Positions 1 to 64,000 of a DNA stretch of 64,000 bases are shown here, one piece after another. The position numbers were made by a program, and so were the translations under genes. The stretch lies in assembly GCF_964355755.1 (NCBI RefSeq), contig NC_092674.1, positions 8,618,001-8,682,000 of the forward strand, in the 5' to 3' direction. How positions within the stretch are numbered: the first letter of the stretch is position 1; each line of letters starts with the position of its first letter. The notes below the pieces were generated by a model. The model made no database searches. It saw only the letters and a program-made list of their open reading frames with translations, and was not told where the DNA came from. This DNA comes from Antedon mediterranea. Its lineage: Eukaryota; Animalia; Echinodermata.

Positions 1-631
1 TGATAAATGTTAAAAGTACCCAAAATACAATGTGCTCAGGTGGTCAAGATGCGACAGTAGTTGACTGAAGGTCAACAGCGGTCAATCAAATTACCATTAT
101 TTTGTGTTACATACAGCTAAAAGTTGCACAGCAATAACCAGTTAACTGGTCACCCAATCAATTGGGTGTTTTTAACTGTTATTTTCTGGCTTCCATTTAT
201 CCAGATTATTGAACATTTTGGGATAAATCCTGTTTCTGCTACCATGAAATTGGGTTAAATTATTCACATGGTGGATAATCGTTTTTTACAGGACCCTCAG
301 TGGGAAAAGAAATAAATTTTAGAATTTAAGCAGTAAACTTTTCAGTGAGGTATGTTTGCTGTTATTTATGGCTTCCCTTGTGTACCTTTTCCAGTAAAAT
401 AACTGTGAAACTAAACTAAAACCTGCTTCAGGAAGCATTTTAATATACTAAATTACTACAAATAAAACATATATTAGAACATTAATGTTGCCATTAAACT
501 TTAAAATGGTTCTAATGACCCTTGAAAGAGAGGTTTGAATTTTACATTCAATAACATACTTTACTTAGAATATATATCCTTGCAAATTAATGGTAGTTTA
601 ATTATAAATGTACAATCTAGGCCATTAAGTA

Positions 632-800
632 GTGGAGCTGTAGCTTGGTGGTTAACATGTTTGCCTTCCAATCCCAAGGTCCAGGGTTCAACTCAGCCAA
701 TGACCCTTTCTACGCCACTTCCTAAGCCTCAAATAAGAATTAATAAGCATTGTAGTATATATATGGTGTAATTGCCTAGTTTATCACTGTTGAATGTTTA
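632..800 (+). mobile_element. Degenerate tRNA-derived SINE
   Basis: tRNA-like head with A box TAGCTTGGTGG and B box GGTTCAACTC. A similar head occurs at about 7250-7310. The 3' boundary is approximate. Confidence 0.45.
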
Positions 801-1608
801 TGAAATGTAAAATGAAATAAATATTTGAATAAAACTATTATTTTAGTATGAAAGTACTTCAAATGAACTTATGTAATATATTCACACAAAAAAAGGACAA
901 AAATATATTTAAATGTTATTCATTTATTTTGATTAAAGATTATAATAAAATAATAATCTAAACAGTTTTGCATAAAGTACCTGTATAAATAAATAATTAA
1001 AAACAAAATAAAATTATCAAAATACCCTTTTCTATAGACAATGTAAGTCGGTGTATTGGCTTAATTTAAATATTCATGAATTATTCATGAGTTCTTTGAG
1101 ATAACAATGGAAACATTATCATAATTAGGTCAATGTTTTGTATTGATCATATGATCATAATAATTTGTTTTCGAATTATATAAAGCTGGAAATGTGAAAA
1201 TGAAATTATCACATTGTCCAGCGCTTTGGCACATTCTCAATCATCTCAAATAAGTTTACAAAATCCTGAAATCCAACTCTCAAATGTTTTTTCTAAAGAC
1301 ATAGGAATACAATACAAACTACATGTTTAGGACACCCTTCATTGAACACTTCCCCATGGAATGAATGAGGTCTTAACACTATGCCAACACTGTTAAAGTT
1401 ACACTTTGTTTGGTTCCCGAACATGTCCCTCTTATGGGCTCTACGGTACTTCATTAAGTTCTTTCTGTCTAACAATCTTTTTGAGATATTGTTTGCAATA
1501 ACTCGCACCACATTTTTTCTTTATAAAGTCTATTACCAGTACTGCAGCAGCAATGTTTTTCCTTTCTGCAAAATCTGAGATACTATTTAGGAATAATCTC
1601 TTTTACAG

Positions 1609-1686
1609 CAGTAGAACCTCAATTAAAGGGACACTTTCGGGACCCCTGAATAGGGGACGGGGTCCTAAAGGAGAGGTTGTATAGTA
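1609..1686. mobile_element. Short Tc1/mariner(pogo)-type MITE remnant
   Basis: CAGTAGAACCTC...AAAGGGACAC...GAGGTTGTATAGTA. Related pieces occur at about 3620-3700, 4860-4935 and 57570-57633 (...GTGTCCCCTTAATAGAGGTTCTACTGTA). Confidence 0.45.
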
Positions 1687-1696
1687 TCCAGTATAT

Positions 1697-1935
1697 TAAT
1701 AATATCCTGGATTTATATAGCGCCTAATGTAATGAAACCTCTAAGCGCTGAACATTATTACCCCAGTTATTTTTTTGGATCAAACACATATGGAAACATA
1801 GTTGTGTCTTGATCTAAACGGGTACCCATTTATACACCTGGGTGGAGAGAGGCAAACGTAAGTAAAGTATCTTGCCTACAGATACAACCAATGCGGCGAG
1901 AGTTGGATTCGAACCGCGGTCTCACGATTACATGG
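1697..1935 (-). mobile_element. 5'-truncated tRNA-derived CORE-type SINE with L2-like tail
   Basis: On the minus strand: B box GGTTCGAATCC, then CORE-like GGCAAGATACTTTAC...CCTCTCTCCACCCAGGTGTATAAATGGGTACC, then tail AGCGCTTAGAG...GGCGCTATATAAATCC...ATTATTA. Confidence 0.7.
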
Positions 1936-4257
1936 TTTTTGCAATACTGTTTGATGAAATAAATTCTAATTGCATAAAAGTTGGGTAATTTGTAATCCAA
2001 CTTGTAATCAACTCAGAAGAGTTTTGCTGCCGTTGTTTTCCACTTATTATTAGTGGTTTCCTGTTTAAATCTAGGGTACAATTAGAGCCATTAGTACCTT
2101 TAAAATGTCATGCTCATGCCTCCTTCAAAAGGTACTATTTTCCATATTGTCTAATGAAGTTTGCTAATTTCAAAGTGTTTTTTTAAATTCTCCAAGTTAT
2201 AAATCGGCACAGAAGTGTTTTCAGCCATGTTTTTCCACTTGTAGGATTAGTGGCTTCCTGAAGAACCATGGATCTGGGGAAAAAGTACCATGAGTGAAGG
2301 TCATATTAAGGTCATTCATATCCGTAATGCAAGTGTTGTATACCACAAATGAATATTGCAACAACAACGAAAGATGAACACAAGTCTGCATTTCGCTAGA
2401 TATGATCTTTCCTTATTTATAGTAATATTAAAACTGAGTATGTGAACATGCAAAAACTGAGACATGGCTGAACCACAGTACCAGGATTTACTACAAGTTT
2501 AAAAATTATTGGTGTTAGTTCACATCCTGTTATTGGAATGTTATCAGTTACTGCAGTAAACTACATATGCAAAACTAACATATGATTTTAGCTTTGTTCA
2601 ATAAACATTAAAATATATATAAAATAATAGATAGTAGAATAAACATGTGCAGAAATAAATATACTGTAAAACAGTTGGTATCTATATTATAATTTGATTT
2701 CTTCCACTACCCCAAGACTGAAATGTCAAAGTTCATAAGGTGAGTGCTAGTTAAAATTTAAGTATAAAAGGCATCCATAACATACATACTTATATTTCCA
2801 TAATTCACTGTATTCACAATAAAGTAGATTGTACACTGGAGATCTTATCGTGTATATATATCATCAATTTTAATCAAAGGATGTGACTGGTAGAATTTTT
2901 AGTACTGGATCTAACGACGTCAAGAAATTAAACTAGGAAAATGCAAATTGACTGATAGGTAATATAGACAGAATGATATCAAGAATATATTGATTCTGCA
3001 TACAAATTTAGCTTAGCAAACTAATAGCTAACTGACCTCTTTAAATGGGTGCTCAGACGATAATACCAAGAGTCATAGTTCGATCTTTAATCTGTTGTGA
3101 TGTTGCACTGTTATTTTCTTCTTGCTTTTTATGTGGCTTTTATATTGCATAAATAAAGTTTATTATTATACTTGATATGATATTCTATTCATTTCTTCAC
3201 ATATAATTATGTATCTATTTTGTTGTATACATAAAGTTTCCAATTTTGTATTTTTCTTCTTTATATCATTGTGAAATTTACTAACAGCAGTTGCCATGAC
3301 AGTAAAGCCCCTTCAAGGTACATCCCTATTTACCTTTTGAAGAAGTTGCCAATACAAGGCCAGGAGACTACCATATTTTTAACTTGTTTCTCGGCTTTAT
3401 ATTGTGCTCCCAGTTTTCCGCATTTTCTCCCGGTCTTTCACATTTTCTCCGGAATTACAAAGATAACTGAATTTTGTTGTATACTGTATGTGTGGTTTTC
3501 TGCACACAAGCCACCATCATGCAATACAGCTTGTGACATCACACACTGCACTCCTTATCCCTCGATAATAGTGGGCGCTATTGACCTAAAATTGTTTTAA
3601 CTTCAGACGTTGGCATCTATGCACTATGACCAAACCATATTCAGGAGACACCCCTATAAAGGAACACTCTTTCGTCCTGAATGTGTCGATTAGATAGCAG
3701 ACACCGTCACGAATATCAATTCATGAAAAAAAAGGGGAAAAAATTAGAGCAGGGCTCCCTAAGTATCAAATGAGACTTTTTAGTTTATGAGCACGATAAT
3801 TTATTATTGGTGAGTTTCTCGCTTTTGGATGCATGTGCAATTTTTAAAAATTTTAAAATATGAAAATCAGAAGATTCTTGATAGATTGAAACAGCGAATA
3901 TGTCTCTTAATATATCAACTCTTTATGGAATTACCTGTTTCTTGTTTAAAGCCATATCATTACCATACACAAAGCCGCTACATCAAATACTTGCAATAAA
4001 CTATTTGTTTTAAAGATTGATGTACAAAAAGCGGCTTGGAAATTGTGTCTTAAAACAAGCAACTGTCAGATATTGCAATGAATCCAATCGCCAACTCTTC
4101 TTGGAGTAACAATCATAATTTACTCGATAATGTTTATGGATATTTCTGTTAGGTATGCTAATCAGGTTTCTGATCATTATAAAGTAAAAACAGAAATATG
4201 AAATTAGCGCTGATTCTATGAATTCTATATCACATATTTCAAATTATGATATCAAAA

Positions 4258-4840
4258 AGGATTATTTAATTTAAATTTAGTAATTTCTTCGAAAGTTGTA
4301 TTGTACCTTTATGAGATTTAACAGAAATATCACTTTTTAGTGGATACATATAGAACAGTTTGACTTTAATTGTAAATTCTTGAATATTGTGAGGTATGAA
4401 ATTTGATATAATTTTAATATGTTATACTTTATATTATGCTTTTAAGGATAGATAGAATTTCCTTTCTTATTACTTGAACATGAATAAACAATGTATTCTG
4501 AAAGAATATTCTGATAATTATATTTTTATTTTATTTTTTTTTTTACTTTAGCGTAAACATACACTATAGTTATCAATAATAAAAAAATATAAATTGAAGT
4601 AATCAAGAGGACATTACACATAAAACAAACATGGAATTATTTAATTTAAATTTAGTGATTTTATCAAAAGTCGTATTGTTTGTACTGTACCTTTATGAAA
4701 TTAACAGAAATATAACTTTTTAGTCGATGCATATAGAACGGTGGGACAGTAACTTTTGTGTATTCTTGAAATTTTTAAAGTATTTTAAATATAGAAATTA
4801 AAGAATTTAAGGGGACATTTCACATGAAACAAACAAGGGA
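4258..4840. repeat. Diverged local duplication
   Basis: ATTATTTAATTTAAATTTAGT...CATATAGAAC occurs at about 4261 and 4636. GGACATT.CACAT.AAACAAAC occurs at about 4609 and 4813. Confidence 0.55.
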
Positions 4841-5121
4841 AAATATGTTTTAAACACTATGCCCAACCTTAATTTAAGTGACGCCTCTATTAAGGGGACA
4901 CTTTGTTTGTGTCCCAAATGTGGGGTTTAACTGTATGAATCATGTGTGACGATTATAAATAATACCACTAAAATAAATAAATGTTAATTATATAAATTAC
5001 CTTATTAAATATTAAATTTATTTCATTCTAAAATGCAGTATTTACATTTAGAACAGCAATACAAATGTACAGTACAATACAAATGAAATTATTGGGACTT
5101 TTTTTCATACAATACATTTCC

Positions 5122-5156
5122 CACAGAGACACAGAAGAGCTCTTTGGTAGTCTATG
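5122..5156. mobile_element. 35-bp P-superfamily-like mini element
   Basis: Termini CACAGA...TCTATG, flanked by ACATTTCC (5114-5121) and GCATTTCC (5157-5164). Confidence 0.45.
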
Positions 5157-6440
5157 GCATTTCCCTATACAGCCTCTTTCTGAAGACCCCCTAGATTTTG
5201 CAGGCCTCTAATTTATGAACAAATACTGTAAAAATTAATTTTATTGTGAATAATGTTTTGTTATGACAGTATAATTTGTGAATTTTATATTGTGTACTTT
5301 TGAAAAGCAGTATCAAATAATTGTCTAAGAATTGGCATGCTTTTCCCAAGGTCCCTTGCACAAAGGATACAGAATGAGTCACTGAAAACATGAAAGCTCT
5401 TTTATTTAGTGGTAGGTTGTTTTATTGTTTTGTACATTGTTATTAAAGTTCATTGGCATATTTATTTGGGATGACAGTTTAATATAACAATTTAGTTTCG
5501 TTTATTTAACATCAGTGAAGTAGATATTAAAATAAGTGTATTTAATATGCTGGGTTGTTTTACAATTTATTTTAATTTATTTTTTTGTTTGATATACAAA
5601 GAATGACAGGATAATGATAGACACTAATATTTAATTATTAGTAGTTATTTATAGTAGTTGTGTTTTTGTTTTTGGTTGTTATGAAACAATTAGTACCACT
5701 GTGTAGGCTCGATTTGAACCAATCCTGGAATTTTACGGTAAATCATAAAATTACCAGTCTTCTGTGCCACTTTTGTAACCATTTTTCATATTAAATTTAT
5801 GATGTTGGACATTTCGCAGAGATGATATCATTTCTATTTATTTTTTTAATGATTTCAAAATAATATTTATTTAAATATAATATTAAATTGTTCCATTAAC
5901 TATTTAAGGTTTCTAATTTAGACACCTCAGTAAAATAAGCTCGCTGTTGTACTTTTTTTTTTTATTTTATTCTTAAATGTTTTACCTTTGTGAAATCCAA
6001 ACAAAAATAAATACTGGGTATTTACATTCTAAATTTAAATTAATTCTGTGAAAGCAGGATTTTGTAGGTCAGTGTTAAATTTGAAATACCACTAATTCCA
6101 TAGATTTGTCAATCATCACATCAAAGTCAATATAAAAACATACTTCATATCAATTTTGTTATCAATTTAGTGGAAACATTTTTTTTCTTTGTTTGAACAG
6201 ATGAAGTCATCACAAATTAAACAAATTTGGATCCCAAGCTGTTATAGCAATAAAGAAATATTTTTCTGCCATTTTCTTCAGATAAAATTTAATGTGCAAT
6301 TATGTCAAGGTGTTTGGTGGGTGATTTACAACTTAGGAAATTTGAATTTCAACAGCTTTTATATTTAAAGTGACTTATAGAGGTTTAACTTTACTGTTGT
6401 TGTTTGGTGAAGACAATACAATTAGTCTATTTCGTGCCTA

Positions 6441-6662
6441 GCTTACCTGGATAAACCCACAATGGCCTTTGCTCTCTAAAGGGAGGGCTTAGATGCGAAA
6501 AGTTAACTGATGACGGTGGTACATTGAGACGTTCCCACATGAGGTTGTGGACTCGTCCATTATGGTAGAGGGGTGCTCTAAGAATATTTAGTAGACTATA
6601 CTTTTCGTATTTAAGCTCTCCCTATGGAGAACATGGGCCATTGTCGGTTTATCCAGGTAAGC
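6441..6662. mobile_element. MITE (about 220 bp)
   Basis: TIRs GCTTACCTGGATAAACCCACAATGGCC and GGCCATTGTCGGTTTATCCAGGTAAGC. A partial second copy lies at about 9625-9750. Confidence 0.75.
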
Positions 6663-7428
6663 AACACTCATAGGCTAAAACCAATAGTGGTTTGTATAAT
6701 ATAACAGTATTGTGAGCTTACTGTACAAAGGAGTTCCGTTTAAGATCCTTTATTTTTTTTAAATTTTCATTGTCATACTTTTGTCATTTTCATTGTTAAT
6801 ATTAAACTGTATGTACCAGTTAATTTTGTTATTGTGAATGTGATAGTCAGAATGGTACTAACATGTCGTCCGGATTTTGCCATTTCCTGCATCAAGTGGA
6901 TTCTCTCAATAATTTGAATAGCAGTTGCATAGCGACTAAATACAAACTTTATCAGTAAAGCGTTTTATCAATAATGTTGTTTCCAGATAATTTAAGTTTA
7001 ATTTTTTGCCTTAAGCATCATTGCATTACAATTTCTGCTTTATTTTTTATTCAGTTGTTGATTATTGTAAAATAGATTTGAAAAAATAATGATTATAGCT
7101 CAATGCAATAATTTGAATTGAAGCTATCAATACCTTGCATAGATAATTTGGCTTAGGATCTAAGCATACAATATTATCATTTGTCAATTGTTTTGATTTG
7201 CATAGTGAAGAAGAATATACAATACAAATATCTTGCAAATAAAAGATCTGTGGCTTGGTGGTTGTCATGCTTGCTTTACAATCCCAGGGTCTTTGGTTCA
7301 AATCCTGTCAAAGTTCTTTGATTTCTCTGATAGCCAATGTAGAACCACTAATAATAGCTTATAATAGTAGAATCATGTATATGATGTCAAATCGTGTGAA
7401 AATAATTATATATAAAAACATTCACAAT

Positions 7429-7600
7429 AGCGTGTCTGTGTACACTATCAAACTAGTTTGACAAAAAAAGTGTGATGTGCCCAAATACGGTAGTAATATT
7501 CCCAAATATGGTGGTATAGTGATATGACATCATCATGTCCATATATGGGCTGCACGTCACATTTATTTGTCACATAAAGTTTAATAGTGTAAACAGAGCT
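7429..7600. mobile_element. Hairpin MITE (about 170 bp)
   Basis: TCTGTGTACACTATCAAACT...TGACAAAAAAAGTGTGATGTGCCC pairs with GGGCTGCACGTCACATTTATTTGTCACATAAAGTTTAATAGTGTAAACAGA. Confidence 0.7.
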
Positions 7601-8297
7601 TTGAAGTTGTTGAAGTTGACCAATTCTTTTTAAATTGAAAACTATTTAATAGTTTATAAGATTTTATTAGATTAGATAATCTTCTTACATAAAAATGATC
7701 ATAGACTTTGAGAAGAATCTTGTGGTAATCAGTGTGCTTGCTTGATTCGTCACTACGCCTAAAGACAGTGTCCAGGTCCCTGATCATCTTTTATACCCTA
7801 ATCCTAGCCTGCCAAGACAGACATCATTTAGATATTTTAAAGTACAGTAATCCAATACTTAGCATTTTGCTGACTTTTTCTTTACTATAGAAACGTACTA
7901 GGTTTATATGGGATGGTAGCCATTTTAATTGCCATGTAATCGGTCTGCTTAATCGCCTTAGGCCTTTGATTTCTTCTGCAACCTCTCTCGTTATCCGATT
8001 ATTAATTTTACACATTATTAACTGCCTTAATAGTAACATATAGATGCACTAAATTATAGTTAGTATTCTGCATAATCCTATAAAGCCGGAGCTTAGGCAC
8101 ATAGCCTAGCAATCAATTCCACTGCAGTATACTGTACAATCATAGAGTGTGTTTCTGCTAAAACCCTGCTAAATAATTCCAAAAACAATATCTTTATTGT
8201 AAATAATGATAAAAACCACATCACAATACACCATCCTTTTCTACCCCCTTTCAACGAGTTGGTGTCTTGTTAGGGAAGATTGACGAAGTGAGTCTTT

Positions 8298-9320
8298 GGG
8301 CCTGTTTCTGCTGAGCAGAAATAATCGATTATTAACCGTTTATTTTTTTAATCGATTATTTTTGGGCAGCAGAAACGGCGCAAAATAAAATAACCGATTA
8401 AAAATAACCGATTAAAAACACTCAATCCATTGCGTGTTTTAATCGATTATTTCTTGTTTTAACCGATTATTGCGGAGCAGTTTTGAGCTGCAACACAAAT
8501 AGCGATTATTGACCTCACTTTGACCTCTACAGTATGACAAACTTCACTTCACAAAGCATATTTTTTATATAGTATGTTTAATTGTTTTAAGGATGCACCA
8601 TTATTATGTGTGCCGCTGTTCAAAAAGCGTTTTCCAAATAAATTATTATTATTATATTATTAAAGCATGCTGTTTATTTGCGCGATATCGACGACGATCA
8701 GCAAAACCACGATCGCGATGTAGACCGAATAACAATCAAATGTTAAACATTTGATTTTTATTATTTTGTGGGGGAGAATTATACCGAGAGACTCCGGGAT
8801 TCTGTGTTACAAGTACACCCGTTACATACCACCAGTCCAAGCTAACGATGTTTTACATGTCATTTTTTAGGCCTGTTGTCTGTTGACTTGTTTCGGTAGA
8901 AATATATCTATAGGCCTAGCAGGCCGAAGGTATAACCAACGAACGGCGAAACGAACTTTTTTCGCCGACGTGTCCTTATTAATATAACATCATTATTCTG
9001 TTGTATGTGGTACGGTAGTAGGCCTAGATGTTTATTTTACAAATAATATAGCTTTAGGTAAGAGTAATTTTTAATCCTACATGTGAGAGCATAGAGATAT
9101 TATATGGTGAGAGTTTTAGGCAGCGATAGACAAACCAACTCTCATCGGCCTTTCATAACTTGAACTGCGCTGTGGGGGAATGATGACGTGATTTTAAAAA
9201 CCGATTACCTGAATAACCGATTAAAGTCGTAGCAATTTTCAATTGCAACGCGATTATTTTTGTGGTTTGCGGTGACTGGAAAAAATCGATTATTTTGATT
9301 TTTTCAGCAGAAACAGACCC
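8298..9320. mobile_element. Non-autonomous DNA transposon, PIF/Harbinger-like (about 1.0 kb)
   Basis: TIRs GGGCCTGTTTCTGCTGA and TCAGCAGAAACAGACCC with 3-bp flanks TTT/TTT. Many subterminal AA(T/C)CGATTA repeats lie at both ends. Confidence 0.75.
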
Positions 9321-9871
9321 TTTAACTTACAATCAAGGTCGAACAACATTGACATGAAACAGCTAAAAAGTCTGCTCCATTTTTCTTCAGCCTCAATCGT
9401 ATTATTTTGAAAATCCTATTAAACATTGGTTAGTTTCTAATTCTACAGTATTTCAAAGAAAATGTATTCATGCATTTATTATCCATTTCCTCGCAGCATA
9501 AATAGGTCTGTATACATTTAGTTTAGTTTTTAGAGACAATTAACTAATTATAAATATTAACAAAGTACAGTAGTGTAGCTCTTCATTCAGACATGTTACT
9601 TTTACCATGTCTCGAAAAGAAATGATGATGGTGGTATGTTGGGATGTTCCCACTTAAGGGGGTTATCCGACAGGGGTTTTTCAAAATGTTTTTATATTCG
9701 AGTTGTAGCTCTCTTCTCGGAGGCCAATGTCGGTTTATCCAGGTAAGCTAGTTAAGTTAATTATAAATATTAATCTAATCCAAGCTTAGCCACATAATTT
9801 TAGTAGCCTAACCAGAGAGTAACTGGCCTAACATTTGTCAATCTTCCCAGGATCTGCCAGTGAGTTCTACC

Positions 9872-9904
9872 CATGGAGTAAAGAATAATAAGCTTTACTC
9901 CATG
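9872..9904. mobile_element. 33-bp P-superfamily-like mini element
   Basis: Perfect 12-bp TIR CATGGAGTAAAG/CTTTACTCCATG around a 9-bp loop, with a perfect 8-bp TSD GTTCTACC (9864-9871 and 9905-9912). Confidence 0.7.
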
Positions 9905-11009
9905 GTTCTACCACTGTCTATTCTTGGATCTGTATCTTACACCATTATAACAATGGCCTGCCACTATGTTTAAAAAAAAACAATAGTGTCTTGTCCTTCA
10001 GATGCCTAGTCTTGTTTCATATTGACTTGATACTATGTAGATTATAGTATCCAATGATTAATGTAGAAGAAGATTAAGAATTAATCCTGCCATGATCAGT
10101 CCATCATTACAATACGAAGAGAAAGTTAATTACTATAGTGTACTGTTATCTTTTCTCATTATCTTATCATTTCCAAGGCTGTGTGACCAAAAGTAATGGT
10201 AGTTATTAAACAGCAAGACTCCAGCTTGTAGCCAATGTAGTTCATAGAACAAACCCCTTTTTTTCCCTCTGTTCAAACTAGCGCAGCAGTGGAAGTGTAA
10301 TAAAGGCCTAGTTTTGTTATTAGAAATTCCATAATAGTGTTAGAAATTATAGTTCTAATTATAGCTCATGATGATTTTGGTAATAATTACTAGCCAGTGT
10401 TATCGTAAAACTGACCACATCACTTGTCTGCTCCTGTTTGGGGGAGCCCCTATTGCATTCCTAGCTATGGGCTTGGGCCTCTTGCTTGAGAACCTTGCAA
10501 ATGCCTTAAAGTAAATTTAAGCTGGATTGAGACTTGCATTGTTGGGTAAACTGTCTGAAACAACACTATTATCTTCATAATTTCCAAGGTTGTGTAGGAA
10601 AAAATAAGAATGGGTTATTAAACAGCAGGCCTGGAGCTTTTTAAAGGGTTATTCATTGATTTAAACTGAACCTAATCTGAGTTGAAATCTGTATTGTTTA
10701 ACTGTAAATCCATCTAAGCCACACCAATATTTTTGTGATACAGTAGATCTTCCTCATTTGAACTGGGGACACTTTCAAGGGGAAATGTATATGTTTTAAT
10801 ACTACGGTCAGCCCATGTTCAGATGAAACTCCTAGTAAATGGAATCTTTGTTGTTGTCTAATATATTATTCAGTTTTCCAATAAAATATTGATCATAAAA
10901 TTAATTATACTTAGGTTGATCATTTAATATTTATATATGTTCAAAATATTACTTTTACTTATGTCATATGATATATTAATTGTATTTAATAATTATAAAA
11001 TAGAATATA

Positions 11010-12281
11010 TTGAAACAAAGGCATCTAAAAATACACTGTCCCAAAAAAAATGATGACATTTCTAAAATTAGAGCTGATATCGACAAATCTAATGAAAGAA
11101 TGAAAAAATTGGAGAAGGAAAACAAAAATCTGAAACTTGACTTTGAGTCTTGGAGGTTATGGGAAAAACGGACAATGAACAAGGAAGAACAAATAAAGAC
11201 ATTACGTCAACAAGTTACAGAAACGGAGCGTAGCTTATCCATAGCTAAAGACGAAATATATGAACTAAAAAGAACGCAAATTGCCATCGACACCTCAGAT
11301 TTTGAACTACAACGTAGGACGAGAAAACAAATAATGGAAAGTCACACAAGTTCTACGACAACGCAAACAAGGAAAGTTTCTTCTAACACAAACGATTCTA
11401 TTACACAAACTGAACAATTGATTGATAATCTGTTTGAGGAGCTTACCAACAGGCAGCCATCTTCTACTCCTTCAAAACTGACCAAATCAAAATCATCTGC
11501 GTCTGCTGCATACCAGGATCAACTAAGCCAATATAGAAACAAACACAAACAGATACACTCTGATACAGCTTTAGATAAAAAAATCTTGATTATTGGAGAT
11601 TCGATGATAAAACAGTTTAAACCAAAACGACTTAGCAGGTCAACAAATCTGAACGTAATCTGTCAGACAATGAGAGGCGCGAAAATTGATGACATTGCAC
11701 ACAAGGCAGCAGTACTGTCAACAGAACATAATGTGGATAGAATTATTCTACACGCGGGAACTAATAACTCCTCAGATGACCCAGCCACTATTGCAGTAAA
11801 AATATCATCTCTCGGAGAATCTTTACAACCGAGAAGAGTAACAATCTCCTCGATAATTCATCGAAAACATGAATCTCTTACAGAATCTAAGCGTATAAAC
11901 GATGCCAATGACAAGATACGAGCAGTTGCTAGACAGCGAAATTGGGGCTTTATTGACAATAGTTGTATCATGTCAAAACACCTGTCTTCGGATGGAACTC
12001 ACCTAAACCAAATTGGAGTTGGGTCATTTGCCAAAAATGTTATAAACCACATCAATGGAAATTCGTGCGACGAATCTTTGTCTGTACCTGTGCCTGACAT
12101 ACACAAGCCACAGTCGTCGATTTTTCATCGTGCGAATATGTATCAACGACAAACGGAAGCAAATCGTCCATTGGAGAATCATCAATTTCTACAAATAAAA
12201 CCCCACAGAGACCAAATACACCAAGAGTGGAGCCAGTACCTGGACACAGTCCGCCGACTGCAAAAGGACACAGCGCCATAA
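11010..12281 (+). CDS. LINE ORF1p: coiled coil plus SGNH/GDSL esterase domain (N-terminus probably truncated)
   Basis: Heptad-rich N-terminal part, then SGNH blocks ILIIGDSMIK, RGAKI, ILHAGTNN and DGTHLN, as in CR1/L2 ORF1 esterases. The first ATG is at 11100. Confidence 0.85.
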   Translation: MKQRHLKIHCPKKNDDISKIRADIDKSNERMKKLEKENKNLKLDFESWRLWEKRTMNKEEQIKTLRQQVTETERSLSIAKDEIYELKRTQIAIDTSDFELQRRTRKQIMESHTSSTTTQTRKVSSNTNDSITQTEQLIDNLFEELTNRQPSSTPSKLTKSKSSASAAYQDQLSQYRNKHKQIHSDTALDKKILIIGDSMIKQFKPKRLSRSTNLNVICQTMRGAKIDDIAHKAAVLSTEHNVDRIILHAGTNNSSDDPATIAVKISSLGESLQPRRVTISSIIHRKHESLTESKRINDANDKIRAVARQRNWGFIDNSCIMSKHLSSDGTHLNQIGVGSFAKNVINHINGNSCDESLSVPVPDIHKPQSSIFHRANMYQRQTEANRPLENHQFLQIKPHRDQIHQEWSQYLDTVRRLQKDTAP

Positions 12282-15200
12282 GTACTCATTTTTCTAAATT
12301 AAAATTATGTGTACTTAATGCTCGATCCACGCAACGCAAAGCCTCAAGAAAAGGAGTGGAGCAAGTATCTGGAAATGGTGAGACGAGTACTAAATCCACA
12401 GAAAAGCATAGGTCTATAGAAAAAGCACATCTTAATTTTGGCGTTCTAAATGCACGTTCACTGCGTAACAAGTGTGATGAATTTGTGGACTTAGTTGTTA
12501 GCTATAATCTAGATGTAGTGGCGGTGTCTGAAACCTGGTTAAGACCAGATGATGATCTTGTGATTGGAGATTTAACTCCACTAGGATATCGCTTTGTGCA
12601 TGTCCCTAGGGTGGACAAAACTGGGGGTGGTGTTGGAATTCTGTCTAAGTCAAGCTTAGTTGTTAACTTGAAAACGGATGTACATACATATGCATCATTT
12701 GAGGCTATACATGTGCATATTACGTCTAACTCGAAATCTCTTCGTTTAGTTAACATATATCGACCACCAACCTTGTCTGTTACAGAGTTCCTAAATGATT
12801 TTGAAAAAATGTTGTTTGACTTTATTCTCTTTTCGTCTGAAATTGTTTTCTGCGGAGACTTTAATATCCATATGGATAATAAAAAAAATGTGGCAGCGGA
12901 TAGATTTAAAACACTGCTTAGATCGTTTGGTCTCCAGCAGCATATAAATGAACCCACACACTGTAGTGGGCACTGCCTCGACCTTATCATCACTAGAGAT
13001 GATCTACTTCTCTCGGATGTAAAGATGCACCCTGGCCTGTCAGATCATTTTGCCATATTTTGCAAGTTTGATCTTAAACGGCCCACAACACACAAAACTG
13101 TAAGAAAAAGTCGCAACCTAAAACAAATTGATATTGATAAATTCACAAATGACATTAAAGCCTGTGTGTCTAATATAACTGATGTAAGTGTAATTCTTGA
13201 AGACAGTGTAGAAAGCTATTCTGATCTCAGAGCTGTACTTGATTTACATGCGCCAGTTCAGAACAAAACAATTAGGCAAAAGGAAGCTAAACCGTGGTAT
13301 ACCGATGAAATTCGATCTGAAAGGAAAGTACGTCGTCAACTTGAACGTAAATGGATGAAATCAAAGCTTCCTAAGGATAGACAGGAATACTGTGTTCAAA
13401 GATGCGTTGTAAATGGACTGATTGAAAAGGCCAAGACGCGGTATTACTCTAGTCTGGTTAGTGACTGCACAGGTGATCAAAAGAAACTTTTCAATATAGT
13501 AAATAAACTTTTACATCACTCCAAGTCATCGGTCCTTCCTTCGTCTGTCTCCGATGAAGCTCTTGCTGAACGATTTTCTGTGTTTTTTGTAAATAAAATT
13601 AAATCAATTCGTGATTCACTAGAAAATGAAAATACTGGCGAAGTTATAACTGCTTCTGATAAATGTAATATATCTTATGGTTTAACTAGGTCTATACGGT
13701 TTTCTCAGTTCGAACCTGCAAGTGATGAGGAAATTTTAAAAATTGTCAAAAATTCTCCCTCTAAATCATGTGCACTTGACCCGGTACCAACTTCACTGAT
13801 TAAGAAATGTACTTCTGCATTTATTCCATTAATCACACATATTGTTAATAAGTCTCTTGAAAGTGGTTCTTTCCCAGAGTCTCTAAAAGTCACCCATGTT
13901 CGACCCACATTGAAAAAAACAGGTCTAGATCCCGAGATTCTGAAAAACTACAGACCTATCTCGAATCTTAGTTTTTTAGGAAAAATAATTGAGAAGGTTG
14001 TTTCTAAACGGATTTTGTCGCATGTACAAAAACATGGCCTACTTGATCCGTATCAATCTGCCTACAAAGCGCATCACAGTACTGAAACGGCATTACTTCG
14101 TGTAAATAATGACATCCTACGTGGGATGGATGATGGAAAGCTAACTGCTCTAGTATTATTAGATTTAAGTGCAGCATTTGATACGGTTGATCATTCTGTG
14201 TTGTTAAATAGACTCAGTACTTATATTGGTATTGAAGGAAATGCACTTGATTGGTGTCGGTCATATTTGGAAAAACGACCTCAACACGTATGTATTGGTG
14301 ATGCTATTTCAAAAGCTTCTTTTCTAAACTTTTCGGTACCACAAGGATCTGTTCTTGGGCCGCAATGGTTTACTATTTATTTACACCCGATACGGGATAT
14401 CATAAGTAAATATGATCTGTGCTATCATGTTTATGCTGATGATACTCAGATTTATATTTCTTTTAAACCTACTATGAAACACAGTGACATTTCTTTGGAA
14501 TTGCTCCAACATTGTATCTATGAATTGCGTGTCTGGATGAAAAACAACTTTCTTAAATTAAATGATGAAAAAACAGAATTTGTTCTCTTTGGATCAAAAC
14601 AGCAGTTGGAAAAACTGCCACCAAGCTTTATTCACATTGGTGAAACCCAAATTGACCCGGCTAGGCAGGTTAGAAATCTTGGGGTTGAAATGGATGTGGG
14701 TATGACTATGATTTCTCATATCTCAAAAACTATTTCTGCGTCGTCTTTTCACTTGCGAAACATTCGAAGGATTCGTAAGTTTATAAATGAGACAGCAGCT
14801 AAACAACTTGTTCATGCTTTTGTCACTTCACGACTAGATATGGGAAACTCTTTGCTATACGGGCTACCACAAAAACAACTCCACAGGCTCCAACTGATTC
14901 AAAATACAGCGGCACGAGTTGTTAAAAAATTACCAAGATATGGACACATATCAAATACTTTGGAAATATTGCATTGGCTCCCTGTTAGGTACCGCATTGT
15001 TTTTAAAATATTACTCTTTGTTTTTAAGTCTATAAATGGCATGGCTCCTGAATATATTTCTGACATGCTTAGGCTGTATGTTCCCGGACGTAATCTGCGC
15101 TCTAGTGACTCGCTGCTTCTACATCAGCCTAAGTCTCACCACTCATGGGGTGACAGAGCATTCTCCGTTACTGCTCCTCGTCTGTGGAATGCTCTACCGA

Positions 15201-15610
15201 GCTCTATAAGATTTTGCAAAACTGTTGATACTTTTAAAAAATTATTAAAAACACATTTATTCATTAAGGCATATGGAAATCATGAGGTTTCTTAAAGTTG
15301 TTTAGACTTAGAATTGTTTTGTATACCTTTTCCTGGCCAGCATTATCTTTGGGGTGCCTCTGTCTTGGTTGTTGTCTCTGAGCACCCGGTCGTCTGTGGC
15401 AAGGCAAATGTGTATCCTGCTCCTTTGTTTGGTCACCTAGGTAGGGGTCCGGGACCGCGACAGAATGACAACGGATGGGGACCCTCCAAAGAAATTGCAT
15501 TTTATTTGCCAGGAATTTGTATGATTTATTTCTTTTTTATTTTTAAATGCGCCTTGAGCACTCTGGAGTGGTATGTGCGCTATAAAAATCTTATTATTAT
15601 TATTATTATT
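11040..15610 (+). mobile_element. Non-LTR retrotransposon, L2/CR1 group, probably 5'-truncated
   Basis: ORF1 (esterase) plus ORF2 (APE-RT), a 3' UTR ending GCGCCTTGAGCAC...GTGCGCTATAAAAATC and a (TTA)n tail at 15591-15610. A possible short TSD ACTGT lies at 11035 and 15611. The 5' end is approximate. Confidence 0.92.
12227..15295 (+). CDS. LINE ORF2p: AP-like endonuclease plus reverse transcriptase
   Basis: Uninterrupted 1022-codon frame. EN motifs: LNARSL, VSETWL, IYRPP, GDFNIH, LDLIIT, SDHF. RT motifs: NYRPISNL, LLDLSAAFDTVDH, VPQGSVLGP, YADDTQ. L2-type C-terminus GDRAFSVTAPRLWNALP...FKKLLKTHLF. Confidence 0.95.
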   Translation: MEPVPGHSPPTAKGHSAISTHFSKLKLCVLNARSTQRKASRKGVEQVSGNGETSTKSTEKHRSIEKAHLNFGVLNARSLRNKCDEFVDLVVSYNLDVVAVSETWLRPDDDLVIGDLTPLGYRFVHVPRVDKTGGGVGILSKSSLVVNLKTDVHTYASFEAIHVHITSNSKSLRLVNIYRPPTLSVTEFLNDFEKMLFDFILFSSEIVFCGDFNIHMDNKKNVAADRFKTLLRSFGLQQHINEPTHCSGHCLDLIITRDDLLLSDVKMHPGLSDHFAIFCKFDLKRPTTHKTVRKSRNLKQIDIDKFTNDIKACVSNITDVSVILEDSVESYSDLRAVLDLHAPVQNKTIRQKEAKPWYTDEIRSERKVRRQLERKWMKSKLPKDRQEYCVQRCVVNGLIEKAKTRYYSSLVSDCTGDQKKLFNIVNKLLHHSKSSVLPSSVSDEALAERFSVFFVNKIKSIRDSLENENTGEVITASDKCNISYGLTRSIRFSQFEPASDEEILKIVKNSPSKSCALDPVPTSLIKKCTSAFIPLITHIVNKSLESGSFPESLKVTHVRPTLKKTGLDPEILKNYRPISNLSFLGKIIEKVVSKRILSHVQKHGLLDPYQSAYKAHHSTETALLRVNNDILRGMDDGKLTALVLLDLSAAFDTVDHSVLLNRLSTYIGIEGNALDWCRSYLEKRPQHVCIGDAISKASFLNFSVPQGSVLGPQWFTIYLHPIRDIISKYDLCYHVYADDTQIYISFKPTMKHSDISLELLQHCIYELRVWMKNNFLKLNDEKTEFVLFGSKQQLEKLPPSFIHIGETQIDPARQVRNLGVEMDVGMTMISHISKTISASSFHLRNIRRIRKFINETAAKQLVHAFVTSRLDMGNSLLYGLPQKQLHRLQLIQNTAARVVKKLPRYGHISNTLEILHWLPVRYRIVFKILLFVFKSINGMAPEYISDMLRLYVPGRNLRSSDSLLLHQPKSHHSWGDRAFSVTAPRLWNALPSSIRFCKTVDTFKKLLKTHLFIKAYGNHEVS

Positions 15611-17835
15611 ACTGTATCTCCATTGAGATCTAGCTACTGATGCCCATAGCATTGTAATTTGCCTTTGGATTTTCAAATTTTTATTTTTTATTAATTATAA
15701 TTCGGAAAAATTTGTCATCTAGGTATTTTTTTAACATTGTAATTTTTTTCCAGTATGCCTTCCAATTTATAAATTATAATACTACTAGTATACATAAATA
15801 TTACAAAAATTTGTCAACATTTGTAAGATGTTAGCTTTTTATATGGTATACAGTACTCCTTATGAATATTGTGTGAATATATCAAATACATTTAATAATC
15901 AATGCTTTCTTTATGATTAAAAAAGCGATTTATAAAATGAGCCCCTTCTTGCAGATCTACTTGTAATTTTCTTCAGTCGGTGTGTCATAGAACATTAAAA
16001 TGATTATTCACGGATGAGCATTTACCTACTGTGAATTACGTGATGAAAATGTGTTATAATACTCGCATACGATTGACTCAACATTAATGTAATTATCAAT
16101 ATTAATTACATCATCAACATCATCATCATCATATAAAAACTGTGATGTTATCAAAAATTGTTTAATAATTGGTATATTTGTCATAGATTTATTATAATTA
16201 ATTTTTTGGTTCCTATGGTTACCTAATAGCATCGTTGTGTAAAGTATATTTCTATGGTAACAATGGCGTATACGGGGGCGTATAAAACAAAATTTACAAT
16301 ACTTTTTAATTTTTCTGGAGGATAGGTTGCTTTTATAGATTATCAGCTGCTCAACAATAAAATATCAAATATAATATAATTATAGCTTAAGATATTAAAT
16401 AGTGTATTCTTTGAGTGAAAAATGTATCATTGGCAGGGCAGGTACTGTACAGCATTAAAACTTATCTCATGAAAATCCTTAAAGATGTATTGTCTCTCTG
16501 AAAAAACAATTTTTTTTAATTTTTTTTTTAATATGTCATTTTAATGTCACATAATAGTTATCCTCTTTGACCAAAAATTGGACTGAAACTAAATGTATTT
16601 ACATTAAAAATCAGTAATTTAAAGCAAAAAAAAAAGTCAAATTGACTGCCACAGTGCCAGCAGATTTAATTAATACAGTATTCATTTTTCATGTTTTTGG
16701 GAGACAATATATCTTTAAAAGTTTCAATTTAAAATATGTTAATACTGTAATAGTTCCATACTGTGACTGGTGTTTTATAGATATGTTATTGACCTATTTC
16801 CACTCTACAAAATATGTACAATAAATGCCCACTAGAGCAAATAAATTTGTGTAAAGCAGATGGTATCTGATTACCTGTCCATTACTACTACTTGATGTAA
16901 CAGTTACATGGCTTCGTCAGTGCTTGTAACAGATTATTGCATTTGGGGGGGTGGGGGGTCAATACCATCCACTCACTCTTTCCTCTGCACTCTTATTTTG
17001 ATCTAGTATAGAACTTTGAAACTGTGGAAGATTAGCCTATTTGAAATTGTGGTGTGTTTTCTTTTATTATACACCAGTAATATGGTTATTTTATGTATCA
17101 TACCATAGACCAATCAATAGGTACTGTAGTTTTCAATCCGCAACGACTAAAGCTAAGTATATTAATTCATGGTGCCCAAGTTGGGACATGCTTCCCCACT
17201 CCCCACCTCAACAGTGTTTTGGTGGTTTCTCTGTCCAGGCAGCGATCAACGACATATTAATTGACATGACCTTACTAGGTCGGCAGTTGTTGCAAATCGA
17301 AAGCTCTCCAATGATTCCATGTTGAGGTGGACTTGTAATTGTATGTTCCTCACCATTTTGTAATGTCTCACCATCTGACAGTGCTATTTCATCATACCTA
17401 ACATGGTCATGTGAGAACAAGTTTTCATTTTCTATTTATTAAGTACTCAGCCATTTCGCTATAACTACGTCAACATTTATTATAGTAACTTAAATTTTGT
17501 GCCAGTATTTTATTTCAAGAATAGCTGTTAATGTTAATATGATAACATTATTATTACCCTAGATTTCATATTGACTATCTGTTACATGTTACTGACTGTA
17601 TTCATATTAATATCAATAATACATAATTCATTATAAATAGTACATGAGTTAAGGTGTGAAATATTTTTATTACATCCTTGATGATTTATTGTACGGTTGT
17701 GGTAATTGTATAAAGTGAAAGATGCAATTTCAACTCGTGGGTGTTGTTATGATGGGCCCAGGTGGGTGGGCAACCTACTTTACTTGTTATATTATAGTTG
17801 TATTAGGCCTCAGTGGTCAGGTCAGTGGCATAACA

Positions 17836-18467
17836 CAGGGGCGGATTTTGGGCCCCGGCCCCCCCCCCCCTTTTGTAATATATATATATTATGCACCCAT
17901 TTACATACGATTTTATCAATGATTTTACAGGAAAAGAGGATACAAATCAACATTAAAAATCGTTAAAATCTTCAATTTTTTTTTCAAGTTGAACCGAGTT
18001 CAACTTCAACGTTACGATCGGTAAAACTGACTGACCAATCAAATAGTTCATAAATTACGTCATCATTGTTTGTGAAAAAATACGTACGCGCTGACAATTC
18101 TAGATTTTTTTCAATTTTCACACGGGCCCGGCTGCGCGTGACCGGCTTTGGCTTTGCAAAACTTCACGTCCATGGTGTGTCCTCCCAGGTACGTTGAAAA
18201 AACCAAGAAACCATTAACGATCGGGTAAAAAATACATAAAAATTCGCGACGGAAAAACAGGCTTTAGGCGCAAAAAAAAACAGTTCTGTATATCAAATAT
18301 CATCTATAAAACCCATTATATTCAGATAATTATATGACTAGAATCGACTGGCCAAAAACGCCTCAGATGCTATCTCCGGGCTTCTAGAAAAAAAAATTTC
18401 GGACCCCCCTAGGCGATTATTTTTCCATATCGGCCCCCTCTTTATCGAAATCCTAGATCCGCCCCTG
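17836..18467. mobile_element. hAT-like MITE inserted into the end of another CAGTGGC-terminated element
   Basis: TIRs CAGGGGCGGAT and ATCCGCCCCTG. Flanking TAACA is duplicated (17831-17835 and 18468-18472). Removing the element restores CAGTGGCATAACAGCTATG. Confidence 0.7.
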
Positions 18468-18641
18468 TAACAGCTATGTGTGCTCATAGGCTAAACCTAT
18501 GGCCCAAAATCTTGAGGGCCCCCAGAGCAGCCCCAATGGAACTACCCAGCAGGGGAGAATCCTTTTATGAGTGCTAAATATTTCCCCCTGTTCATTGACA
18601 CCACATGTAACCCAAACTTTGAATTAGATGGAGATTCGGCT

Positions 18642-19000
18642 TTATACGGCTTTACCACGTAGAAACACCGGTTCTCGTCAGATCACCGAAGTTAAGCAAC
18701 GTTGGACCTGGTTAGAGCTTGGATGGGAGACCATCTGGGAATAGCGGGTGCTGTATACGGAGCTGGGGTCCCATTAGGCATTTGAATCAGCACTGCTGAC
18801 TCTTATGGCAGCCCCTGCATCTAGTATCTGCCACAGACCTCTGGTCAAGGTGGGCACTGGACGAGAGAAGCCCTTGATCAATATCAGGACCAATCAAGGT
18901 GCTTTAAACAGTCCTGGCTTTGTTTGTATCAAACCTGTTAGTGGCGGTAATTATCGCTGTTGGTTTCGATTGAATAAAATAAAATAAAATAAAAATAAAA
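18642..19000 (+). mobile_element. 5S rRNA-derived SINE (SINE3-type)
   Basis: 18642-18758 is a full-length but diverged 5S rRNA copy (TACCACGTAGAAACACCGGTTCTCGTCAGATCACCGAAGTTAAGCAACG...CTTGGATGGGAGACC...TGGGAATAGCGGGTGCTGTA). It lacks a T-run terminator and is followed by a body of about 210 bp and an (AAAAT)n tail at 18973-19000. Confidence 0.85.
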
Positions 19001-22000
19001 TTCAACAATAGGTTATCCACCTACTTTAGCTCCCACACTTATAACATAACCATAATTTTCAACCCTGTTATTTATTAGTGTTTTTTTTTTTCATTTCTTT
19101 TTAGATCCAAACAACAAGATGTTTGTCCAAGTTCTAGTTGCTCAACATTGTGAAGTTCTAAGATGGCTGTTAAAAATTCCAAGTTTGAAGACTAAACCCC
19201 AACTACGCCATGATGTTATTGTTTGTGTAACTTCATTCCCATTTTATGTTTGTGGATGCTTTATGGACGTTCTTCCTATAAAGATGTTACAATTTTATTT
19301 TACAGTCAACACATTCAAAACCAGCCATAAACCCTCATGTATAAAATGTTCTTGTTTAAACTGGACATTATTAAAGGCCAAAACTTTTTTCATATTTTAA
19401 AATACATTCTATAACTGGACTTTCTAGAAAACAAGAGGGGAAGCCAAAGGTGTCTGGTTTGGGATATGTTGACTGTATGTTGTTTTATTACTTAATGTGT
19501 TAATCATGGTACTGGTACTACTCACTGTATGGTATGTTATGTGCACTTGTCTGAGCTAGGCAGTGCCTTTACCATTGAGACTAGTGGTGCATTTTGATAA
19601 TATAGTTTCTGTTTTATTAATAATATTAAGGGACTTTTTTCGACAAACCAAACAAAGGCTGTTTCTGTAGCGAGCAATTGACTGTGTGGAAAAAATACTC
19701 TCAATTCTTGAAAAAGGGATAAATTATAATATTAATGGTTAAATGGCATTAATGGTTATGTAATGCCATTTAACCGGTATACTTTCAGCTAGCTGCAATG
19801 AAAATAATGATAATTTATTGATTGATTGATTGACCTGTAGTCAAATGTCATAATTATAATCTTGACCATCAGAGCTCATTGTATTTTGGATATGTTGACT
19901 ATTGTCCAATAAGGGGTTAAGGGGTTATTCAGCATTATTGATTCACCCACAAACCTCACCGACTGAATCTGTGTGATTTCTGAATTTGGGGTGAATTGTG
20001 ATGCTATCACAACACTTACTAAAAATCAGGACATTTCCCAATTGAAAATTTCTTTTCAGAAATTTTCAGTAACCGTTTGGTGTTAACATCTCATAATACA
20101 CTAATTAATAAGTTCACTTTAGGTATTTTTATATGTTACTTATTATTTAAGGCTGAACACAATAAAAATGTGTGGAAAACAAATCTTTATCCACTATAGT
20201 GGGAAACGGTAGCCTAGCAATGCTTAGTGATTCATTTGCCTACACAAACCCACCCGTAACCCATTTCTATCCCTCCTAATAACCCCTACCGTTCTACCCA
20301 CCACCTTATTATTTTTTTTTTCTTTGTTTAAATAGCCCACCATAATTTATTTAAATATTCAAAAACTTTTGACCAATCAAAACTACTTTAAATAAAGAGG
20401 CTTAAAACAAATTAACTATAAAAATATAAGCTATAATTTTTAAAACAAAAACTTTTTTTTTATTAACAGCTTATGTAACATACTTTATATAATATTCTTG
20501 ATACAGTATGTGTAACATTTATTTTAATTAACAAAGGGAATTTTACTTTTAATAAAAACTATATACTATAAAAATGTAAGGTAAACTAGATAAAACACAA
20601 TGTGTTTCAAGTTTTATTTGGCTGAAGTAAATTTTTCTAATTTTACTTTGTTTAAGTTAAGTTTTAAAATACATATAAAATTAAGTCAGTATGTTAAAAT
20701 AATGATAATTCAATATTTATAAAGTATCCATTCTATAAAGACGTATCCAAACGTTCAGTTATAATTAGACATATCATCTAATCAATGATTAACAAGATTT
20801 TTTAAGCTCACAAAAACTTAATGTAATTTGCCAACACACATTTCCTAAACTTTTCTTCCTTTTGAGAGGCATCCTGACACCGATAATCAATTTTATCTCT
20901 TGTTTTTATAATTTAATTTCAAAATATGTTTTTAGGCTTTCTATAATAATTTATAATCAATGTTTACATACAATGTTGAATTGTTACAAAAGAAGCGCTT
21001 AGACAAGCAATTGATTATATGAAATATAGTATGTAATTAATCAAATAAAAACTAAAATTACTATGATAATTACATTAGAATTCACAAGTTGACAAACTGA
21101 ACAATTACAATAACTGGGTCTGAGTAACATCATTAAACTCGCATTACAATTTTAAATTTTTTCTTTCGTGATCACCTCTCGTTTGAATCTAGAGGGAGCC
21201 ATTTTCAAATTATTGTCCGATTAAATGTTATTGAGTTTAAAAACCAGATGTTTGAGCCGCAAAACCAGTAGTGTCAAGTGCACATCAATGGCTTCTACAT
21301 TAGTGTGAGTCATCTCGTTTGTCCTTATTGGCTGGCCTGTAAAAAAAAATAGCATTCCTATATAAACTGAGCTAATGGTCAGACCAGCTGTTTTGGCTAT
21401 TATAGACTTTTAAAACTGCCTAGCCTATGGGGAGTTTCCTGCCTAACAAATTCTACACTCCCTTGTAATGTGGTTAGCAATTTGCAGTCATTTTATTACT
21501 CATAAACTAGAAAATGACTGGTTGCTCTATGATTTTGATGTTATCATTGTTCGTAAGGCGTCTTAATGTGATAAAATTAAGCCTATTCACAGTTTGAACT
21601 GGTTACAATCGACTTGGCATACATTTGTAAAAAGGTTTTTAATGTTATTGTAAACACATATAAAACTACTGTAATTTTTCAGCATGCCAGCTGATTCTTT
21701 TCATACATTTTTCATCCTCCGACATAAATATATAAGGTTTGTTATGTGTCCCTTTAAAATCAACAACCCCTTTAAAAGAACAAAGAGACTTCCAGGGATA
21801 AGTGCTTCTTAATTGCCTCGTATGTGACATGAAGTGGTTTGGAAAACCCCCTTAAGCTAAGAGCACATGACCTTTTTAAGGGTGTAAGGGGTCAATGCCT
21901 ACTGGTTAATGTCAAATACAGACTACAAGTCCTTAATAACATCAAATAGTTATTACCAAAAACCATGCAAAGTGTATGTACCATGTAGTGAAGTGAAAGA

Positions 22001-25000
22001 TCCAATACTAAACTATTTCTTTAACTTAGGAAGCCCAGGGTGGGCTTTTAACTGCATCAGTACATAAAATAAAGTTAAGAAACTTTCATTCAGACTTATA
22101 TTTGCCTCTCTACAGTAACAAATGAACTTGTTTTTGTTTTGTTAGCTACACATACTATTATAAGTTTTAAATGATGCTGCTTTTTAATTTTATTTTCTGA
22201 TGCCTGATTGGTCAAACAATGTTTATGTTTATTAGACATGTATTTATAAATTTGTATGCACTGTATATTTTTGTTTTATCTAAGTTTGCCACCAATGTTT
22301 TATCTTCAATCCCTATCTCACCTAACCCATTGTCTCCGAACTTATCTGTCTGTTTCCACCTTACCGAATAAAAACCCCAGAAACTAAAGCTTTCAGAAAG
22401 CCCACCTAACTTACCAAAAAATTATACATGTTTTGGTTTGAGTATTAATTTGTTATTACTGAATATTTCTGTATGAAGATTGGACGCCGTATATAAATAT
22501 ATTAGAGGAGTCGAAAAAACAGTGACCAAAGAAAGTGTATGTATTATTGTAAGACGACAAGCAGAGAAAAGGGTTCCAATGGAAATGTTTAATAATCGGT
22601 TTTGGGTATATTAACATAACAACAATATTGTTACATAAATTATCAATAATTAATTAATCAAGTAGTTATTGTACACGCTAAGGTTTAACTTATTAAGTAA
22701 GATACACTGTTTGTGTTGGAAGGATTTTCATTACACATGTCTTCCTAATATTATTTTAATATTTTAATTATTAAGTTATGTTGTTATCATATCACTACAG
22801 TAAATTAAAATGTCCATGAGTATGGAATGCCAAATTCAGTTTTGCGCTTTTGGCGTTTCATAAATGAAATATTTTAAAGTTTGTAAAATATTTATTATGG
22901 CTCTATGGTCAGCTGTAAGGTCAAATGTAGTTCAGTTGGTATATATTTGTTCTAACCATATGGATAATAGTCATTTCTGTAACAAATTCCTAAAAATGAA
23001 AAATTGTGATCTTTTTTCTGTTGAGGATAATGTTATTGCATTAAGAAACAATGAAAGCATACCACTGCCTATGTGCGTATATAAATATTGTAATTTTTGT
23101 TAATATTCCAACTTTCTCTTTTAAAACTCATTTTTTAACACTTATTTATTTGTTTTATGTCACATGATTCATTTTAGGCTTGGTCCATAGAAAATGATAT
23201 GTTGCCAAAATTCTTAATTTTATTTGATATAAATATACTATTTACAGTAATATACCTGTATACCATTTAAGACTGATGTTTAAGTTATTTTAATAAATTT
23301 GGGTTACATATATACAATAAGATACTGTATTACTGTACAACATTACTACACAGATGACATCCCATAGATAGAATAATGACAAACATTGGTAGTTAAAGCA
23401 TGGTTTCCACTAGCCTACGCAACATAACGCAGCGTAACATTGGTACATGTAGTTAAGTACTAAAAGTAGGCTTACAATACATAAACATTTCTGGAAAAAA
23501 AGTTTAGAATATCTTGCCATCGTTTATTATAAAAAAATTTAATCTTAAAGATTGCGTGTTTAAAATAATTAAACTGATGAAGGATATATTAGATGACTAA
23601 GTGCGAAATTGCCAAAAATTGATATAAAATTTCAAATTATTGAAGGACATGGACATTTTGTTGAACTTTCTGTTGTCTTAATTTCTTTTTTATATTCATT
23701 TGTCATTATTGCTGTTTCTGTTCAGTGACCTTTAAATGAGAAAAGTGGAATTTACTAGAATAACCAATAGAAAGGTTAAAATCTCTGTCTTTTTTCCTTT
23801 TTATGTTGGTTTTTGTTTGGTTTCTACATGGAAGAGTCTGATTTCAATATTATATTTTCTGTCCATTTTTTTTTTGTAATTTTATATTACACATAGTTAC
23901 CTAGTGTATGTTATATTTTGTTTGTATAAACTTGACACGTTATCAAATGTACTATATTATAATCATAAAAACAAGGATAAAAATAATTAATAAGATGGTA
24001 TACTATTATGAATTTCAATACTAATTGGGGCGTTGTTTGTATCAAATACTGAATTGTAATACTTTGTACACAGGTTTAGATATTAAGCAGGGCTTGCCTC
24101 CAATTAGGGACCGTTTCTACTAAAGGTCTATATTTTGTGGTTTGGATTGATAAACACAACCTATGTTCTTTATGGTCTTAACTTATTCTAATTATTGACC
24201 AACATTGATCTTTTATTGTTTGTCAAAAGTTAAATATCAATGGTCCACAATTAGAAACATAAAATGCTAAAATGTTGTTGAATCTATACAGTTTGACAGA
24301 AACAATGAATAAATGAATATTTTGTCCATAATAGTCCTTTTTTTATAAACCAAAATTTACAGAATCTCTTCTCCCAACATTTGCTTAGTTAAAGTTAATG
24401 TCGAAATTATTTACCGCTTTTAACAATCAACAGATTGTCCCAAAGCGATTAAAATAAAATTGAGATGAGAGAGAAAACAAATTTAGTTTATACTAAAACG
24501 TTTGGAATTGACAGTATCAATGAATATATGGTCCAACAATGGTCCTTAATTGGAGGAACGCCCGTATTTTGGTTGTTTAAGACAACAAATGTAGGTAAAA
24601 TAAAGTAATTTGTGGAGTGGTTGCCAGTTATTTTTATATAAGGTAGATAAAGAAAATATGGTTGATGACGGATCGTCGTAATTCCATATCTGTTGTATAA
24701 TCTTTTTTGAAAAGTAGGAATTATTTGACTTTTGAAATAAAAAATTAACATTATTACTCAAAATGGTATTTTTCATTGATGAAGTTTATTCAGCATTGAG
24801 AAACTTACGTCCTTTTCCAAGGACCAGCAGTGTTTTTGTTAAAGCAGGTAAGAAAATGTTGGCCTATATGATTTAATTTTAATAAGAATAATAAGAATGA
24901 AAAGCATTTAGTAAAAGCGATACATTAATCGAAACTAAACTAATCAATTATTATTCTACCTTGAAAATGTCATCTTTCATCACGTTCAAATCATGAAATG

Positions 25001-25080
25001 TTTCTTTCAGATATACTATATTACTGTACAATAATACAATTGTTCAAAAACACATTTTTGAGAAAGACCAAAAGTCCCAC

Positions 25081-26146
25081 TGTTCTGTCTGCTGAAGGTG
25101 AGTTTAGGAACTATCGGATCTTCCCAAATTCGGAGTTGCACATGGCAAACTCTTCTCTGTTTTGAGGATATATAAGTGAGGAACCGTCGCGGCTCGTCTC
25201 AAATGAGAGTTGCGCATGATACTGTTCTGTATGAAGGACAGGTAGGTGAGAAACCATCGGATCTTCCCAAATGCGGATTTGCACATCGGACTCTGCTCTG
25301 TTTTGAGGATAAATGGGTGAGGAACCATCGGGTCTTCTAAGATGTGGAGTTGCACATGGCGACACTCTGCTCTGTATGAAAGACAAATGAGTGAGGAACT
25401 ATCGGATCTTCCCAAATGTGGAGTTGCACATCGCACTCTGCTCTGTATGAAGGACAGGTAGGTGAGAAACCATCGGATCTTCCCAAATGCGGAGTTGCAC
25501 ATCGCACTCTGCTCTGTTTTGAGGATAAATGGGTGAGGAACCATCGGATCTTCTCAGATGTGGAGTTGCACATGGCGACACTCTGCTCTGTATGAAAGAC
25601 AAGTGAGTGAGGAACTATCGGATCTTCCCAAATGCGGAGTTGCACATCGCACTCTGCTCTGTTTTGAGGATAAATGGGTGAGGAACCATCGGGTCTTCTC
25701 AGATGTGGAGTTGCACATGGCGACACTCTGCTCTGTATGAAAGACAAGTGAGTGAGGAACTATCAGATCTTCCCAAATGCGGAGTTGCACATCGCACTCT
25801 GCTCTGTTTTGAGGATAAATGGGTGAGGAACCATCGGGTCTTCTCAGATGTGGAGTTGCACATGGCGACACTCTGCTCTGTATGAAAGACAAGTGAGTGA
25901 GGAACTATCGGATCTTCCCAAATGCGGAGTTGCACATCGAACTCTGCTCTGTTTTGAGGATAAATGGGTGAGGAACCATCGGGTCTTCTCAGATGTGGAG
26001 TTGCACATGGCGACACTCTGCTCTGTATGAAAGACAAGTGAGTGAGGAACTATCGGGTCTTCTCAAATGAGGAGTTGCACATCTCACTCTGCTCTGTTTT
26101 GAGGATAAATGAGTGAGGAACCATCGGATCTTCCCAAATGTGGAGC
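25081..26146. repeat. Minisatellite of 71/74-bp monomers (145-bp dimer), about 15 units
   Basis: CTCTGCTCTGT...GAGGAAC(T/C)ATCGG.TCTTC.CA.ATG.GGAGTTGCACAT is repeated. ORF-track offsets of 145 (25558, 25703, 25848) confirm the dimer. Confidence 0.95.
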
Positions 26147-27769
26147 ATTGCGCAGTAATAGTTGCATACACTTATCCATAATTTCTTTTTGTACATGGTT
26201 TCCGTTTGCAGGCGGAAAAGGGCGCAAAATTGAAGTTGTTACATTGCCACATAACAATGATAACTTGACTTGGTTGAAAGTTTGTTATTTAGGCCTACGT
26301 AACATGATACGCATTCGACGTTATTCCAGGAAACGTTTTCTACAATATAAAGTTACGGCTTATATGGCCTAAGAGATATTTCTAGAGTACTTTCAACGTC
26401 CGTGCAAAATGGAAATATATTGTAAGCTATTTCCTGACTGTGTAAGCGGATAGCCATCGCCAACATTTAACCTAGGGCCATAATAATATAGGTGTTCTCT
26501 TAAGGGAATTTGAACATCCGTGCAAACTAGAAAGATATTGTTAACTCCGTAAGTGTAGAGACAGGAGCCGCATTTAACCCATAGGCGTTCTGTTGCTATG
26601 TCACCCACGGGCGTTATATATACTTGATTAGGGTGCCAGTTGTTTTTGGTGAAATATTGAATTATTATAATGAAATAACAATGCGCAGATTGTGGTTGAG
26701 AGAGATGGTAAATGGATCTAGTTTTAGTAGGCCTACAGGTACAGTACATTATAACAAAATCTCCAGACATTTCTTCCGATCACCTCAAAATGGCAATATG
26801 GCCGTCCTCAGAAAAGAATTGCCAGTGCTGGTACTGATGTACCATGTTAGAACGTGGATAGAAAGCTTCTATACTCTTCAACAACAGATGCCCATTTCAC
26901 CTGCCTAAACTACTTTACTAAATGCATATTTTTCTCCAAATTATGTTTTTGAATATCTGTGTTTATTACCATAATTGTTGATTAAAGCTTTTTTCTGTCG
27001 GTGATCTGAATTATGAAACTACGTACTAGTTTTCGTCAAAGTAGGTCATGACACACTATTAATATCGACCATTATTATTAGATCGTAGTATACTACAACC
27101 GGTAATGTCTGAAATTGTGATTTGTTTGCGTAATACCAATAATTAGCCTACGATTTCTCTTAATATCAATATCAATAATAATATGTGTATGTAGATCAGT
27201 GACTCGGGGCTAAAGCACAAACGTACCATTTTATTCATGTGTGGGTTGAAATAAACAATGAGCGAGGCCTAATGTAAGAATCGATTAAAGTAATTTTTTT
27301 ATATATTACGCCTACATATATTGTTTCTCATCACTACATATTGACTATAACATTATCAAGAAATATACAACATAATTTTACTTTATTCAACTACCGTTGA
27401 AATAAACAGACGAAGTGCATGATATTTATTAAAACTAGGTCTCCGTGTACTGGTTCGATTGTCCTTAGTTTCAACCGTGTCATATGTTTTATTTATGGTG
27501 TCAGAATCCTATCATCGTCGATAAAATACCAATAAATCGGTAGGTATTAGCTTAGCGGTTCGGTTACACAGGAATGAAAATGAAGTGTTTAATTTGCCGA
27601 GTTGTTTTATGCGAAAATGCGTAAGGATTGTAAAGAGCAATTTATGGTAACAAGGGTGAGTTGACAAAAAAACTTCAACCACCAGGAAATAATACTGTAC
27701 AATGTAAACAGTAGGCCTACAAATGAGAGTGACACTTTCAGTATAATAGTCTGTGACACCGCGAGGAAA

Positions 27770-28015
27770 TTATGACGCGCGCGTACAAAATCAGAAGACG
27801 TTTCAACGCGCGCGTACAAAATCTGGAGACATTTGAACGCGCGCGTACAAAGCTAACCATCACTAATCAAAGTTTGAACGCGGACGTACAAAGGCGTATC
27901 CTTAATATGGGAGTTAAACGCGTGCGTAAAAATCTTACCATCAATGATCAACGTTTGTACGCGCGCGTACAAAGCATACTACAATTGATCAACGTTTGAA
28001 CGCGGGCGTTTCAAA
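27770..28015. repeat. Array of seven 20-bp palindromes with variable spacers
   Basis: Consensus TTTG(T/A)ACGCGCGCGTACAAA at 27770, 27801, 27832, 27873, 27913, 27954 and 27995. Confidence 0.85.
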
Positions 28016-29990
28016 GCTCGTACCATTATCGTAGCAACTCGTCTCATCCATTCATCAACGCTTACGTACGCGTAAACGTTTATGTCAGAACAGCTTGTTC
28101 AGATGATGGTAGCTGCTAAATTGGGAACGGTGTACTTCTGGTGAAACAGAGGAAGCACGACAATTAATCGAAAGGAAGCCCCAAATGTTTCTCTAATCCC
28201 AGGCGACAGAATTACCTTATCTTGATTTGGTAGGATGCTCGGTCTGGTGCAGTGCTATTGTTCGATTCCTCGTTCAATTGTATGTCTACCTTTGCTCTTA
28301 TCCCAAGGAAACGATAGGGTTTGGCTCCCGGGTTTGGCTATAGAAACGGAAAGGGTTCATTTAAACACATGTCGATAGCTGATATAAAAAAGTAGAGGAG
28401 CAGTTTTCAATTTAACTTTCAATTTTAGTGTAAAAGAACATTTTCATAGGCCTATCCCACATCATTTCCATTAAAACAAAATTACACATTTTCTTCACAA
28501 TTGGTTCATTCATAATGTTTGAAGATGCACAGACGAGACCGGCGGTGACTTTGATCTCGGATAAAGTTGGGTGATTACCATTCCAGGCAAAAGAAAAGCG
28601 ACTTGAACATTTAGGATTTCAAATATAGAATAAATTTGGATAACGCATTATATATAGTGCCGGGCGCAATCTTTGATTACACATGTCTCTATTAATTTCA
28701 CAAGTATCATTTTCCACTTGTATCCAGCCGAATAGTAGATTACATTCATCGGTTCTCTTTGTTACAGATTTACATTGGCCTAGCCGTTGATTAGCGTTTA
28801 TAGAATGTGCCACATTTCATGCCTACGATAAAAATAATAGGACAAATATTTGTTTAGATATCATAAAAGTGACAATTTTTCATAAGATTGTTAAGTTCAT
28901 TGACCACGGTTTTGCTTTTGTAAAGAGCGTGCATCAATTGACCTAAACTTGACATAGATATTTATTTGCTCCCTAGACTACTGTAAAAATATTGAAGGGA
29001 GTAAGTAACATACGTGTAACAGCGTTGACTTTATTTGGTGCGTGGTGGCGGTTGTGACTTTATTGCGTTTTGGCGAATCAGTGGTCTGTAATTCCCAGAA
29101 ATTATGTTTAAGATTAAATTACTTTAAATGTGTAACAATTAAATTAATTACATAATTGATTATTAATCATTTGTGTGGTATTTCATAATCCGATTGTGTA
29201 TAATTGTTATTGTCTAAAATTGTTATAGGAAACTTTAATTAATATGAGATAATTAAACAGCACTATTAGTTTTTATTAATTTAAAATCTAGGATTGACTT
29301 CCTGTATATCGACTTGCCAGAAAATATCGGTTGTAATTTGTACCGAATGAGTTGATATAAAACTTTAGCCTTTTATGATGTGTATCAATATTAAAGATTA
29401 AGCTAGAAACCACATATAGCAGGGAATCACTGTGAAACAGGGCATATGGCCTCTACATTCCCAGCTGGTTGAAGACTGGCATGTATTTTTGGATTCATTA
29501 ATTCATTTATTCTTTACTTCGTATTCAAATAGGCCCTATACCGCATTACAGATACAAATTGCTCTTTATCTAGGTAATACATAATCACATAATAAAACAA
29601 TAATATACAAAAGATAGGGTATTTTTTATTTGTGAATCCTCATTATACATATCTTCATATAATACATTTATATTCATAATATATATAATTTATTTCATAA
29701 TGTATCAATTAATTTATTACATTCGAATCTTTCATGTCATTATATACCAGGTAGGCCTATACACATGCCTTATATATAGGCCTGCATAAACAGCAACTTT
29801 TAATCTATTTATAAAATATTTGGCCTAAGAAGAATTATATTTACCTTTAATAATAAATACAAAACATCAATTTAGTTTTCTACCCAAATATTATTATAAT
29901 TATTGATATTAATATGTAATATCAAATTAAAATATTTCGGGAAATCCGCACTTAAACACGTACGTCACATGATTGTTATCACGTGATTAG

Positions 29991-30191
29991 ATGAACATGG
30001 AGTCCTCCACTGTTACGATGTCGCTGTGTTTGTTGTTTACTTTTTGCTGTTTATTTCTAATTTCTTCGGCTGCACCACAAAAAGCTTTGTACAAATTAGA
30101 TGATTCTTGGCCATTAAATACATCAGTATTTACTGGGCAGGTTTACAGTGTCGATATTGATGAGAAAGCTGGAGAAATATATGTTTCACAG
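29991..30191 (+). CDS. NHLRC3: NHL repeat-containing protein 3, exon 1 (signal peptide)
   Basis: MNMESS...LCLLFTFCCLFLISSA...LYKLDDSWP...FTGQVYSVDID...IYVSQ, then donor CAG|GTGAGT, phase 0. Confidence 0.88.
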
Positions 30192-30256
30192 GTGAGTTAT
30201 TTGACTTTCCCAGACTAGGCTAGACTCTACTACTAGGCCTAGGCCTAGGCCTAGTA

Positions 30257-31028
30257 GGACGCTAGTTCCGTTTCGCACCTGTCATTTATTTCGACTCAAA
30301 ATGGGTTAAGAAACTTTATCGTGAGTACCACACCTTAAAATTAGGCCTCAAAAATACTTTTAGGAAGGAGATCACACAAAAAGTGACAAATAAATGCTTT
30401 AAATTGATGAATTTACAGACGTGTTTCTCGCACATCGGTTCGTCAATTTCGCATACGCCATGTTCAATGTTGTTGTTTCTATGGAGCGCCAAAAGAGCCT
30501 CAATTTTAATATATTTTGCCAATGTCAATGCAACAAAAATGTTACTGTTGATACCCTACATGATTTTAAAATCGACAAATTCATCATCCATATACATGCA
30601 TGTACTGTAGTTTTTATACCTCAAATGATCTAAATAATATTCCTCTTAGTCTCAGGCCTAGGCTAGGTACCCCTAGGGTTTTGTTGCATTGACATTGACA
30701 AAATATATTAAAATTGAACGTAATTTTCACCAATAAATGCATTAAATATACGCATTATATTGAGTTTTTAGCCCTCTATTATGATTGCTCTTTTGGCGCT
30801 CCATAGAAACAACAACATTGAACATGGCGTATGCAAAATTGACGAACCGATGTGCGAGAAACACGTCTGTAAATTCATCAATTTAAAGCATTTATTTGTC
30901 ACTTTTTGTGTGATCTCCTTCGTAAAAGTATTTTTGAGGCCTAATTCTAAGGTGTGGTACTCACGATAAAGTTTCTTAACACATTTTGAGTCGAAATAAA
31001 TGACAGGTGCGAAACGGAACTAGCGCCC
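30257..31028. mobile_element. Long-TIR MITE (772 bp) in NHLRC3 intron 1
   Basis: Near-perfect TIRs of about 240 bp starting GG(A/G)CGCTAGTTCCGTTTCGCACCTG, with a 6-bp TSD CTAGTA (30251-30256 and 31029-31034). Confidence 0.85.
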
Positions 31029-31729
31029 CTAGTAGTAGAGAAAGAGTGAGTAGTCCTTCTAGGCCGAGTAAAAGAGTGGTGTTTATTATTACGTGGATGC
31101 CTTAAAACCTTCCTCTCCCCCGCTGGTGGACAGTTGCTTATATGGAAAGACTGCACATTGTCAGTAGACAGACATTGCAATTATTTTTCTGCACTACCTA
31201 ATCATTAAAACTGTAATTGGGCGCTAGTGTGTAAGTGCCCGTCTTAATATTATATAACATCTCAAAAATAAATAAAATAATTGTTAGCCAGTCCCAGTTT
31301 GTATTTATAATTTGGTTAAATTCCTAGCCTTAGGTAGGGGTGTCACGAAAGCTCAGACCACGAAAGCTCAGACCCCCTAAGACCTAAGATCACGAAAGCT
31401 AAGACACAAAAGCGCCGTGAAGTTGGTTACTTATTCCTTATTCGACATTCGTCAATGGAAGTTGGTTCCTTATTCGACGTTCGACATTCGCTAGGCTAGG
31501 CCAAAATTTCGAAAATGATAATTTCCCAGCGGTAAATATGCCGTGCGCCACCAACCAATCTCCTGCTGTTACTTATTCCCTATTCGACATTCATTCTTGA
31601 AGTTGGTTCCTTATTCGACGATCGCTAGGCCGCGGCCGACCGGCTGGCCCAAATTCGTACCAAAGTAGACCTAGTGTAGATGTACCTATTTTATCACAGA
31701 TTTACATTTTTTAGTTCCGATATTACGAC

Positions 31730-34700
31730 CATACCAACGCCTCGGGCCGGGTTCACAATAGTATAGATTGACGTAGTATGGTCCTGGAATTCCAGAAATG
31801 TGCCACTTGCCCCGACCCAGATCGGGCAAGTACGGATTTTAAAGCAATTTAAAATGCGTATTTTTAGCATTAATTTAGTAAACACCACTTTTAAAGTGGC
31901 CATATGACCACACACCGACGCCTCGCGTCGGGTACACAATAGTATAGATTGACGTAGTATGGTCCTGGCATTCCAGAAATGTGCCACCTGCCCCGGCCCA
32001 GTGCGGGCAAGTACGTGTTTTAAAGCAATTTCAAATGCGTATTTTTAGCAAAAATTTACTAAGAATTAATAGCACCACTTTTAAAGTGGCCATATGACCA
32101 CACCTCGACGCCTCAGGTCGGGTTCACAATAGTATAGATTGATGTAGAATGGTCCTGGCATTCCATAAATGTGCCACTTGCCCCGGCCCAGTGCGGGCAA
32201 GTAAGTGTTTAAAAGCAATTTCAAATGCGTATTTTTAGCATTAATTTACAAAGAATTAATAGCACCACATTTAAAGTGGCCATATGACCACACCCCGACG
32301 CCTCGGGCCGGGAACACAATAGTATAGATTGACGTAGTATGGTCCTGGCATTCCAGAAATATGCCACTTGCCCAGGCCCAGTGCGGGCAAGTACGGATTT
32401 AAAAGCAATTTAAAATGCGTATTTTTAGCATTAATTTAGTAAACACCACTTTTAAAGTGGCCATATGACCACACCCCGACGCCTCGGGCCGGGTATACAA
32501 TAGTATAGATTGACGTAGTATGGTCCTGACTTTCCAGAAATGTGCCACTTGCCCCGGCCCAGTGCGGGCAAGTACGTGTTTAATAGCAATTTCAAATGCG
32601 TATTTTTAGCATTAATTTACCAAGAATTAATAGCACCACTTTTAAAGTGGCCATATGACCACACCCCAACGCCTCGGGCCGGGAACACAATAGTATAGAT
32701 TGACGTAGAATGGTCCTGGCATTCCAGAAATGTGCCACTTGCCCCGGCCCAGTGCGGACAAGTACGGATTTTAAAGCAATTTAAAATGCGTATTTTTAGC
32801 ATTAATTTAGTAAACACCACTTTTAAAGTGGCCATATGACCACACCCCGACGCCTCGGGCCGGGTACACAATAGTATAGATTGACTTAGTATGGTCCTGG
32901 CTTTCCAGAAATGTGCCACTTGCCCCGGCCCAGTGCGGGCAAGTACGTGTTTAAAAGCAATTTCAAATGCGTATTTTTAGCATTAATTTACTAAGAATTA
33001 ATAGCACCACATTTAAAGTGGCCATATGACCACACCCCGACGCCTCGGGCCGGGAACACAATAGTATAGATTAACGTAGTATGGTCCTGGCATTCCAGAA
33101 ATATGCCACTTGCCCCGGCCCAGTGCGGGCAAGTACGGATTTTAAAGCAATTTAAAATGCGTATTTTTAGCATTAATTTAGTAATCACCACTTTTAAAGT
33201 GGCCATATGACCACACCCCGACGCCTCGGGCCGGGTACACAATAGTATATATTGACGTAGTATGGTCCTGGCTTTCCAGAAATGTGCCACTTGCCCCGGC
33301 CCATGCGGGCAAGTACGGATTTTAAAGCAATTTGAAATGCGTGTTTTTAGTGTTATTTTACTAAGTATTAATAGCACCACTTTTAAAGTGGCAATATGAC
33401 CACACCCCGACGCCTCGGACCGGATTCACAATAGTATGGATTGACGTAGAATGGTCCGGACATTCCAGAAATGTGCCACTTGCCTCGGCCTAGTGCGGGC
33501 AAGTACGTGTTTTAAAGCAATTTAAAATGCGTATTTGTAGTGTTATTTTACTAAGTATTAATAGCACCACTTTTAAAGTGGCCATATGACCACACCCCGA
33601 CGCCTCGGGCCGGGTACACAATAATATAGGTTGACGTAGTATGGTCCTGGCATTCCAGAAATGTGCCACTTTCCCCGGCCCAGTGCGGGCAAGTACGGGT
33701 TTTAAAGCAATTTCAAATGCGTATTTTTAGCATTAATTTACTAAGAATTAATAGCACCACATTTAAAGTGGCCATATGACCACACCCCGACGCCTCGGGC
33801 CGGGAACACAATAGTATAGATTGACGTAGTATGGTCCTGGCATTCCAGAAATATGCCACTTGCCCAGGCCCCCAGTGCGGGCAAGTACGGATTTTAAAGC
33901 AATTTAAAATGCGTATTTTTAGCATTAATTTAGTAAACACCACTTTTAAAGTGGCCATATGACCACACCCCGACGCCTCGGGCCGGGTACACAATAGTAT
34001 AGATTGACGTAGTATGGTCCTGACTTTCCAGAAATGTGCCACTTGCCCCGGCCCAGTGCGGGCAAGTACGTGTTTAAAAGCAATTTCAAATGCGTATTTT
34101 TAGCATTAATTTACTAAGAATTAATAGCACCACTTTTAAAGTGGCCATATGACCACACACCGACGCCTCGGGCCGGGAACAAAATAGTATAGATTGACGT
34201 AGAATGGTCCTGGCATTCCAGAAATGTGCCACTTGCCCCGGCCCAATGCGGGCAAGTACGGATTTTAAAGCAATTTAAAATGCGTATTTTTAGCATTAAT
34301 TTAGTAAACACCACTTTTAAAGTGGCCATTATGACCACACACCGACGCCTCGGGTCGGGTTCACGATAGTATAGATTGACGTAGTATGGTCCTGGCATTG
34401 ATCCAGAAATGTACCACTTGCCCCGGCCTGGTGCGGGCAAGTACGTGTTTTAAAGCAATTTAAAATGCGTATTTTTAGTGTTATTTTACTAAGTATTAAT
34501 AGCACCACTTTTAAAGTGGCCATATGACCACACCCCGACGCCTCGGACCGGGTACATAATAGTATAGATTGACGTAGTATGGTCCTGGCTTTCCAGAAAT
34601 GTGCCACTTGCCCCGGCCCAGTGCGGGCAAGTACGGGTTTTAAAGCAATTTAAAATGCGTATTTTTAGTGTTATTTTACTAAGTATTAATAGCACCACTT

Positions 34701-37700
34701 TTAAAGTGGCCATATGACCACACCCCGACGCCTCGGGCCGGGTACACAATAATATAGATTGACGTAGTATGGTCCTGGCATTCCAGAAATGTGCCACTTG
34801 CCCCGGCCCAGTGCGGGCAAGTACGGGTTTTAAAGCAATTTAAAATGCGTATTTTTAGTGTTATTTTACTAAGTATTAAAAGCACCACTTTTAAAGTGGC
34901 AATATGACCACACCCCGACGCCTCGGGCCGGGTACACAATAGTATAGATTGACGTACAGTAGTATGGTCCTGACTTTCCAGAAATGTGCCACTTGCCCCG
35001 GTCCAGTGCGGGCAAGTACGTGTTTAAAAGCAATTTCAAATGCGTATTTTTAGCATTAATTTACTAAGAATTAATAGCACAACTTTTAAAGTGGCCATAT
35101 GACCACACCCCAACGCCTCGGGCCGGGAACACAATAGTATAGATTGACGTAGAATGGTCCTGGCATTCCAGAAATGTGCCACTTGCCCCGGCCCAGTGCG
35201 GGCAAGTACGGATTTTAAAGCAATTTAAAATGCGTATTTTTAGCATTAATTTAGTAAACACCACTTTTAAAGTGGCCATATGACCACACCCCGACGCCTC
35301 GGGCCGGGTACACAATAGTATAGATTGACTTAGTATGGTCCTGGCTTTCCAGAAATGTGCCACTTGCCCCGGCCCAGTGCGGGCAAGTACGTGTTTAAAA
35401 GCAATTTCAAATGCGTATTTTTAGCATTAATTTACTAAGAATTAATAGCACCACATTTAAAGTGGCCATATGACCACACCCCGACGCCTCGGGCCGGGTA
35501 CACAATAGTATAGATTAACGTAGTATGGGCCTGGCTTTCCAGAAATGTGCCACTTGCCCCGGCCCAGTGCGGGCAAGTACGGATTTTAAAGCAATTTGAA
35601 ATGCGTGTTTTTAGTGTTATTTTACTAAGTATTAATAGCACCACTTTTAAAGTGGTAATATGACCACACCCCGACGCCTCGGACCGGATTCACAATAGTA
35701 TGGATTGACGTAGAATGGTCCGGACATTCCAGAAATGTGCCACTTGCCCCGGCCCAGTGCGGGCAAGTACGTGTTTTAAAGCAATTTAAAATGCGTATTT
35801 TTAGTGTTATTTTACTAAGTATTAATAGCACCACTTTTAAAGTGGCCATATGACCACACCCCGACGCATCGGGCCGGGTACACAATAATATAGGTTGACG
35901 TAGTATGGTCCTGGCATTCCAGAAATGTGCCACTTTCCCCGGCCCAGTGCGGGCAAGTACGGGTTTTAAAGCAATTTCAAATGCGTATTTTTAGCATTAA
36001 TTTACTAAGAATTAATAGCACCACATTTAAAGTGGCCATATGACCACACCCCGACGCCTCGGGCCGGGAACACAATAGTATAGATTGACGTATTATGGTC
36101 CTGGCATTCCAGAAATATGCCACTTGCCCAAGCCCAGTGCGGGCAAGTACGGATTTTAAAGCAATTTAAAATGCGTATTTTTAGCATTAATTTAGTAAAC
36201 ACCACTTTTAAAGTGGCCATATGACCACACCCCGACGCCTCGGGCCGGGTACACAATAGTATAGATTGACGTAGTATGGTCCTGACTTTCCAGAAATGTG
36301 CCACTTGCCCCGGCCCAGTGCGGGCAAGTACGTGTTTAAAAGCAATTTCAAATGCGTATTTTTAGCATTAATTTACTAAGAATTAATAGCACCACTTTTA
36401 AAGTGGCCATATGACCACACCCCAACGCCTCGGGCCGGGAACAAAATAGTATAGATTGACGTAGAATGGTCCTGGCATTCCAGAAATGTGCCACTTGCCC
36501 CGGCCCAGTGCGGGCAAGTACGGATTTTAAAGCAATTTAAAATGCGTATTTTTAGCATTAATTTAGTAAACACCACTTTTAAAGTGGCCATTATGACCAC
36601 ACACCGACGCCTCGGGTCAGGTTCACGATAGTATAGATTGACGTAGTATGGTCCTGGCATTGATCCAGAAATGTACCACTTGCCCCGGCCTGGTGCGGGC
36701 AAGTACGTGTTTTAAAGCAATTTAAAATGCGTATTTTTAGTGTTATTTTACTAAGTATTAATAGCACCACTTTTAAAGTGGCCATATGACCACACCCCGA
36801 CGCCTCGGACCGGGTAGATTATAGTATAGATTGACGTAGTATGGTCCTGGCTTTCCAGAAATGTGCCACTTGCCCCGGCCCAGTGCGGGCAAGTACGGGT
36901 TTTAAAGCAATTTAAAATGCGTATTTTTAGTGTTATTTTACTAAGTATTAATAGCACCACTTTTAAAGTGGCCATATGACCAAACCCCGACGCCTCGGGC
37001 CGGGTACACAATAATATAGATTGACGTAGTATGGTCCTGGCATTCCAGAAATGTGCCACTTGCCCCGGCCCAGTGCGGGCAAGTACGGGTTTTAAAGCAA
37101 TTTAAAATGCGTATTTTTAGTGTTATTTTACTAAGTATTAAAAGCACCACTTTTAAAGTGGCAATATGACCACACCCCGACGCCTCGGGCCGGGTACACA
37201 ATAGTATAGATTGACGTAGTATTGTCCTGGCTTTCCAGAAATGTGCCACTTGCCCCGGCCCAGTGCGGGCAAGTACGGATTTTAAAGCAATTTAAAATGC
37301 GTATTTTTAGCAATAATTTAGTAAACACCACTTTTAAAGTGGCCATATGACCACACCCCGACGCCTCGGGTCGGGTTCACAATAGTATAGATTGATGTAG
37401 AATGGTCCTGGCATTCCACAAATGTGCCACTTGCCCCGGCCCAGTGCGGGCAAGTACGTATTTAAAAGCAATTTCAAATGCGTATTTTTAGCATTAATTT
37501 ACTAAGAATTAATAGCACCACATTTAAAGTGGCCATAATATGACCACACCCCGGCCCCTCGGGCCGGGTACACAATAGTATAGATTGACGTAGTACTGTC
37601 CTGGCATTCCAGAAATATGCCACTTGCCCCGGCCCAGTGCGGGCAAGTATGGATTTTAAAGCAATATAAAATGCGTATTTTTAGCATTTTTAGTAAACAC

Positions 37701-38780
37701 AACTTTTAAAGTGGCCATATGACCACACCCCGACGCCTCGGACCGGGTACACAATAGTATAGATTGACGTAGTATGGTCCTGGCATTCCAGAAATGTGCC
37801 ACTTGCCCCGGCCCAGTGTGGGCAAGTAGGGGTTTTAAAGCAATTTAAAATGCGTCTTTTTAGTGTTATTTTACTAAGTATTATAATAGCACCACTTTTA
37901 AAGTGGCCGTATGACCACACCCCAACGCCTCAGGTCGGGTACACAATAGTATAGATTGACGTAGTAGTGTCCTGGCTTTCCAGAAATGTGCCACTTGCCC
38001 CGGCCCAGTGCGGGCAAGTACGGATTTTAAAGCAATTTAAAATGCGTATTTTTAGCATTAATTTAGTAAACACCACTTTTAAAGTGGCCATATAACCACA
38101 CCCCGACGCCCCGGATCGGGTTCACAATAGTATAGATTGATGTAGAATGGTCCTGGCATTCCATAAATGTGCCACTTGCCCCGGCCCAGTGTTGGCAAGT
38201 ACGTGTTTTAAAGCAATTTAAAATGCGTATTTTTAGCATTAATTTACTAAGAATTAATGGCACCACATTTAAAGTGGCCATATGACCACACCCCGACGCC
38301 TCGGGCCGGGTACACAATAATATAGATTGGCGTAGTATGGTCCTGGCATTCCAGAAATGTTCCACTTGCCCCGGCCCAGTGCGGGCAAGTACGAATTTTA
38401 TAGCAATTTAAAATGCGTATTTTTAGCATTAATTTAGTAAACACCACTTTTAAACTGTCCATTATGACCACACACCGACGCCTAGGGTCGGGTTCACGAT
38501 AGTATAGATTGACGTAGTATGGTCCTGGCATTCCAGAAATGTACCACTTGCCCCGGCCTGGTGCGGGCGAGTACGTGTTTTAAAGCAATTTAAAATGCGT
38601 ATTTTTAGTGTTTTTTACTAAGTATTAATAGCACCACTTTTAAAGTGGCAATATGACCACACCCCGACGCCTCGGGCCGGGTTCACAATAGTATAGATTG
38701 ACGTAGTATGGTCCTGGCATTCCATAAATGTGCCACTTGCCCCGGCCCAGTGCGGGCAAGTACGTGTTTTAAAGCACTTT
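31730..38780 (-). repeat. Satellite array, left arm, about 38 monomers of 190/181 bp
   Basis: Reverse-complement copies of the monomer, with ORF-track offsets of 190 and a 2262-bp higher-order offset. Confidence 0.97.
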
Positions 38781-41700
38781 AAAGTGTTTCTGGAAAGTCA
38801 GGACCATACTACGTCAATCTATACTATTGTGTACCCGGCCCGAGGCGTCGGGGTGTGGTCATATGGCCACTTTAAAAGTGGCGTTTACTAAATTAATGCT
38901 AAAAATACGCATTTTAAATAGCTTTAAAACACGTACTTGCCCGCACTGGTCCGGGGCAAGTGGCACATTTCTGGAATTTCAGGACCATTCTACGTCAATC
39001 CATACTATTGTGAACCCGGCGCGAGGCGTCGGGGTGTGGTCATATTGCCACTTTAAAAGTAGTGCTGTTAATACTTAGTTAAAAAAACACTAAATATACG
39101 CATTTTAAATTGCTTTTAAACACGTACTTGCCCGCACTGGGCCGGGGCAAGTGGCACGTTTATGGAATGCCAGGACCATTCTACATCAACAATCTATACT
39201 ATTGTGAACCCGACCCAAGGCGTCGGGGTGTGGTCATATGGCCACTTTAAAAGTGGTGTTTACTAAATTAATGCTAAAAATACGCATTTTAAATTGCTTT
39301 AAAATCCGTACTTGCCCGCACTGGGCCGGGGCAAGTGGCACATTTCTGGAAAGCCAGGACCATACTGCGTCAATCTATACTATTGTGTACCCGGCCCGAG
39401 GCGTCGGGGTGTGGTCATATGGCCACTTTAAAAGTGGTGCTATTAATACTTAGTAAAATAACACTAAAAATAAGCATTTTAAATTGCTTTAAAACACGTA
39501 CTGGCCCGCACTGGGCCGGGGCAAGTGGCACATTTCTAGAAAGTCTGGACCTTTCTACGTCAATCCATACTATTGTGAACCCGGCCCGAGGCGTCGGGGT
39601 GTGGTCATATTGCCACTTTAAAAGTGGTGCTATTAATACTTAGTAAAATAACACTAAAAATACGCATTTTAAATTGCTTTAAAACACGTACTTGCCCGCA
39701 CCAGGCCGGGGCAAGTGGTACATTTCTGGATCAATGCCAGGACCATACTACGTCAATCTATACTATCGTGAACCCGACCCGAGGCGTCGGTGTGTGGTCA
39801 TAATGGCCACTTTAAAAGTGGTGTTTACTAAATTAATGCTAAAAATACGCATTTTAAATTGCTTTAAAATCCGTACTTGCTCGCACTGGGCCGGGGCAAG
39901 TGGCACATTTCTGGAAAGCCAGGACCATACTACGTCAATCTATACTATTGTGTACCCGGCCCGAGGCGTCGGGGTGTGGTCAGATCATATGGCCACTTTA
40001 AAAGTGGTGTTTACTAAATTAATGCTAAAAATACGCATTTTAAATTGCTTTAAAATCCGTACTTGCTCGCACTGGGCCGGGGCAAGTGGCATATTTCTGG
40101 AATGCCAGGACCATACTACGTCAATCTATACTATTGTGTTCCCGGCCCGAGGCGTCGGGGTGTGGTCATATGGCCACTTTAAATGTGGTGCTATTAATTC
40201 TTAGTAAATTAATGCTAAAAATACGCATTTGAAATTGCTTTTAAACACTTACTTGCCCGCACTGGGCCGGGGCAAGTGGCACATTTATGGAATGCCAGGA
40301 CCATTCTACATCAATCTATACTATTGTGAACCCGACCCGAGGCGTCGGGGTGTGGTCATATGGCCACTTTAAAAGTGGTGCTATTAATTCTTAGTAAATT
40401 TTTGCTAAAAATACGCATTTGAAATTGCTTTAAAATAACGTACTTCCACGCACTGGGCCGGGGCAGGTGGCACATTTCTGGAATGTCAGGACCATACTAC
40501 GTCAATCTATACTATTGTGTACCCGGCCCGATGCGTCGGGGTGTGGTCATATGGCCACTTTAAAAGTGGTGTTTACTAAATTAATGCCAAAAATACGCAT
40601 TTTAAATTGCTTTAAAATCCGTACTCGCCCGCACTGGGCCGGGGCAAGTGGCACATTTCTGGAAAGCCAGGACCATACTACGTCAATCTATACTATTGTG
40701 TACCCGGCCCGAGGCGTCGGGGTGCGGTCATATTGCCACTTTAAAAGTGGTGCTATTAATACTTAGTAAAATAACACTAAAAATACGCATTTTAAATTGC
40801 TTTAAAACCCGTACTTGCCCGCACTGGGCCGGGCAAAGTGGCACATTTCTGGAATGCCAGGACCATACTACGTCAATCTATATTATTGTGTACCCGGCCC
40901 GAGGCGTCGGGGTGTGGTCATATTGCCACTTTAAAAGTGGTGCTATTAATACTTAGTAAAATAACATTAAAAATACGCATTTTAAATTGCTTTAAAACAC
41001 GTACTTGCCCGCACTGGGCCGGGGCAAGTGGCACATTTCTGGAATGTCCGGACCAGTCTACGTCAATCCACACTATTGTGAATCCGGCCCGAGGCGTCGG
41101 GGTGTGGTCATATTGCCACTTTAAAAGTGGTGCTATTAATACTTAGTAAAATAACACTAAAAACACGCATTTTAAATTGCTTTAAAATCCGTACTTGCCC
41201 ACACTGGGCCGGGGCAAGTGGCACATTTCTGGAAAGCCAGGACCATACTACGTCAATCTATACTATTGTGTACCCGGCCCGAGGCGTCGGGGTGTGGTCA
41301 GATCATATGGCCACTTTAAAAGTGGTGTTTACTAAATTAATGCTAAAAATACGCATTTTAAATTGCTTTAAAATCCGTACTTGCCCGCACTGGGCCGGGG
41401 CAAGTGGCATATTTCTGGAATGCCAGGACCATACTACGTTAATCTATACTATTGTGTTCCCGGCCCGAGGCGTCGGGGTGTGGTCATATGGCCACTTTAA
41501 ATGTGGTGCTATTAATTCTTAGTAAATTAATGCTAAAAATACGCATTTGAAATTGCTTTTAAACACGTACTTGCCCGCACTGGGCCGGGGCAAGTGGCAC
41601 ATTTCTGGAAAGCCAGGACCATACTAAGTCAATCTATACTATTGTGTACCCGGCCCGACGCGTCGGGGTGTGGTCATATGGCCACTTTAAAAGTGGTGTT

Positions 41701-44700
41701 TACTAAATTAATGCTAAAAATACGCATTTTAAATTGCTTTAAAATCCGTACATGCCCGCACTGGGCCGGGGCAAGTGGCACATTTCTGGAATGCCAGGAC
41801 CATTCTACGTCAATCTATACTATTGTGTTCCCGGCCCGAGGCGTTGGGGTGTGGTCATATGGCCACTTTAAAAGTGGTGCTATTAATTCTTAGTAAATTA
41901 ATGCTAAAAATACGCATTTGAAATTGCTTTTAAACACGTACTTGCCCGCACTGGGCCGGGGCAAGTGGCACATTTCTGGAAAGTCAGGACCATACTACGT
42001 CAATCTATACTATTGTGTACCCGGCCCGAGGCGTCGGGGTGTGATCATATGGCCACTTTAAAAGTGGTGTTTACTAAATTAATGCCAAAAATACGCATTT
42101 TAAATTGCTTTAAAATCCGTACTCGCCCGCACTGGGCCGGGGCAAGTGGCACATTTCTGGAAAACAAGGACCATACTACGTCAATCTATACTATTGTGTA
42201 CCCGGCCCGAGGCGTCGGGGTGCGGTCATATTGCCACTTTAAAAGTGGTGCTATTAATACTTAGTAAAATAACACTAAAAATACGCATTATAAATTGCTT
42301 TAAAACCCGTACTTGCCCGCACTGGGCCGGGGAAAGTGGCACATTTCTGGAATGCCAGGACCATACTACGTCAACCTATATTATTGTGTACCCGGCCCGA
42401 GGCGTCGGGGTGTGGTCATATGGCCACTTTAAAAGTGGTGCTATTAATACTTAGTAAAATAACACTAAAAATACGCATTTGAAATTGCTTTTAAACACGT
42501 ACTTGCCCGCACTGGGCCGGGGCAAGTGGCACATTTCTGGAAAGTCAGGACCATACTACGTCAATCTATACTATTGTGAATCCGGCCCGAGGCGTCGGGG
42601 TGTGGTCATATTGCCACTTTAAAAGTGGTGCTATTAATACTTAGTAAAATAACACTAAAAACACGCATTTTAAATTGCTTTAAAACACGTACTTGCCCGC
42701 ACTGGGCCGGGGCAAGTGGCACATTTCTGGAATGTCCGGACCATTCTACGTCAATCCATACTATTGTGAATCCGGTCCGAGGCGTCGGGGTGTGGTCATA
42801 TTGCCACTTTAAAAGTGGTGCTATTAATACTTAGTAAAATAACATTAAAAATACGCATTTTAAATTGCTTTAAAATCCGTACTTGCCCGCACTGGGCCGG
42901 GGCAAGTGGCATATTTCTGGAATGCCAGGACCATACTACGTCAATCTATACTATTGTGTTCCCGGCCCGAGGCGTCGGGGTGTGGTCATATGGCCACTTT
43001 AAATGTGGTGCTATTAATTCTTAGTAAATTAATGTGTTTACTAAATTAATGCTAAAAATACGCATTTTAAATTGCTTTAAAATCCGTACTTGCCCGCACT
43101 GGGCCGGGGCAAGTGGCATGTTTCTGGAATGCCAGGACCATACTACGTTAATCTATACTATTGTGTTCCCGGCCCGAGGCGTCGGGGTGTGGTCATATGG
43201 CCACTTTAAATGTGGTGCTATTAATTCTTAGTAAATTAATGCTAAAAATACGCATTTGAAATTGCTTTTAAACACGTACTTGCCCGCACTGGGCCGCGGC
43301 AAGTGGCACATTTCTGGAAAGCCAGGACCATACTAAGTCAATCTATACTATTGTGTACCCGGCCCGACGCGTCGGGGTGTGGTCATATGGCCACTTTAAA
43401 AGTGGTGTTTACTAAATTAATGCTAAAAATACGCATTTTAAATTGCTTTAAAATCCGTACATGCCCGCACTGGGCCGGGGCAAGTGGCACATTTCTGGAA
43501 TGCCAGGACCATTCTACGTCAATCTATACTATTGTGTTCCCGGCCCGAGGCGTTGGGGTGTGGTCATATGGCCACTTTAAAAGTGGTGCTATTAATTCTT
43601 AGTAAATTAATGCTAAAAATACGCATTTGAAATTGCTTTTAAACACGTACTTGCCCGCACTGGGCCGGGGCAAGTGGCACATTTCTGGAAAGTCAGGACC
43701 ATACTACGTCAATCTATACTATTGTGTACCCGGCCCGAGGCGTCGGGGTGTGATCATATGGCCACTTTAAAAGTGGTGTTTACTAAATTAATGCCAAAAA
43801 TACGCATTTTAAATTGCTTTAAAATCCGTACTCGCCCGCACTGGGCCGGGGCAAGTGGCACATTTCTGGAAAACAAGGACCATACTACGTCAATCTATAC
43901 TATTGTGTACCCGGCCCGAGGCGTCGGGGTGCGGTCATATTGCCACTTTAAAAGTGGTGCTATTAATACTTAGTAAAATAACACTAAAAATACGCATTAT
44001 AAATTGCTTTAAAACCCGTACTTGCCCGCACTGGGCCGGGGAAAGTGGCACATTTCTGGAATGCCAGGACCATACTACGTCAACCTATATTATTGTGTAC
44101 CCGGCCCGAGGCGTCGGGGTGTGGTCATATGGCCACTTTAAAAGTGGTGCTATTAATACTTAGTAAAATAACACTAAAAATACGCATTTGAAATTGCTTT
44201 TAAACACTTACTTGCCCGCACTGGGCCGGGGCAAGTGGCACATTTCTGGAAAGTCAGGACCATACTACGTCAATCTATACTATTGTGAATCCGGCCCGAG
44301 GCGTCGGGGTGTGGTCATATTGCCACTTTAAAAGTGGTGCTATTAATACTTAGTAAAATAACACTAAAAACACGCATTTTAAATTGCTTTAAAACACGTA
44401 CTTGCCCGCACTGGGCCGGGGCAAGTGGCACATTTCTGGAATGTCCGGACCATTCTACGTCAATCCATACTATTGTGAATCCGGTCCGAGGCGTCGGGGT
44501 GTGGTCATATTGCCACTTTAAAAGTGGTGCTATTAATACTTAGTAAAATAACATTAAAAATACGCATTTTAAATTGCTTTAAAATCCGTACTTGCCCGCA
44601 CTGGGCCGGGGCAAGTGGCATATTTTTGGAATGCCAGGACCATACTACGTCAATCTATACTATTGTGTTCCCGGCCCGAGGCGTCGGGGTGTGGTCATAT

Positions 44701-47700
44701 GGCCACTTTAAATGTGGTGCTATTAATTCTTAGTAAATTAATGTGTTTACTAAATTAATGCTAAAAATACGCATTTTAAATTGCTTTAAAATCCGTACTT
44801 GCCCGCACTGGGCCGGGGCAAGTGGCATATTTCTGAAATGCCAGGACCATACTACGTCAATCTATACTATTGTGTTCCCGGCCCGAGGCGTCGGGGTGTG
44901 GTCATATGGCCACTTTAAATGTGGTGCTATTAATTCTTAGTCAATTAATGCTAAAAATACGCATTTGAAATTGCTTTTAAACACGTACTTGTCCGCACTG
45001 AGCCGGGGCAAGTGGCACATTTCTGGAAAGCCAGGACCATACTACGTCAATCTATACTAATGTGTACCCGGCCCGAGGCGTCGGGGTGTGGTCATATGGC
45101 CACTTTAAAAGTGGTGTTTACTAAATTAATGCTAAAAATACGCATTTTAAATTGCTTTAAAATCCGTACTTGCTCGCACTGGGCCGGGGCAAGTGGCATA
45201 TTTATGGAATGCCAGGACCATACTACGTCAATCTATACTATTGTGTTCCCGGCCCGAGGCGTCGGGGTGTGGTCATATGGCCACTTTAAATGTGGTGCTA
45301 TTAATTCTTAGTAAATTAATGCTAAAAATACGCATTTGAAATTGCTTTTAAACACTTACTTGCCCGCACTGGGCCGGGGCAAGTGGCACATTTATGGAAT
45401 GCCAGGACCATTCTACATCAATCTATACTATTGTGAACCCGACCCGAGGCGTCGGGGTGTGGTCATATGGCCACTTTAAAAGTGGTGCTATTAATTCTTA
45501 GTAAATTTTTGCTAAAAATACGCATTTGAAATTGCTTTAAAATCCGTACTTGCCCGCACTGGGCCGGGGCAAGTGGCATATTTCTGAAATGCCAGGACCA
45601 TACTACGTCAATCTATACTATTGTGTTCCCGGCCCGAGGCGTCGGGGTGTGGTCATATGGCCACTTTAAATGTGGTGCTATTAATTCTTAGTAAATTAAT
45701 GCTAAAAATACGCATTTGAAATTGCTTTTAAACACGTACTTGTCCGCACTGAGCCGGGGCAAGTGGCACATTTCTGGAAAGCCAGGACCATACTACGTCA
45801 ATCTATACTAATGTGTACCCGGCCCGAGGCGTCGGGGTGTGGTCATATGGCCACTTTAAAAGTGGTGTTTACTAAATTAATGCTAAAAATACGCATTTTA
45901 AATTGCTTTAAAATCCGTACTTGCTCGCACTGGGCCGGGGCAAGTGGCATATTTATGGAATGCCAGGACCATACTACGTCAATCTATACTATTGTGTTCC
46001 CGGCCCGAGGCGTCGGGGTGTGGTCATATGGCCACTTTAAATGTGGTGCTATTAATTCTTAGTAAATTAATGCTAAAAATACGCATTTGAAATTGCTTTT
46101 AAACACTTACTTGCCCGCACTGGGCCGGGGCAAGTGGCACATTTATGGAATGCCAGGACCATTCTACATCAATCTATACTATTGTGAACCCGACCCGAGG
46201 CGTCGGGGTGTGGTCATATGGCCACTTTAAAAGTGGTGCTATTAATTCTTAGTAAATTTTTGCTAAAAATACGCATTTGAAATTGCTTTAAAATAACGTA
46301 CTTCCACGCACTGGGCCGGAGCAGGTGGCACATTTCTGGAATGTCAGGACCATACTACGTCAATCTATACTATTGTGTACCCGGCCCGATGCGTCGGGGT
46401 GTGGTCATATGGCCACTTTAAAAGTGGTGTTTACTAAATTAATGCCAAAAATACGCATTTTAAATTGCTTTAAAATCCGTACTCGCCCGCACTGGGCCGG
46501 GGCAAGTGGCACATTTCTGGAAAGCCAGGACCATACTACGTCAATCTATACTATTGTGTACCCGGCCCGAGGCGTCGGGGTGCGGTCATATTGCCACTTT
46601 AAAAGTGGTGCTATTAATACTTAGTAAAATAACACTAAAAATACGCATTTTAAATTGCTTTAAAACCCGTACTTGCCCGCACTGGGCCGGGCAAAGTGGC
46701 ACATTTCTGGAATGCCAGGACCATACTACGTCAATCTATATTATTGTGTACCCGGCCCGAGGCGTCGGGGTGTGGTCATATGGCCACTTTAAAAGTGGTG
46801 CTATTAATACTTAGTAAAATAACATTAAAAATACGCATTTTAAATTGCTTTAAAACACGTACTTGCCCGCACTGGGCCGGGGCAAGTGGCACATTTCTGG
46901 AATGTCCGGACCATTCTACGTCAATCCACACTATTGTGAATCCGGCCCGAGGCGTCGGGTGTGGTCATATTGCCACTTTAAAAGTGGTGCTATTAATACT
47001 TAGTAAAATAACACTAAAAACACGCATTTTAAATTGCTTTAAAATCCGTACTTGCCCGCACTGGGCCGGGGCAAGTGGCACATTTCTGGAAAGCCAGGAC
47101 CATACTACGTCAATCTATACTATTGTGTACCCGGCCCGAGGCGTCGGGGTGTGGTCAGATCATATGGCCACTTTAAAAGTGGTGTTTACTAAATTAATGC
47201 TAAAAATACGCATTTTAAATTGCTTTAAAATCCGTACTTGCCCGCACTGGGCCGGGGCAAGTGGCATATTTCTGGAATGCCAGGACCATACTACGTTAAT
47301 CTATACTATTGTGTTCCCGGCCCGAGGCGTCGGGGTGTGGTCATATGGCCACTTTAAATGTGGTGCTATTAATTCTTAGTAAATTAATGCTAAAAATACG
47401 CATTTGAAATTGCTTTTAAACACGTACTTGCCCGCACTGGGCCGGGGCAAGTGGCACATTTCTGGAAAGCCAGGACCATACTAAGTCAATCTATACTATT
47501 GTGTACCCGGCCCGACGCGTCGGGGTGTGGTCATATGGCCACTTTAAAAGTGGTGTTTACTAAATTAATGCTAAAAATACGCATTTTAAATTGCTTTAAA
47601 ATCCGTACATGCCCGCACTGGGCCGGGGCAAGTGGCACATTTCTGGAATGCCAGGACCATTCTACGTCAATCTATACTATTGTGTTCCCGGCCCGAGGCG

Positions 47701-50700
47701 TTGGGGTGTGGTCATATGGCCACTTTAAAAGTGGTGCTATTAATTCTTAGTAAATTAATGCTAAAAATACGCATTTGAAATTGCTTTTAAACACGTACTT
47801 GCCCGCACTGGGCCGGGGCAAGTGGCACATTTCTGGAAAGTCAGGACCATACTACGTCAATCTATACTATTGTGTACCCGGCCCGAGGCGTCGGGGTGTG
47901 ATCATATGGCCACTTTAAAAGTGGTGTTTACTAAATTAATGCCAAAAATACGCATTTTAAATTGCTTTAAAATCCGTACTCGCCTGCACTGGGCCGGGGC
48001 AAGTGGCACATTTCTGGAAAACAAGGACCATACTACGTCAATCTATACTATTGTGTACCCGGCCCGAGGCGTCGGGGTGCGGTCATATTGCCACTTTAAA
48101 AGTGGTGCTATTAATACTTAGTAAAATAACACTAAAAATACGCATTTTAAATTGCTTTAAAACCCGTACTTGCCCGCACTGGGCCGGGGAAAGTGGCACA
48201 TTTCTGGAATGCCAGGACCATACTACGTCAACCTATATTATTGTGTACCCGGCCCGAGGCGTCGGGGTGTGGTCATATGGCCACTTTAAAAGTGGTGCTA
48301 TTAATACTTAGTAAAATAACACTAAAAATACGCATTTGAAATTGCTTTTAAACACGTACTTGCCCGCACTGGGCCGGGGCAAGTGGCACATTTCTGGAAA
48401 GTCATGACCATACTACGTCAATCTATACTATTGTGAATCCGGCCCGAGGCGTCGGGGTGTGATCATATTGCCACTTTAAAAGTGGTGCTATTAATACTTA
48501 GTAAAATAACACTAAAAACACGCATTTTAAATTGCTTTAAAACACGTACTTGCCCGCACTGGGCCGGGGCAAGTGGCACATTTCTGGAATTTCCGGACCA
48601 TTCTACGTCAATCCATACTATTGTGAATCCGGCCCGAGGCGTCGGGGTGTGGTCATATTGCCACTTTAAAAGTGGTGCTATTAATACTTAGTAAAATAAC
48701 ACTAAAAACACGCATTTCAAATTGCTTTAAAATCCGTACTTGCCCGCACTGGGCCGGGGCAAGTGGCACATTTCTGGAAAGCCAGGACCATACTACGTCA
48801 ATCTATACTATTGTGTACCCGGCCCGAGGCGTCGGGGTGTGGTCATATGGCCACTTTAAAAGTGGTGTTTACTAAATTAATGCTAAAAATACGCATTTTA
48901 AATTGCTTTAAAATCCGTACTTGCCCGCACTGGGCCGGGGCAAGTGGCATATTTCTGGAATGCCAGGACCATACTACGTTAATCTATACTATTGTGTTCC
49001 CGGCCCGAGGCGTCGGGGTGTGGTCATATGGCAACTTTAAATGTGGTGCTATTAATTCTTAGTAAATTAATGCTAAAAATACGCATTTGAAATTGCTTTT
49101 AAACACGTACTTGCCCGCACTGGGCCGGGGCAAGTGGCACATTTCTGGAAAGCCAGGACCATACTAAGTCAATCTATACTATTGTGTACCCGGCCCGAGG
49201 CGTCGGGGTGTGGTCATATGGCCACTTTAAAAGTGGTGTTTACTAAATTAATGCTAAAAATACGCATTTTAAATTGCTTTAAAATCCGTACTTGCCCGCA
49301 CTGGGCCTGGGCAAGTGGCACATTTCTGGAATGCCAGGACCATTCTACGTCAATCTATACTATTGTGTTCCCGGCCCGAGGCGTTGGGGTGTGGTTATAT
49401 GGCCACTTTAAAAGTGGTGCTATTAATTCTTAGTAAATTAATGCTAAAAATACGCATTTGAAATTGCTTTTAAACACGTACTTTCCCGCACTGGGCCGGG
49501 GCAAGTGGCACATTTCTGGAAAGTCAGGACCATACTACGTCAATCTATACTATTGTGTACCCGGCCCGAGGCGTCGGGGTGTGGTCATATGGCCACTTTA
49601 AAAGTGGTGTTTACTAAATTAATGCTAAAAATACGCATTTTAAATTGCTTTAAAATCCGTACTTGCCGGCACTGGGCCGGGGCAAGTGGCATATTTCTGG
49701 AATGCCAGGACCATACTACGTCAATCTATACTATTGTGTTCCCGGCCCGAGGCGTCGGGGTGTGGTCATATGGCCACTTTAAATGTGGTGCTATTAATTC
49801 TTAGTAAATTAATGCTAAAAATACGCATTTGAAATTGCTTTAAAATACGTACTTGCCCGCACTGGGCCGGGGCAAGTGGCACATTTCTGGAATGCCAGGA
49901 CCATTCTACGTCAATCTATACTATTGTGTTCCCGGCCCGAGGCGTTGGGGTGTGGTCATATGGCCACTTTAAAAGTGGTGCTATTAATTCTTAGTAAATT
50001 AATGCTAAAAATACGCATTTGAAATTGCTTTTAAACACGTACTTTCCCGCACTGGGCCGGGGCAAGTGGCACATTTCTGGAAAGTCAGGACCATACTACG
50101 TCAATCTATACTATTTTGTACCCGGCCCGAGGCGTCGTGGTGTGGTCATATGGCCACTTTAAAAGTGGTGTTTACTAAATTAATGTTAAAAATATGCATT
50201 TTAAATTGCTTTAAAATCCGTACTTGCCGGCACTGGGCCGGGGCAAGTGGCATATTTCTGGAATGCCAGGACCATAATACGTCAATCTATACTATTGTGT
50301 TCCCGGCCCGAGGCGTCGGGGTGTGGTCATATGGCCACTTTAAATGTGGTGCTATTAATTCTTAGTAAATTAATGCTAAAAATACGCATTTGAAATTGCT
50401 TTTAAACACTTACTTGCCCGCACTGGGCCGGGGCAAGTGGCACATTTATGGAATGCCAGGACCATTCTACATCAATCTATACTATTGTGAACCCGACCTG
50501 AGGCGTCGGGGTGTGGTTATATGGCCACTTTAAAAGTGGTGCTATTAATTCTTAGTAAATTTTTGCTAAAAATACGCATTTGAATATTGCTTTAAAACAC
50601 GTACTTTTGCACGCACTGGGCCGAGGCAGGTGGCACATTTCTGGAATGCCAGGACCATACTACGTCAATCTATACTATTGAGTACCCGGCCCGATGCGTC

Positions 50701-51455
50701 GGGGTGTGGTCATATGGCCACTTTAAAAGTGGTGTTTACTAAATTAATGCCAAAAATACGCATTTTAAATTGCTTTAAAATCCGTACTTGCCCGCACTGG
50801 GCCGGGGCAAGTGGCACATTTCTGGAAAGCCAGGACCATACTACGTCAATCTATACTATTGTGTACCCGGCGGCCGGCCCGAGACGTCGGGGTGTGGTCA
50901 TATTGCCACTTTAAAAGTGGTGCTATTAATACTTAGTAAAATAACACTAAAAATACGCATTTTAAATTGCTTTAAAACCCGTACTTGCCCGCACTGTGCC
51001 GGGGCAAGTGGCACATTTCTGGAATGCCAGGACCATACTACGTCAATCTATATTATTGTGTACCCGGCCCGAGGCGTCGTGGTGTGGTCATATGGCCACT
51101 TTAAAAGTGGTGCTATTAATTCTTAGTAAATTATTGCTAAAAATACGCATTTGAAATTGCTTTAAAACACGTACTTGCCCGCACTGGGCCGGGGCAGGTG
51201 GCACATTTCTGGAATGCCAGGACCATACTACGTCAATCTATACTATTGTGTACCCGACGCGAGGCGTCGGTGTGTGGTCATATGGCCACTTTAAAAGTGG
51301 TGTTTACTAAATTAATGCTAAAAATACGCATTTTAAATTGCTTTAAAATCCGTACTTGCCCGATCTGGGTCGGGGCAAGTGGCACATTTCTGGAATTCCA
51401 GGACCATACTACGTCAATCTATACTATTGTGAACCCGGCCCGAGGCGTTGGTATG
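38781..51455 (+). repeat. Satellite array, right arm, about 68 monomers of 190/181 bp
   Basis: GTACTTGCCCGCACTGGGCCGGGGCAAGTGGCACATTTCTGG...CCACTTTAAAAGTGG...ATACGCATTTTAAATTGCTTTAAAA is repeated, with offsets of 181 and 190 (40467, 40648, 40838). Confidence 0.97.
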
Positions 51456-52039
51456 GTCGTAATATCGGAACTAAAAAATGTAAATCTGTGATAAAATAGG
51501 TACATCTACACTAGGTCTACTTTGGTACGAATTTGGGCCAGCCGGTCGGCCGCGGCCTAGCGAACGTCGAATAAGGAACCAACTTCACGAATGAATGTCG
51601 AATAGGGAATAAGTAACAGCAGGAGATTGGTTGGTGGCGCACGGCATATTTACCGCTGGGAAATTATCATTTTCGAAATTTTGGCCTAGCCTAGCGAATG
51701 TCGAACGTCGAATAAGGAACCAACTTCCATTGACGAATGTCGAATAAGGAATAAGTAACCAACTTCACGGCGCTAGACCCAACACCTAAGATTACAAATA
51801 CTAAGATATACTACAGCTTAAAAACAATACTTGTTTATCCATACATAATTTTAAACACAGTAGGTTTCATTTATTACCATAAATATAATTTAATACTACC
51901 GCAAAACATAGATAAACTCACATTATTTTCGCCCGTTGAGTAAATGTATATTTTTTCTTTACAACAAACAAACTTGACGGGTTGTTTGTTGGTATATATT
52001 TACTCCATTGTGTTGCTTCAGAGGATGTTTTTCTTCCTT

Positions 52040-52700
52040 TCTTGTATTTTGACTCCAAATTTGTTGACTAACTTTATCCTGAACACCACACTTTAAAATT
52101 AGGACTTATAAGTACTTTCAGAAGGAGAAACACATAATAACAAATAAATAAATCCTTTAAATTGATGATTTTACAGATGTGTTTCTTTGTATACTGTAAT
52201 GACAATGTAACTCCTCGAGCTCGGCCCCCCCCATGCTCAATGTTTTTGTTTCTATGGAGCGCCAAAAGAGCAACAATAATAGTACAAGTATAAAAACAGA
52301 AAGAAAACGAAACAAAAAAACTTATCATGATTTTTAAATTAAAATTTATTTGCCAGTATTTATTTCTTCGTACTTGCATGATTATACTATTATCATTACA
52401 ATTTTAATTTTACATTGTTCCATCCACACTGTAGATGGACTCCACAGAGTTTTCAGCCCTCTATATAATTTTTGCTCTTTTGACGTTCCATAGAAACAAA
52501 AACATTGAACATGGCCCATGGGGTAGGCCTACTGTCCTGTAGGCTAGTCATTTTGTGTGCGAGAAAAACGTCTGTAAAATCTTCAATTTAAAAATGTATT
52601 TGTTACTTTTTATGTGATTCTTTTTCATGAAAGTGCCAATTCTAAGGTGTGGTATTCAGAATAATTGTTGGGAGTTAAAATACAAGGCAGGTGCGAAAGA
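52040..52700. mobile_element. Diverged relative of the 30257-31028 MITE, inside the outer element
   Basis: Shares ACCACAC.TTAAAATTAGG, GTTTCTATGGAGCGCCAAAAGAGC and, inverted, TCCATAGAAACAA.AACATTGAACATGG...AATTCTAAGGTGTGGTA...CAGGTGCGAAA. Boundaries are approximate. Confidence 0.7.
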
Positions 52701-52921
52701 TAAATATTTGTAATCTTAGGTGTTGGGTCTTAGCTTTCGTGATCTTAGGTCTTAGGGGGTCTGAGCTTTCGTGGTCTGAGCTTTCGTGACACCCCCTTAG
52801 GTAGAGTACAGTCCACCCTTTAATTTACTAAATTACTAAATCAAATAATATTACTGTTTTTGTTTTAATTCATCAATAGTAAAACCTTTTCATTTACTAA
52901 AAAAATTAAATTTTTCTGTAG

Positions 52922-53084
52922 AGGGGTGTTAAATTTCATCCTATTGTAGTATTCTCTGAAGATGGACATCTGAAACGAGTGCTGACCTTTGATACGTCAG
53001 TTGTGAGCATGATCCATGGTCTACGAGTCTTTCAAAACGTAACGTCAGGTCAAACCAGTGTGTGGGTGACAGATCTTGGAAATG
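52922..53084 (+). CDS. NHLRC3: NHLRC3 exon 2
   Basis: Acceptor TTTTTCTGTAG. Encodes RGVKFHPIVVFSEDGHLKRVL...IHGLRV...SVWVTDLGN, matching the NHLRC3 QRG..ILVFTEDG..HGI..SVWITDVG segment. Donor G|GTAAAC, phase 1. Confidence 0.88.
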
Positions 53085-53132
53085 GTAAACGTTTGCAGAA
53101 AGTGTTGATTAAACCCAAGGATAGTGTTGGAC

Positions 53133-53325
53133 CAAGGCAATCCTAACAACAGGATGCTGAGCTCCGGAGATCAAAGAGTTTATCTGTGGCTGCGACACGA
53201 TCTGTTCCACGCCCCTTAACAGACACAGCGCGCCATGAAGAAGCAGCCAGACATAAGATCAAAGGACTGTTAGGAGTTCCTATCTTGACAAGTCGAGCTC
53301 AGTGTCCTGTTGTTAGATTGCCTTG
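53133..53325. mobile_element. MITE (about 190 bp) in NHLRC3 intron 2
   Basis: TIRs CAAGGCAATCCTAACAACAGGATGCTGAGCTC and GAGCTCAGTGTCCTGTTGTTAGATTGCCTTG. No clear TSD. Confidence 0.65.
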
Positions 53326-53587
53326 ATTGACTGCTCTCTTAGGATGTACTGCTCTGTTTGGGGATGTATGCAAAACATTTTTAATTAAATTTTAGTATCA
53401 ATGAACAGTGAAAAAAATGTTTTCCCTTTCATCTCTCATTGTCCCCCATTTACTGTACCACACACTGACAAATATGGCTTTTATTTCACCAGAAGTAAAC
53501 AATTTTGTATATGTGTGTATAAAATACTTGTGCATTCACTGTTTTTTGTACTACTTTAAACTTTATTGCCTGTTTTCAATTCTACAG

Positions 53588-53788
53588 CTACATATGGACA
53601 TACAGTGAAGGGGTTTTCCCCTGAAGGTAAACTTGAGACTATGATTGGAACAGCAGGGACGGCAGGAACAGGTCTAGCCCCAGTACAGTTTGATCATGTT
53701 GCTGATTTGGCCTTCAATGAGAAGGGGGAGATGTACATTGTAGATGGAGACGGTGGTAGTAATAATAGGCTAATTAAACTGTCTAAAG
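53588..53788 (+). CDS. NHLRC3: NHLRC3 exon 3
   Basis: Acceptor CTACAG. Encodes TYGHTVKGFSPEG...GTAGTGLAPVQFDHVADL...MYIVDGDGGSNNRLIKLSK. Donor G|GTAATT, phase 1. Confidence 0.92.
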
Positions 53789-54100
53789 GTAATTACAAAA
53801 ATTGAGTTCAACTTCCACTAATAAGATTATTACTGTATACAAATACCGATGATGAGTAGAACAGGCAGAATATAATTTCATGATTTGAAAGACTGATTGA
53901 CTGTTCTATTCAAATAGACCAGTACATTTTTCAATGAATGAAAAATAATACAGGTTAGTTGTTTTTTGAATGCGCAAAGATAACAGAAAACAAAAATAAA
54001 CAACGTAATAGCCGCTATGAATGTTTACCAATTCAAAACAATTGAGTTAACCACTCAGCAGTGTTCAGCCATATATTATTATATTATCATTATTTTCTAG

Positions 54101-54308
54101 ATTTCAAACTGATGTGGCACGTTGGTGGACCAAACAGTACTAAAGATGGCTACTTTGATGTACCGCATAGTGTTGAGCTTGACGAGCACAATCGTGTCTG
54201 GGTCGCTGACCGCATGAACGGTAGACTTCAAGCTTTTGATGCGGACACTGGCAAATTCCTGGGAAAGTGGACAAGTTGTTTTTCAACTGGGCAACCATAT
54301 TCTGTCAG
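54101..54308 (+). CDS. NHLRC3: NHLRC3 exon 4
   Basis: Acceptor TTTTCTAG. Encodes the NHL repeat FDVPHSVELDEHNRVWVADRMNGRLQAFD...WTSCF...PYSVR. Donor AG|GTTAGT, phase 2. Confidence 0.92.
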
Positions 54309-54339
54309 GTTAGTGACACATTGGCACCGTGTATTCAGA

Positions 54340-54490
54340 GCATATAAAGCGAGCGGTTAAGACAATGGAACCGTAATTAAGTAGCCATAACATCGACAAG
54401 GGTTCAAGGCTCACTTACTCCGTGGCTCTGGTGGTAGAACAAGTCTTCTCGGATAAAGACTATAAACCATAGGTCCAGTGTACACATCTA
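54340..54490 (+). mobile_element. Degenerate tRNA-derived SINE fragment in NHLRC3 intron 4
   Basis: GCGAGCGGTTAAGAC (A-box-like), GGGTTCAAG (B-box-like), then TCGGATAAAGACTATAAACCATAGGTCC, which resembles conserved SINE central domains. Confidence 0.45.
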
Positions 54491-54817
54491 GCTAATCTAG
54501 CTAATTTCCCTCTGGGAAACCAGTCTTTGACTAAAATGGTTACCTGGTATAGGTATAAATAAATAACACATTCAAAAAAATTGTAATCAATATTAATAAT
54601 TGAATGGTTTATATAGTTTTTACATGATTTTTTTACTAATACTATCGATGAAAAAAATGTTTGCATGTATGTATAGTTATAAAACAAATAAAGTTGATTT
54701 GATATAAAACCAAATCAACAGTCAAGTTATAAGTGAATATGCTTTGTACATGGATTTATTTTTAATATATTACTTGTAGATAGCTTGTAAAATTTATATA
54801 AACCATTTCTTTTTCAG

Positions 54818-55079
54818 AATCAGTAAAGATAAGACGCATTTTATCGTTGCACTACTGAATGAAAGCAAAATACTTTTGGTTGCTACCCCACCGAATGCTG
54901 GTGCAATCGGAGAATGTGTTGTATTAGATACAATTACACTACCTCAAAACACAGCACCACATCTCGTCGGAGTAAACAACAAATCTGGAGTGTTTTACGT
55001 GGCGGAGTTAAAAACTCACACATGTCAAAAGTTTGTACCTATTGAACGAAAGAAAAACAAAATATATAATGATTTGTAA
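54818..55079 (+). CDS. NHLRC3: NHLRC3 exon 5 (last coding exon)
   Basis: Acceptor TTTTTCAG. Encodes ISKDKTHFIVALLN...PPNAGAIGECVVLDTITL...PHLVGV...FYVAEL...QKFVP, then TAA. The five exons total 1035 nt, or 344 aa plus stop. Confidence 0.9.
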
Positions 55080-55212
55080 CATTTTTTTACTTATTGAATA
55101 GAGCTTCAGCTGAATAAGTGTCACGAACAAATAAGTACTGATCCCAACGTTTGTATTCAAATAAGCACTGCTAATAAAGATATATTTGTTTTTGTTTTCT
55201 TTAGCCATGCTT

Positions 55213-56485
55213 GAAATACTGTACATGCATTACATGTAAAATACTGTACATGCATTACATGTAAAATACTGTACATGCATTACATGTAAAATACTGTACA
55301 TGCATTACATGTAAAATACTGTACATGCATTACATGTAAAATACTGTACATGCATAACATGTAAAATACTGTACATGCATTACATGTAAAATACTGTACA
55401 TGCATTACATGTAAAATTCTGTACACATCACATGTAAAATTCTGTACATATATGCATTACTTTAAAATAAATAAGTACTGATCCCAACGTTTGTATTCAA
55501 ATAAGCACTGCTAATAAAGATATATTTGTTTTTGTTTTCTTTAGCCATGCTTGAAATACTGTACATGCATTACATGTAAAATGCTGTACATGCATTACAT
55601 GTAAAATACTGTACATGCATTACATGTAAAATACTGTACATGCATTACATGTAAAATACTGTACATGCATTACATGTAAAATACTGTACATGCATTACAT
55701 GTAAAATACTGTACATGCATTACATGTAAAATACTGTACATGCATTACATGTAAAATACTGTACATGCATTACATGTAAAATTCTGTACACATCACATGT
55801 AAAATTCTGTACATATATGCATTACTTTAAAAATACTGTACATGCATTACATGTAAAATTCTGTACACATCACATGTAATGAATTCTGTACATATATGCA
55901 TTACTTTAAAAATACTGTACATGCATTACATGTAAAATACTGTACACATATCACATGTACATATATTACTTTAAAAATACTGTACATGCATTACATGTAA
56001 AATACTGTACACATATCACATGTACATATATTACATGTAAAATACTGTACATGCAAAATACTGTACACATATCACATGTACATATATTACATGTAAAATA
56101 CTGTACATGCATTATATGTAAAATACTGTACACATATCACATGTACACATATTACATGTAAAATACTGTACATGCATTACATGTAAAATACTGTACACAT
56201 ATCACATGTACATATATTACATGTAAAATACTGTACATATATTACATGTAAAATACTGTACACATATCACATGTACATATATTACATGTAAAATACTGTA
56301 CATTACATTACATTACATGTACATATTACATGTAAAATACTGTACATGCATTACATGTAAAATACTGTACACATATCACATGTACATATATTACATGTAA
56401 AATACTGTACATGCATTACATGTAAAATACTGTACACATATCACATGTACATATATTACATGTAAAATACTGTACATGCATTACA
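55213..56485. repeat. 25-bp minisatellite with a 340/365-bp tandem duplication
   Basis: Unit ATACTGTACATGCATTACATGTAAA. The unique segment AAATAAGTACTGATCCC...AGCCATGCTTG is repeated at 55129 and 55469. Confidence 0.95.
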
Positions 56486-56692
56486 TATATTATATACTCT
56501 ACACGTATTGAAGTTTTTTCCATTACTTTACATTACAGTTACATAAGTACCGAAAACAATGTCAATATACCACTGCTTGTTTGATCATAAGAATATACAG
56601 TAAGTTTATGTAATGAAATCATTTACAATTGTACCAATGTAATATGATAGCGAAAATTATATAATTTAAATAAATGAAAGATTATAAATTAA

Positions 56693-57318
56693 AGCCCCAT
56701 TCCCTACGTTTTTTAGATCTAATTTAAGATCACAAACTATATTTAATGTAAAAATAATACTATATGGTCCTATTGTGATAACTTTTTTCGTCTTTAAACG
56801 GTTAAAAATGTGAAAAATAAGTCGATTTTAATAATTATAGCGGCCCGCTATAAATCCCAAAATGCATTGCGCGCGGATTGATATTTTTGTTTTTCACCTG
56901 TAATTCGCCCACTTTTCGATCGATCGTGAGGCCAAAACAAATGGAAGACTCCTAACTTTTCAGCGAAAATACCGGGTTTGCCCCAATTTGTATCAACGGA
57001 GTCTGGCAAAAATAGAAAGACAATTAATGCAGCAACTATACAACGTCAGGCTAGGTATATAGCTAGCGTACGATGTTCGTACGTTACCGATGTTTACCAG
57101 CTAGGCCTACAAAACTAAGCCTAGCCAGGCTAGGCCTAAGACCGTCCACGAGAGGTCGATCGCCGCGAGCTACTTAGGTAGTGCATTGTTTCTCACTTTT
57201 TATCATAATTTACCATAAAACGTACATTTAAGACAAGGAATGACATGGTTTAATGTTTTTAAAGTGATATATATGTATTATTTTTCAAAAAACGTCCAAA
57301 ATTGCAGGGAAGGGGTCT
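56693..57318 (+). mobile_element. Non-autonomous Kolobok-like DNA transposon (626 bp)
   Basis: TTAA on both sides, AG...CT termini, and TIRs AGCCCCATTCCCT and AGGGAAGGGGTCT. A second, inverted copy lies at 58999-62295. Confidence 0.8.
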
Positions 57319-57514
57319 TTAAGAACTTTATTTTTATATTTCTAAAAAAATATAAAAATGTTAATTAATGGTGATCTAAGGTGGGTTATGGTAATTGTGG
57401 TGGTGGGATATGTTATGTACTATCATACAAGAACTATAATTTGTCTGTATGTGGAGCAATGTGTTTATGTATTTATGTTAGAATATTGGGGAGCTTAAAA
57501 AACAGTAGAAAATC

Positions 57515-57552
57515 CCAGGGAGATGTAAAATTATTTTTTTACATCTCCCTGG
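57515..57552. mobile_element. Hairpin mini element (36-38 bp)
   Basis: CCAGGGAGATGTAAAA-TTATTT-TTTTACATCTCCCTGG, flanked by AAATC on both sides. Confidence 0.55.
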
Positions 57553-58074
57553 AAATCGAGTAGCCTACTGTAGCGGAAACACCGTTATTAAGTGACACTT
57601 TGTTGGTGTCCCCTTAATAGAGGTTCTACTGTAATAAAAAGGAAAGATTTTACAGGAAGACTAAACTACGTGTTTCCAATATATGTATTTTGAAATTTTA
57701 AAAAATTAAAGAATGAATTTATCGATATTTATGGGAGAGGAAAGAAGGAACCAGTAATAATAATTTCCTCTGTATATTTTGTTGGTCAGATTGTTTGTTT
57801 TAATATGATTGCAATTAAAATGGCAAACACTTTTTTGCTCTAATTACCTTGAATTTTCTATAGGTCAGTACTATATCATGTTTATTAAAATGTTCAAGGA
57901 CAAATTAATTGAAAAAACATTTGACTGTCATTTTCTTTTTTTAAAAATGGTCATAAATGATTTTTTATTTTATACATGTTTTAATTTAGTGGAATAGTGA
58001 GACACAAAAAAACAGGCCTGTTTTCATACAGATCGCGAGGAAGTTTTATGATTGTGCATACAGAGTAGCCAAAT

Positions 58075-58209
58075 AAGCACATGACCCACAAAGTGACCCA
58101 GTACAAGGCTGGTAAAGCATCCTTGTATGCTCAAGGAAAGCGGCGTTATGACCGAAAACAATGTGGATATGGTGGTCAGACCAAGCCTGTGTTTCACAAA
58201 AAGGCCAAG
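58075..58209 (+). pseudogene. RPL36A: Processed fragment of ribosomal protein eL42 (RPL36A/RPL44)
   Basis: Encodes [45 protein letters not shown]. There is no start, no N- or C-terminal part and no convincing splice site, and the conserved QSG reads QCG. Confidence 0.8.
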
Positions 58210-58702
58210 TTATTTTTTGAACCAAAAAACGTCTGTATTTCGGTTAAATGATTTTTTTTTCGACTCAATATTGGTGAAAATTAATAACTATTATGATACT
58301 TCAAAATTACCCAATTTTTTTCTAAATTTTTTTTTTTTTTTTTAATTTGACAAAGGGACAATACATCTTTATTGTAATTTAATAAAATTAATATCTTTTT
58401 AAGTTTTTGTAATGCTTGTTATTGTTACCCATAGGGCGTAGTAGTTAAAATATTAATAAATGACATTTTTATTATTTCATTTATTTTTTTGTAAATTGAT
58501 AAATAAAACGGATAAATTGAGATAAAAAATGATTTGAAAAATTAATTCTTTTTAAAAGTTAACAGCGCCCTCTTTTTCAATATCGTGTGCAAAAAGGATT
58601 TTCCATGTGTTGAAAATTTGAAATTACGATTTGAATTTCGACAGCGAAGACGGTCATAAATTCGATTTTTGTGTTCTTTTCTTTACATTTAACGATGTAA
58701 AT

Positions 58703-58774
58703 ATGTCACGATCGAAAGCAGAGGTTGATAATTTTGTTGCTTCCTTTAGAAGGAAAGCAAAGAGTGAGCAAGAG
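58703..58774 (+). CDS. RANBP2: RANBP2/Nup358 coding exon 1
   Basis: 72-nt exon MSRSKAEVDNFVASFRRKAKSEQE (compare vertebrate MRRSKADVERYIAS). Donor GAG|GTATAT, phase 0. Confidence 0.82.
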
Positions 58775-59009
58775 GTATATTATTTTGCGTATATTTTTTG
58801 TATTTTCTAGACCGAAGCTAGCCTACTAGCTAGGCATATGATTGATAGATAGAAATCCGTCGTATAGGCGTATATTATTGCAAAGTATTTCCCGCGGCTG
58901 TTCTTGGTGGGCTAAAAGAGGCATACCCAAGCTAGGCCGGCGCTACGCTAGGCCTAGACCAGACCAAATGTACACATTGTATTGTTGGGTATTATTAAAG
59001 ACCCCTTCC

Positions 59010-60493
59010 CAGAGGGGTGGCGCCAGGATCTTCCAGATGCGGGGGCTACATTCCCCGACGAGGAGGCTATGCGAGCATCACTAGGCTGGGGGCCAGGGGG
59101 CGTTCTAGCGTCATTTGAGGTCATTTTAATCAGATTTAGGGTAGCCATTTTTTCCATTTTTTTATAATGCATAAATAAAATACTGCGTGCAAAAAAACGA
59201 TGCGCGATGACTGTTTCAATCCATATTTTTCAATTTAAAAAATAAAAGTTCAAAGAAAATTTAGAAAAATAGAGTTGGAGGTCCCGGAAATTGGACTTAT
59301 TATACTTCAAAACATGAAACAAAATATATAAGTCCCTATCAAGGTTGTGACTGAGCTAAGAAATATTTGAAAAATAGAGATGTTAGGTCCCGGAAAATGC
59401 ACTTCTTGTACTTCGAAATATGACCAGCTTTATTGTTGGGGCTGAGCTAAGAAACTGTTTAAAACTAGAGCTGCAGGTCTTCAAAAAATTGCATTTTATA
59501 CTTCGGAAACATCAGGCCTAGAGGCTTAAAAAACGCAAGCGTAGACCTTTTTCAGTCGGGGAAATAAGTTTATTCCTCCCAAGTGTATGCCTGCGTACCA
59601 TCTGGACTTCCGAGTGGTGAGAAATTCATGACATACAGGACATTGAAAATGTAATAACTTCTATAATAAGATGTTGGCTAAGCGAAAATGGCATGTTTTT
59701 TTGTTTAGTAATGGATGAAAAATTTATTTTAGGTGCCCCACGGTACAGAAGGTTACTTGTAAATTAAAAAATTGGTGAACATACGAACAATTAACATAAT
59801 TCGTTTTTGCTGTAGTGTAGCGTACGTCGACGCAGTACACGACATAACCGTCAGTAAACTTCGCCTGGAAAATAACTACAGTACACATTTTGGTCCCTGG
59901 ATGGAACATGATATCACGCGTCTCGACCCAACGTTGAACGATTCGTACAAAGGGATACCGCCAGACAAGTGCGAACCTAGCTATTGTTTAGTAGTAAGTT
60001 AGATCGCTGGCAATAATGAATGCATATAAAGTGCATAATATCACTCTGACGTACTCTCACGGTCAATGAAACGTCGCGGTTTTCTAGGCGCTGAAGCTAG
60101 CTACAAAGTAAACGCGAACGCTTTTTACTGTATATTATATTCCCCGACAAAAAGTACCCGTGTTCCCTTCGGTAACCGTCGGTAAACGTTGAACGATTCG
60201 TACAAAGGGATACCGCCAGACAAGTGCGCTAGCTAATGTTATTTAGTAGTAAGTTAGATCGCTGGCAATAAATGAATGCATAAAAGTGCATAATAGCCCT
60301 CTGACGTACTCTCACGGTCAATGGAACGTCGTGGTTTTCTAGGCGCTGAACAAGCTATATGAAGTGAACGCGAACGTGTTTTACTGTATATTATATTCCC
60401 CGACAAAAAGTACCCGTGTTCCCCGACGGGGGGGCTAGGCTCCCCGACGAAGGGGCTAGAGCTCCCGTAGCCCCCCCGCTGGCGCCACCACTG
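59010..60493. mobile_element. hAT-like non-autonomous element (1.48 kb)
   Basis: Termini CAGAGGGGTGGCGCCAG and CTGGCGCCACCACTG, an 8-bp TSD CCCCTTCC (59002-59009 and 60494-60501), and an internal direct duplication at a 255-bp offset (59931, 60186). Confidence 0.82.
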
Positions 60494-60788
60494 CCCCTTC
60501 CCTGCAATTTTGGACGTTTTTTGGAAAATAATACATATATATCACTTTAAAAACATTAAATCATGTCATTCCTTGTCTTAAATGTACGTTTTATGGTAAA
60601 TTATGATAAAAAGTGAGAAACAATGCACTACCTAAGTAGCTCGCGGCGATCGACCTCTCGTCGTGGACGGTCTTAGGCCTAGCCTAGCTAGGCTTAGTTT
60701 TGTAGACCTAGGTGGTAAACATCGGTAACGTACGAACATCATACGCTAGCTATATACCTAGCCTGACGTTGTATAGTTGCTGCATTAA

Positions 60789-62021
60789 CCCATTGACCCC
60801 TAAGTTTATTTTGCTCCCCTGGGACCCAAAAAGCATATGTCATATAATTAACCCTAACTTTTTTTCTAAACACAGACATTAAAAAAATTAAAAACAAAAA
60901 TAATGCAAAGGACATTTTATTTTCAAATATACTATCAAATTTGTGTTACAACTGATTTTGGCGGAATATGGATTATGCAAATTTTAGAAATATTTTAGGA
61001 AAATTATTAAAAATTTGTAATTTATCTTTGACTACCAAATGCACAAAAATTAATAAAAATTTTATAATAAAACTCATCTCTTCATCAGAACCTATTTCTT
61101 CTCTTCAAAATAAGACCAAACTTGACCATTATGAATGACCGGTTTCGAAATTATGAAGAAATTAGTAGACTGACTCATCCGACGATGACCATATGGGGCC
61201 TAGGCCTATCGGGAGCCGCCCCGAGAGCCTCGTCGCCGCTGTTTGTTCACCGGGAATGTTAAAAAAAACATCCCGAAAGCGACTTGGAATTCGCGATTCT
61301 CACGCGCACCGGCATCCCTCGGGAGCTTAGTCCGCTGTTTTAGACGTGTAGCTTGCAGAAAATTTGACGAAAATGCGTCGAAAACTTATGAAATTAAAAC
61401 AAGTTTGGTATCAAAATGTTTGTCAAAAGTTATGCTTCAATAAACTGACCTTTGCGCAGAGTTTGAACAAATATTTCATGCCCATAATGCATCTGACATG
61501 TCAGGGTTCATATTACAATCAAAGGTAAACAATATGGCGCGGCCCTCGTGAGGACATCTTCACAACTTTTCTCCGGTAGAAAAATCACATTTTTACATGG
61601 AAATATGACGATTTAGACACTGTAACTGATACATAATCTTTATTTATTATACATTTATTGTATACAAGCTTCAAAATAGTGATTATTAGAAATAAAGATG
61701 GCTTTTAGACGATTTTACGTTGTATGTTTAGGCCTAGATTCATTCAACGCGCCTGTCGCGTTTCGAACAGCGTGCTTCGAAAAACGGTTATATTTTCGAA
61801 TTTTATTTTCAAACTAACTTCAACAATTGTTTTTATATATTTAGAAGCATATTTTTTTTTAAAAAGTTGTGAGTATTTTGTATAATTTGTTGTTACGATT
61901 CATGCACAGCAAACTGCGCATGTAAATTCGATTTACTTTTTTTTTGTTGATAATTTGTTTACAATGACCACCTTGACTTTTAACCTCATGAGCGCTTTAA
62001 GCGCTTATCGTGGTGAATCGG
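60789..62021. mobile_element. piggyBac-like non-autonomous element (1.23 kb)
   Basis: TTAA|CCCATTGACC ... TGGTGAATCGG|TTAA. The intact Kolobok-like copy has a single TTAA at the equivalent site. Confidence 0.78.
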
Positions 62022-63274
62022 TTAATTGTCTTTCTATTTTTGCCAGACTCCGTTGATACAAATTGGGGAAAACCCAATATTTTCGCTGAAAAGTTAGGAG
62101 TCTTCCATTTGTTTTGGCCTCACGATCGATCGAAAAGTGGGCGAATTACAGGTGAAAAACAAAAATATCAATCCGCGCGCAATGCATTTTGGGATTTATA
62201 GCGGGCCGCTATAATTATTAGAATCGACTTGTTTTTCACATTTTTAACCGTTTAAAGACGAAAAAAGTTATCGCAATAGGACCATATAGTATTATCAATA
62301 AATCATCTTCTCTTCACCACACCCACAAAAAAAAACATGTTTTGTCAAAAATACAAATTGCAATTTGAAACAACTAAAGATGGGTATTTCAGTTGAAATT
62401 GTGCAAATGTGGCTTCGCATGCTGCAATGCAGCTAAAAGTAAAAGGACGTCACGTTAAAGAGAATGTTTTTGTTTCTGCTTGCGTGCTCATGATTTTACA
62501 AAATGTTTTCAGAGGGATGATGATGATGGTTGCGATCGGTGGTACAGAAAATAAAATAATTCCGATATTGTTCCTGATAACAAAGAAGCAGATTAAAACT
62601 GTGTAGTTGTTTATTTGACCCATTTGGCTTAGATTCCTATATGGCCTAGAGGACTTTCATAATACTACCTACTCACTAGCGGTCTAACTAAAATACAGTT
62701 AGTCTAGAGTAGTAGTTTAATACACTACCTGGCTCAGGCCATCCATATCCTCCTTCATCGTTACCACGTGGCATCGTGCAGATGTACACTAACCCAGCTT
62801 ACTAGCTAACTACACTCCCCACCCACCCTAGCTCTAGCTAGGTATGCACTGCGCTGCCACTAGGCCTAGCCTATTTTGGGTCTCATGTCTTGCAGCATCT
62901 GAAAATACATACAGTAGGCCCTACTAATACTGTACATTATTATTTTTTTTATTGACACTGGAAGTATCTAGGCTTTCCTGTTCTGTTACAATGAAATATA
63001 TTATTTATTATCCTCAGCAGTGAAAAAAAATATATTTTGTTGTTGAATATGCCATGATTTTAAACAAAAAACACTCTCAGCAAGTTTGCTTCATTAATAC
63101 GTCATTTTACTTTAGGTGCATGCGAAGAAGTAGTCACCGTGTTTGACAAGGGCATCATGTTGATTTTGAAGAAAGAAGAGAAGGAATAGTTTATATCAAA
63201 TTCTCAAATGTATTGCAGTTACAAATAATTATAATTTAGAGAATCCATTCTTTTCTCCCATTTTTTTATACTAG

Positions 63275-63500
63275 ATTCAGCTTCGTGGATACCAGTTTGC
63301 AACATTTTACTTGGAAGCTAGGGAGTATGCTCTTGGTATAAAATGGGTACAGAGCTACCTAGCTGTTAAACATAGTGATAGCAGAGCTCACAAATTACTT
63401 GGCAGTCTTTATGAGGCAGTTAAGGACTATGGGAAGGCTATCGACAGTTATAAAAAATCATTGGAGTTTAATGAGACCCAAAAAGAATTGATGTTAAGAA
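63275..63500 (+). CDS. RANBP2: RANBP2/Nup358 coding exon 2 (N-terminal TPR region); gene continues beyond the window
   Basis: Pyrimidine tract plus CTAG acceptor. Encodes IQLRGYQFATFYLEAREYALGIKWVQSYL...DSRAHKLLGSLYE...KAIDSYKKSLEFNETQKELMLR, matching KGFYFAKLYYEAKEY..DPKAHRFLGLLYE..KAVECYRRSVELNPTQKDL. Donor A|GTGAGT. Confidence 0.88.
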
Positions 63501-63920
63501 GTGAGTGTTAAAACTTGTATGAATTTAATAATTTAACCAATCATGATGCAATGGATTGTCTGAACTACCGCTTGTGATTGGTCAACTTACAATATGTATT
63601 TCGTCCAAGTAGAAACCAAGCTTTAGCATGCAAATGTTATGAAATGTTTGCAATGTGTGTGCAAACAGTACACTAATGGTTTATATCATTACATCTAGAT
63701 CACATTGGCTACAAGTGCAGCCGAGTGTGTATCCACCCAATTTATTAGCGAAATTATAAACTACATGCCATTTCCTGCAATTCCTTTAATAAAATTCATG
63801 TTTCTTCAAAACATTTAAAAGTATGATAATATTGGAATGGGACTCTCATTAACAAAATTTTTAGCATTTAAGCTACTAACAGAGTTGTACTGTATTACAG
63901 CGCATCACGTATGCAAAACC

Positions 63921-64000
63921 CAGGAGAGCAACAAATCGCTCTCCTCAAATCACCGAGGAGAGCAATTCGCTCTCCTTGCAAAAATTTTAAATCGCTCTCC
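63921..64000. repeat. Short repeated hairpins, probably the end of a TIR element cut by the window edge
   Basis: GGAGAGC...TCGCTCTCC occurs twice, with a third TCGCTCTCC at the edge. Confidence 0.4.

Follow-up and report, generated by a model that had tools for sequence, protein, structure and literature searches.

A 20-kb insertion in an intron of the crinoid Antedon mediterranea is likely a non-autonomous foldback element whose arms are satellite-like arrays

Introduction

A stretch of 64,000 nucleotides of Antedon mediterranea DNA (contig NC_092674.1, positions 8,618,001 to 8,682,000; hereafter the window, from whose first letter all positions are counted) contains two arrays of tandem repeats that run in opposite directions and meet inside a single 20-kb block. 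What kind of object this block is, how it came to lie where it does and whether its repeats take part in its movement are the questions that the locus raises. The initial annotation read it as a foldback transposon with satellite-like arms, and the inverted modular arms, the imperfect target site duplication (TSD) in the 8-9-bp range and the multi-copy end described below agree with that reading. We hold with good, though not full, confidence that this gene-less 20-kb intronic insertion is likely a non-autonomous foldback DNA transposon served by a transposase from elsewhere, probably of the Mutator type, and that its 181/190-bp repeats are likely passengers grown by block duplication within each arm.

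Results

Ends of the element

Self-BLAST of the 64-kb window returned a pair of inverted segments whose outer limits are 31411 and 51774 (Table 1). With arms of 7.4 and 13.0 kb, long terminal inverted repeats (TIRs) make up most of the element, and both arms are modular, with a unique outer domain followed by internal tandem repeats whose number varies between the arms. The ends proper (31411-31735 against 51774-51450) are 99.4% identical, and the outer 641 bp of the arms are 99.7% identical with ungapped mismatches only at 31597 and 31621. The left end contains GAAGTTGGTT three times, TTATTC five times and one duplicated 58-bp block. The TIRs of about 320 bp with their own subrepeats and two mismatches that had been noted initially were thus recovered, at a length of ~313 bp; the description of them as unique holds within the window, but beyond it the end is multi-copy in read-derived contigs. 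The base preceding 31411 differs among the contigs that carry the family end, which supports 31411 as the terminus. At 31597 and 31621 the letters of the left arm occur in no X1 contig listed, which makes them either private to this copy or errors of the assembly; the four left-specific changes (31406, 31410, 31597 and 31621) all fall within 216 bp, and may reflect a local error or a cluster of mutations.

Table 1. Features of the element, its target site and its host gene (positions in the window)
Feature	Position	Strand	Remarks
Whole foldback element	31411..51774	.	20,364 bp
Left terminal domain	31411..31723	+	~313 bp; short subrepeats GAAGTTGGTT x3 and TTATTCGAC x3
Left array	31724..38786	-	38 monomers; duplicated block of 12 monomers at an offset of 2262 bp, ~0.9% diverged
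Central loop	38729..38786	.	58 nt of monomer sequence, unpaired in the fold
Right array	38787..51461	+	68 monomers; block duplications at 4, 9 and 31 monomers and an older one at 9
Right terminal domain	51462..51774	-	bears the read-contig letters at both mismatch sites
Target duplication, left copy	31402..31410	+	2 of 9 mismatched
Target duplication, right copy	51775..51783	+	same as the intact opposite end of the host MITE
Host MITE, left inverted end, outer 65 bp	31337..31401	+	match to right end exact
Host MITE, remainder	51775..52795	.	remaining 26 inner bp of the left end, then the body and the right end at 52705-52795
NHLRC3-like exon 1	29997..30191	+	tblastn; GT donor at 30192
NHLRC3-like exons 2-5	52922..55079	+	~52922-53086, 53588-53788, 54100-54310, 54818-55079

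Target site and class of the element

The insertion point lies within the left inverted end of a young MITE of ~1.1 kb, and the two parts of this end rejoin exactly, 65 + 26 = 91 of 91 bp being identical to the right end of the MITE. Because the two halves abut in this way, both flanks belong together and no sequence was lost at insertion. The MITE is itself flanked by an 8-10-bp direct repeat (31328-31337 and 52795-52804) that overlaps its end bases. A contig of read run X6 (organism B) departs from the window sequence at 31337 and a contig of run X5 does so at 31334, at the start of the MITE; such departures would fit alleles without the insertion. The whole stack lies inside the 22.7-kb intron 1 of an NHLRC3-like gene, flanked in order by exons 1 and 2; the exon stretch 53590-53787 is 100% identical to an Antedon mediterranea protein labelled NHL repeat-containing protein 3-like. 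An intron of ~1.3 kb has been enlarged about 18-fold by the element.

At the imperfect 9-bp TSD of the initial annotation, AGACACAAA and AGACCCAAC match at 7 of 9 positions, the mismatches being fewest at 9 among lengths of 4-12, with a chance expectation of ~0.002 per test. Two mismatches in 9 bp are unlikely at 0.3% arm divergence (P ~0.0003); an 8-bp duplication with one mismatch (7 of 8) and one extra base fares better (P ~0.025), this being one site only. Published TSDs span 8-10 bp in Mutator-like elements (PMC3169594, PMC5225508) and 8-9 bp in Muta1 (PMC5225508), and imperfect duplications have been noted for Tm1 (PMC3169594). As the foldback shape arose in several superfamilies (PMC3169594, PMC4079207), the Mutator assignment is a best guess, and the element might instead be a foldback of another superfamily, either P/Galileo-like, hAT or Merlin (7-9-bp TSDs), or a member of a 4-bp-TSD group with five filler bases on the left. 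The latter draws on the fact that only AGAC is duplicated exactly beside host sequence; the five extra bases are, on the other hand, absent from the family end of the X5 and X6 contigs. Given the 9-bp register, its low chance expectation and the statement that the majority of foldbacks are Mutator-like (PMC4079207), we regard membership of another superfamily as rather unlikely.

Other copies in read-derived contigs

In run X1, which possibly derives from the sample used for the assembly, individual contigs matching the end had depths of 3816, 3175 and 2697 against 269 for a flank contig (~14x, 12x and 10x). This amounts to roughly 10-14 near-identical ends, or 7-19 given the 200-400 depth spread of unique-variant contigs, contig depth being a poor measure of copy number. 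In X6, a 948-bp contig matches 31410-31561 with 15 other letters and 5 gap letters (~90%), and this related end of organism B is preceded by 791 bp of different flank; monomers are abundant in the same organism (1192 contigs). Two contigs of X5, a run only tentatively classed as RNA, show rearranged copies: in one, an end (from 31411) is joined behind position 31474 of another end, an end-in-end insertion, and in the other a monomer is fused straight to the outer right end, a deleted copy. The ends are thus dispersed, as indicated by depth in X1 and by other flanks in X5 and X6, where they are seen singly and not as pairs. Other contigs come loose at 31450, which suggests additional families with just the outer ~40 bp in common. 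From X9 (organism C, share 0.07) came one contig, covering the host MITE only. Summed depths relative to the flank reached ~4,000x (X1) and ~60x (X5) for the monomer and ~5,000x in both for the host MITE; the monomer value for X1 is an upper bound, and such sums for the monomer were not accepted as copy numbers since overlapping contigs inflate them.

The same sequence at both ends and the lack of a middle domain could also be expected of a one-off inverted duplication, by fold-back repair, of a satellite array and its flank, with no transposon involved. Such an event would not place the end in ~10-14 near-identical copies, also at other flanks, nor split the host MITE cleanly with a short duplication and nothing lost, nor leave the inner monomers unmirrored. 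We therefore consider the one-off duplication largely refuted and its probability very small.

The satellite arrays

The anchor-motif count gave 38 monomers on the left and 68 on the right, the same as the numbers of about 38 (minus) and 68 (plus) first proposed, and TRF reported a period of 190 with 36.8 and 67.3 copies, respectively. Monomers are mostly 181 or 190 bp long, with a mean pairwise identity of 92.3%; they lie head to tail in multi-kb arrays with higher-order duplication, as satellites do. The 12-monomer block duplication of the left arm has diverged by 0.93%, those of the right arm at offsets of 4, 9 and 31 monomers by 0.18-0.46%, and the older one at 9 by 0.97%. Distinct monomer variants differ by 69 transitions and 77 transversions, and strand bias is unremarkable. 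The term nucleosome-sized, applied to the monomer before, describes a resemblance in length only.

Beyond ~640 bp the arms have no mirror symmetry. Pairs of monomers at mirror positions are 13.3 changes apart and cross-arm pairs of any kind 14.5, the first mirror pair being the sole identical one; the arms are undifferentiated and draw on one shared monomer pool (the observed value was reached in 173 of 500 permutations), with ordered blocks of 5-6 monomers recurring across the arms at shifted registers. The proposal that the outermost monomers mirror each other, with identical 97-residue translations, is therefore correct for the first pair but does not extend to the inner monomers. These translations are a by-product of an exact inverted match of 430 bp (31622-32051) in which they lie, and as a candidate gene they were rejected. 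The expression giant palindrome likewise proved overstated, since the two halves of the inverted repeat are 92% identical, run out of register and leave a loop of 58 nt. Divergence is highest in the innermost six complete monomers of each arm, whose mean nearest-neighbour distance is 6.9 against 1.5 for the other 92; weaker recombination is expected at array edges (bioRxiv 10.64898/2026.09.17.752431).

The centre

The left array ends at 38786 and the right one begins at 38787 with no foreign spacer between them, so that they do meet directly, as had been claimed. Since the arms stop at different monomer positions, a loop of 58 nt remains unpaired; its final 12 nt, at 38775-38786, are a perfect palindrome two letters off the monomer consensus. 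A middle domain, usual but variable in foldbacks, is absent from the assembled sequence, where this monomer loop takes its place. Some FB copies lack a loop.

The element could be real and its centre misassembled or collapsed, the true copy having other array lengths or a middle domain that might include a transposase. Among the contigs listed from four runs none crosses 38786/38787, and none of those listed bridges the left boundary; X5 has no cover to the right of 38791, and such holes prove nothing. The near-identical 9- and 31-monomer duplications (0.2-0.5%) are also prone to being miscounted by assemblers. Yet the join lies between the most diverged and most unique monomers, and as a misjoin would be likelier among look-alikes, an old and real junction is favoured. 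In X2, the depth of the junction bin is 99 against 46-78 for unique-variant contigs, from which it follows that the exact centre is common to at most one or two copies; this depth allows one single-copy bridging contig below the listed length. The arms are not read-level mirrors of each other, and their lack of mirroring, their own block duplications and the diverged innermost monomers argue against a misjoin. A misassembled centre thus seems to us unlikely.

Coding content

The stretch 31411-52800 contains 45 stop-to-stop frames of at least 85 residues, the longest of 241. Pfam was run on three of the 45, namely the longest two and a frame within the MITE, and gave no match at the curated cut-off and just two matches below threshold, which agrees with the initial statement that there is no coding sequence; within this scope (45 frames listed, 3 scanned) no transposase was recognised in this copy. 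Rfam returned no match on 31300-32400 at E values up to 1, and neither the exact end motif nor the exact monomer motif was matched in metagenome contigs.

Discussion

How might an element without genes move, and what would its repeats contribute? The transposase of Muta1 from Aedes aegypti binds short subterminal repeats, extra copies of which raise excision (PMC5499845). By analogy, a transposase supplied in trans would bind the short subrepeats of the ~313-bp ends, and the unit would have been inserted by cut and paste with a duplication of 8-9 bp. In 19.7 kb of array, four of the end motifs (6-10 nt) do not occur at all and the fifth (5 nt) occurs once; since the motifs are absent or nearly absent from the monomers, the latter are likely cargo. 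In Muta1 the tandem repeats are themselves transposase-binding sites (PMC5499845), whereas here the large monomers are devoid of end motifs and this role would be left to the short subrepeats, which suggests that arm repeats need not bind transposase.

An early deletion between the arrays, before the recent duplications, probably removed the middle domain, as the innermost monomers are the oldest. Blocks of 4-31 monomers would then have been duplicated by unequal exchange or slippage, and the ordered blocks common to both arms may have come about by exchange or common descent. When the three youngest duplications of the right arm, which amount to 31 monomers or 5857 bp, are taken out in a hand reconstruction, 37 complete monomers face 36, so that the element may have measured ~14.5 kb and been near-symmetric on arrival. 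This hints at the landing of a shorter, near-symmetric unit followed by growth in place, a dating that is not firm. The element itself is likely young. The pre-mRNA of the NHLRC3-like gene would include both arms and might fold into a double-stranded stem of up to 7.4 kb.

Several known systems resemble the present one. Tetris of Drosophila virilis has a unique outer domain, ~200-220-bp tandem repeats in both arms and, as described, no ORF, together with an 8-10-bp TSD and arrays that can expand between the two outer domains; it was assigned to Mutator by its TSD only, as is done here (PMC4079207). Its complete copies have TIRs of up to 1,735 bp with few repeats and both inner and middle domains (PMC4079207), in contrast to the 7.4- and 13.0-kb arms and missing middle reported above. 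In the Rehavkus-like elements of Tribolium, satellite monomers likewise occupy the inverted termini, with up to 50 in succession and termini that sometimes exceed 11 kb, and transposition has been proposed to spread the monomers (PMC12581902). These elements have a central part and one of their monomers has expanded to an 80.5-kb array (PMC12581902), neither of which is seen at the present locus, the comparison being by description only. FB of Drosophila melanogaster shares ends of ~470 bp, unequal mirrored blocks, a 9-bp TSD and unequal exchange that alters block number, and differs in its 27-31-bp repeats, a ~320-bp middle in the copies described and a far smaller size (PMC7642927). The locus had been viewed as a much larger example of its kind; in the light of the Tribolium termini its size is less unusual than claimed.

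Muta1 and Tm1 (Meloidogyne) also have modular TIRs, short subterminal repeats and 8-10-bp TSDs (PMC5225508, PMC5499845, PMC3169594), and Galileo TIRs grow via tandem repeats and conversion (PMC3573991). The macro-dyad arrays of Tribolium freemani are similar in consisting of two unequal inverted satellite subarrays with truncated monomers at the join and a short loop; they are described as centromeric, without TIR or TSD, while the present element is intronic and low-copy and has transposon-like ends (PMC12581902). According to a review, array expansion within transposable elements is a standard route to satellites (PMC12628747). The concept being established by Tetris and Rehavkus, the gain lies not in a new principle but in a locus well suited to tests and in a lineage, the crinoids, that is new; no crinoid foldback element was found in the literature searched, which was mostly open-access and did not include the original papers on sea-urchin TU and FB, Repbase or Dfam. 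The locus is moderately notable for its size, absent middle, youth and intronic position, and it offers a clean, datable case of satellite-like repeats expanding inside a transposon, with block duplications that can be ordered by divergence.

A bolder reading, which we think unlikely, is that of a still-active family of 15-20-kb spacerless foldbacks that carry a whole satellite array with each jump and, in the intronic copy, supply their own hairpin RNA; conspecific individuals would then differ over tenfold in monomer load, as in the summed depths of X1 and X5. If this were true, the birth, growth and silencing of a satellite could be measured within a single species. The nesting in a split MITE whose halves rejoin exactly, in intron 1 of the NHLRC3-like gene, is new here; both the host MITE and the intronic location had been overlooked in the initial annotation.

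Read depth of the monomers

Contigs derived from sequencing runs X1, X5 and X6 were compared with two intervals of the window, 38600-38835 and 31150-31760. In X1 the ratio of monomer to flank reached ~4,000x, an upper bound, as it rests on summed contig depth, which is inflated by overlapping contigs. In X5, from the same organism, the ratio calculated in this way was only ~60x, whereas that of the host MITE, the element split by the foldback insertion, was ~5,000x in both runs alike (again summed contig depth). The gap between the monomer ratios reflects either a large difference in array load between individuals or the nature of X5, which might, as a guess, be RNA or otherwise a biased library. 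In X6, from organism B, monomers were plentiful and contigs also covered the outermost ~150 bp of the foldback end; no X6 contig matched the inner part of the end (31570-31760) with 85% likeness, a lack of cover that does not amount to absence. Organism B may carry a diverged subfamily or free arrays.

The left end and neighbouring repeats

The left end of the foldback element carries four transversions of its own, all crowded into 216 bp (31406-31621): two lie in the TSD copy and two in the end itself. The following 430 bp contain none.

Other repeats in the window
Feature	Position	Strand	Structure
LINE, apparently intact	11004-15295	+	two overlapping frames
Minisatellite	25106-26145		~72-bp unit within 145-bp dimer
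Second MITE, same intron as foldback element	30257-31028		inverted arms
Minisatellite	55129-56509		25-bp unit, 40/65-bp variants
Inverted pair	56754-62295		arms 274 bp, 97.8%
Inverted pair, nested	57024-60788		arms 295 bp, 96.9%

The second MITE has 242-bp arms, 98% identical to each other, and shows 70-74% similarity to the host MITE body (52036-52664). The LINE, probably a young element of the L2/CR1 group, encodes endonuclease and reverse transcriptase in a 1065-aa frame that overlaps one of 425 aa with a weak match to GDSL-like esterases. The right-hand minisatellite lies just past the stop codon of the NHLRC3-like gene. Together with a 244-bp direct repeat at 59930-60423, the two inverted pairs, whose left arms adjoin at ~57024-57027, are probably nested DNA transposons.
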